Source of the DNA: Geosiphon pyriformis uo1
Lineage: Eukaryota; Fungi; Glomeromycota
Length of the DNA stretch: 64,000 nt
Direction of reading: 5' to 3'
NCBI GenBank assembly: GCA_016748015.1
Contig: JAAOMT010000430.1
Span: forward strand, 152,232-216,231
Under the pieces are notes generated by a model, which made no database searches, was not told where the DNA came from, and was given only the letters and a program-made list of their open reading frames with translations. The first letter of the stretch is position 1. Every line of letters begins with the position of its first letter. This document shows positions 1 to 64,000 of the stretch, piece after piece. The position numbers and the translations under genes are program-made.

Positions 1-1445
1 GTAGATATGTGGATATTACATTACAAACAATATATGAACAAAATAAATGTTATTTGCTCCAACCAGAACAATTGAAACAAATAAACATGAGATACTTAGA
101 TCCATTACAATGTATACAGCTCAAAATGTTACTCAACAATTTTAATAACATTATTCAACATTAAATCAAAACTGGAGATGCATTGCCAATTAAACAGAGA
201 GCATACAGAGTACTACTAGCTAGCCATGAGATCATTTATCAAGAAATCAATTGGATGCTTGACAATAGGCTAATTTAGCCATCAATGAATCCATAGTCAT
301 CACCAGTAGTATTAGTCCATAAAAAGAATAGAAAAATCTGCTTTTGTGTGGATTACTGGAAACTGAATAGAGTAACAAAAAAAGACAGCTACCCAACTCC
401 AAAGATCCAAGAATTTTTCGATGTTTTTGGAGAAAAAAAATGGTTTTCAATATTAAACTTAGACAATAGTTACTGACAAGTAGCCATAAAACCAGAAGAC
501 AAAGAAAAAATAGTTTTTACAACTTAGAAAAGAAACTTTGAATTTGAAGTAATGTTATTTGGCTTGATAAATACTCCAGCCACTTTCCAGCAACTTATAG
601 AAATTGTTTATACTAAACTACTATGAAAATTAGTAGTCATATACTTAGATAACACCAATGTGTTCTCAAAAACATTTGATGATTATCTGCATTATTTTTA
701 ACAAGTGTTTAAAAGACTAAGAAGAGCTGGATTAAAGCTAAATGCAACCAAATGTTTCTTTGGAAAAACTGAACTCAAGTTTTTGGGACATATAGTGAGC
801 CAAGATAGAATCAAAACAGATTCAGACAAGATTAAGATTGTCAAAAACTTTCTAGTACCAAATAATCTTACAGAATTGAGAACATTCTTGGGATTTGCTA
901 GATACTACTGCTGCTTTATCAAGAATTTTTCCAAAATAGCTCAACCACTACACTAACTACAAACAAAAAACACTAAATATGAATAAACAGAAACTTAGCA
1001 AGAAGCTTTTAATACATTAAGAAAAAAACTTATTCAAGCTTTAGTACTGATCTATTCAGATCACAACAAGCCATTTATAATTACAACTGATACATTTGGT
1101 CAAGCATTGGAAGCAGTATTATTTTAGAAAAAACTGGATAGATGAGAACATCTAGTAGCTTATGCAAGTAGAAGCTTAAGTCCAGCAGAAAAAAACTATA
1201 GAACTCCAGCACTGGAATACTTAGCTATCTATTGGGCTGTTATCAAATAGAAAGAATACTTGAGTCAAAAGTTTGATGTGTACACTGATCACAAAAAATT
1301 GACTTCAATCCAGAAGCAAAAATTTGGAAACAATTGTCATGTCAGATGGAAAATAGAACTTTCACCATTTAATTATACAGTATATTATAAAAAAGGAAAA
1401 AAAAATGAAAATGCTGACAGATTGTTGCGAATAAAACAAATCTAA
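1..1445 (+). pseudogene. pol: pol RT-RNase H remnant ending ENADRLLRIKQI*
   Basis: RT/RNase H motifs broken by many C>T/G>A stops; stop codon at 1443-1445. Confidence 0.88.
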
Positions 1446-1475
1446 AAACATTTCAACCTAAAAATATAACAAAAG

Positions 1476-2857
1476 ATGAATATACAAAAATACTAACAAC
1501 TCCAACATTATATAAATACCCAATTGTTCAAGGAGAAATTATCTCAAAAGAAATAAAAAAGCATAAAACAACAATCAAAATATTTTATCAACCATCAAAA
1601 TATACTTTATCAGAAGAACAAAAGAAATCCAAATTAACCAACCAGAGTAATTACAGAACCAGAGAAAGAGACAATATTATTCAACATGTACTCAGATCTA
1701 ACAGCAGGATATTTTCATAAAGAAGCAACCATGAAAAAAACCAGAAAAAGATATTATTAACTATCAATGTATTCAAACATCATCTAATATGTTCAAAATT
1801 GTGATGCTTGTTAGAAAAGAGGAGGAACAAAACCCAGTGAACCATTGAGACCAATCAAAGTGGGACAACCATTTGACCACATTAGAATTGACTTAGTTGG
1901 ATCATTAACAATCACCAGCAAAGACAACAAATATATTGCAGTAGTTATAAATTATTTTACAAAATGGCCAGAAGCAAAAGCCATTCAAAAAGCAGATGCA
2001 AAATCTGTTGCCAAATTTGTTTATCAAAATTTAATCTGTTAACATGAATGTTCAAAAAAACTACTATCAGATCAAGAAACTCACTTTGTGAACAGAACAT
2101 TGACCAAATTAAGTCAAAAATTTGGAATAAAAAGACCATTATTATCACCATATCATTCACAAACAAATGAGTTAGTTGAAATATTTAACAGAACATTGTG
2201 TGAAACAATCACCAAGATCAGTTAAAAAAACCAGAACAAATAGAATTTGTTTATACCATTAGTATTATTTGCTTATTGGACAATAAAACAAAACACTACA
2301 CAAGCAACACCATTTGAATTAGTATATGGTAGAACAACAACATTACCAGTTAAGATAGAAGTCAACACTTATCCAATAAAACCAATAATTGAAGACAATT
2401 TTCAGAAAACATTGCTAAGAAAAACATATAACTTAATAGAAACACTAGAAAACAAATCGCAAAGAGCAGTTGATAACATCCAAAAGTCACAAGAAAAACA
2501 AAAAGAAAAACATGATAACAAACTATTAGATAAACCAGTTGAATTCAAGATTGGAGACAAAGTACTTTTATATCATATTAAAGCGGAAAAACAATAGAGT
2601 GAAAAATTTGATCCCAAATAGGACAGACCATTTCACATAGAAGAAATTCTTAAAAATAGAGCTTATAAATTAAGATAAAACAACAAATTTTAACCAAAGT
2701 AGCACATAAAGATCAACTGAAACCATATTACTATATAGTTGCACCATCTACAAATAATATTTCACAACTAGGAGTACAGCAAATATTAGTCCAACCAGAT
2801 AAAATTTCACAAGATCTGAAACCAATCATAATTATTGAACCAAACACATAAAATTGA
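1476..2857 (+). pseudogene. int: Separately encoded integrase (H2C2, DDE core, GPY/F) remnant
   Basis: ATG AAT ATA CAA AAA TAC 30 nt after the RNase H stop; NCDAC, IDLVG, SDQETHF, EFKIGDKVLL. Confidence 0.85.
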
Positions 2858-2909
2858 ACAACTAAGGAGTATATAAAGACATGGTATACACAATAAAAAA
2901 CAACAAAAA

Positions 2910-3547
2910 ATGGAGATTACTAACAGCATTTACTCACTAGCACAACAACTCTTTCAACTAATACAACAACAAAAAATGGAAATTACAATCAACCAACAAA
3001 CTATTAGATACACATACACCAGAAAAAAAAATGAGATAAAACACAGAAAAAAACAAAAAACACTGTTGATAAAATAATTGCAAAGGTAAAACTGGCAATA
3101 GAAACACAACCAAAAATAACCCAATACCAAGAGTTAACTATAAAAACTTGGAATTGGTAGATACAATAATTCCCAAAGAACTTTTGTTACTTCCACTTGA
3201 AACAACACTTGAACATTCAGAATTTATACATGAATAAAACAAAATGATTATTTGACACAACTATATTGCAACAACTGAAACAATTTGTAGGAAAGAACAA
3301 TTTAACTACACAAACAAAAGCCATCTATCAGCTATATACTGGATTTTAAGACAGACCAAAAATCTTACTTAATCCAGAAATGGATTCTATTACAGTGAAC
3401 CAAATGGGAAAAATAACCAATGCCCAATTTAAAGAATTACAGAACAGAATAACACAAGTAATTTTCGAAAAAGAAGTTTAGAAAATACTCAAAGATAGAG
3501 AATTAGATTTAGGAGATTTGAGAGATTTCAATAGAGCTTAATATTAA
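2910..3547 (+). pseudogene. ORF3 accessory gene remnant (MEITNSIYSLAQQLFQL...)
   Basis: Homologous to ORF3 of elements B, C, D and G; TATATAAA at 2870-2877; stop codon immediately before the PPT. Confidence 0.7.
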
Positions 3548-3561
3548 AAAGGAGAGAATAA

Positions 3562-4373
3562 TATTACTCATAGAATATAGAAAGTATATTAGCACATAAA
3601 TTAGCCAATCAGATATAACTGTAGTAAATATGGAATTCCAGGATTCTTTTCAGAGGAATTGCAGGATTCAAGAAATTTCAGGATTTTCATACAAAAAATT
3701 GCAAAATTCCAGAAATTTCAAGATTCTTGGGATAAAAAATTGAGGAATTGAGGAATCTTAATTATGTATATATAGTGGTAGTATTAGAAGTAGAAAAAAC
3801 AGACTTCTCAGTTTAGATTTAATCTAAGCAACCTTCCAACTCACAAATATCAATAAATAATTATTCTTTATTTTCAATCTACTCTCTACTATTAACACTT
3901 CATATTGATAATGATTGATATTTAACCATACTGGAACAATAGCTCTTAATTATAGCTATTGACAGAATACTAATTTGCAATTGCTTTTACTCATTTCTTT
4001 ATTTTCTTTTATTTTTTTCTATTTTTTTTTTGTTATTTTTTTGGTTTTACTAATTGATTAAGGATTAAGTGCTAAAGTACAGATGTTATAGGGACTGGTA
4101 AAAGACCTGTGAAACAAGGGTAGAACACTTATAGATTTGAGAATAGCTTATCAGGAGGATTACCAGCCACTACACTAAGAAAAAATTTTGACAGAATTGG
4201 GATTCTAAAAGGCTACTGAAAACAACACTTGAATCTCTGTCTATTATACAAAGAACTCAACAAAAATCTTCAGATACAAACAACTTTTGGATAATATCAA
4301 CACCAGAATATCAATTAAACACCAAGTTATGGGTTTGTTATTTATTTGAGACCCCAAATAATCATCTGTAACA
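3562..4373 (+). repeat. 3' LTR, family A, U3 variant with GGAATTCC-type repeats
   Basis: Preceded by PPT AAAAGGAGAGAATAA; begins T(G>A)TTACTCATAG and ends ATCTGTAACA; R/U5 part matches 52130-52725. Confidence 0.88.
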
Positions 4374-4710
4374 CCTTCTTGTTCTTTTTTTTAATTTCTA
4401 CAACTACTCATTTTTATACATTTTTTTGGTTTTACAGGATTGCTTTTGATTGTTTTATTATTGCTAACTATTGCTTTGCTATTTCTGTTATTGCTTTGTT
4501 TTTTTACATTATTTCTAATTATTCTATATTATAACATATTATCTGGTGTTATTATATGTTATTCTGTGTTATTCCACATTGTAACACATTATCCTGTATT
4601 ATTCTAAGTTATAACATATTATCCAACATTATTGCATGCTATTCTGTATTATGTCATATTTTGGTCATGTTTCTTCATAATTTTGGATCAGTTTTTCTAT
4701 TCAGATAATA
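4374..4710 (-). repeat. Truncated family-B LTR (U3 end), interrupted by element A1
   Basis: Matches 30020-30345 and 49820-50141, including the TTATAAC repeat array and the terminal TCAGATAA(C/T)A. Confidence 0.85.
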
Positions 4711-7700
4711 GTGTCTGCAATTATATTGTATAAAATTAATAATATGTCAGAATTTTTAAATACAGATTACAAGTCAGTTTCAGTTTCAATTGGTTTGAGT
4801 GGACTCTTGGATGCTTATTTTATCAGCACTCACAAACAAGCCAACTGAGATTAATAGAAGTTCAAATTGAAAGATGTAGATAACATTCAATGGTTGGGCT
4901 TTAAAAACCATTTTTTTGCTGAGTTGTTGGTTAGATTAGACATATTTAAAAGTGCAAAAGACAATAATGACTTAGATACAATGTGGAAAATGCTAGAAGA
5001 AGCTGTGGCATTAGCTGCTAATGTGGTATTTTTCAAAGTTTGATATAGTGAGTATAATTGTTCAAAAAATAAACAATCTTTGAAATTCTTTAAATTAGAG
5101 CTGCTTATTGCTAAGATTGTAAAATATTAAAATTCTGGTAATTTTTTGAACTTTGACTGCCTTGTAAAAGTCTGGTCAGATATTAATAAGATTGAAATGT
5201 CTGTGATTGTTGATATGATACTAAATAGTGCAAGCTCAATGAATTTAGTTAAGCATTTGTCAGTAATAAGGAAGAGATACAGGAAATCTAAGTATTGTGA
5301 ATCTAATATTGCTAAAGATATAGTCATTAGAAAAACAATTAACTATTATATGGAAAATTTCTGTTCTAACAAAGTGCAGATAATAAAAAGCATTCTGAAA
5401 CACCTGTTTTGCAAAGTGATTCTAAATCACTTAGTGGTAGATGATGAATTGGTAGTTGAACCTAATGAGGTTAAGCTCAAGGTCAACAAGATTATGGAAG
5501 AGTGGACAAGGAAGCATTTAGTACTCCCAAAAATGCCTGATTTTTGGTCTTAACAATATATGCCTCTAGATTATATGGATGATAATACTTTCTCTGGTAT
5601 AATGAAAAAGATTGGTATGGCAGAATTGTTTTTGGTTATTAATGACTTGCCAAACAATAAAGCAGCTGAATTGTCTGGGATACCTAATGAACTTTGGAAA
5701 CATTGTGGTGAGGAGATATTGGCCTGTCTTTTGAAGCTACTGAATTTGTGTTTGAGTTTGGGTACAGTTCCGACTATCTAAAAGAGAGCATGAGTTTTGA
5801 TAATTCCGAAACCTTATAAATAGAATAGTGTTTTAACAAATACTAAGCTTATTGCATTAGTTAATATTACATGTAAAATTTTATCTAAGATTCTTTCTGA
5901 CCAGATATCTTTGGCTTGTAGCAAATTTGATGTTCTTTGTGATAATAATTTTTCAGTATTAAAGAGTACTTCTATCCAGTCTCTTATTTTTGCAATTAGA
6001 TCTATTGTTGAGGATGCTCTAGAAAAAAATAAAAAACTTTGGTTGGTACTGCAAGATATACACAAAGCTTATAATTTGGTAGACTGGCATTATTTAAAGG
6101 CAAACTTGCATTATATCAAAATGTGTAAGCAGTTCATCCAGTTTTTTGGCAACATTCATAAAGATAAAATTAACAGGGTGATAATTGACTTTGGGCTCTC
6201 AAAAGATTATAGGGTACACAATAGATTGGATCAGAAAGAAGTTTTTTCTCTGCTTTTTTGGAGAATTTTTATGATTTGTTTTTGTATGAGATAAAGAGAT
6301 ATAAGCACTTATATGGATACAGAATAGATACTAGGTTTGTGACAAAGTCTGATAGGATTAAGACAGTTAAAGAAAAAACTTTTTTTTTGGCTGCTGGTGC
6401 CTTTGTAAATGATATGATTTGGGTCAGAAGCTGTTAGACTTCTATGCAATATATTTTAAACATTGCTAGTAAGTTTTTTGAGATTAATAACACATTAATT
6501 AATAATGATAAGACAGTAGCTATTCTTATTAATCAAGGTATTAGGAATGCTTTACTGTTGATTAATGACTCACCAATTTTGATTGCTAAAAAGAGTGAGT
6601 TATACCAATATCTGGGTATCTTCTTATCAACTAAGGGTCTCTCTAAATCCAGTTTGGCTCAAGCTTATAAAGATGTTAGGTTTTTTACTAATGTAGTGTT
6701 GAGGAAAGCTATTACAAATAAACAATTTTGTTACTTGGTTTCAGCTGTTTTGCAGCCTATTGTTAGCTTTCACATACAGTTTAATTTTGTTTCTTTAGGT
6801 GTGTGTTAAAAGTAAAATACTATGATTAGAAAAGATCTTTAAGCCAAGACTGGTTTATCACACAATTTTTCCAAGAAGGTTTTGCACTATCTATCTCTGT
6901 ATGGTTTGAAACTTTTTGAGCAAGTGCAGTCTGAAAGAAAGCTGGCTTTGCTAATTTCATTTTCCAATAGCTGTAGCATTCTTAGACATTTATTTGATTA
7001 TAGATTTTTAAATTTACAGATTCTGGGATAATTTTCTTTAAATTCTTTACAATTCTCTGTCAGATTGCATGTTAGTTCTGTGAACAATTTTTTGGCTGAG
7101 GTGGTGAAAATTTTGCTAAATAATAAGTTGTCTTTAACAAACAATCTGTTTAGTGTCTTTTGTAAATCTGGCAATTTTCTGATGTCTATTATTTTGAATT
7201 GGTCCTTGTATTATAAATCTGTTCTATTATTGAAGCAGTTTGGTGTCACATTTAGTAACAGACTTATAGACAAAAAAGGGAATGTGATAGATTAAAAAAC
7301 ATTTTGGTGTTAGAAGCAGTTGGATCTAAGGAGCTCTGTACTCTACTGGTTTATGTTGACATCTAAGTTTATGTGCAATTCTGTTTCTTTGGGAGTTGGG
7401 ACTGCTACTATTTTTGAAGAGGGTGTGCTTAATGTTTTGAATTCTGATAAGTTCTCTAATGTTCATAATGATTTACTGGAAGTGTGATCTAATTATATTG
7501 AGGTCTATACAGATGAGTCTTTAAAAGGTGCTGGCTCCAATAAAATAACAGGTGGAGCAGCTACTTATTTTTCAGCTGTAAATGCAGGTATTGGGATTAG
7601 GGTAGCTAGGCTTATGTCCTCTACTTTAACTGAATTGCAGACTGTTGCTTTGGCTTTAGAGTGTGTTCCATTTTCATGCTCTGTTGTTCTGTATTTGAAT

Positions 7701-7995
7701 AGCCAATTTACAATTAATGTCTGTATATCTGAGGCTTTTTCTATTGTGCCCGATTTCTACAACCAATGTTGGATTAAAAGATTGCAGATAATCAATCTTC
7801 TTAGAAATAAAGACATTTTTATTAAGTAAGTAAAGGTTAAAAAACATTTTGGTATATCTGGCAATGTTAAAACTGATACATTAGCTAATAAAGCCACATT
7901 CTTGCCTTTCTTTTTGCTGGTTAGAATTCAGAAGAGATATTTAATTGCTAAAAAAACTGCTATATCTGACAATACTTGTTATTTTGTTTGTAATA
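4711..7995 (+). mobile_element. Non-LTR retrotransposon (LINE) ORF2 fragment: end of endonuclease, RT, RNase H; decayed
   Basis: LPNNKAAELSGIPNELWK, LWLVLQDIHKAYN, YLGIFLS (RT); IEVYTD...TELQTVALAL...YLNSQ...HFGISGN (RNase H). Homologous to 24900-28150(-). Confidence 0.88.
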
Positions 7996-10500
7996 TGTGG
8001 TAAAACTATTAACTAAGTAGTTAATATTATTATTGTCACTAAAATGCTATAGAAACACAGTTTTAAATATGTTAAAGTTCTGTGGTTTGTTGATAAGGTT
8101 CTAATACTATGAATTGATAGTATTTTGGAGAAAATATGGAATTGTTTACAGTGCTCTGGTGTTATTCCAGTTATTGGCTATGATTGCTTTAGTAATATTA
8201 TTCAACTAAGCTTAAGCATTATTCTTTTTGCTAGTGAATTTTTCAAATTTTGTANNNNNNNNNNNNNNNNNNNNTCTGAGGCTTTTTCTATTGTGCCCGA
8301 TTTCTACAACCAATGTTGGATTAAAAGATTGCAGATAATCAATCTTCTTAGAAATAAAGACATTTTTATTAAGTAAGTAAAGGTTAAAAAACATTTTGGT
8401 ATATCTGGCAATGTTAAAACTGATACATTAGCTAATAAAGCCACATTCTTGCCTTTCTTTTTGCTGGTTAGAATTCAGAAGAGATATTTAATTGCTAAAA
8501 AAACTGCTATATCTGACAATACTTGTTATTTTGTTTGTAATATGTGGTAAAACTATTAACTAAGTAGTTAATATTATTATTGTCACTAAAATGCTATAGA
8601 AACACAGTTTTAAATATGTTAAAGTTCTGTGGTTTGTTGATAAGGTTCTAATACTATGAATTGATAGTATTTTGGAGAAAATATGGAATTGTTTACAGTG
8701 CTCTGGTGTTATTCCAGTTATTGGCTATGATTGCTTTAGTAATATTATTCAACTAAGCTTAAGCATTATTCTTTTTGCTAGTGAATTTTTCAAATTTTGT
8801 AATTAAAATATAAGTTATTGGTTGTTGTGGCTGTTGTTAAAGTTGTAGTTGTAATAGTGCAGCAACTGGTGATGGATCAATCACAATTACTGGAGGTAAG
8901 TTTTGCTGATTACTAATATTGGGATTTGAATTGTTCTGATTTTGCTAAGTTAACACAATTAGAGTTTGAATTTCCAGATTTTCTAGAATTGGGTTTTGAT
9001 AATTGAATTTCTGATCTTTATTTTTTTCTTTTTTTGACTTCATTACTTCCCAAAAATTCACAGTTCTGAAATCTGGCTAAGATGGCAGTAATTGAAATCC
9101 TGATGGCATTAATAATTACAAATTAAATTCTTCAAAATAATCACTATAAGTTCCCAATAACTCTGCTTTCTTTTGTTTACTTTAAAACAGAAATTAAGTT
9201 GATGCTGTTTTTACATTTAATGTGGACATGCCTGTTGATAAAATATTGATAATACTTTTGGGTATATAGTAGTATGATGAATTAGTTAGCAATTTAACTC
9301 TTGTTTTTTTTCAAGTAGGTAATTGTATTCTCTAAAGTGTTACTGCTGGTGTTTGTAGTTTTTTTTTGCCTTTGTTTGCATAGGTTATTGGATATTTTTG
9401 TTGAATGTGGTTTTTAATTTCTTGATTAATTTCAGTAATAATGAATATAAAATTATGATTTACTATTAGGCTGGTATTTTGAATTAATTTATTGTAAAAA
9501 TTTTTTCTTGTTAATTCAATATCTACTAGTGCTTTTAGAAAATAAAAAATTCTCTTATTGATGTAAAAATTAAAGACTAATTTTGCTAATAGATGATTGT
9601 TAATTAATTCTAAGTATTGACAGTAATGTTAAAATAAGTATTTGGTAAATCCTAAATGGTTTGTTCTTATTTTTTTCAATTTTGCCACTTTAGACTGGTT
9701 GTTTTTGGTGCTAGTTCTCTGTAAAATTATACCTTACAGAGAGCACCAAATGTTACAAATAATTATTTGGGATCTTAAATCAAATAACAAACCCATAACT
9801 TGGTACTTAATAACTGATTTGATAAGTATTATTTAAAGATTTTGTATCTGAAAGTTTGGTTGAGTTTTTTGTATAATGAACAGAGATTCAAGTATTGTTT
9901 TTATTTGTAGCTTCTCAGAATTACAATTTTGTCAAATTTTTTTCTTCGATATAATGGCCAGTTTATTCTGGCAGTCATGTTTTTCTGGTAAACTATCCTT
10001 AATCTTCAAGTGTTTTACTCTTGTTTCATGAGTTTTTTATCAGGCTATCTTTGACATTAATAACTCAATGCTTAATCCTTAATCAATTAGTATACAACAA
10101 CAAAAAAAAAAGAAAAAAAAATAAAGAAATTTAACCCAAGGCAATTTATGTTAGTATTTTATTAATAGCTATGATTAAGAGCTATTGTTCTAATGTTATC
10201 AAGTATCAAATACTATTAATATAAAGTGTTAATAGTGGGGAGAGTGATTTAAATAGTGAATAATTATTTATTAATATTGATGATTCTAACTAAGATGTTC
10301 TAACCAGAAAATCTTGGTATTGATTTTTCTTCTAATACTCTTGTTATATATACATAATTTGGGTTCTATAAGATCACTTACATTCTCGAGCAATGTGTTA
10401 TAATTTTTTAAGTAATATACTCACATGTTAACTATTATTTTCCTATTGGTCTATCTGTTTTTTCTTACTATTTTCTTATATGCTTTTTCTATAAGTAACA
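7996..10500 (-). mobile_element. gag: LTR element F: 5' LTR (9751-10500), PBS and decayed gag starting at GTG 9688; remainder deleted
   Basis: Reverse complement matches 51889-54000: LTR end TGTAACA, TTTGGTGCTCTCTGT, AAAGTGGCA. Interval includes the artefactual duplicate 8275-8801. Confidence 0.8.
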
Positions 10501-12175
10501 ACAACAATAGCAACAACAAAAAGATAGAAATTCCAGATTACATTCACTCAATGGCTCAACAATTATTTCAAGCTATAAATTAACAACAATTGGATATGGA
10601 AATTGTTATTAATTACCAAACAATCTGCTATTAGAACACTAAAAAAAAAAGAAAAGCAAGAAATATACTATATTAATAACCACTAAACTTAACAAAACAC
10701 TAATCAGATAAAATAATCAAAAATGTGAAAAATACTTTTAAGAAAACATCTATTATTGTTTCAACAAAAAAGCTAAGAAAAAAAAACTAGAAACAATAAA
10801 CAGAACAATTTTTAATATTATATTGTTATTATTAGTTAGAACAAATATTGAAAATTTAAGAACTATATATTAATAAATTCAAAAAAATTTTTAATCAAAA
10901 AATAATACAGCAAATTGAAGACTTTTTTGGAAAGAAAACAAATTCAATACTACATATTAGAATAATTTATTAATTATATACCATATTTTAAAACTACCCA
11001 GAAATACTACTATATCCAGAAATAGAAACAATAACTATTAATCAGTGAAGAAAAATAAACAACTCACAAATAGAAAACATAAAAACCAGAGTTAAACAAA
11101 TAATGTTAAAAAAAAAAGTAATAGAATTAATCTAAAATGAAGATTTTGATGGAGCTCAATATTAAAAAAGAGAAGATAATGTTACTTATAGAAAAAAAAA
11201 CAAAAAATAGAAAAAATAGATAGAAAAAATAGACCAATAGAAAAATAGTATTGAGCACATAAGTATATTGCTAGTAAATTATGATATATTACTTAGCAAT
11301 ATAAGCAATATCAGTAAATTAAGACATATTACTTAGCAATATAAGCAATGTTAATAGATTAAAGCATATTGTTCAACAATGTAAACATTACTTAAAAAAT
11401 AATAGTATATTGTTTATGAATATGTAAAATCTTAGAAAACATTAATTATGTATATATAGCAAGAGTATTAGAAACAGAAAATACAGAATTCCCAGCTAAA
11501 ATTCAATTTAAGATTAATACCCAACTTATTAATTATATTTTATTTTTCTTTTTAAAAAATAGTTTCTATAATTTGAAGTAAAATCAAATTATATTAATAA
11601 AATATTAATTACTACTTAAATCTATATTATTATTACTTGATTAAAGAATATTAATTATCTTTATTCTATTAACACTTTATATTAATAAAATCCAATACTT
11701 AATTATATTAAAATAATAGCTCTTAATTATGATTATTAATAAGATACTAATTCTTATTTTCTTTTATTATTTTCTTTATTTTTTTTTATTTTTTTTTATT
11801 TTTGTTGTTTGTTGTTTACTAACAGATTAAAGTAATTAAGCACTAATTAATTAATGTTAAAAATAGCCTGGTAAAAAACCCAGAAATAAGGATATAGAGT
11901 TTGGAAATTAAAAAATAGCTTACTAAAAGAGCATAACTGCTAAAATAAACTGGCCATTATGCTGGAAAAAAAAATTAATAAAATAATCATTCCAAAAGAC
12001 TATGAAAAACAAATCATTGAATCTCTGTTTATTATACAAAAAACTCAACCAAAACTTTTAGATCAACCAAAACCTACAAATTACAAAAACCTTTAGATCT
12101 TACCAATTATACTTATTAAGCATTAAGTTACAGATTTGTTGTTTGTTTTTATACTCCAAATAATCATTTGTAACA
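10501..12175 (+). mobile_element. LTR element G remnant: ORF3 (~10525-11165), PPT and 3' LTR (11180-12175)
   Basis: (M)EIPDYIHSMAQQLFQ...DFDGAQY* followed by AAAAGAGAAGATAA TGTTAC ... TTTGTAACA. Confidence 0.82.
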
Positions 12176-12800
12176 ACAAATATTTAAAGTAAAAGATTTT
12201 TTAACAAATATATTGACAAAATTTTTTAAAAAAAATGACAAAATTACAGAAACATCTAAGAGAACATTATTTTTATTTTTACTTATAAACTTAATCTTTT
12301 TTAAAAATATGTTTAATACTTTTTTGGTCACCAATCTAAGTTCTTTAGATGTTTGGTTTAGGTTGTTTTTATTCAAAATATTTTATTTGTTGTAATTTAT
12401 ACTGGTTTTTTTTATTAAAAATTTTTTTTTTATATCAATATTATTGAATTTAATAATATTATTAGTCTCAAAATCTTAAGAACAATTAATTATTTTCTTG
12501 GCAAACAACTTTTTATTAACAATATTATCTTTTAAAACATTATATTTTCTTTTTTTTCTAAAAAAAACATTCTTATTAACAATATTAAAGCCAAAGTTTT
12601 TGACAGATTTTTTTATAATAACAATATTAAAACCAATAATAGTCTTGTAATTAAATAGAAATAGTATTGATTTATTAAATTAAATAATATATAATGACAA
12701 CTAAAAACTTTTTTATTAAAATTAAGACTTATTAATGATTATTAAATAAATTTAATTAAAAAAATATATTATAAACAGTATAAATTTTAATTAAATACTT
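12176..12800 (-). mobile_element. Highly decayed LINE 5'/ORF1-start fragment
   Basis: Residual similarity to the 5' region of the LINE at 22400-22800(-); extremely AT-rich. Confidence 0.4.
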
Positions 12801-13794
12801 ATTTAAAAACAAGTTTTAAAAATTTTAAATAATTTATATAAAAAAAACTACTTTTTTATTATAAATTTGAGTAAATAAATAACAAAAAAAAGATTATTAA
12901 AAATAATTGAAATAATAAAAAAACTAAAATTAAATTTGTAAAAATTAATATACATAATTAATCTTAAAATTATAACTGTTTAATTTTCTAAAGAATTTGA
13001 AAAAACAATAATGTTTATTATTAGTAATAAAATAATATTGTTATTATTATTTTATGTTTTATTTACTTATTTTTAGAATTAATAATAAAGTTTTTAAAAT
13101 TTTACTTACAAAAATTGACTTAATAAATTTATAGTTAAATTTATTGGTGTTTTAAAAATTTTGTAAAAAATATAAAGTATTAATATAAAAGTTATTAAAC
13201 TTAAATATAAATATGTTTAAAATAAAAAATTAAATAAGCATTTAAATAAAAAATTGTTAAATACTTAAATAAAATAAAAACAAATAGTTTTTAATTTATA
13301 TAGCTTAAATTATTGGTTATATATAAAAATGTGTAAGTAATATTTTTGTTACATATTTTAAGTTTTAATTAAATTATATTTAATTAAAAATAACATTATT
13401 AAATTTGTTTTATTTATAATTAAATATATAAACTTTTATTTAATAAGTTTAAAATTAATATAAAGTTACATATATATATGCAAAATAATAATAAAAATAT
13501 ATTTAATACTGGTTTAATTTTTTCCAATTTTAAACTTACAATTATTTTTATTTTAAAATAATAAAACGAATTTTATTCAATATTAAAATATATAAAACAA
13601 TAATAATAATTTAAGAAAACAAAAATAATTTAATGAATATTGCATAATACAATAATTATTAAAAAAACAATTATATTATAGAGTAAAAACTCTTGTAATT
13701 TAACAAAGGCGGGTTTGTTACCTAAATAGTAAATTTATACTGATAAATCAAAGATCTGAAACGTCATTGACACGAACCAAACATATATTAGGCC

Positions 13795-15751
13795 ATGTCT
13801 TCCCAAACCATAACAAACACACAAAATACCATGTCTGAAGATATTAAACGTGAATTAGAATACGCTAAGACCCAGTATGGGAGATGCGTGGAGAAGCTAG
13901 ATAGATTAGAAGAGTTGAAGAAGAATCTGAGAGAGAAGGAGGATGTGGACGAAAACCAAAGGAAGAAGTGGATAGAAGAAAAACAAGAGCTGGAAAAGCA
14001 AGAAAAAAAGCTGGAGATAGAGAAGGACGAGTGGAAGGAGGAGCTGCGAAAATGGGCAGAAAAACTACGTGCAGCAATAGATGATACAGGTAACAAATTT
14101 GTAAATTCCACTTTTCCATCCATACAATCTATATTACTATTAATTCATTTTGTAATCATATGCGTTTTATGGAAGGAATATCCATATCTAAGAGAATATT
14201 TGGTGTATAACGCTTATTACTTTCTATTTTCTATGGTTATTATAGAACACCTTGCGAAGCGTGCTAGACTTGACATGCCTGACAACACCTTATCATTTCT
14301 ACAACTTCTCTGTCCTCCCTTCGATGAACCAATCACACGCAGCAATCTTGAACACTGTTTTACCTCAGCGTTACTTCAAAAATTGCCAGCTATATCCCAT
14401 CTTTGCCGGGACTATGGGAATTATCTTGTACCTATAGATTCAGATCCTCTCTACAATGTTCCTAGATTGTTAGCAATCGTCACTACCATTTTCAGCAAGT
14501 CCTTTACCGAAAGTCCTCGGCAAGAACAACGAACCGCAGATGGTATCAATAATCACATTTTGGACATGATTACACTTTTAGGCCAATGTTTCGCAACTCC
14601 ATCACTACGCTGGAAACGTAATGGAAAAATAAATGATACGAGTACCATCACAGATAAGAGCGTTCGGCCAGATATCACAGTTTATTGCAACGACTTGCTT
14701 GTAATGATTGGTGAAGAAAAAGATATTAAGGAAAACATATTAAACGCAGCACAACAACTGAATGATTATTTTCAATTTTGGAATCCACTTGCCTTTGGTA
14801 ACTTACCATTTGTTCTAGCCCTTGCAGCGGGAGGTACACATTTGCAATTTTACTATTACTACGTGGATGATACAACGGGCTTGACACCAAGACGTGAGAC
14901 AATTGGCGAATCTCTGATCCTTGACGGTCTAATCCGAGTATACAATTATCAAGTGCTTCAGTACACAATCAATTTTATTCGGATTCTTCGGACTTTGTGT
15001 CGAGATCAGTACATCACAGCTCCAATATTGAGGCTATACGATGATATCCAACGGTCACATTGTGTTGTTACAATATTCCCCGACAAGATCATTAAAAAAA
15101 TAGACAAACCAAGCATTATTGATCTAGATTTCCATAAAAATTTTTACCAAAATACGCTTCCAGGCTTAGGACCAATCAAGGTTCTTAAGTATTCCCGTAC
15201 AAGTGACTCAGTGATAGTACATTTGGCTCCGGTTGGCTTTACGATATTTCCTAAATGTGAACGCGAGCTGCGAGATGCTATACTGCATGTACTTGTAACG
15301 CTAGAAAAACTTCATAAGATGAACGTCGTCCATCGGGATATTCGCTGGGATAATGTTTTAAGACTCCCGAATGATAGTTGGATGTTAATTGACTTTGAAG
15401 AAGCTGCTCCCTTAGGAGCTTCAAGGTACAGTGATAAAAGAATTTCGACTTACGGTTAGACATGTTTGCTAATTGTTGCTATTTACTTTACAAAGAGATT
15501 CATTGGCTATTGGAGCTCCAGAATATAAATCGGGGGAAGACTTTTGTAGCGCTGCAGGAGATATATGGATGGTTGGAAATCTTTTCAAACATACTAGAAT
15601 TTACAACCATATTTCACTTTCTTCATCCGCTCAACAGTTTAAGGAAAAATTGATGAACAAAAATTCTAATAGTCGACCGACTGCAAATGATGCTCTAAAA
15701 GATGAATGGTTTAATTTGCCAGAGGAGCAATTATCTATAATGCAAGCTTAG
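13795..15751 (+). CDS. Crinkler-type REase + protein kinase protein with N-terminal coiled coil; predicted exons 13795-14089, 14246-15425, 15496-15751 (576 aa)
   Basis: GT-AG introns 14090-14245 and 15426-15495 (branch-like GCTAAT) give an in-frame join. Motifs RPDITV...IGEEK (PD-(D/E)xK), HRDIRWDNVL, LIDFE, APE, DIWMVG, RPTA. CpG retained, unlike the flanking DNA. Confidence 0.85.
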
Positions 15752-16329
15752 ATTTTTAAACACATTAAATGTACTGATGTACAATTATGTTATACAAGTT
15801 TTATTATTTGCTTAAATCAATCTTAATTTTTAAATTTGTCTTTGTTTTTTTATATTTTCGGAATTAAAAAAGTATTTTATTTTTTTAGCTGTTAATGACT
15901 ATTTTTTATTTCAGATTTTTTAAATAATACATTATTTTTGTATAAAAAATATGTGATGTTTATTTTAATTTGTAATAATTTTAAGTTTAAAATATTAATA
16001 TTAACAATTTTATAAAAAAACAAAATTTGATTATGTTTTGTTTGTATGTAACCAGTTATTTAAATTAGTTAAAACAATATTATATTTTAAATAATATATA
16101 TTCTGGCTAATTTATTATATATATTATTAATTAAAAAGATAAAAAAAATTTATATTATTAATTAAACTTAAATAATTAAAAAATTGCAATTTTTTTTTTA
16201 ATTTAATATTATTAAACTTGTTATTTTTGATATAATCAAATTTATTTTATAAATTATGTTAACTTTAAAAACTTTTTTTTGTATATAATATTATTTATAT
16301 AGAAAAATAACAAAATAACAAAATTAATT

Positions 16330-19300
16330 AATTTTTTATTTTTATGTTTAATAAATACAGTTCAATCACTATTTAATATACAGAAACAAACTAAGTAAAT
16401 CTAATTAAATATGATTTACATGTTTACTATATGTGATCAGTTATTTAAACCAATTAAAACAATACTATATACTTATATAAATCTTTATACTATTGATAAT
16501 ATTTAAAAAAAATGAATAAACTTTGTATAATTTAAAACTAATAATAAAAAACTTAATAATATTAAACAAATGAACAACTTTAACTAACAAAACACTAAAC
16601 AAATTTTCAAAACCAACAGTTATCATATTTATATTATTAATTAAATTACTTTTTCTATATTTGCTTTAAACTTTAATTTAAACAACTATAATTTACTACA
16701 ATACTTTTCGACTAAATAATAAACAAAATTAACTACCATTAAAACAGTTTTCTTTTTATTACTAAAAATTAATATTGCCTTATTAGTCTAGTTCTTAAAA
16801 ACAAAGTTTTTACACAAAATTTTCAAAAAAAAATATACAATACTAAGAATAATAACAGAAAATAAGATTTTACCAAAGATTTTTATAAATTAATATGATT
16901 TAGCAGAATTTAGAACAAATAAAGACATTTCTTGAACATATAAAAACATAATTAAACAATTTAATATTATTACACATTAAGCATAAAACATTTAAATAAC
17001 TTTTATTATAGTTTTTTATAGACTGTTTTTATTAAATATATGTCAAAAACAGTTAAAGTTCTGTTAATAATTTTAAAAACATGTAAAAATTTGAATATCA
17101 AACTACAGCTATACTAGTTCAGTCTATAGTCTGATAAATATTATAAACAAAATTATAAGTATTTTTTAATATGACTTAACTATTAACCACAATAAATCTT
17201 TTGCAAATTTCAGCAGAAAATATAAGACAAGACTGTATAATATTACATACAAAAATATCAGCTCAGTTATTGTCTGTATCCTTCAAATAACTTTTAATCT
17301 TTATTTATTTAACAAAAATATTTTTCAATTTAATTAAATTAGCCATATAATATCTCTTTATTTAATACTTGTTTTAAAAATCAAACGGATAAAACTTAAA
17401 CTCTAAAACACATATATTTATAATAACTTGACTGTTTATATGCAAAATTATTAAGCAGAAAAAAAAATACATTTTAATACTAAAACAATTATCTGTAATT
17501 TTAATATTATTAAAAACAACAGTCTATGTATCTTTATATCTATATCTATTTTACTATTAGAAAAATAAGCTATTACTTTACTAACCATTTTTATAGTACT
17601 TAAATACTTCAAAAAATTATTAGTATAAACATTAAAAATATCTGTTTACAATCTATGCAAATATTTTCAAATATTTAAAAATTTTTTTAAACACAAAAAA
17701 TTTAACCAATTAAAAATAAGAGCAATCTTATTAGGTTTAGTAAGAAATTATTTATAAAAACTAAAGCTTTCTTAATTTATAATAGTATTAAGTCTTTAAA
17801 ACTTAATTTTTTAAATAATAAAAAGTCTTTTAATTTACAACTAACTTGTGTTTATTTAATAACTTATTTTTAAAGATAATATTAAAATGTTTTAAAGAGT
17901 AAATTATCTTAAAATAATAAAAATATTCCAAAATTTTGAATATTAAAAAGTAGTAAAAACCACAAAATATGCTAAACAAGTTGTTGATTAAAAAAATCTG
18001 ATTATTTAGAAAAATTTTCACAATGTTTACCAAATAATTGTTTATAAAACTAACTTTTAACTTAACTAAGTACTGTAGTAAGTTTATAAATATTTATTCT
18101 AAAACTTGCAAATTCAAAAAGTAGTGTTTAAATAATTAGCCAAGGATTCTAGTTGTATTAGAAAACTAAACTACTAAAGCTACTTTGCTTTCTGCTTATA
18201 TTTGTTTAAAAAACTTTAATCTATACAGAAATAAATAATATAAAGTTTGATTAAAAAAATTTTTAAGCAAATTGGTTTTAAATCTAAATTTTTTTTTAAT
18301 TATAATATTTCATTTTTAACATATACTTTTAGATATAAAATTAAATTATGTTTAATAATTTACTATAAGTTAAAAAATTGTTAAGACCAAATAAAAAACT
18401 GTTTATTTAACAATATTTTTCTAAAAACCAAATTCAAAAAAAAACTTAACATCTAAATATGCCTTGATAAAACTTGACTTAAACATATTTTCTGTTAACA
18501 AAAAAATTTCAAGTACCTATAAGATTCACTATACTTGACAATAAAAATAGGTTAATTACTAATATATAAAAAAGAATTTACAATTTTTTAATTAATGAAA
18601 ATTACTATTGTTTTGTTATTATTAATAGAAATATTATTAATCTTAAAAAACTTATTAATAATATTCAAAATATACTGTGTTAAAGTTTAATTGTTTTTTT
18701 ATTTAAATTGTATTATTAATAAAAATACCAATTGCAAAAAAAGAAGATTTTTTCTATTAATCTTTACTTTACTCATTTTTGCCACAAAATTAGTGTTGAT
18801 TTTATATTTACATAAATGTTTATGTTTTTTTATTTTACATAATAATAGATTATAAAAGATTTTCCAAAAAAACAGAGAAAATATTTTACTTTGATTAAAA
18901 CTATCTTATACTTTGTAATTATCTAAAAGACAAAAATTAATCATTACTTTGTTGATTTTGTTTATGTATATATTTTTAAAAAACTTAATAAACTTATTAT
19001 ATATCTTAATATACTTCAAATTAGCTTTCAAATAATACTAATTAACTAAATTATATGTTTTGCACATATTCTACAAAACTAATTAAAACTTTTAGCTTTT
19101 TTTCAAAGTATTTTTTACTATTAAACCAATAACAAACACAGAAAATTGGATCAAAGTATTTTTTAAAACCAAAAAATTGGTATTTTAAAAAATATTATAT
19201 TTACTATAAGCAAAAAAATATAATTCCAAAAAATTTTGTTAAAAATTTTTTTGGTCATTTTAATAAATACAATAAACTGTATATTTATAAAAATACTATT

Positions 19301-22300
19301 CTAATCATAAAACTTGAAAATCATTAAAACTTATACTGTTTTTCAAAAAAACTAAAATATTGCTAAAAGTTAAACAAAAATTTAATAGATCTAAAAAACA
19401 TCTCATTACTATGTTATTATAATGTTTTTAAAATTCATTTAATATTTTAAACAAATTAACAACCTTATTATTAGACAGACTATTAATAACTAAAACCAAT
19501 TTATTTATTCAGATTTTACTTATTATATTAAAAAAATATCTTCTTTTATATAACTTAATAATCTATACTAATAAAACCACAAATTAGACAACACTATAAA
19601 TACTTTTTGCTTTTTTATCTAACTTATTATAATTTTATTAATTTTAAGTTTTATTTTATTTGGTTTTAGAACCAATTTTTTCTTAACTGCCAAATAGTTT
19701 AAAATTACTTTTAAAAAAATTATTTTAAAATACATCTTTATTATGCTCTTTTTATTAGAACTAAAACTTTTTATTTGTCTTTAAATTATTTTTTGACAGT
19801 TATATTTTTGGTTATTTTTAACTCATAATATTTAGTTTTTTTATTTTTTTTTTGATTATTAACAAGTAGCTAATAGCATTTATTAACTTTGCACTATTTT
19901 AAAACATATTTTTAACTTTAAAAGACTTTTTATTATTAATAATAGACTATTTTTTAATAAAAAAATTACATTTAATTCTGCTATTTAAGCTTAATTTCTT
20001 TTTAATCTTAGCAATTAGCAATTTTAATTCAAAAAACTTTAAAGATTGTTTGTTTTTTAAGTACTTAAATTTGCTAAATCAATGTCTAAAAAATATTAAA
20101 TTAGCTAAATCTATTATTATTATTTTCAATATTTACTATATAACATCCAAATTATTAAGAATTTTTATGTTTACAAACTTATTTATTATTATTAAAAGCT
20201 TAGCAAAAAAGATTTTCTTAAAACATGTTCACTTGTTATAATTAAGATTTTTAATCTTAAACTTCTATCAATTCTTATTATTATATTTCTAAATTTTATT
20301 TAAATATTTATTTAAAAAACCACTTAAGTTAAAAGAAATTATAACAACTATATAGTTAATATTAAAAAAATTAAACACACCATTAATCTTTTAATTAATT
20401 ACAGCTATTAAAAAATATTTATTAATAAAAATATAATTTATAGTTTTTTTTACACTTTTTAAATTATTTTAAATCAGAAGTTTAACAACAAGATTATTTG
20501 AAAGAGAATTGTACAAATCTAAATTAAAATATTTTTTCAAATTTATATTCTGCTTCATTAAATTTTTATTAAAATTACCATCTAATATTATATAAAAACT
20601 TAAATTAATTGCTTTAGTAATGCATAAATTTATTTTACAAACTTAATCAAAATATATACTAACAAAAATTTTAGCATACAAACTCAGTATTATTATTAAA
20701 AATTTATTGCCAAACGACAGATAGATTAAAAAAAGATGATTAGGAATTTCAAAAACTTTGTATATATACTGAGCAAAAATATTATTTATTACTATTGTTA
20801 CTTTTAAACTTAAATAACCAGTATTTGAACCAGAAATAAAAACTTTTACATCTAAAAATCTGTTTATAATTCAAAACTTAGTTTATTTTTTTAATTTTGT
20901 CTTAATAAATATAAAAACCAAATTGCTAGAATTTTTATGTTATCTAATAACATTTTTTTGTTTAGCCAAATTGTTTATTTCTTTAATATTACATATTATA
21001 AACTTTTAAACATAATTGGTTATTAAAGTAAAAAATATATTAGAAAGTTTAAACCAAAACATAATTAATTTAATCTTATCAAAACTAAATTAACAAAAAT
21101 TTTAAAAGCAATTATCTTTAATTTTAAGCTGTCTATCTTAATAATTAAAATCTTAGAGTTATTTATATCTAAATTTGAAGTTTTAATTATTATTACTAAA
21201 AAAAAATAAAAAAATAATGTCTATAAGTTATCTAAAACTATATCCAAATTTAAACTTGAATTTAAAAACACAAAAACAGATAAAAAATTAAAAAGCAAAA
21301 ACTAAAAGCACCAAATTTGTATTACTTAGCCTTTACACAATACTAAATACTTAATTAACCAAGAATTTCAAAAAATGTTCTAAAAAAACCAAAAAAATAT
21401 CAATAAACAAACAATCTTATAAAGCAAAAAGAGTTTTATTAAAATGTAAAGTACCAAAAAAAAACAAACCAAAACTAAAACCAAAGCAAACATTATTAAA
21501 AACAAAAGTTAATAAAACCACTTGGGCCCATAATTTGTTACCAAAACAGCAAAATATAAAATAAAAAAATTTTGTTAACATATAACTTAGCCAACTAAAG
21601 ACAATTTGCTTTTAAAACAAAATTCTTATATATTCTTAAAAATAAAAGAATAGATGCATTTGGTATATTACAATTCAGAACAGAATATTTAAAATATTTA
21701 TATTTTTCACAATAAACTATATCTAGTCTAATTGATTAATTACATGTGTTTTTTTACCAGTTTTTTTTAATAAAGCATTTAAATTATAAGCAGTTATTTT
21801 TATAGTCAAAATTAATAAAAACATTTTAAATTAATTTTTTAATATTTAAATATTGTGATTTTTTACAGTTTTGACTATATATACTAAATTTTTCTAAATA
21901 AAAATATTTATCTTAATATTAGTTAATTGGCTTAATTTGATTTGGCAAATTTTATTATAGCTTTTTATTATAGTCTAATTAACTATAACTAAATTAATGC
22001 TATTTAACTATATTTAATTACTGTAATGACAATTATTTTTTTGGCATATTTATAAGAATTTTTTAATTACTACAGTCTAATCTGAACAGAATTTTTGTTT
22101 TTTAATATTATTATTTATTATAATGTTTTTTTTTGGCCAATAATATGGTCTTTTTTATGCTTTTCTCTAATATAAATATAGATCTGATTATTTTTTCAAA
22201 TTTTAAATAAGTAGTAGCTCCTCTAAAATTATTGACTAATAAGAATAATTTTTTAATTATTTGAATTTTTACTATTGTTAATTTGTTTTTTACTGTTAAA

Positions 22301-22800
22301 AAATTAATGTTTAAAACAAATAATTTCTTAATAGCTATTTCTATTTGAGTTTTAATAATCTTAAAGTTGATTTAATTTCTATTTAAGAACACTAAAAAAT
22401 GAGAAAAAAGCATAACTTTATTATTATCTAAGATGTATTTCAAAATACTAATAGAAGACTTAATTATTTTACAAATATTAAATCTTTTGGCTTTTGAAGT
22501 GTTTATTTTTATTATTAGTTTTAAACCACTCTTAATATTCGTAAAAAAAACTATTAATATCTTTTTATCTGTATTTATTCCAGTAAATTGTTTAAATATT
22601 TACTTAGTTTTACCAAAATTTATATTTGTTTTATTACTAAAATGTTTAATATTATCTAAAAATATTTTTTGTTTTTAAGTCAAGCTTCTATTAACAGATC
22701 TCAATACCATAATTTTAGTTGGTTTTTTTTAACAATAAAACTATTTATAGTAACAGTTAATTTAAAAACAAAAAGATTTATTTCTTAAAAAATAATAAAA
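16330..22800 (-). mobile_element. Near full-length but extremely AT-eroded LINE (same family as 23943-29301)
   Basis: 3' end 16370 TTCAATCACTATTTAATATACAG matches 23980 CTCAACCACTATCTAGTACAC. Colinear remnants of RNase H, RT (19000-19400), endonuclease start (~21000) and ORF1. Confidence 0.75.
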
Positions 22801-23942
22801 TATATAATAAAAAAACAAAAAAAATCTTTTTTCAAAAATTTGTTTCTTTGAAAATTTGGAATAAAGAAAAGAAAAAAATTATTAATTAAATATTAATATT
22901 ATAAATAATATAATAACTAAAATTTAAAATATACTAAAAAATAAAAATAATTATAAATAATATTAATAAAAAATATTTTGTAATTAAATAAACAAAAACT
23001 TAAAAACTATTTTTATTTTTGTATTAAATTTATTTTATTGTAAATAAAAATTACTATTTTAACTTATAAATTTAAATTATTATTATTATTATTAAAATAA
23101 TATTATAAATTAATAGTAGCTAATATATAAAAACATAATAATAATATAAAATACATGATTAAATAATCTTTAATCAGATTTATAAAGTAATGTATTTTTA
23201 TAAAAAATATGTAATCCAAAAAAATTTTTAATAAAAACAATAAGTTATTAATTATAAAAAACTTTTTAAATTTATAAATATTTTATTTTTATTTTTTTTT
23301 GTTTTTTGATACTATTTTTAATAGTATTTGAAAAACAATTTTTAGTTTTTAAAATTTTTTTAAATAAATAGTATTTATTTTAGTGTTTAATATTATTTTT
23401 AAGATTAAATTAGTTTTAGTTAATTTTTTGTTTAATTTATTGTCTGGTTTTATTAAATTAAAATTTTTATTGATAATTTTATTTTTTTAACTATATTTAA
23501 GATTATAAAATCTTTTATAGTGGTTTTTGTTTTTTTGTTGTATTTTATAATATTTCTTTTAACATATTTTCTTATAACATTAAAAATATTTTTAATGTTT
23601 TTGATATTATTATTTTGATTAAGTTAAAGTTTATTAACTTGTAATAATATATTATTATTTATTTTAAAAATTTTTTTTCTGTTATTGTTATTACTATTGC
23701 TTATTAAATAATATTAATAAAAAAATAGTATTAATTTTTTTTTGGCTTATTTAAAAAGAAGTTAATATTTTAAAATCATTTTTAAATCCAAATTAATTAA
23801 TTTTTTTTTGGTTATATTGTTTTTAAAATTAGGTATTTGATTTTTTAAGTTAATAGTCATAATTGTTTTATTTTCTGTTTTTTAATTATTATTGTTATTA
23901 ATATTTTGTTGTTATAACTTTTAAGTTTTTAATAATTTTAAA

Positions 23943-26900
23943 TTTTTTTATTTTTTATTAATGCAATTAATGAATGAAGCTCAACCACTATCTAGTACAC
24001 AAAACCAGACTAAGTGACCCAAACTAAATACAACTTACATACTTGCTACATGTGGCTAGCCATTCAGATCAGACAAGACAACACTACACTCCTATATAAA
24101 TCTGCACAATACCACTCAAACCAGAAAAGAAATTACATGGCTTATGATAATCAAAGCTAACAGCAAAAGACTCAATTACACCAAGCAATTTAACCATATT
24201 ATTAAACAAAAATGAAGACACACTATAAGACAGCCTGGAAATCATATTATTATCATGAACCAAATCAATCTACTCTATATCTATTCTATGACCAGACCTT
24301 ATCAACTATGTCTTTATGCAATGCAACTTTACAACAAATCTCATATAATTAACAATCTAGGTATTTATCTCTTTCTTATTATTGAAAGCACTATAAGCCT
24401 CTTCACATTATTCTTTCAACACAAATCTCTTACATATTACAGTATACAATCCAATATCCAAGAAGCATTGAGACAGAACTCACAAAATAACAGAAGCAGA
24501 TAAAATAGAACTATTAGCCAAAACAAACCAATGCACAGAAGCTTCAGCCAAGACTTCACTACACACACCAACATTATAAGCATAAGTAAAAGTGTGATCA
24601 GAGAATTCCACCTCATTACACAATAAACACAACATACTAAAGTAATACTTGCTATATATTTTTTTTTTAACTGTTACTGACAGCCACTTGTGCACAGCTT
24701 TTATCAGGTATGTGTGCAGGTTAGAAGATTTCTGATTAGTAAACTCAATAAGCATATGAGAATTAGGATACCATACCTTCATTGTAGCAATCCAGTTTAC
24801 ACACCTGATTAGCACATGTGAAACCACATTGCTACCAGGACTAGCTTCCCAACAGGCACAACAAACTGACTGAAAAATATCCCTAACAAAATGGCAAGCA
24901 TTACCAAAAACAAGTGTGTTCTTAGCTACCAAAAAGTGCTTGCATACTTCAGCCAACAATAAAAAAAGAGAATAAGCAGTCACATTCACCACCAAATCTG
25001 CCACCACATTACCAAAAACTCCTAAATGTCCTTTAATCTTGACTCAAGCCACACTTAGATTCTTTTTCTTGATTAAATTAAAAATATGATGTCTCTTAAT
25101 CCAGCACAGGTTGTGAAAATCAGGCACAACAGAAGACAATTCAGTTATATAAGCATTAATAGCAGCCTGGCTGTTAAGATGCACAGACACTATACTAGAA
25201 GATAAGACACACTCTAAGGACAAAGCAACAGTCTGCAACTTGGCCATAGTAAAAGACACAAGACCACAAACTGAAACATTAATACATAGATTCAAAACCA
25301 GAAAATAAGCAGCTGCCTCATTAACAACATCAGCAAAGCCAGCATCTTTCAATAACTCATCAATGAACACTTTAAAGAAATCAGACCAAATCTTATGCAA
25401 ACCATTCTTTACAACAGAAAACTTATCAGACCCAAGAATGTCCATATCACATAACTAATTGGGTTTTGCAGAACCAGACAAAAAAAAACCTAAACCTAAC
25501 AAATGCTCAGATGCAATCACAAACCAATAAGAAACAGAACCATGTGGATCCAGTCTCTTCCAATGACAAAAAGTTTTCTAATTCAACACCCCATTCTTTT
25601 TATCAAAAAGTTGATCACCAAAAGCAATCCCAAAACACCTTAGAGAACAAACAGGATTAAAGCACAAGGACTTTTCAAGGACCAATAACAGTGAAAAATG
25701 ACCAGGAATATGAAAAACATTTGAAAGATTGTTTACTAAGAAGAACTCATTATCCAAAAAAATTTTCACCAATTCTGCTAAAAAATTATTTACTGGATTA
25801 ATATGAAGCTTGACAGAAAACTGTAAAGAATTCAAAAGAGTCCAACTCAGAACCTGCAAGTCCAAAAATCTATGACTAAACAAGTGTCCAAAAATGTCCA
25901 AAGCATTGAAAAAAAAGACCAAAACAGCCATCTTTACTTTAGACTGCACTTGCATAAAAGATTTCAGACTATACAAGGGAGGATAATGTAAAGCCATATC
26001 AGAAAAGTCATTGAACAGACATACTTTTAGCTTGAAATCTTTTCTTATTATAACATCTCACTTGTGACACATATTTGATAAAATAAAACTGAATTGAGTT
26101 CAGTAATTGATTATAGGCTACAAGACAGCTAACACCAAATAAAAGAATTGCTTATCTGTAATAGTCTTCTAAAGCACAACATTAACAAAAAAATAAACAT
26201 TAGAATGAGTTTTGACAACACTCAGCTTGAACAAGCCATTAATAGACAAAAAAATTTCCAAATAATGATGAGTTTCACCTCTCTTGACAATTGTAATTGA
26301 TTGACCACAAATATTCAATGAAGCAATTTTAATTTCTTGATTGATGAGGATAGCCACTGTTTTTTTATTGTTGATAAAAATGTCATTGATTTTAAAAAAC
26401 TTAGTGGCAATGTCCAAAGCAAACTGAGTAGATGTCTGACAGTTCCCAATCCAAATAGTGTCATCAACAAATGCATCTACTGCAAAATAAGAAATTATCT
26501 TACTACTAGTCTCAATTCTGCCTGTTTTAGAAATGAACTTAGTATCAATACAGTACTCATACAAATGTTCATGCCTCTTAACTTTACACAAGAGTGGATT
26601 ATAAAAAATCTGCTACAGAAAAGGTGAAAAAAACCTTATTCTAATCTAACTTATCATGTATTCTATAACTATTTGACAAACCAAAATCAGTTATCACTCT
26701 GTTAACTCTATTTTCATGTATACTACCAAAAAAATTGATAAATCTTTTATACATTTTGACATGCTGCAAGCTATTTTTCAAGTGGTGCCATCCAACTGAA
26801 TTATAAGCTTTCTGTATATCTTGTAAGGCCAACCAAATTTCCTTATTCTTTTCAAAAACATCTTCAATCATTGACCCAACAGCAAACACTAAAGACTGCA

Positions 26901-29301
26901 TAGATGTACCTCTTAATACTGAAAAGTTATTATCCTGGAAGACATTGAATCTGTTATATGCCAATAAAATACAATCAGACAAAATTTTTGATAGAATTTT
27001 CCTGGCAGTTTTGATTAAAGCTATGGGTTAGGTGTTCATAAGAACCCCATTCCAGTTGTAAGATTTAGGGATTATTGATACCCAAGCCCTCTTCCATAAC
27101 ACAGACACATCACCAAAAGTCAAACATGTATTTAGCAGCACCAAAAGGCATTCCAACACTATTTTACTACCATGTTTCCATAATTTATTAGGAATATCAG
27201 ATAAGCCAGTGGCTTTATCATCAGGCAGACTACCAACAACTGAAAGCAACTTACTCATACTGACTGCACACATCACACCAGAAAAAGCATCATTCCTAAT
27301 ATAGATTAAAGGTATATATTAGTAAGTCCAGTGATTAGATAAAACCGAAAGTACTGAATGTTTCTTTGTCCAACCTTCCATAATCTTATTCACACTCAAT
27401 TTTATTTCTTTCAGCTCCAAAACCAGTTCATTATTTACCACCAAGTGATCCAGAACCACCTTGCAAAAAGGCCACTCCAAAATGCTTTGAATTATACTAT
27501 CTTTATTGGAACAAAAATTTTCCATATGTCTTGCAACCATCTTTCTAATAGAAGCTTTCTTAGCCAGCCTTGATTTATGCATTTTAAACTTTCTGTATTC
27601 TTTACAAGCTAATGATAAATGTTTGAGAACCACCACAGATTTTACCTCTGAACACATCACATTAGTAAAAGCATGAGCCTTAGTGTCATCCAAAGTCGAC
27701 CATATTCTTATGAGATAATTAACTTTAGACATGTCACTAGAGCTAAATTTCCTAACAACTTTGGCAATCAAAAATTCCAAACCAAAAAACTTAGAAGAGT
27801 GTTTATTTCTTAAACACTGAAATTCACTAAACCAATGTCTTAAAAAAACTTTATTAGTTGATTTCACCATTATTCTCTCCAAAATTGCTCACATTACCAT
27901 AGGATTCAGCATCAGAGAATTTGTCAGCAATAATCAAAAGCTTAGCAAAAGAGCAATTTTTAAATTTAGCCCATTTGAAGCTATCAGCATCTTTGATTTT
28001 AATCTTCCAATGATTCTTGTTAGTCTGTTTATGCAAACTATTTAAACAAACATTCAAGAGCCCATCTAAGCCAATTGAAACCAAGACAACATTGTAATTA
28101 ATGTCAAAGAAATTGGACACAGAGCAGACCTAATCACCAACAACAGCAGAAGATAAATTCTCATTAACAAAAATGTAATCAATTGTTTTCTCAACTTCTC
28201 TAGAATTGCTCCATGTGAAAAAGTCTACCAACTAATAGCTGGCAAATGAATTGACCAAACCCAAATTTATACAGAACTTAAAGCTCACACTTTTTTCAGA
28301 CCTATTTTTATTAAAATCCCCACTCAAAATCACAAAAGTGCTGAAGTTGACTGTCTTCACAATTAAAGAGTTTACCTCTAAAGCTTGACCAAACCTAGTT
28401 CCAGAAGAAGCACCAGCATAAAAACCCAAAATTATAATCAAAAGCTTGCCTTTAAATAAAAACTGAACCAAAAAAACTTGACTAAGAACTTCTTTTATCT
28501 TAAACACATAATAAGCCAAAGAATTGTTCATAATTACAGCCACTTCAGCACCAAGGAATTTTTTATTCAAACCAGACATAAAGGCACACACACACTCAAA
28601 TTTATTAACAATTCAAGACTTGACACAAGACTGCAATTTAGTTTTCATAATAAAAGACACAAAACTACCAGAATTTACATGTCAACAGACAATGTTTACT
28701 TGTTTTGTAGAAACATTGATACCTCAGACATTACATGTAGCAAATTTCCAGACCAAATTATTTATGAAAGGGAAAGATTAATAAGAAACCAGAACTCAAA
28801 CACAAGATATTCAATTTTGCCAAGACTGAATTGACTGACACTTCCAGGACTACCATTTTTGATTTCAAACCACTTATCTTAGAGATTAGAATCTTTGAAC
28901 TGCTTGGACCAAATTTATCAATAGACTTGTCAATAATAACTGAGAGAAAAAAAGCAACAGATGACAACACATCATTTACAGCCATATTCGAATCTAAAAC
29001 CAAAGCCACAAGCACAAAAACAGTCAAAGGAGAAGCACAGAAGAAAGATACCAATAGTGCCAATTCAACAAAACTCAACTTTCTTAAAATGCCAAAAATC
29101 TGGTTAGACAAAAGCTCTAAAAAGTGTTCTAAGAACACCAAACAATCATTTAAACAAGAAATTTCAAGAGAATTGGAATTAAACAGAAGTGGCTTCACAC
29201 CCAAAGATGAGCCAGCACCAGAAACAACTAAAAAAAGCATGTGAGAAGAAGCACTACCAACAATCTGAGCCCAAGTTTTACCACCAAAAAAAACTGGACA
29301 A
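23943..29301 (-). mobile_element. LINE: poly(A) tail, ORF2 (APE endonuclease, RT, RNase H, C-terminal CCHC) and 3' end of ORF1; continues at 50142-51304
   Basis: WKFATCNV, ETKL, SGDFN, IDYIF (APE); WLALQDIQKAYNSV, AFVDDTIW (RT); HLNSQAAI (RNase H); CLLCNEVEFSDH. T-run at 23943-23958. Confidence 0.92.
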
Positions 29302-30345
29302 TGTTATGAGTAAACTTAATAGGGTAGGGAGATAGTAATGTTTGGTGTTCTCAATTATTGGTAAGGCATGTTTCGTGTAATTCTGGTGGCTTAATTTTGA
29401 TTATCAGTCTTTGAAAGTCTTTTTTTCTGGTTGTAAATTTACCCATTGAGTTTTTTGGTTATAAGGCACAGAGTTTTGGTTTTTGTTGATTGCAACTTTT
29501 TATAAAGGTAAGCTTTTTTCTCTGAGCTAACAAGCACAGTTATTAGGGTCTGATATTGTCTTTTTACTCTTTTGGTAAGCTATCAAGATAATGTTAATAT
29601 CTAAAAACTTAGGGAGAGCTTTTCTCTTTTACCAGGCTATTATGAAGTCTATTCTCAGACAGTCAATTTTACTATGTTGTTGCTTTACAAGAGAAAAATA
29701 AAAGAAAAAAAAAGAAAATAAAAGAAAAAAAAAAAAATAAAAGAAAAAGATAAATAAGTATTGTTAATTGTCATAATCAAGAGCAATTAGTCCAAATCAT
29801 TAATAGTTCAAAGTGGTTATGCTAAAAACATCTGTCCTGAAACAAAGATATGAAACAATAGTTAATTCATGTAAATTCCACAAAGTTTGAGAACATGAAT
29901 TTGTAATTTTGATTTCTTAATAATTGATTTATTTCAGAAGATGAATATAGAATATAATAAATAATGAAAGAGTATGGATATTTGATTCTTGTTTAGTGGT
30001 TTGTATCTATTTGTCCTGTTTTTTTCTATCTTCTACAACTACTTACTTTTATACATTTTTTTGGTTTTATAGAATTGTTTCTGATTGTTTTATTATTGCT
30101 AACTATTGCTTTGTTATTTCTGTTATTGCTTTGTTTTTCTATGTTATTACTAGTTATCCTATGTTATAACATATTATCTGGTATTATTACATGTTATTCT
30201 GTGTTATTCTATATTATAACACATTATTCTGTACTATCTTAAGTTATAATGCATTATTCAACATTATTGTACACTATTCTGTGTTATGTCATGTTTTGGT
30301 CACGTTTCTTCATAACTTTGGATCAGTTTTTCTACTCAGATAACA
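29302..30345 (-). repeat. 3' LTR of element B
   Basis: TGTTA...TAACA termini; direct repeat of 49098-50141. Confidence 0.92.
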
Positions 30346-30358
30346 TTATTTCTCTCTT

Positions 30359-31094
30359 TTAGAATTGAGCTTCTGTGAAATTATATGTATCTGTTCCTAT
30401 GTCTTTGTTTGTGTAATGTTTGATGGTCATGTCGAGTATTGTTTTTCGTAGGTCTTCAAACTGTTAATTGGTTATTTGTCCTATGTTGTTAACTATTATA
30501 GTCTTTATAGATCCATACAATAGTATATTTGAACAATGTTGGAAAGTAACATGTAATCAGTATGCTGCTTTATATATAGGATTAGGTTGCTTCTTTTTAT
30601 GAATTTTTCTACTTGTTGCATTGTTTCTTTATTGAAAGTTTTTTGGCTAAAGTCTCTATATGGTATCTTTAAGTCTAATTGTTCACCTATTTTGTAGAAC
30701 CAATAAGCTGGAAGAAGTCTTTCTTTCTATTCTTTTGCATTGTCTAGTGTCTATTCTTTTGTTTCAGGAAATCAATCCCATGAGATAAAACTTCTTTAAT
30801 TTTTTTGAGCTCAGGGACCAAGTATTTTCTTTTATAAACTTTTTCTCATTCCTCCACTCTTTCTTCAAGCTCCACTCAAGACAATTTAATTTCTTTTTGT
30901 AAAATTCCTTTCTTGGGCAAAGTGTAGGGATAGAAATAGTTAGTTCTAGTTGAACTTACACCTATCTCTTTCTTGCTTCTATCTTTATAGCATATTTTTT
31001 TTCTATTGATTGTCACTTCTATTTGAGCAGAAGATTATTGAATTGTATCAAATAGTTGTTTCGAAAGTTGTAGAATTTAATCTGACAAGTTCAT
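30359..31094 (-). pseudogene. ORF3 of element B (MNLSD.ILQLSKQLFDTI...YNFTEAQF*)
   Basis: TATATA about 40 nt upstream (31135-31140); stop codon abuts the PPT; homologous to the other ORF3 copies. Confidence 0.68.
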
Positions 31095-31155
31095 GTTAAA
31101 AGTTCTATTATTTCTTGCTGTTTTTCAAATGCTATATATATTTGAATTTCCTAAT

Positions 31156-32540
31156 TTAATTTGCTGCATGTTGTCTATGTTTTGATGATGATGATTGGTC
31201 CCAGATCTTGTGGTATATCTTCTGGTCTGATTAATGAAATTTGTATTCTTAGTTGAAGTACTAATAATGATGATTTTTGTTTTACATGATAAATTTTTAA
31301 CCAATTTTCATGTATTACTTTCTTTAAAATCCTGTCTTCCAATCGTAATTTGTAAGCTCTATTTTCTAAAGCTTTGTGTATATGGAATAGACCATTCTAC
31401 TTTGGGTTGAACTTTTCATTCCACTGTTTCTTAGCTTTTGTACGATGTAATAATACTTGGTCTCCAATCTTAAATTTCATTGGTTGTTCTAGTAGGTAAT
31501 TATTATGCCTTTCTTTTTGTTGTTCTTAAGTGTAACTAATATTGTCAGCTGCTGTTCTTTAATTGTTTTCCAATGTTTTTATTAGCTGATATGTTCTTTG
31601 GTGTAAAATAGCTTCAAAATTCTTTTTGTTGATTTTTTTGTTGAGTATGATGATATTACTTGTTCAATTGGTAACATAGTTTTTCTTTCATAGACTAGTT
31701 TGAATGGTATAAACTGAGTCATATTTTGTTTTAATGTTTAGTATGCAAAGAGTACAAAAGATATGAATAAGTCCCATTTTTATTTGTTTTTATGACTTAT
31801 TTTTGCTAGTATTTCACACAGTGTTTGGTTAAATCATTCTACCAGTTTATTTATTTGTGGATGGTATGGTAATAATAAAAATCACTTTATTCTAAACTGT
31901 TGCTTAATTCAGTTAACATATTATTAACAAAATGTGTTCTCTAATCAGATAATAATTCTTTCAGGCATCCATGTCAGCAAATTAGGTCTTGATGCACAAA
32001 TTTGGCTATTGTTTTGGTGTTGGCCACTTGGATTGCTCTGGCTTTTAGCCATTTTGTAAGATAATCTATAGCTACAGCAATATAATGATTTCCTTTGGAT
32101 ATTATAAAGAAAGAACCAACCAAATTGATTCCAATTTTATCAAATAGATTTCCAACTGGAATGGGTTAAAGTGGTTCTATTGTTCTGGCTCCTTCTCTTC
32201 ACTGACATAAATCATAATTAAGCACATATTCAAAAATGTCTTTGTACATTGTTGGCCAATAGTATAAATTTAGAGTTCTTTTAAGAGTGGCATCTTTGTT
32301 AAAGTGTTTTGCAATTGGATCAGAATACATACTATGTAATATAGTTTCCTTTTCATTGTTTTTTATAACTCGTTGTGGGGTGGGGCAGTTTTAATGTTTT
32401 TGTCGATATAGTTGATTGTCTTAAATAAAATAATTTCGGGCTTGTTTTCATATAGTACTTTGTTCCTATTGAAATAATATTTCCTTGAAACATAGTGTCA
32501 ATAAGTACTAATGTAGTCATTGATAAGTAAATGTGTCCAT
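31156..32540 (-). pseudogene. int: Separately encoded integrase of element B
   Basis: ATG GAC ACA TTT ACT TAT 10 nt after the RNase H stop; IGINLVG, YLTKW, TPFKLVY, FKIGDQVLL. Confidence 0.82.
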
Positions 32541-32550
32541 GGGTCTGGGA

Positions 32551-35500
32551 TTAGTTTTGTGGTATTCTCAACAAACTGTTGGCATTGGTGTTCTTAGATT
32601 CTTCCTTGTAATAGACTTTAAGTGAAAATTGCTGCAGATAAGTATTTCATCTTGCATATTTTCCTTCCAGTTGTGGGTTATTGAGTAACCAGATAAGTTC
32701 CTTATAATCTGTATATAGGTCAAATGGTTGACTGAGGTAGTGTTTTCACATTTGTACTGCCCAATAGATGGCGAGGCATTCTAGATCTATTGTGCTGTAG
32801 ATTTTTTCAGCTGGATTTGTGCTATAACTAGCATATATAATTGGATGTTCCCTGTTGTCTGGTCTTATTTGCAACAAGACAGCTTCTAGTGTATTCTTTG
32901 AGGCATCTGTAGTGACAATGAAATGTTTAGTGAAATTGGAGTAGATCAATATTGGAGATATAATTAATTACTGCTTAAGATAGTCAAAGGCTTTTTGTTG
33001 ATCTTCTTTCCACAGATATGGCATGTATTTGGACAACAAGTGGTGAAAAAGTTTTGTAATAATTGAAAATATTTTGACGAATTGGCAGTAGTATCCTGTC
33101 AAATTTAAAAATTCTCATAACTCTTAAAGATTGATTAGGGCTGAAAAATCTTTAACTTTTTAGACTTTGCTTGGATCAAATTTGACTCTGTTTTTGCTAA
33201 TCACGTGTTCTAAGAATTTCAACTTGGTTTTTTCAAAGAAACATTTCTCAGGATTGAGTTTTAATCCAGCATTTTGAAGGTGTTCAAAAACTTATTAAAG
33301 GTGGAGCAGATAATTGTTGAACATTTTAGAGAATACATTTGTGTTGTCTAAGTAAACTACAACTGATTTTCAAAGAATTTTTTTGTACATGACATCTATA
33401 AGATGTTAGAATATGGCAGGAGTATTGTAAAATCTGAAGAGTATTACATTAAACTTGAAGTTTGTGTCTTAAGTAGTAAATGCTGTTTTTTCTTTATCTT
33501 TAGGATCCATTTTGATCTGCCAATATTCGCTGGCTAGGTTTAATGACAAAAACTATTTTTTTTTTTCTGGATTGTTCAGAATTTTTTGGATGAGGGGAGT
33601 AAGATAACTATCTCCTCAGATGATGCTATTTAATTTTTAGTAATCCATACAGAATCGTATTTTTTCATTTTTTTTGGTAACCAAGACTACTGGGGAGGAC
33701 TAAAGGCTTAACAATTTTTTGATTAAGCCATTTTCAAGCATTTGTTGAACTTCTTGTTTGATAAGATTGTCACCAGATGGAAATATTCAGTAAGTCTGTT
33801 GTTTAATAGATCGAGTGTCTCCCATATCAATCTGATGTTTCATAATGTTGGTGTGTCTGAACTTATTTTTGCTGGCAAAAACATCAGTGTATTGATTCAA
33901 GAGAACCTTGAGTTGCATTTGCTGTAGGGTACTTAAGTTCCTGAGATTCAATTTATTGATCTCTTCTGACATAAACAGATAACTTTCTTTTAGTAAGTTC
34001 TATACTTGTAAGGTAATATCACAAAATAAGAATAGCTGTGTAAAATCTGGAATGGGCTGGAGTTTTTTGGAATGTTGGATGTCTAGTGAAATAGAACCAA
34101 TAAAGATCTTTTTGAGGATTTTAATTACATTTTCTGTGGAGTTGTGGATAGAGATTTTGAAGTGTTTATAGACTTTGGCTAATAGATATAAGTTAGCAAC
34201 ATTGACTAGAGAACAGATTTTAGGATTGGCTTCAAATAACAGGGCTTAATTTTGGATCTTTCAATTTATTTTGAGGATGTATTGTCAGTAAGTGGGGATA
34301 AAAATGACTGTGTCGGTGTAAATAAGTTTTACTTGATTACTATCTTCCTCTGTGAAGTTGATTGGTACATTTTCTCTTTTACTTGATTCAAACCCATTGA
34401 TTTTTTGGGCAGTGAGATCTAATTCTTCTTGGGTTGTTATTGAAATTAATTGGGATATTTTGATTAGGAGTAGAAAAATAGCTTGGGCAATTTTTTCTTG
34501 TGATTCTATTTTGTAGGGTTTGTTCAAATTGTTCTGTAATATCACTATAATGTTTTTTATATAACCAGCATTAATGATTTCTCTCTTTATGTCAATTTCT
34601 TTCTTGGTTAGACTAGATTGAGAGGCAACTTGTATCATTGTACTGACAGGAATTTCTAATGCTATCTTAAGATCTATTTTTACAAGGGAATGTGGAGCTA
34701 TAATTATGAATGATTATCTGGAATATTGTAAGTCAAAACCAGCATCAGTATTATGCACTCTTTCAGGGCAGATTTTTTTCTCATTGTTACTATACTATTT
34801 TAATTCTAATTCTTTGGATAGGTCGGGATATGCGAGATACTGTTTTGTTTTAGTATCCTCAGTTGGATCTTGAAATGACATGTTTTCAATGATTAATTCT
34901 TTTTCTACCTCAGGTTCTAGTAATTTGATGATATAGTTTTTATGAAGGTGGGTGGAACATGATATCGCATTTGTTGCAGTACTAAAAGTTACAAGAGATC
35001 AAACAATGATCACACAGTTTCATGTTTAGGTCAGCTAGCCTTTGTTTTTGCTCTTCTCTAGTTGGTGCCAGGTTCTGGTAGTGCTTATAGAAGTATTTTA
35101 GATTGTTTTTAATGTTGTCAAAAATGTTAAAAGTCATAATATATTCGAATTCTAAAAGAGATAAGGGATTGTTTTTGATTTCTAATAATTCTCTGATTGT
35201 AGCACTCTTTGCTTTCACACTTGCCATTCTCCAAATCTTATGTTCATTGTGGGGATACCCATCCAATTATCATAACACTTATTTTTAGGCATCATCGATT
35301 GGAGTTCTTTTTTGTATCCAATTATTGATCAAGATGGTATATTGACATGCTTTGTCACATGTTTCTCCTTTGCCAAAAACATCATTCCATAGTCCTTCAT
35401 CTGGCAGGATTTCACCACAGGCAAGGCATGGTATATTGTCTCATTTACCTTGTTATTTTGGTCTGCCAAATCTTTTTAACACACAAGATCTGCAGTAATG

Positions 35501-35721
35501 TTTGGTAGCAGTTGGCCATTCTTCGTTGTCTTTAATACATGTGCCCATAGAAGATAATTTTTTTCTACAGTTAACACAAATTAATTTTGGGGTTTGATAT
35601 TATTGACTTCCTTGACTTGGGGCAGAATAATCTACAGGTGTTGATTGTAGTTTTTTTTCTGCTTTTCTCTTTTCCTTTTTTTTCCAAGTTGGTGTTGGGG
35701 GTAACTCTGTTTGGTAATCAT
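32551..35721 (-). pseudogene. pol: Element B pol 3' part: Cys-rich domain, dUTPase, RT, RNase H
   Basis: CLAC, LCDHCLISCNF, AGFDL, SQSSL, IINAGY, IAQAI, TTDASK, DLECLAI. Confidence 0.85.
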
Positions 35722-35725
35722 CCAC

Positions 35726-36554
35726 TGTTACAGTTTAAGAATTTAGCAAAAAGAATCATAAAAATAATACAAACTATTCAATCATAATATAGCACAGTAA
35801 TAATCTTAGAAAGGTAATGATTAACATAATAGCAAACACCATCTCGCGATAGTGGCAAGCACCAGTTCACAATAGCAGCCAACACCAACTGGTGATAGCA
35901 GCAAGCACCAGGTTGAAATATTAAAAAGAAAGTATTTTCTCGTAGAACTACAAACATGTATATATACAGTAGTTTTAATATTGAGAAAGAATCAATCAAG
36001 TAATAAAAATCATAACTTATCAAGCAATAGATCCAAATTAAATATCCCAAGAAACTTTTAAAAATCAAAAAGAAATGAAAAAGAATATTTAAAACGGAAC
36101 TATCACAACCCAAAGTATTAAGAAACTTACTTGTATTATTTATTGAATGAAACTATCATTCATCAACTGAATCCCTTGGAAGAATAATCCTTGATCAAGA
36201 TTATTCATGTTGTTACTAATTGATAAAAGCTTTATTGTGAGAATTAGAAAAGCGCTAAAGACCATTAACATTCTGTGTTTCTAGATTAGAGAAACACATC
36301 AGGCAATTGCAAGGATAGCCTCAGAGAAGACCCCAGACAGTGGGTAGATTTCAGTTCAGCCTCTGAGAAGGAGTACATAAACACACACAACAATCAAGAA
36401 TTAAAGAATAACTTACATCGCAACAGTAAAAAGAAAGCCTTCAGTGTAACAGTGACATTATCACACAAATAGAATTGAGGAACTCACGAAAGACTGATTG
36501 CAATTAAAGCAGGATATCAGCAATTAAATATAACAAGAGAACCATCCCGTAACA
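35726..36554 (+). repeat. 5' LTR of element C
   Basis: Direct repeat of 45055-45143 plus 45618-46408; contains TATATATA and AATAAA. Confidence 0.95.
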
Positions 36555-36556
36555 TT

Positions 36557-36573
36557 TGGTGAACCCTACGAGG
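36557..36573 (+). promoter_or_regulatory. Primer binding site TGGTGAACCCTACGAGG
   Basis: TGG starts after a 2-nt spacer from the LTR end and is complementary to a tRNA CCA end; tRNA identity unknown. Confidence 0.7.
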
Positions 36574-36635
36574 AAAGAAAATCAAAAAGGAAATAATAAT
36601 TAGCAATAATTCATTGCTAAAAAGGAAAGACAAAA

Positions 36636-39600
36636 GTGGCGACAAAAACCCCTAATCTTACTGTTCTTGAATTCTGCCGTGCTATTTACACACAAAATCA
36701 AAGTGATCTTGGATTACCAGAAGGGTGTTGTCCAGCAGAATCTGCCCTTACTTATTATATCAACGCCAAAATAAATTATCATATAGGAAAGGAAGAAGAA
36801 CCACACGACGCAAAACTTGGATTGTATAGAGAATTATCACAATACACTACAAAAGAAGTAGCAGTAATAGCCGCAACTATTATCAAAATCCATCGAGAAA
36901 TTGAGCAATACGCCAACAAAAATTTTCCAATATCCACAGGAAACACTAGGGAATGCGCCAACAAAACCAAAGAAAATTTAGAAACTAATCAGGAAAGTAA
37001 CCAGCAAAAACTAGAAACACCAGCTCAAACGCTAAAGAAAACTGTCACTCAATCAATAAAGAAACAACATATTTATTCATCAGAAGATAAATCATACCAT
37101 TTTTCACCAGAAAATAAAATACAAATTCCATTAGGAGCTGCATCATTATCAACATCAACTCCACAAACGCTAAGAACTCCTAGTTATATTGATAAAATTA
37201 AACAACGTAACTGGGGAGACATACCAATTACAGGAGGATATTCATCACTATTCCAAAACCCTCTTTTTCAGCCAAAATTTAGAATGGGGTTTGAAAACCG
37301 TGAAGAGGAGTCTGAATTAGAATCCGAAAAAGAGACCAGCGAAAAAACAATCACAAGACCAGTCACTAGAACAAGCAGCCAGTCCAAAAACCAAGAAACT
37401 CATGATCAAAAGGAAGAACCGGATATAAGGAAAGCCACCTTTAGGAATGCTCAAGGAAATATCATCCCACCTTCTCTTAGACCAATAAACCCACCAGCAG
37501 AAAACGGCAATGAAATGACCACACCATACATTGCAAGACTAACAGATTTCTCAGGAGAGGAAGAAGAAACGGACGTGCACACATGGCTCAGAGAAGCACA
37601 AAAAGCCATCCAGGCAAATAACTGGAATGACCAAAGAGCAATTCAAACATTACCTTTCTTCCTGAAAGGCACAGCCGACTTGTGATATCAAAGCCTGGAA
37701 ACAAAACCCACGAGCTTTACCAAATTTAAAAATGCACTCCTGGAGTATTTTAGCGACCCAAATGCCGTAATCCAACTACAGAACAAATTCAATACTATCA
37801 AGCAAAATACCGGTGAAACTGTCACCCAATACCTTGCTCGATTCAATCGAATTCGCTGTCAGATTGAAGCAATTGAACAAGGATACTACACTGATTCTCA
37901 GGTTTTAAATCAGTTTATTAGAGGATTAAAAAGCAGCATTTTAGGAAGAGTACGCCCTGCCTACCCTAATTCCTTACCAGAAGCCGTTACGCTCGCCAGA
38001 GCCCTTGAATCAGCTGAGAAAGAAGCTAATCATAGTCAAATGGTTAACATGGTAATGGAGGAAAATAAGACAGAAACATTAGAGAAAAGAGTAACACGAT
38101 TAGGGGAAGAACTCTCTAAGAAAATAGAAAGTTACCTCATCCCGGATCCGAGAAAAAATACATACCAACCACCCCAAAGACACAGCCAGGAAGTCAGCAA
38201 CAGTCGAAATAATCACTCGTCGTGCCAGGAATTCAGAACAGAAAAACACGCCTGCCATTTTTGCAAACGCGTAGGACATTTGATTAGTCAATGTCGAACG
38301 TGAATGATGCAGGAAGCACGCGAAAATAATTACTACGTGCCACCCCAAATGCCCAGAAACCAGTACACACCAATACCACGCCAATATCCCACCACGTATC
38401 AAAATCAAGGAGCTTACCAGCAACAGCCCATGATAGCCAACCCGAATTGGCGTCCCGAGATCCAAAATCAGCCCATGTGGAACCAGAATGCGTTGGTCCA
38501 GAGGAATCCAAACCGCGCCGGAACCAATCAGCAAACCAATCCAAACTACCAAAATTATCAACAAACTTATCTTAATATACTGGAAAACCTGATCATCGGA
38601 AACAATGATGGTAGAAACATAAACAGAACCAAGAATTCCTCCAAATTGAGCCAGACAATACCACCAGCAGTTGCCACTGAAGATAGCAGCCTCGCAGCTA
38701 TTTTTTCTTTTGAATTAGAGGAAAACGAGGCTATGTTCAGTGGAGCAGCATTGGACGAAAAACGCCCAATCACTGCTATGTATACAGAAGCCACTGTAAA
38801 CAATACCCCAATCAAACTTATCTTAGACAGCGGATCCGCTGGAAGCATTATAACGCTTCAACTAGTAAACCAACTGGGTTTCAAAGTTGATCGTGCCACG
38901 ACGTCCCAAATCATAACAGCCAATGGAAGTACAAAGCTGCCTTATGGCGAAATCGACTCATTCCCTTTCGAAATTAACGGCATAGTAATATCTACAAAAG
39001 TATTAGTAATGGACGCTACACAATATCAAGCGTTAGTAGGGAATGACTGGTTAACAAAAGCCAACGCCACCCTAGACTGGACCACCCAAGAGCTTCTGAT
39101 CAATTATAATGGCCACCAGGCCAAAATTCCAGCCACCTGTGGCCACTTCCAAAAACCCAGCGCCAACCAAAGACCTACCTTCGAATTTGAGGAAAATCCA
39201 GCACTACCAGTCATCGAAACCTATCAGCTCTCTTGGGCTGATGACCAAAGAACAGGACTACCAGCCATACCAATGTGGACCAGCGAAGAAAGATCCAAAT
39301 AGAACCAGGTAAGTTCACGAAGAAACCACCAGCGACGCAGACCAAAGCTAGAATGCTCGGTTTGCAAGAAGAAACTCTCGTCTATGACTGCGTGCAGCGC
39401 ACCGGACGAAGACCCAAGAAACTCCACCCACTACTATTGTAACCGTTGTAACAAAGAAAAATACGGTTACCCAGAAAGACACGGAAAATGGGACGAGGAA
39501 CCGTGCCTCGCTTGTGGAGAACCATTACCAAGAGGGTGCGACTGGAACGACTTACCAGGCAGAGGAAGAACATGTGATGCAACTTGCCAATACACAATCC

Positions 39601-42600
39601 TCATCTGTAACTGGGTAAGAGGAGGAACGCTGTTCGAAGCAGCATTCAACAGAGCATTAAAAAGACTACAGCACTACCCACACGACGAGGACGAGTTGTA
39701 CAACACCGCACAAGCCAAAGTAAGAGGAGGAACCGCCGAAGAAATATGACATTGGAAAGAGTCAGCCAAAGTAGCCGACAAAGTTGCCAGCTACAACATG
39801 TTCGACCCAGTGGACGAATTCCAGGACTACTACCAATAACTATGCCCCACTCGACAAGAGCAAGAACAATACCTCGCCCAAATCAACACTTACCTCTGCA
39901 AAAACTGTCTCATCCCGTGCCAAAGTCAGTGCTGTGAAGAGTGTCAAGACGAAAGGGACTTAGAAAGAAAAATGGAAATTGAGAATCAGCAGTCTCAAAA
40001 TCAATCAATAAATCAACAAGACTCACCTGACGGTCCCGAGTCAGAAAAATTTGTAACCTATACTGACCTAGAATAGGTGACCGACATCCGATACTTTGAC
40101 AACGGGCACTTAGGAATAATACCCAAAAGAGTCCATCCAACCGACGCCGGATTCGATCTACATTATCCGGAAGACCAATCCACAACGTTACCACCCAGGA
40201 GCATCACCAAAATCGACCTAAAAATAGCAGTTGAAATTCCGCCAGGAATAATGGTTCAAATGGCGTCGCGATCAAGCCTTGCGAAAAAAGGAATAAGCAT
40301 TCAAGGAGGAGTAATTGACTCCGGATACACTGGAAATTTGATGGTTTTGCTACAGAACAATTCAGAAAAGCCTTATACTATTGAATCTAAGGAAAAGATT
40401 GCACAAGCAATTTTCCTACTATTGGTAAAAATTGGGAAATTCGTGCCAGTAGAAAATCATGAGGAATTGTCACAAACAACGAAAGGAACTTTTGGTTTCG
40501 GATTGACAGGAAAAGGAATTGAAGCGAATTTCGCTGAAACAATAGAGGAAAAAGGTGAAGTAATTAAAAATGAGCGGTCCATCACGCTCCTACCATATGG
40601 AAAATCAGAAATAAGAATAAAAAGTACAATTAAAGAAAAAGACCTAATATTTGAGCCCTACCCAAAAACTTGCCAACAGTTTCTCATAGGACTTACTAAC
40701 CTTTTTATTCCAGCTGATAAAGCTCAATGGATAAAAATTCCTATTGCAAACACCACAGAAGAACCCGTCTACATTTCGGAAGATACCATCATTGGATACC
40801 TCGGAACGGAGCTAGAAAACGCGTCAACACCACAAGAAATTCTAAATTTCCCAGAAATCGCCCTCTACTGTGAACTCACTTCAATAAATTGGCAACAACC
40901 AGTAGAATGCTATCAATTTACGCCAGAAGAATTGGCCAAATTAAACATTGGAACAATGGATCCTGACCAACAGCGACAATTAAAAGCATTAATTTTAAAA
41001 TACTCTGATATATTTTCAAGAAATGGCGAATTTGAAAGAACCAACTTGGTTCAACACCAAATCCCCACTGGAGACGCCAGATCTGAAAAACAACATGCTT
41101 ACCATGTCCCACCAATGGAGCATAATTTTATCAGAGAAGAAGTCCAAAGCATGTTGGAAAAAGGAATAATACAACCATCAATGAGCCCATGGTCCTCACC
41201 AGTTGTTTTAGTAAGGAAAAAGAACGGAAAAATTAGATTTTGCGTCGACTATCGCAAACTAAACAGCAAAACAACCAAAGACTCATACCCAATACCGTTA
41301 ATTGACGAAATCTTCGACGTTTTTGGAGGAGCAAAATGGTTTTCTACACTGGACTTGACCAGTGGGTACTGGCAAGTGGAAATGGACCCAAAGGACAGGC
41401 ATAAAACAGCATTCACAACACAAAATAGCAATTATGAGTTCAATGTAATGCCATTTGGATTAACAANNNNNNNNNNNNNNNNNNNNCACCAGCGACGCAG
41501 ACCAAAGCTAGAATGCTCGGTTTGCAAGAAGAAACTCTCGTCTATGACTGCGTGCAGCGCACCGGACGAAGACCCAAGAAACTCCACCCACTACTATTGT
41601 AACCGTTGTAACAAAGAAAAATACGGTTACCCAGAAAGACACGGAAAATGGGACGAGGAACCGTGCCTCGCTTGTGGAGAACCATTACCAAGAGGGTGCG
41701 ACTGGAACGACTTACCAGGCAGAGGAAGAACATGTGATGCAACTTGCCAATACACAATCCTCATCTGTAACTGGGTAAGAGGAGGAACGCTGTTCGAAGC
41801 AGCATTCAACAGAGCATTAAAAAGACTACAGCACTACCCACACGACGAGGACGAGTTGTACAACACCGCACAAGCCAAAGTAAGAGGAGGAACCGCCGAA
41901 GAAATATGACATTGGAAAGAGTCAGCCAAAGTAGCCGACAAAGTTGCCAGCTACAACATGTTCGACCCAGTGGACGAATTCCAGGACTACTACCAATAAC
42001 TATGCCCCACTCGACAAGAGCAAGAACAATACCTCGCCCAAATCAACACTTACCTCTGCAAAAACTGTCTCATCCCGTGCCAAAGTCAGTGCTNNNNNNN
42101 NNNNNNNNNNNNNTGAAAAATTTTCCAGTACCTCGAAACGTCTCAGAAGTTAGAAGCTTTTTAGGACTCGCATCTTACTACCGCCGCTTTGTAGAAAACT
42201 TTTCAAACATCGCCAAACCCCTTAATTACCTACTATCTAAAAATGTGAAGTTTGAATGGACTGAAGCACAACAAAAAGCTTTTGAGTACCTTAGACAAAA
42301 GCTCATTGAATCACCAATAATGATCTATCTGAATTTCAACAAGAAATTCATTTTGGCCACAGATGCCTCTGGAACTGGACTTGGAGCCATTCTGTCACAA
42401 AAAGATGATAATGGAAGAGAATGTGTAATCACTTATGCCAGCAGAAGTCTCAGTACAGCAGAACAAAACTACGCAGCACATGAGCTTGAATGCTTAGCAG
42501 TAGTCTGAAGTTGTGTTCACTTTGACACATATTTACGGTACCAACCCTTTAAGATTACGACAGATCATAGAGGTCTGGTCTGGTTAAATAACAAGAAAGC

Positions 42601-42721
42601 GCTAAAAGGAAAATACGCCAGATGGTCACAAACATTAGCACCATACGATTATATTATCAAATACAAAGAAGGTACCAAAAATGCTAATGCCGACTGTTTG
42701 TTAAGAATGAGACACACATAA
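36636..42721 (+). pseudogene. gag-pol: Single-frame Gag-PR-Cys-rich-dUTPase-RT-RNase H polyprotein with a few premature stops
   Basis: ORF pieces starting at 36636, 38040, 38304, 39384 and 40077 share one frame. Motifs CHFCKRVGHLISQC, LILDSGSAGS, AGFDL/RSSLA/GVIDSGYTG, SPWSSPVVLV, CVDYRKLN, LDLTSGYWQV, LATDASG, HELECLAVV. Confidence 0.92.
40110..40515 (+). other. dut: dUTPase domain within Pol, between PR/Cys domain and RT
   Basis: All five trimeric-dUTPase motifs: AGFDL, RSSLA, GVIDSGYTG, IAQAI, KGTFGFGLTG (decayed RGxxGFGSTG). Confidence 0.93.
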
Positions 42722-42750
42722 AAATCACCAACCCACCCGCCACAACAACA

Positions 42751-43917
42751 ATGAACAACCATCTTTACAAAAACCTCAGCCAATACTTGGAAACACTACA
42801 AATAGACGAAAAAATGCCAGTAAAAGAGCTAATTAAGCTCCAAAAATTAGCAAAACACTATTTCATCCAAAATCACATACTTTATTACCGGAATTGACAA
42901 AATCCAGATAATCCATTAAGAGTTATAACCACGAATGAAAAAGAAACTATCTTATTTAACATGCACTCAGATATTCATTCAGACCACTTTGGAAAAACAG
43001 CAACCATCCAATGTGCAACTAGTCATTACTATTGGCCAAAAATAAGTTCAGACATAATTCAATACATAAAAAATTGTGACCCATGCCAATGAAAAAGAGG
43101 AGCAAAAACAACGGAATTATTAAGACCAATAAAAGTTGAACAGCCATTTGACAGAATCGGAATTGATTTAGTTGGACCCTTACTAATAACAACAAGAAAC
43201 AACCGTTATATTGCAGTAGCCATGGACTATCTCACCAAATGGCCAGAAGCTAGAGCTATTAAAACAGCTGATGCTATTTCCGTAGCTCAATTCGTACATG
43301 AAGACTTAATTTGCCAACATAGATGTCCACAAGAATTGCTATCAGATCAAGGCACACACTTTGTAAACAGCACCTTAAAAGAACTTAGCCAAAAATTTGG
43401 AATCAAGCGACTACTGTCATCACCATACTACCCTCAAACAAATGGATTAGTTGAAAGATTTAATTGCACATTATGCGAATCACTGGTGAAAATTAGTAAC
43501 AAACATGAAAAAGAATGGGATTTGTTCATACCAGCAGTACTACTAGCATATAGAACAGTAAAACAAGATACTACACAATTCACACCGTTCGAACTAGTTT
43601 ATGGAAGAAAAGCTACATTACCCGTTGAACTTACTATTCCAATTTATCCGAGTGACACTATCACGGAAGCAACATTCCAGGAAACACTACTTAGAAGAAC
43701 ATATGAATTAATGGGAACTTTAGAAAACAAAAGAAGAAAAGCAGCACAAAATATTGAACAATCACAAGAACAACAAAAAGTGAGACATGATAACCAGTTA
43801 CCAGATAATATAATTAGCTACAAAATTGGAGATAAAGTATTGTTGCATCATACAAAAATGGAAAAACAGTGGAGTGGAAAATTTGATCACAAGTGGGATG
43901 GACCATTTTATATTCAC
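42751..43917 (+). pseudogene. int: Separately encoded integrase of element C (3' end lost in gap)
   Basis: MNNHLYKNLSQYL...HSDIHSDH...CDPC, IGIDLVGP, SDQGTHF, TNGLVERFN, KWDGPFYI. Confidence 0.92.
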
Positions 43918-44632
43918 NNNNNNNNNNNNNNNNNNNNAAGGAAAATACGCCAGATGGTCACAAACATTAGCACCATACGATTATATTATCAAATACAAAG
44001 AAGGTACCAAAAATGCTAATGCCGACTGTTTGTTAAGAATGAGACACACATAAAAATCACCAACCCACCCGCCACAACAACAATGAACAACCACCTTTAC
44101 AAAAACCTCAGCCAATACTTGGAAACACTACAAATAGACGAAGAAATGCCAGTAAAAGAGCTAATTAAGCTCCAAAAATTAGCAAAACACTATTTCATCC
44201 AAAATCACATACTTTATTACCGGAATTGACAAAATCCAGATAATCCATTAAGAGTTATAACTACGGATGAAAAAGAAACTATCTTATTTAACATGCACTC
44301 AGATATTCATTCAGGCCACTTTGGAAAAACAGCAACCATCCAACGTGCAACTAGCCATTACTATTGGCCAAAAATGAGCTCAGACATAATCCAATACATA
44401 AGAAATTGTGACCCATGCCAACGAAGAGGAGGAGCAAAAACAACGGAATTATTAAGACCAATAAAAGTTGGACAGTCATTTGACAGAATCGGAATTGATT
44501 TAGTTGGACCCTTACCAATAACAACAAGAAACAACTGTTATATTGCAGTAGCCATGGACTATCTCACCAAATGGCCAGAAGCTAGAGCTATTAAAACAGC
44601 TGATGCTATTTCNNNNNNNNNNNNNNNNNNNN

Positions 44633-45597
44633 AATAAGTGAATTAACACCAGACACATTTAGCAACTTGAAAACGAAATTTCCAATTAATTACTGTTATT
44701 ATCAACTAGGAAAGCACTTGAACATACAAACATTATACTCAAAAGACTCAACTAGAGTGTTTGACAAAACAACTATCCAACTATTAGAACCTTTCATTGG
44801 AAAAACCAACACTACATTCCATTCAAAAACAGTTTACAGAATTTTCAAAGCATTTGAAAACTGTTACAAATTATTGTTGGACCCAACCATGAACATAATA
44901 ACAACCAACAGTATTGGACGACTTACCAACTCACAATTTCAAGAATTACAACAACAAATTAATAACACAGTATTGAACCACTATAGTAACTTAGAATTTA
45001 ATGAAGAAATTAACTTCGATTTTGACGGAGCTCAATCTTGAAAGGAGGGGATAATGTTATGGTTTAAGAATTTAGCAAAAAGAATCATAAAAATAATACA
45101 AACTATTCAATCATAATATAGCACAGTAATAATCTTAGAAAGGNNNNNNNNNNNNNNNNNNNNAAACACCCAGAATTGGAACACAATTACCTTTAATTCT
45201 ACCAGAACAAATTCCATGAGATTTAGAACCAATAGTTTTAATTGAACATTATTCGAAAAGATAATTAATCTTAGATCACAGCAAAAATGATTTAACAACC
45301 ATAAAAATGCATGCAAAAGATTCCAAAATAACAGTCAAAATTAAAACAATGATACTTATTCCAGAAAACATCAACAATATAACTCAACAATTAATTGAAA
45401 GCTTACAACAATTAAAATCCGATCTAGAAATCACAGTTAATAGCTCCAAAATAACATACATAAAAAGAACAATAGAAAATCCAAAAACAAGAAAAGAACA
45501 TAATTTCGAACCATATAATATTGCCAAATATAACACCAAATTTATTAGCAAAGTTATTGAAAAATTAGAGATAGCATTGGGCAATACATTAATAATG
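44633..45597 (+). pseudogene. ORF3 of element C in two mis-ordered pieces (N-terminal 45349-45597; C-terminal 44633-45041)
   Basis: MILIPENINNITQQLIESL... and ...ITTNSIGRLTNSQFQELQ...DFDGAQS* directly followed by PPT AAGGAGGGGATAA. Confidence 0.72.
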
Positions 45598-46408
45598 NNN
45601 NNNNNNNNNNNNNNNNNTAATCTTAGAAAGGTAATGATTAACATAGTAGCAAACACCATCTCGTGATAGTGGCAAGCACCAGTTCACAATAGCAGCCAAC
45701 ACCAACTGGTGATAGCAGCAAGCACCAGGTTGAAATATCAAAAAGAAAGTATTTTCTCATAGAACTACAAACATGTATATATACAGTAGTTTTAATATTG
45801 GGAAAGAATCAATCAAGTAATAAAAATCATAACTTATCAAGCAATAGATCCAATTTTATCCAACAAACTCCACTTTAAATCATACTTTCAAATTAAATAT
45901 CCCAAGAAACCTTTAAAATCAAAAAGAAATGAAAAAGAATATTTAAAACAAAACTATCACAACCCAAAGTATTAAGAAACTTACTTGTATTATTTATTGA
46001 ATGAAACTATAATTCATCAACTGAATCCCTTGGAAGAATAATCCTTGATCAAGATTATTCACGTTGTTACTAATTGATAAAAGCTTTATTGTGAGAATTA
46101 GAAAAGCACTAAAGACCATTAACATTCTGTGTTTCTAGATTAGAGAAACACATCAGGCAATTGCAAGAATAGCCTCAGAGAAGACCTCAGACAGTGGGTA
46201 GATTTCAGTTCAGCCTTTGAGAAGGAGTACATAAACACACACAACAATCAAGAATTAAAGAATAACTTACATCACAACAGTAAAAAGAAAGCCTTCAGTG
46301 TAACAGTGACATTATCACACAAATAGAATTGAGGAACTCACGAAAGACTGATTGCAATTAAAGCGGGATATCAGCAATTAAATATAACAAGAGAAACATC
46401 CCGTAACA
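45055..46408 (+). repeat. 3' LTR of element C (split by gaps and a misplaced contig)
   Basis: Begins TGTTATGG after the PPT, ends CCCGTAACA; carries about 38 nt (45855-45892) absent from the 5' LTR. Confidence 0.9.
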
Positions 46409-46412
46409 CCAC

Positions 46413-49036
46413 CCATAAAACTTGATAGGTTTCTATGGTTGGTGATGATGTTGTGTCTTTAAATTTAATTAGTGGTTCCTCTGAGCTTTGGACTTTAAAG
46501 TGTCCATATATAGCCAGAACTCAGACATATTATCCATTAAAGGTGATCTGTAATTCTTGTGTGTTCCAGTTAAAAATGGCATGAGCTTTGGCCAACCAGT
46601 TGTTTCTGATGAGAGCTTGATATTGCATGGCTTTCATGATTAGAATTTTTGTAAGAATTTGGGTTCTGTTGATTTCAAAAGAGAAGTTATCGATTTCTCT
46701 GATTGGGGTTTTGGTATTGCCATCTGTAGTAATAATTCAGGTGGTTGTGGCATAATCTACTTGGTAATCTAATTAATCCATGAATTGTTTTGTTATTATA
46801 CTGTCTGCTGATTTGCTATCAAGAATTAATTTAATGTCTATGTTTCTAACTTTAGTATTAGTATACAGGGCCATAATTGGTTTGTCCTAATTTATGATGG
46901 CTCTATTGAAAAGGCTATTTGTATTCAGATTGTCAATGTTAAAGAGAAAGATAGCAGCAAAGATGGTATCTTTAGTGATAGTAGTGAGTAAAATAGTATT
47001 GTTAGTTTGATTTCACCTTGAAAGATTGAAAGTTTCTTTTACAGCCTTTCTTTCTAAAGATATAGAGCTATAAAAATCCTGGTTTTTAATAAGACCAAGA
47101 TATAAGGCTTGGTTAGAGTATCTGGTTGGTGCTGGTTGAGATGAGACATTACTACAATTTAAAGATTGTGATAGTATACTGTTAGTTGGCATCTGATATT
47201 GCTGGAGTTCCTCCATCCTTGGTTGTAATTAATTGCCCAATGTCTAAGTTGGTTATTAACAGGGTTTTAGTACTGGAGTGTTGCTTGAGCCATTGGCTAC
47301 AATAATCGGTAATGGTTTTGAGGTGGTTGCTGGGTATACTGAATTTGTTGTGAGTATTGAAACAGTTAATATTAAAATGTAGAGTATTGGAATACCATGT
47401 TTTGAGAGTATCTCAGTTGCTAATATTGATTTTTTTGATTTTGGTCTATTACTTTCTTATGGCAGTTCCAGACAATATGTTCAGGTTTCTGACAATAGTA
47501 ACAATTGCAGAGATTGAATCTCTAAGGTTGTTGTTGTTGCTAATAATTTTGTTGTTGTTGGTATCTGTTGTTATTACTGTCTTTTTGTTGTGGTGGCTGG
47601 TAGGGTTCTATGGTACTGGCTAAAAATCTTTCAATTTTCTGAGTTAATTTCTTACTTAATTGAGTTATTTTTGTGTTGATATCAGATGTTCTATTAATAG
47701 CCAGATTAACAGCTTGAGTATAATTAGCCTCTTGTTCTGCTGACTCAAAGTCACAAGCAAGAATAACTGCCTCTTGTAGATTTGTTGGATGGTAGAGTTT
47801 TACAGATTGGAGGAGGCTGCTCTTTAATCTTTTGACAAATTGATTAAGGATTTGCACCACAAAGTAGTAATCCCTTTTAATGGTCTGAATTTGACAAAAA
47901 ATTTGGTTGAATTATCCAAGATAAATGGTCACTGCTTTGTGATTTTTTTGTTTTATGATACTGAACTGATTTTGTAATCTGATGAGAGTGTTGAAATCAC
48001 AAAAGTATTACAGAAAGGCAAGTTTAAAGGTGGCAAAGTCAGTTGATTTTTCTGCAAGGCTTTAATATCATGAGTCTATAATTCTAGTCAAAAAAAATAG
48101 CAATGCTTGAATGGCCCTATCATTATTCTAATTGTTGGTAATGATGGTTTTCTTGGCTTTTGCAATTCATATATATGCATTGTCTTCTTTACTAGAAAAT
48201 TTTTCTAATTTGGCAATATCTTGGTAAGCCATAATCTGAAGGATAGATAGAGTCTTACTGTTTGATGCTGAAAGGTTTGGTGTTTGCATGCTAGGGTGTT
48301 TTTCTGGTGCTAATTCTGGTTGTTTCCTTTTGTTAATTTTCCCAATAGGCTGGAGAATAACTGGTTTCTCAGAGAGAGTAGTTGATAATTTGGTCAAGAG
48401 TTGGGTTGGTGGTGGTTCCCTCATCAACATATTTCTATCTGTTTTGTTAATTGTTGGGATGAGATTTCCAAACAACAATCCATATTCTTCTAATGAGTTG
48501 GTCCAATTGTGTTGATTCTAGGAGTGTAGATTTTTAGGAGTTTGTGGTGTTTCTGACTGGGTTTTCAGAGATGGGTTGAATACCATTCTACTTTGAGGTG
48601 TCTGATGGTATAATAGAGTTGTTAGGGAGAGGAATTTTGGTTTCTTGTTAACCGTGGACTTGGCTTGGGCAGTTGCAGAGTTGTTAGATTCATCTTTATA
48701 TTCCTCAGGGTCAGATTTTACTGGTTGTTGTACTTGTAAGAATTGTTTTGCCACATAATAATTAATGTTTGTATCAATTATGTGCAAAGTTTCAGTAATT
48801 GTTTAGGTAGTTGTGGCTGTTGAGTACCCTAATAAGCTTTGATAGATTTGTTCTTCTAGTCTTTTTGTGTTGGTTGTATGGCCTATTAAGCAGTCAATTT
48901 TTGTGTTGATATAGTTACAAAAATCACTTTTTGCATAAGTGGTTTCTGCTGGTATTCCTAAGTCTTTTTGAAAGTATTGAAATAATGCTCTTCCATATGG
49001 GAAGTGGTCTTTTTCTACTGTTCCAATAGTTGCCAC
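46413..49036 (-). pseudogene. gag: Element B gag-protease remnant starting at GTG 49036
   Basis: (M)ATIGTVEKDHFPYGRALFQYFQKDLG, AKLEKFS, ILNQFVKRLKSSL, KLILDS; TYQVLW|VDDY rejoins across element C. Confidence 0.85.
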
Positions 49037-49097
49037 TTTTGTGAATTTCTGGGGTGTTTTGTCTCTATAGATTTATAACCTTATAGAAAGCACTAAA

Positions 49098-50141
49098 TGT
49101 TACAGATAAACTTGGTGGGATAAGAAGATGGTAATGTTTAGTGCTCTCAATTATTAGTAAGGTGTGTTTCATGTAATTCTGGTGACTTAATCTTGATTAT
49201 TAGTCTCTAAAGGTCTTTTTTTCTGGTTGTGAATTTACCTATTGAATTCTTTGGTTATAAGACACAGAGTTTTGGTTTTTATTAATTGCAACTTCTTATA
49301 AAGGTGAACTTTTTTCTCCAAGTTAACAAGCACAGTTATTATGGTCTGACATTGTCTTTTCACCCTTTTGGTAAGCTATCAAGATAATGTTAATATCCAA
49401 AAACCTAGGAAAAGCTTCTTTTTTTTACCAGGCTATCATAAAGTCTATTCCCAAACAGTTGATTTTACTATATTGCTGCTCTACAAGAGAAAAATAAAAG
49501 AAAGAAAAAGAAAATAAAAGAAAAGAAAGAAAATAAAAGAAAAAGATAAATTAGTATTGTCAATTACCATAATCAAGAGCAATTGATCTAAATCATTAAT
49601 AGTTTGAAGCAGTTATACTAAGAGCATTTGTTCTAGAATAAAGGTATGAAACAATGATTAATTCATGTAAATTTCACAAAGTTTGAGAACATAAATTTGT
49701 GATTTTGATTTCTTAATAATTGATTTATTTCAGAAAATGAATATGAAATATAATAAATAATGAAAGAGTATGAATATTTGATTCTTATTTAGTGGTTTAT
49801 ATTTATCTGTCCTGTCTTTTTCTATCTTCTACAACTACTTGCTTTTATACATTCTTTTGGTTTTACAGGATTGCTTTTGATTGTTTCATTATTGTTAACT
49901 ATTGCTTTGTTTTTTCTGTTATTGCTTTATTTTTCTATATTATTACTAGTTATCTTATATTATAATACGTTATCTAATGTTATTATATGTTATTCTGTAT
50001 TATCCTACATTATAACGTATTATTTTGTGCTATCCTAAGTTATAATGTGTTATCCAATATTATTTTGTGCTATTCTGTGTTATGTTACATTCTGGTCATG
50101 TTTTTTTATAATTTCAGATCGGTTTTTTTATTCAGATAACA
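49098..50141 (-). repeat. 5' LTR of element B
   Basis: Direct repeat of 29302-30345; followed on the minus strand by TTTAGTGCTTTCTATAAGG (decayed PBS). Confidence 0.92.
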
Positions 50142-51304
50142 GTGAGCAATTGAAGCTTGCTTTTTTTTATATATGTTGGCCAGACAAACCTAATCCTAAG
50201 AAGTAACCACCTGCTTATCACAACCACCAAAATTTCCACCCATTATACAATTAACAGATATATGACCAAATTGTTTACATCTAGCACAACAGGCCAAAAA
50301 AAGACCAGTCCAATGCAAATTCACACCTTTAAACACTGGAGTAAAACCAATAGCAGCCAATTTGAATGTCTCATTTTCAAAACACACAATTGCACATCTA
50401 TTATACACATATGAACTGAGATTACAACCAATAAAACAAGTTTTTCCATCATATGAATCCAACAAATCAAACAGATTATAAGCTGTGGTTCTAATTGAAA
50501 GAGTATACAATAGTGTTTAATAATGATCCTTTGTTGTCCAAGATTTCTTGTTATCAATAGCTAAAGCCACACACACCAAATCTTTTTTCATAAAAACAAA
50601 CCATTTGGAAGCAACTGAACTAGCCATATTTAATGATTCAAACTCCACCAAAGCCTTCTGCCAAAGACTAATCAGTTGCATTTTGATTGAAATAATTTTG
50701 CCAAATTTGGAAAACACAGATTTTACAGCTGATTTGGAAAGATCTACTGGGATCTTTTTAACAACAATTTCCCAATTTGTGTGTTTGTTTATCTGTCTAA
50801 CATTATTATTGACTAAGATTTTCTTACAGATGGTCAATTCTCTAGTCTTTTTCAAACTTACTTCAGAAGTAAATAAAGATTTGATGATTCCTGGGAATTT
50901 TGAGGAAGTCAATGTCCCTCCAAAACTATCAATTCAAAAAAAAATTTTTTTGATTAAAATCAACTTATTACTAAAATTTTTTCCAGGCACAGTAGTCAGT
51001 TCCATGTTCAATACAAACAATTTAACAAGGTCAAAGCTTCATTTTTCTAGAACACATGACTTGACAGATGGCAGCTAATTGGAACCAATAAACTTAAGAA
51101 GAGGAAAACCCAAAACATTGTTATCATCATTCATATTACTGAATGAAAGTGCTTCTAATAGATGGCCTAACACATAAGTCTAAGTTTAAGTTTTCTTTGA
51201 AGTAGTCTTGCCCATGTCTTTATTGTCAACAGAACCATCTGAATCTGCATAACTTGTTTCTTCCACCACCATGTTTTTTATGTTCTCTAAATTTAAAAGA
51301 CCAT
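50142..51304 (-). mobile_element. LINE ORF1 5' portion (RRM-like + CCHC), continuation of 23943-29301
   Basis: IVVKKIPVDLSKSAVKSVFSKFGKI...ALVEF (RRM-like); CARCKQFGHISVNC knuckle. Confidence 0.85.
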
Positions 51305-51888
51305 TATTATAAGTAATTATTTGGGGTTTTAAAGCAAATAACAAATCCATAAATAACTAATATGGTTGGTATTATTTAAAGGTTTTGGTTATCTGAAGGT
51401 TTAAGTTGAGTTCTTTGTATAATAGACAGAAATCTTAATTGATAGTTTTATCCATAACTTTCTGAATCCACAGTTTTGTTGATTTTTTTCATAGTGTGAT
51501 GACCAGTAATCCTCTTGGTAAGATATCTTCAATTCTAAGTATCTATTCTTATTTCTAAGTCTTTTACCAGTGCTATATCCTGACATTAGTACCTTTGCAT
51601 GTAATTTTTTTAATCAAGTTAGCAAAAATAACAACAAAATAAAACAAGAAAAAAAAATAAAATAAAAAGTAAGCCAAGGCAATTTGCATGTTAGTATCCC
51701 ATCAATAACCATGATTAAGAGCTATTGTTCTTGTGTAGTTAAGTATCAATTATTATCAACATAAAGTGTTAATAGTGGGGAATGGATTAAGACATTGAAT
51801 AATTATTTATTGATATTTATGAATAGAAGAGTTGCTTAGATCAAATCTAAACTGAGAGGTCCCTCTTTTCTACTTTTAATACTACTGC

Positions 51889-52725
51889 TGTTACTTATAG
51901 AAAAAGAAAACAGATATAGAAAAATAGTAAACCAATAAGAGAGTAGTAGTTAGCACATGAGTGTATTGCTCAGCAATGTGGAGCAATATCAGAAATCATG
52001 GCATATTGCTTAGCAATATAGAGCAATGTGGAGCAATGTCAAGAAAATATGGCACATTGCTCAGCAATGTGAGCATTGCTTGAAGAAATTATAGCACATT
52101 GCTTGAAAATGTGAGCAATCTCATAGAACCCAAATTATGTATATATAGTGGTAGCATTAGAAGTAGAAAAAACAAACCTCTCAGTTTAGATTTGATCTAA
52201 GCAACCTTCCATTCACAAATATCAATAAATAATTATTCACTATCTCAATCCACTCTCTACTATCAACACTTTATGTTGATAGTAATTGATACTTAATCAC
52301 ACTAGAACAATAGCTCTTGATTATGGCTATTGACAAAATACTAACTTGCAATTGCTTTTGTTTATTTCCTTATCTTCTTTTATTTTCTTTTATTTCTTTT
52401 GTTATTTCTTTGGTTTTACTAAATTGATTAAAGATTAAGCACTGAGATACAGACTTCATAAGGACTGGTAAAAGACCCAGGAAACAAGGATAGAACACTT
52501 ATGGATTTGAGGATAGCTTACCAGAAGGATTACTGGCCACCACACTGAGAAAAAAATTCGATGAAATTGCAATTCCAGGAGACTATTGAAACAACTATTA
52601 AATTTCTGTTTATTATACAAAAAACTTCACAACAAAACCTTTAGATATTAACACCAGAATACCAACCAAGCACCAAGTTACAGATTTGTTATTTGACTTA
52701 AGACCCCAAATAATTATCTGTAATA
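51889..52725 (+). repeat. 5' LTR of element D
   Basis: TGTTAC start; CCAAT; CACATTGCTCAGCAATGTG array; TATATATA. Confidence 0.93.
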
Positions 52726-52727
52726 TT

Positions 52728-52744
52728 TGGTGCTCCCTGTAAGA
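52728..52744 (+). promoter_or_regulatory. Primer binding site TGGTGCTCCCTGT(A/G)AG, resembling the complement of an elongator tRNA-Met 3' end
   Basis: Starts after a 2-nt spacer from the LTR; same motif in elements F and B. tRNA assignment is by recalled resemblance only. Confidence 0.6.
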
Positions 52745-52787
52745 TATAATTTTACAGAGAACAGCACCAATCATAATCATTCAAACA

Positions 52788-55700
52788 GTGGCAGAATCTG
52801 AAGAAATAGGAACAAACCATTTAAGATTTGCAAAATCTTTATTCCAACATTATTATACTCATTTTGGATTAATAAATAATAGTTGGCTAACAGAATCAGC
52901 TTTCAATTGCTATGTCAATAAAAGAATAGTATATTACTTGGGAGGCCAAAGAGATCCAAAATCCGCCTTTAACAACTTTTTCAGTGAAATGCTCCAAAGC
53001 ACCACCCTCCCACAAAACTACCTATTTGCACCCCTAATTACAGAAATAAACAGAGAAATTGAAAAATACACCAAACAGAGATTTTCTATCATGTTTGCCG
53101 ACAAAGAAAAACAAAAGCTACAAACACCAGCAAGAACACCAAAGCAAATCCAACTACCCATTTGGAAGAAACAAAGATTTGATTTATCTGCTAACCCATT
53201 ATATCACTACACACCCGGAAGCACTATCAATATAATAAGCACAGTTACAACAAGTGCAACAACGCCATTAAACAGAATCCCATTTTAAAGTAAACAAAAG
53301 AAAGCAGAGTTATTAGGAATATATGACAATTATTTTGAGGAATTTAAATCACGATTCCCAATGCCATCAGGAATTCAATTACTACCACCACAACCAGATT
53401 TCAGAGCCATTAGTCCTTGAAAAATAACTGACTCTGAGGAAAAAGAGAGTAGTAATCAAGAAGTTAATAAGCAAAACCCAATTCTAGAAAATTCAGAAAT
53501 TAAAACTCTGGTTAATCAAACTCCAGAAAATCAGAATAATCAAAACCCTGACATAATTAATCAACACTTATCTTCAGTAATCATGATCAATCCACCACCA
53601 GCTCCACTAAATACCAAACAGCAACAACAGCCACAACTGCTACTTCAACAACAAATCTAGCAGCAACCACAACAACAACTAATGGCTTATATTCTAATTG
53701 CCAAAATCAAGAAATTTACTGGCAAAGAGGATAATGCCCAAGTATGACTCAATGATGTGGAAAAAGCCATTACAGCCAATGAATGGAACAATGACAGAGC
53801 CCTTCAAGCAATCTCTTATTTTCTACAAAATATTGTTAACTTGTGGTATCAGAGTTTAGTTGTTAAACCCCAAACATTCCAGGAATTCAAAACTGCATTC
53901 TTAAGATATTTCAGTAATAACAACACATTAATTGCTTAGCCAATACCTTCATCACAATTAAACAGGGAGAAACTGAAGCAGTTACTATTTACTTGGAATG
54001 TTTCCACAAGAACTTGCACCAAATTCAAGCAATCCAAGCTAACTATTTTACAGCACCACAGATTCTAAATTAGTTTATCTATGGACTGCGCAGTAGCCTA
54101 CTCCAATGAGTATGCCCAATGTACTCACAAACTCTTCAAGATGCAGTCACCAATATGAGAGATTTTGAATTGGTAGAACTTGAAGCAAATCATGCCCAAG
54201 CCGTTAATCTAGTAATGAATGGATCATCTGAACTGGATTCCAAATTAAAACAATTTGGTGATTCCATCAATCAGAAATTAGAGAGATATTTAGCTGACAA
54301 TTGTGCAATTTATTAATCTCTTCAATAACACAATAATCAAGGAAACGCAAATTGTTTTCAGAATTAATTGTGCCTGTCAACATCATTTAATCAGCCATAG
54401 CAGCAAGAAATGCGTATCTACCACTATTGTGGTAAACAAAGACATCTGAGAATCAATTGTCAGTTAAGAATAGAAAACCAATGATTGAAAAATCAATATC
54501 AAAACTCTGATCACAGGTTTCTAACTCCAAGTTATCAATTAAACTTAGCAGTATATCAACCAAATTACATATTTATGATGCAGCCGCAAATTTATCAACT
54601 TCCAATTTATCAATCAACAACACCTGTCATCTATTAACTACAACCACAACCAATTTATCAGCTGTAGTCACAACTTATTTATCAGCCACAGCCTTAGGTA
54701 ATTTATCAGCCCCAACAAAATCAAACACCACCACAAAACTTACCTCAAAGTAAAACTCAAAGACCAAGATTGACCCAACAGAGCTGGAGATTGTTGATGG
54801 TGGTCCATTAACTAATCTCCAGTTCCATGGCACAACCATCAGGATCTCAACAACAGAATTTGGGCACCGAATACACCCAAAACCCAAATTCCCAGAACTA
54901 TTTAAGTCTCCTGGTTACTCCAAAAGATGCCCAATCCAATAATCTGGAAACCAACCAAAACAAATTACTTATCAGTAATATACCTCCAGCTGCCAGTACT
55001 GAAGACAAAACACTAGCTGCCATATTTCTTTTTGATTTCAATAAAATTACACCAGTCCCATTATTTAGTAGAGCCACTCTGGACACCAAACCAATTATGG
55101 CCATGTATATCGATGCTAAAGTCAATGGCTACTCTATCAAGCTAATACTTAATAGTGAATCAGCAGACAGTATAATCACATGACAACTCATAGACCAATT
55201 AGGTTGCCAAGTTAATCACACTGTCAGTACCAAAATTATCATGGCTGATAGAGCTATAAAGACTCCCATTGGTGAAATAGATAACTTCTTATTTGAAGTT
55301 AATGGTCTCATCATATCAATAAAAGTACTAGTCATGGAAGCCACCCAATACCAAGCTTTAGTTGGTAATAACTGGCTGTCCAAAACAAATATGCTGCTTG
55401 ACTGGACCACCCAAGAGTTGCAAATCAGCCAAAACGGCCAACACATGCAAGTACCAGTCACATGTGGTTACTTCAAACCCATCACCACACCATCAGCACC
55501 ACTTATCAAATTTGAAAAAAAAAAGAGAAACCTACCTGGGAGGTATACCAAGTCTCTTGGGCCAATGCAGATCACAACGAGCTATTACTGATACTCTCTT
55601 GAAATAACAAAGGAAAAAGGAAAAAAAACAAAGAACTTATCTAGAATACCAACCAAGTCTGGAAAACTGATAATGACCAGAACAAATCAGCAAAATGGAA

Positions 55701-58700
55701 GTGAGAAAAAATTGATAAGAGAAAGAGAAAAGAGAAAGAAGAAGAATCCATTCTCACCAGCAGCACTTATAGTTCATATGCTTACATTTTATCACAACTA
55801 TCCAATTACTGTCGACCAAAATTAGAATGTGTCAATTGTGGCAAGAGATTGTTGTCAATAGGTGCTTGCTGTGACAACGATAAAGAATATGCCATGGCAA
55901 CAAAATTCTATTGCCATCCATATATTATAGAACACTTTGGATGACCAAAATAACAAGGGAAGTGGGACAACCAACTGTGTTTCACATGTAGAACTATTTT
56001 ACCTGACGAAGAAATGTGGAAAGATATTCCTAGGTGTGGAAAAACATGTGACATGATATGTCAGTATATGATCTTAATCAATGACTGGATAAGCAAAGGA
56101 ACACCAATTGATGATGTCTGGAAACAAGCATTGCAATGATTGGAAGAATATCTCTACGACAAAGATAAACTATGGAAAATGATGAGTGTAAAAGCAGAAG
56201 GTGTGACAACTAATAAACTCTGGAAATTAAAAATAACCCTTTATCTTTTCCTGAACCCAAATACATTCAAACTTTTGACATTTTTGGCAACATGGAGGAT
56301 GATCCAGAAGAATTTTATGAACATTACCAGCAATTAGCACTCATGAGAGAAGAACAAAAGCAGCATTTAGAGCAGTTGAATACTTGATTATGTCAACATT
56401 GCTTAATTTTCTGTGACTTTTAATATTGTAATAAGTGTGACCTTATTTACAATCCACCACCACACATGATCTACATGATCCCAGAAGAAGACAAACCAAT
56501 CAGCAGCTGCATAGTGGAATCAAAATCAACTTTTAACTCCAATTCAAACTCCAACAATGATGACAACAAAAACAATAGTTCTAGCTCTACTCAATACAGC
56601 AACAAAGATAACAATAATTTGGACTCCAGTTTAAACTCTGAAACATATATTGCTCTCCCTGACCTTACCAAGGAGCAGGAACTGAAATGGTTTAGCAATA
56701 ATAATAAAAGCATCATAACTGAATGCGCGCATGATACTAATGCAGGGTTTGATCTGAGATATCCCAGAAAAGATTCCATCAAATTGGAACCCCACTCGCA
56801 CATATGCATTGATCTCAAAATAGCATTAGAAATTCCAGCAACAACAATGGTTCAACTAGTGTTTAGGAGTAGTTTAGTGAAAAAAGGAATCAACATCAGA
56901 AAAGAAATAATTAACACAGGATACATAGAAAATATCATTGCTATGCTACAAAACGACTCAGAAAAAGCATATAACATAGATCCAAATGAAAAGATAGCAC
57001 AGACAATATTTTTGCTTTTAGTGAAAATAGTGCAGTTAGTATTAGTGGGAAACAGGGAAAAATTAGGGATTACTGGTAGAGAGATACAGAAATTTAAATT
57101 TATGGGGAGAATAAACATACCAGTTAATATGGTAGAGAAAAAAATTATTGACAAAGAAGAAATTATTTCAACCCATCAAACAATCTCTATTCCACCATAT
57201 GACCAGTATATGTTAGCTATAAAAAGAAAAGTAAAGAATTAGGCTCAGTTGTTTGAAGCAGAAGCCACTATTTGCAAATCCAGAGAGATTGGACTCACTA
57301 ATCTTTATATATCAGCCAAAAGCCCCAAAAACATTAAAATTCCCATCTATAACATAACAGAAAGTGTTATTAAAATACCAAAAAGAACTATTATTGGATA
57401 TTTAACTACTAAAGTTGAAAATCAACCACCAAATTATATTCCAAATTTTCCACAGCTTTGTGGATATGTGAACATTACATTACAAACCATCTATGGACAA
57501 AGTGAATGTTATCAGCTCCAATCAGAACAATTGGAACAAATAAACATGAAGAATCTAGACCCATTTCAACAGATGCAACTAAGAATGTTACTCAACAATT
57601 TCAATAACATCTTTGCTAATGAAAATGAATTTGGCCACACCAACATTATTCAGCATCAGATTAAAACTGGAGATGCAATGCCAATTAAGCAAAGAGCATA
57701 CAGAGTACTACCAGTTAGCCATGAGATCATTCATCAAAAAATCAATCGAATGCTTGACAACAGGCTAATTCAGCTATCAATAAGTCCATAATTGTTATCA
57801 GTGATACTAGTCTGGAAGAAAAATGGGAAAATCTGCTTTTGTGTAAATTACTGAAAACTGAATGGAATAACCAAAGAAGATAGCTATTCAACTCCAAAAA
57901 TCCAAGAACTATTTGATGCTTTTGGAGGAAACAAATGGTTTTCAATATTAGATCTAAATAGTGGTTACTGACAAGTAGCCATGGATCCAGCTAACAAAAA
58001 AAAGACTGTATTTACAACAAGAGAAGAGAATTTTGAATTTGAAGTCATGCCATTTGGCTTGATGAATGCTCCAGCAACATTCCAACAGCTTATAAAAATC
58101 ATCTATATGAGATTACTATGGAAATTAGTAGTCATATACTTAGACAATACAAATGTATTTTCCAAGACATTTAATGACCATCTACATTATCTTTAACAAG
58201 TATTTGAAAGATTGAGAAGAGCAGGATTGAAGTTGAATGCAAACAAATGCTTCTTTGAGAAAACTAAACTCAAATTCTTGGGACATGTGGTAAGCAAAGA
58301 CGGAATCAAAATGGATCCAAACAAAATTGAAATTGTCAAGAACTTTCCAGCACCAAATAATCTCACAGAATTAAGAGCATTCTTGGAATTTGCTGGATAC
58401 TACTGCCACTTTATCAAAGACTTTTCCAAAATAGCTCAACCACTACATCAGCTTCAAACAAAAAACACCAAATATGAATAAACAGAAACACAGCAAGAAG
58501 CTTTTGATACACTAAGAAAAAAGCTTATTCAAGCTATGGTACTGATCTATCCGGATTACAGCAAGCCATTCATTATTACCACTGATGTATCAGACCAAGC
58601 ATTGGAAGCAGTACTATTACAAAAAAAACCAGATGGAAGAGAGCATTCAGTAGCTTATGCCAATAGAAGCTTAAGTCCAGCTGAAAAGAACTATAGAACT

Positions 58701-58939
58701 CTAACACTAAAACACTTAGCTATCTATTGGGCTGTCATCAAATGGAAAAATACTTGAGTCAAAAGTTTGATGTGTACACTGATCACAAAGGATTGACTTC
58801 AATCCAGAAACAAAAATTCGGAGACAATCACCATGTCAGATGAAAAATAGAACTTTCACTATTCAATTATACAGTACATTATAAAAAGAGAAAAGACAAT
58901 GAAAATGCTAATAGATTGTTGCAAATGAGACAAATCTAA
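52788..58939 (+). pseudogene. gag-pol: Element D Gag-PR-Cys-dUTPase-RT-RNase H polyprotein remnant (GTG start)
   Basis: KLILNSESADSII, NAGFDLRYP, RSSLV, EKIAQ, FEVMPFGLMNAPATFQ, VIYLDN, ITTDVS; stop codon 58937-58939. Confidence 0.9.
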
Positions 58940-58968
58940 AACATTTCAACTCAAAAATATAACAAAAA

Positions 58969-60349
58969 ATGAATATACAAAAATACCAACAACTACAACA
59001 TTATATAAATACTTAATTGTTCAAGAAAAAATTATCTCAAAAGAAACAAAAAGACATAAAACAACAATTTAAATATTTTATCAACCATCAAAATATACTT
59101 TACTGAAAGAACAAAAAAAATCCAGATCAACCAACCAGAGTAATTACAGAATCAGAAAAGGAGACAATATTATTCAATATGCACTCAGATCTAACAACAG
59201 GATATTTTCATAAAGAAGCAACCATTAAAAAAACCAGAAAAAGATACTATTGGCCATCAATGTATCCAGACATTATCCAATACATTCAAAATTGTGATGC
59301 TTGTCAAAGAAGAGGTGGAACAAAACCCAATGAACCATTAAAACCAATCAAAGTGGAACAACTATTTGATCAAATTAGAATTGATCTAGTCGGACCATTA
59401 ACAATAACCAACAGAGACAACAGATACATTGCAGTAGTCATAGACTATCTGACAAAATGACCAGAAGCAAAAGCAATTCAAAGAGCAGATACAGAATTTA
59501 TTGCCAAATTTGTTCATTAAAATTTGATTTATTAACATGGATGTCCAAAATAACTATTATCAGATCAAGGAACTTACTTTATGAATAGAACATTGACAGA
59601 ATTAAGTCAAAGATTTGGAATCAAAAGACCATTGTCATCACCATATCATCCACAAATTAATGGATTAGTAGAAAGATTCAATAGAACACTGTATGAAGCA
59701 ATTGTTAAGATTAGTCAAGAAAACCAGGATGAATAGAATTTGTTTATACCATCAGTATTATTTGCTTATTGGACAATGAAGCAAGACATTACACAAGCAA
59801 CACTATTTGAATTAGTATACAATAGAACAGCAACATTACCAGTTGAGATAGAAGTCAATATTTATCCAGTAGAACCAATAACTGAAGATAATTCAAGAAA
59901 CGTTGCTAAGAAAAACATATGACTTGATGGAAACTTTAAAAAACAAGTGACAAAGAGCAGCTGATAATATTCAAAAGTCACAAGAAAAACAAAAAAAAAG
60001 ACATGATAACCAACTACTAGATAAACCAGTTGAATTTAAGATTGGAGACAAAATACTTTTACATCGCACCAAAGCGGAAAAACAATAGAGTGAAAAATTC
60101 AACCCCAAATGAAACAGACCATTTCACATAGAAGAAATTCTTAGAAATGAAGCTTATAAATTAAGATGGAACAATAAAATCTTAGCCAAAGCAGCATATG
60201 GTGATCAACTGAAACAATATCACCAGATAACATTATCATTCACCAATAACATTTGACAACTGGAAGTACAAAGAATACTAGTTCAACCAAATGAGATTCC
60301 ATAAGATCTGGAACCAATTATAATTATTGGACCAAACACATCAAATTAA
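58969..60349 (+). pseudogene. int: Separately encoded integrase of element D
   Basis: MNIQKYQQLQHYINT... 29 nt after the RNase H stop; MHSD...YYWP...CDACQRR, IDLVGP, SDQG, NGLVERFN. Confidence 0.88.
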
Positions 60350-60408
60350 ATAACTAAAAGAGTATATAAAAACACAGTACATACAACAAAAGCAACCAAG
60401 AAAAAAAA

Positions 60409-61045
60409 ATGGAAATACCAGATTATATTCACATTATAGCTCAACAACTGTTCCAGAGCTTAAGTCAACAATAGTTAAACATGGAAATTGTTATTAACAA
60501 ACAAATAATTTGCTATCGAAACACCCAAAGAAAGACAAAGAATATATCATACCAGCAACCACCAAAGAACAATAAAAACTAGACAGATAACTTAATAGAA
60601 AAAGTAAAGAACACTTTTGAGAAAATACCTGTTATGACACCAACAGAAGAGCTTATAAAAGAAAATTGAAAGCAATGAACAGAATGACTTCCAATATCAT
60701 ATTGCTACTATTAATTAGATCAAAAGTTGAATATTCAGGAATTGTATATCGACAAATCCAAGAAAATATTCAACCAAGACATAATACAACAAATTGAAGA
60801 ATTTATCAGAAAGAAAACAAATTCAACACTACATGTTAAAACAATTGTACTAACTACACAACATATTTCGGAACTATCCAGAAATACTGTTACACTCTAA
60901 CATGAAAACCATAACCATTAACCAATAGAAAAGAATGAACAATATACAAGTAGAAAACATGAGAAACAGAGTCGAACAAACAATACTTGAAAAAGAAGTA
61001 TTAGAATTAATTCAAAACAAAAATTTCAATGGAGCTCAATATTAA
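60409..61045 (+). pseudogene. ORF3 of element D (~212 codons)
   Basis: TATATAAA 60363-60370; MEIPDYIHIIAQQLFQSL...NFNGAQY* followed by the PPT. Confidence 0.75.
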
Positions 61046-61059
61046 AAAGAAGGAGATAA

Positions 61060-61925
61060 TGTTACTCATAGAAAAAGAAAACAAATATAGAAAAATAGTA
61101 AACCAATAAGAGAGTAGTAGTTAGCACATGAGCACATTGCTCAGCAATGTGGAGCAATGTCAAAAATTATGGCATATTGCTTAACAATATGGAGCAATGT
61201 CAGAAATCACAGCACATCATTTAGTAATATGGAGCAATGTCAAAAAAATATGGCATATTGCTCAGCAATGTAAGCATTGTTTGAAGAATTATAGCACATC
61301 ACTTGAAAATGTGAGCGATCTTATAGAACCCAAATTATGTATATATAGTGGTAGCATTAGAAGTAAAAAAGACAGACCTCTTAGTTTAGATTTGATCTAA
61401 GCAACCTTCTATTCACAAATATCAATAAATAATTATTCACTATCTTAATCCACTTTCTACTATCAATACTTCATGTTGATAGTAATTGATACTTAACTAC
61501 ACTGGAACAATAGCTCTTAATCATGGCTATTGATGGAATACTAACTTGTAATTGCTTTCATTTATTTCCTTATTTTCTTTTATTTTCTTTTATTTCTTTT
61601 GTTATTTCTTTGGTTTTACTAAATTGATTAAAGATTAAGCACTAAGATACAGACATCATAGAGACTGGTAAAAGACCTAAAAAACAAGAATAGAACACTC
61701 ATAGATTTGAGAATAGCTTACCAGGAGGATAACTGGCCATCATGCTGAGAAAAAAATTCGATGAAATTGTGATTCTGAAAGGCTACTGAAACAACTATTA
61801 AATCTCTGTCCATTATACAAAAAACTCCACAACAAAACCTTCAAATATCAACACCAGAATACCAACCAAGCACCAAGTTATGGATTTGTTATTTGACTTG
61901 AGACCCCAAATAATTATCTATAACA
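61060..61925 (+). repeat. 3' LTR of element D
   Basis: Direct repeat of 51889-52725; ends TAACA. Confidence 0.93.
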
Positions 61926-63589
61926 CTGCTATATATACATAATTGAAATTTCTCAATTCCTTGATTTTTTACACCAGAAATCTTGAAATTTCTGGAATTC
62001 TGCAATTCTTCTTGAGAGAAATTCTGGAATTCTGTAATTTTTTATATGAGAATTCTGAAATTTCTGGAATCTTGCAATTTCTCTAAGAAAAATTCTGGAA
62101 TTTTATATTTACTATGGCTACTTCTGATTGGCTAATTTATATGCTAATATACTTCTTATATTCTATGAGTAATATTATTCTCTTCTTTTTAATATTGAGC
62201 TCTATTGAGATCTCCTAATTCTAATTCTCTGTCTTTGAGTATTTTTTGAACTTTTTTTTTGAGAATTACTTGAGTTATCTTGTTTTGTAATTCTTCAAAT
62301 TGAGCATTGGTTATTTTTCTTATTTAGTTAACAATAATAGTGTCTATTGCTGAATTAAGTAAGATTTTTGGCCTTTTTTTGAAATTTGACTTGTAATTGA
62401 TAGATAACTTATGCTTGTGTAGTTATATTGTTCTTTTTTACAAATTGTTTAAGTTGTTGTAATATTTTTGTGTTGAATAATCACTTTGTTTTATCTGATA
62501 TAAGTTTTGAATATTCAAGTATTGTCCCAAGTGAAAGTAACAAAAGTTTCTTGGAAATTGCTGTGTCCACCAATTCCATGTTTCTATCATCAACTCTAGA
62601 TATTGGGTGACTTTTGGCTGTACCTCTATTACCAATTTTACCTTGGTGATTATTTTTCCAATAGTGTTTTCTGTTTTTCTCTGTATTTTATCTTGTGGTT
62701 TTTTTTTGGTGTTTTTGTATCTAATGGTCTATTGATTAATTGTAATTTCCATTTCTTGTTGTTGGAGTTTGAATCAGGATTGAACTGTAATTCCGATTCC
62801 AATACACAGCTGCTGATTGGTTTGTCTTCCTCTGGAATCATGTAGATCATGCATGATAGTAGATTGTAAATAAAGTCACACTCATTACAATATTGAAAGT
62901 CATAAAAAATCAAACAATGGTTACATAGTCATGTATTTATTTCTTCCAACTGTTGTTCTTGTTTTTCTCAAGTGGGTGCTAGTTCTTGGTAGTGTTCATG
63001 AAATTGTTTTGGGTCTATAGGTTCTAAAACAATATTTGAATTTAGGCTTCAGTTAAGTTCTATGGATTCTGGTAGATTGTTTTTGATCATTCTTATTTCT
63101 TCTGGTGATGCTTCTTTAATTTTGGTGAGTGTTATTTGCCAGATTTCATTATTATCATGTAGACAACTGTCCAGACATTTTACTGCTTTTCTTTAAACAG
63201 CTTCTATGGAAGTTTTTTTTTTTATCCAATTACTAATTAGAATCATGTATTGGCACAATTCATCACAAGTTCTTCCTCATTCAGAAATGTTGTTCCACAT
63301 TCATTCATCCAACAGAGTTTTTCTACAAATGAGACAAAATTTATTGTCCTATTACCTTGTTATTTTGGTTATCCAAAGTGTTTTAGTATGCATAGACAGC
63401 AGTAGAATTTGGTTGCTATAGAGTATTCCTTATTGTCATTACAGCACACATTTATTGATATATACTAGTTTTAGTTGGTAATAATTAGTTGGTTGGAGTA
63501 GGGTATAGGTGTATAGACTATAAGTGGCAGTGGTAATTGGTATTGGCTCCTCTTTTTTCTTTTTTTTTCTTTTGTTATTTTTTCTCCAT

Positions 63590-64000
63590 TGTTACAGATG
63601 ATTATTTGGGGTCTTAAATCAAATAACAAACCCATAACTTGGTGCTCAATTAATAATGTGGTTGGTAATATCTAAAGGTGTTGTTTATCTGAAGGTTTTG
63701 TTGTGGAGTCCTTTGTATAATGGATAGAAATTCAATTGTTGTCTTTCTAGTAGCCTCCCAGAATTGCAATTCCATCAAATTTTTTTCTTAGTATGGTGGC
63801 CAATAATTTGGTAGAGATGCTCTTCTGATAAGCCAAGGCAATGAATATTAGTATCCTGTTAATAGCTGTAATCAAGAGCTATTGTTCTAGTATGGTCAAG
63901 TATCAATTACTATCAACATGAAGTGTTGATAGTGAAGAGTGAATTAAAATAGTGAATAATTATTTATTGATATTTGTGAATGGAAAGTTGCTTATATCAA
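63590..64000 (-). repeat. Family-A LTR 3' end inserted into element E (runs off the window)
   Basis: TGTTACAGATGATTATTTGGGG is the reverse complement of the LTR end at 4352-4373. Confidence 0.85.

Follow-up and report, generated by a model that had tools for sequence, protein, structure and literature searches.

Integrase of LTR retrotransposons and retroviruses normally reaches the particle fused to Gag-Pol, and is then released by the protease. Among Gypsy elements, Pol as a rule ends in integrase, as stated in passages of PMC3248453. How, then, is integrase made by elements in which a stop codon closes the frame after RNase H and integrase opens with an ATG of its own? This question is raised by a 64,000-nucleotide stretch of the genome of Geosiphon pyriformis (the window, Table 1), which harbors several such copies. 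Their sequence, and that of their relatives, suggests that they belong to a Ty3/Gypsy clade of the Glomeromycota with a separate, ATG-started integrase behind the RNase H stop, and that four proteins are probably made.

Table 1. Elements, fragments and landmarks in the window (position 1 is its first letter).
Feature	Position	Strand	Detail
Element A, D-family copy (3' half) with 3' LTR	1..4373	+	RNase H stop 1443; integrase ATG 1476; ORF3 ATG 2910
Fragment G: 5' LTR, PBS, GTG, gag	7981..10426	-	D-like family
Fragment E: ORF3 and 3' LTR	10500..12175	+	
Element B, split by insertion of C	29302..50141	-	domain order as in D; LTRs 86% identical; GTG 49036; RNase H stop 32553; integrase ATG 32540; ORF3 ATG 31094
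Element C, youngest copy, inserted in B	35726..46408	+	TSD CCAC; LTRs from 35726 and to 46408; GTG 36636; capsid ATG 37515; RNase H stop 42719; integrase ATG 42751
D 5' TSD	51885..51888	+	CTGC, same on the 3' side
D 5' LTR	51889..52725	+	begins TGTTA; TATA near LTR position 251
D PBS (predicted)	52728..52745	+	starts TGG; in-frame stop inside, upstream of GTG
D N-terminal Gag extension	52788..53681	+	from GTG 52788; 298 codons; ATG-depleted
D Gag core	53682..54470	+	decayed; starts at in-frame capsid ATG; capsid of Ty3 type plus zinc knuckle
D aspartic protease	55090..55470	+	
D Cys-rich domain	55813..56470	+	several CxxC motifs
D dUTPase	56715..57050	+	
D spacer end, reverse transcriptase and RNase H	57480..58939	+	ends TAA 58937-58939
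D intercistronic spacer	58940..58968	+	29 nt; no ATG, no YAG
D stand-alone integrase ORF	58969..60349	+	ATG 58969; stop 60347-60349; H2C2, rve, SH3-like end; decayed
D TATA-like box	60363..60371	+	46 nt upstream of ORF3 ATG; predicted internal promoter
D ORF3	60409..61045	+	ATG 60409; about 210 codons; one frameshift
D polypurine tract	61046..61059	+	
D 3' LTR	61060..61925	+	
D 3' TSD	61926..61929	+	CTGC
Fragment F: deleted copy	61930..63807	-	Cys-rich piece fused to ORF3, plus LTR piece

All three long copies, B, C and D, are Ty3/Gypsy retrotransposons in a state of decay, and database matches at 95-100% lead to G. pyriformis. In D and C the LTRs are direct, begin and end with TG...CA and are flanked by a short target site duplication (TSD); B has LTRs but unmatched flanks (ACAA and GTGA), leaving its TSD unconfirmed, and of the 4-bp TSDs reported in the initial annotation those of D and C hold. 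A PBS lies downstream of the 5' LTR and a PPT upstream of the 3' LTR; the 64-kb window contains no tRNA gene. The domain order is PR-RT-RH-IN with a Gypsy-type RT (RVT_1, RT_RNaseH), and C matches profiles for Retrotrans_gag/Ty3 capsid and aspartic protease (PF03732, E 3e-12; PF19259, E 3e-11; PF13650, E 3e-11). Ty3 is the top solved match both for the RT-RNase H of relative L002 (E 5e-97) and for integrase P0001 (E 2e-30). The layout described as common to the three copies is real, D having the full order and B the same one. D, proposed as a gap-free exemplar, is indeed without gaps but heavily decayed, with 48 stops across seven frame segments (two natural stops counted in); its LTRs are 91% identical, and 72 of their 75 differences are transitions. 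The LTRs of C are 97.7% identical, and its Gag-PR-Cys-dUTPase-RT is a single frame of 1610 codons with 6 stops, as far as an assembly gap; the 3' part is interrupted by six N gaps, and its 3' end is scrambled by scaffolding gaps. The LTRs had been called dissimilar: that of C has no similarity to those of B and D, whereas B and D resemble each other locally, over short stretches (72-79% over 107-171 nt). A Cys-rich domain with CxxC motifs is common to B, C and D and has no Pfam match; ESM Atlas matches to it (at most 0.90) were dropped as they did not reach the level at which that tool is trusted. CpG is strongly depleted in the window, and its copies would have amplified massively and then decayed through C-to-T deamination.

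The RNase H stop is followed by integrase with its own ATG in all four window copies and in all eight related metagenome loci (L numbers) having both domains. By RT and domain order the elements are thus filed as a Gypsy variant, not as canonical-Pol elements, integrase being the C-terminal part of the Pol frame at none of these 12 junctions. The stop-to-ATG gaps are -4, 10, 29, 29, 30, 30, 62, 63, 74, 89, 110 and 521 nt, ten exceeding 18 nt and two being shorter than that. The spacer is free of ATG at 10 junctions and of YAG at 9; the longest, in L011, holds 8 ATGs, and L020 has an ATGA stop-start overlap that is typical of coupling. The TURBS core TGGGA was absent from the last 100 nt at all 12 junctions, which are thus not of the TURBS type. 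Among the 120 integrase relatives listed, 102 have the starting Met in the same alignment column, and none contains the RNase H end motif.

In an RT-RNase H tree of 65 rows, the 13 split-type rows form one clade (SH-aLRT 96) nested among Gypsy RTs. The integrase tree holds a 28-row clade (support 99) whose sub-groups match those of the RT tree, with the L020 integrase outside it and without a settled position; outgroups in these trees were drawn from search matches. The separately initiated integrase of a distinct Gypsy lineage, as first proposed, is thereby borne out. These elements are not chromoviruses: the end of the D integrase gives a weak SH3_Tf2-1 match and no chromodomain, and none was noted among the 120 integrase relatives listed. 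Nor are they Gmr1-like, with integrase upstream of RT, as integrase lies 3' of RNase H in A-D; the integrase-first loci L037, L050, L052 and L061 belong to a different RT clade. Ginger1/GIN elements carry a Gypsy-like integrase as a stand-alone gene and make a 4-bp TSD, but they have terminal inverted repeats and no RT, whereas integrase here sits inside an element with direct LTRs, after RT-RNase H, and its sub-groups follow the RT tree. This agreement disfavors capture of a Ginger transposase; the integrase is also not sister to two OTU-bearing integrases standing in for Ginger, in a tree whose deep nodes are weak. A search of IMG/VR returned only three distant phage-type integrase loci. Outside the clade, a frame change between RNase H and integrase is seen in, for example, L022, L024, L028, L032, L045, L049 and L053, several of which have other breaks.

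The start of Gag is also unusual. B, C, D and G have a GTG in an unchanged context, a strong one (A at -3, G at +4), with no ATG in the leader and an in-frame stop no more than 12-16 codons upstream; in C and D, 3-4 ATGs do occur in the leader's LTR portion. Among 888 contigs, the GTG of D (52788-52790) showed no variant reaching 12%, consistent with the GTG-opened Gag first read for the window family. In relatives Gag opens with CTG or with an ATG in a weak context, most are without dUTPase and Cys-rich domain, and two (L010 and L011) lack ORF3, so the full combination of features first described is not lineage-wide. Beyond the initial annotation, an in-frame capsid ATG was found here, with an ATG-free stretch upstream. 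Between first start and capsid ATG, the three intact relatives L002, L003 and L020 have no ATG in any frame (0, 0 and 0 out of frame against 6.6, 8.7 and 5.8 expected, or 0 against 21 together). The decayed C has 4 out-of-frame ATGs against 9.1 expected, and D, which also retains 4 in-frame ATGs, has 2 against 7.0; all seven pol and integrase controls were without depletion. This depletion before the capsid ATG suggests that scanning is leaky and that two Gag proteins are made, one nested in the other; the capsid gene would then likely start both at a leaky GUG and at an AUG downstream of it. The extension is 23-31% identical among B, C and D, and no hydrophobic segment was found in any of six (maximal 19-residue hydropathy 0.55-1.31). 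In D and G, TTTTACAG lies just 3' of the PBS and could be a splice acceptor.

A third ORF, as first annotated, is present in A, B, C and D and in fragments E and F. "Virus-like" in the sense of envelope-bearing does not describe it: 0 of 115 family members exceed 1.6 in 19-residue hydropathy (Geosiphon ORF3 maximum 1.18) and the structure model is compact and all-helical, so that these elements are not of the env-bearing, errantivirus type. ORF3 is, as modeled, soluble and helical, and belongs to no known protein family. No Pfam family is common to more than 2 of 113 members, Foldseek searches of PDB and BFVD gave 0 matches at E ≤0.001, and the best VIA-align Z was 5.0, so that no fold was assigned. 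Two candidates were set aside: uS13, the best solved-sequence match, was below significance (E 0.16), and an ESM Atlas match to a closterovirus coat (0.94, 150/256 features) fell below the tool's trust marks. The Geosiphon ORF3 is weakly linked to the wider ORF3 family (hhalign E 8e-4, probability 24%). The TATA annotated before ORF3 is found in A, B and D, and also in L002, L003, L005 and L006, in AT-rich DNA where TATA-like words are common, but C has CATAAAA instead.

From the frames, stops, starts, spacers, ATG depletion and trees, which were observed directly, we infer every expression step of the following model. The 5' LTR would make the genomic RNA, on which, with good probability, ribosomes mostly skip the GUG and scan on across 170-300 codons cleared of AUG until they reach the capsid AUG. 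Gag and PR-RT-RH share one frame in C, L002 and L020, so that one act of translation would give both capsid and RT. Some small subunits may remain on the RNA when the RNase H stop has been passed, and reach the integrase AUG by scanning a spacer that is short and mostly free of AUG; reinitiation of this kind appears the most likely origin of integrase, a reading held with about even confidence. The length of most spacers, above 18 nt at ten junctions, and the missing TURBS core count against it. In eukaryotes, reinitiation is rare once a very long ORF has been translated. The stop/start would take over the role of the protease cut between RNase H and integrase, and cutting integrase off from Pol would permit a lower integrase level. 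Free integrase would enter the particle unlinked to Gag, via putative binding to RNA or Gag. A short RNA ending in the 3' LTR is likely to be driven by the TATA 40-50 nt upstream of ORF3, which would yield an accessory soluble protein, most plausibly, if tentatively, a regulator of element expression or particle assembly. The four products would be a minor long Gag-Pol from the leaky GUG, a main Gag-Pol from the capsid AUG, integrase and ORF3.

The same genes could be expressed with integrase translated from its own subgenomic RNA, made by an internal promoter in the RNase H region or by splicing from the LTR leader, much as foamy viruses express Pol from a separate subgenomic RNA. This has an appreciable, if minor, chance of being correct: several relatives have spacers of 62-521 nt, some AT-rich with TATA-like words, an internal promoter is apparently already in use for ORF3, and simple reinitiation leaves the L011 spacer with its eight ATGs unexplained. 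The 29-nt spacers of C and D, however, contain neither YAG nor TATA, and their integrase ATG is preceded at about 45 nt by another ATG, so that such an RNA must start or join within about 45 nt; the L020 overlap likewise argues for coupling. Quite improbable is internal ribosome entry on structured RNA. It would find a place in one sub-clade, in which a hairpin lies 5-25 nt upstream of the integrase ATG (36/36 cells paired, two-sided changes in 5 of 6 pairs, 6 sequences; Rfam gave 0 matches in 8 loci), but the hairpin is absent from the window elements and from L003, L004, L005, L008, L009, L011 and L020, and could equally serve reinitiation or packaging.

It is still less probable that the RNase H stop is bypassed by programmed frameshifting or readthrough to give a normal Pol-IN fusion, the GTG being no start and the extension being entered via a spliced upstream exon. 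Integrase is in the -1 frame at 8 of the 12 junctions, and in B, C, L005 and L020, where recoding is possible, its frame extends back without a break past the RNase H stop; in 6 of the 8 intact related loci that frame is closed between stop and ATG, which excludes a single frameshift or readthrough there. All three frame offsets occur, a slippery heptamer is absent at all 12 junctions, and the integrase-start Met is conserved. A search for fused Pol-IN gave 138 matches, the best 120 of which include four of this lineage. Three of these are without RNase H end or integrase start and resemble gene models whose predicted splicing skips the stop; in the fourth, the Rhizophagus gene model P0124, a linker joins the RNase H end to integrase, and this may be a real fusion. 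The possible acceptor in D and G would suit a spliced exon, but C and L020 have no acceptor-like sequence after the PBS, and splicing leaves the ATG-free extension unexplained. That stops and GTG are C-to-T decay artefacts in dead copies of an ordinary Gypsy element is scarcely credible. CpG depletion, the stops of D and the possible change of CAA to TAA would suit it, yet relatives with unbroken Gag-Pol frames of 1479 and 1577 codons and CpG o/e >0.9 show the identical split, and deamination makes ATG from GTG, not the reverse, while GTG is family-wide.

Reinitiation behind a leaky-scanned Gag-Pol can be extended into a pararetrovirus-style programme in a widespread LTR clade of mycorrhizal fungi, in which two Gag forms would arise by leaky scanning and free integrase by reinitiation behind a 1500-codon ORF, with a separately transcribed new-fold ORF3 as reinitiation transactivator or integrase-loading adaptor, and a new structured RNA replacing ORF3 in one sub-clade; as a whole this is a speculative proposal with a slim chance of being right. 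As integrase is a separate gene in a successful clade, another route of translation and packaging is required, and the clade offers a natural set of variants, with overlap, short or long spacers, and presence or absence of ORF3 and of the RNA motif. LTR elements make up 41% of the G. pyriformis genome, according to part of PMC11952901. In protein databases, pieces of the clade stand as stand-alone "integrase core" proteins and hypothetical genes of mycorrhizal fungi, the annotation of which would be improved by recognition of this architecture.

No description of the split-integrase or two-start Gag layout was found in the papers searched; a dUTPase placed between PR and RT, and third ORFs that do not encode env, have been described before. 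Canonical Ty3/Gypsy elements (Metaviridae, yeast Ty3) share the LTRs, PBS, PPT, short TSD, Ty3-type capsid and PR-RT-RH-IN order, but in them integrase ends Pol, whereas here it is an ATG-started ORF, accompanied by a Gag with two nested starts and a non-env third ORF. Parts of PMC6431247 and PMC5408684 describe dUTPase between PR and RT in fungal Gypsy (Tuber Tmt1), bdelloid rotifer Juno, Vesta and TelKA and planarian Burro, with a pol that includes integrase and ORF3s that are typically spliced, the rotifer elements having varied non-env ORF3s. As far as those accounts go, the present elements differ in their split-off integrase and in an ORF3 behind a TATA with no Pfam match to those ORF3 types. 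Long second ORFs follow long first ORFs on one RNA in SART1 and CHV1 (UAAUG, a coupling site in SART1) and in LINE-1 (63-nt spacer), where reinitiation after spacer scanning has been proposed for ORF2 (in sections of PMC5972666 and, for the former facts, PMC2699510); the downstream ORF here likewise stands at overlap or short-spacer distance. SART1 and LINE-1 split ORF1 from the enzyme ORF, whereas here the split falls inside the pol of an LTR element and reinitiation is a prediction. MLV glyco-Gag is a CUG-initiated, N-terminally extended Gag, similar in that a near-cognate start precedes the Gag AUG in the same reading frame, but the extension here is much longer and without a hydrophobic segment. 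RTBV and badnaviruses have an AUG-cleared stretch for leaky scanning. In CaMV (Caulimoviridae), sections of PMC5972666 describe TAV-driven reinitiation on a polycistronic RNA with variable ORF spacing, the last ORF being made apart. Neither TAV nor any viral protein matched ORF3 in sequence or fold (Pfam, fold searches). The elements described here would resemble Caulimoviridae in a polycistronic RNA with variable spacing, a last ORF expressed apart and an AUG-cleared stretch, but differ in the absence of ORF3 from some members and in carrying LTRs and an integrase.

A Ty3/Gypsy variant with a free-standing integrase is almost certainly real and clade-wide. The separate, ATG-started integrase proposed in the initial annotation was recovered at 12 of 12 junctions, belonging to four element copies in the window (A, B, C and D) and eight related metagenome loci (L-numbers). 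The RNase H frame of A, B, C and D reaches a stop a few codons past the conserved NAD-like end motif, and the integrase ATG follows after 30, 10, 29 and 29 nt, respectively. Relatives were collected by integrase alignment to exclude decay (461 confirmed, best 80 kept); among these best 80 of 461, eight combine RNase H with a close-clade integrase; every one of them is split, with gaps of 62 (L002), 89 (L003), 30 (L004), 63 (L005), 110 (L008), 74 (L009), 521 (L011) and -4 nt (L020). Frames run unbroken from Gag to the stop for 1479 codons in L002 and 1577 codons in L020. Only 2 of the 12 gaps fall below 18 nt. The integrase frame offset is 0 at three junctions, 1 at one and 2 at eight; the integrase frame is closed between stop and ATG in 6/8 loci and open across this stretch in L005, L020, B and C. 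A slippery heptamer was found at none of the 12 junctions.

Near-length integrase relatives in the databases gave 821 matches; in 102 of the 120 listed, which include Rhizophagus irregularis proteins, the initial Met falls in one shared alignment column, and the RNase H end motif occurs in none of the 120. A search for longer, fused forms yielded 138 matches, with four of the 120 listed belonging to the split lineage. Three of these four were rejected as fused forms, being without RNase H end or integrase start and resembling models spliced across the stop; the fourth, protein P0124, may be a real fusion. The RT-RNase H tree, a quick search with SH-aLRT support and no bootstrap, comprises 65 of 116 collected rows after removal of 51 that were redundant or partial, with element C absent because of its gaps; a branch with SH-aLRT 96 separates the 13 split-type rows, which include two gene models, from all the others. 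The integrase tree (86 of 314 rows) contains a 28-row clade with support 99, L020 falling outside with its placement not settled. Both trees share the sub-groups L002+L011, L004+L008, L003+L009+P0122 (a database protein) and the window copies, and a split inside an inherited pol thus fits better than the capture of a Ginger-type transposase. In the RT tree, L027, a Gypsy element with a fused integrase (table), falls in the region sister to the split clade.

As to the expression mechanism of the elements, we infer from sequence that ribosomes would terminate at the RNase H stop, scan a short distance and reinitiate at the integrase ATG, a reading that is the simplest and has about an even chance of being correct. 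The stop-to-ATG spacer is free of ATG in 10/12 cases and of YAG in 9/12, and the L020 junction is an ATGA overlap; PMC5972666 offers precedents in SART1 and, with a 63-nt spacer, in LINE-1. Counting against reinitiation, a TURBS core sought at the junctions was absent, and the L011 spacer is long and contains ATG. The main rival, translation of integrase from a subgenomic RNA, faces the difficulty that the spacers of C and D offer no room for a splice acceptor or TATA. Both L011 and L002 carry additional sequence after RNase H (table).

Just 5' of the integrase ATG, six relatives share a covarying hairpin (36/36 cells paired; 0/500 shuffles as high), consisting of a purine-rich GAAAG..AAG linker, a 5-bp covarying stem, C-NNN-G and a bulged TGA. 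The motif has no Rfam match and was not found in the window elements; it may be a new cis-acting RNA that serves in translating integrase or in packaging.

Gag quite probably has nested starts. B, C, D and the fragment G each carry a GTG 60-85 nt beyond the LTR, preceded by A at -3 and followed by GC; a stop closes its frame a short way upstream, and the stretch from LTR to GTG is free of ATG. The extensions after GTG share 23-31% identity among B, C and D, with alignments beginning within 3-13 codons of the GTG, and 888 contigs on the D 5' end show 16 variants at at least 12%, none within 52783-52798. The GTG is unlikely to be a decay product, since deamination would turn GTG into ATG and not the reverse. 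Three metagenome contigs that continue beyond the LTR into a following gag show how relatives start Gag: L020 at a CTG whose context is strong, L002 and L003 at an ATG whose context is weak (T at -3). A second, in-frame ATG occurs 166-297 codons downstream, at or just before the capsid domain, in 5/5 elements. In L002, L003 and L020 the interval from the first start to the second is devoid of ATG in all frames, compared with 6.6, 8.7 and 5.8 out-of-frame ATGs in codon shuffles (P 0.001 or less), and decayed C and D have, out of frame, 4 versus 9.1 expected (P 0.02) and 2 versus 7.0 (P 0.01); none of seven pol and integrase controls showed depletion. Such depletion is what leaky scanning would be expected to leave, and would mean that Gag(-Pol) is made in two lengths. 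Weighing against it are four in-frame ATGs inside the D extension, 3-4 ATGs where the leader of C and D lies within the LTR, some of them perhaps products of deamination, and a possible splice acceptor after the PBS in D and G. The GTG start originally assigned to Gag therefore holds for Geosiphon; of the two starts it is probably the lesser one, the capsid ATG lying downstream. L004, with a very long Gag N-terminus (table), has gag and pol separated by a frame change, unlike C, L002 and L020.

The trait constant through the clade is the split integrase. dUTPase is present in the window elements and L020 and absent from L002 and L004, and the Cys-rich domain was found in window elements only. 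The third gene, ORF3, is accessory, since in L010 and L011 a polypurine tract and LTR directly follow integrase. Candidate TATA-like boxes, of a kind common in AT-rich DNA, stand 40-49 nt upstream of the ORF3 start codon in A, B and D, where C has CATAAAA, and ORF3 has such a box ahead of it in L002, L003, L005 and L006 as well; the L020 ORF3 overlaps the integrase end and is without TATA. An ORF3 profile search returned 254 clusters, mostly of ~140 aa, and Pfam gave no match for the family. With a profile lacking Geosiphon members, the ORF3s of L002, L003, L005 and L006 score strongly and those of the window weakly (E 0.02 for C, 1.2 for A, 2.8 for D; 7920 segments), and profile-profile comparison of window and wider families gave E 8e-4 (probability 24%); together with the shared position, these scores make homology likely. 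An L003-type member is modeled as eight helices (pLDDT 95.7). A hydrophobic segment is present in none of 115/115 members, indicating that ORF3 is not an envelope; the plan first called virus-like is not supported as such in the sense of an envelope. ORF3 of the window copies, of L003 and L005 and of P0121 closes with F-x-G-A-Q, perhaps because of a DNA/RNA constraint close to the PPT. Gene models P0241, P0156 and P0247 splice ORF3 or integrase to a short frame in the C LTR, a candidate exon that is either real or a gene-caller artefact.

The window is AT-rich, with CpG nearly absent except in a few stretches. An ORF3 piece is 92-100% identical, and an integrase piece 95% identical, to Geosiphon pyriformis proteins, which points to this Glomeromycota fungus or a very near relative as the host. 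DNA-run contigs aligned to D number 86,674, which is not a copy number, and span its full length; most are 90-95% or <90% alike, and the family is thus very large and diverged. D, chosen initially as exemplar, has no N but is dead, with 48 stops across seven frame segments. The best-preserved copy is C, whose single frame of 1610 codons (6 stops) encodes Retrotrans_gag, Ty3 capsid, zinc knuckle, aspartic protease, Cys-rich domain, dUTPase and RT; assembly gaps interrupt its 3' half, and six of seven 20-N scaffolding gaps fall inside it. A 4-bp TSD was not borne out for B, whose flanks, ACAA and GTGA, differ and could share a GCGA origin through deamination. Partial copies are A, E, F and G. 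Decayed LINE-like elements have weak RVT_1 matches and an RRM in a 5' ORF piece, the copy at 16-23 kb being worn down to 11-17% GC. A 555-codon frame is probably a host gene isolated in an AT-rich block.

Coordinates of features in the window (plain numbers) and in related loci (L-prefixed)
Feature	Position	Strand	Remarks
Element D LTRs	51889-52725 and 61060-61925		91% identity between LTRs
Element D TSD			CTGC, both flanks
Element C	35726-46408		LTRs 97.7%, TSD CCAC
Element B	50141-29302	minus	domain order same as C; C inserted within B
ORF3 C-terminus	61030-61059 and equivalents		abuts polypurine tract
Short frame in C LTR	36290-36480
Scaffolding gaps	8255, 41467, 42094, 43918, 44613, 45144, 45598		flanks duplicated or misordered
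Non-LTR elements	4720-7800	plus
Non-LTR elements	23900-29299, 16000-22900, 50145-51305	minus
555-codon open frame	13792-15459		CpG retained; end resembles fungal protein kinase
Hairpin motif	L001:8-72, L002:4448-4506, L007:160-221
Hairpin motif	L012:1-51, L014:478-547, L017:8-76
L011 RNase H-integrase spacer	L011:868-1392		521 nt, contains small ORF; no ORF3 past integrase
L002 extra segment	L002:3497-4438		~310 codons after RNase H, before stop and integrase gene; acidic, Cys/His-rich end, no Pfam match
L004 Gag N-terminus	L004:1-1700		repeated Cys-rich motifs
L027 element	L027:9155-10971		2276-codon ORF, then two deoxynucleoside-kinase ORFs

Comparison systems are MLV glyco-Gag for the Gag extension, foamy virus Pol for a subgenomic RNA, Ginger for a stand-alone integrase and RTBV for leaky scanning. 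Literature searched at title/abstract-start level contained neither an LTR retrotransposon whose integrase has a gene of its own nor a description of Glomeromycota Gypsy element structure; the layout may already be recorded in subscription journals, in Repbase or GyDB, or in the repeat library or supplements of PMC11952901. In excerpts, bioRxiv 2021.03.30.436303 and PMC11952901 (LTRs, 41.2% of G. pyriformis) treat these elements as a class only, and 'integrase' is absent from the main text of the latter. Elements with dUTPase placed between PR and RT, and third ORFs other than env, are already known from PMC6431247 and PMC5408684. Ty3 is the best solved match for both the RT-RNase H and the integrase parts. 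In the usual pol, as outlined in a section of PMC3248453, integrase is the last part, whereas in the window clade it is free-standing.
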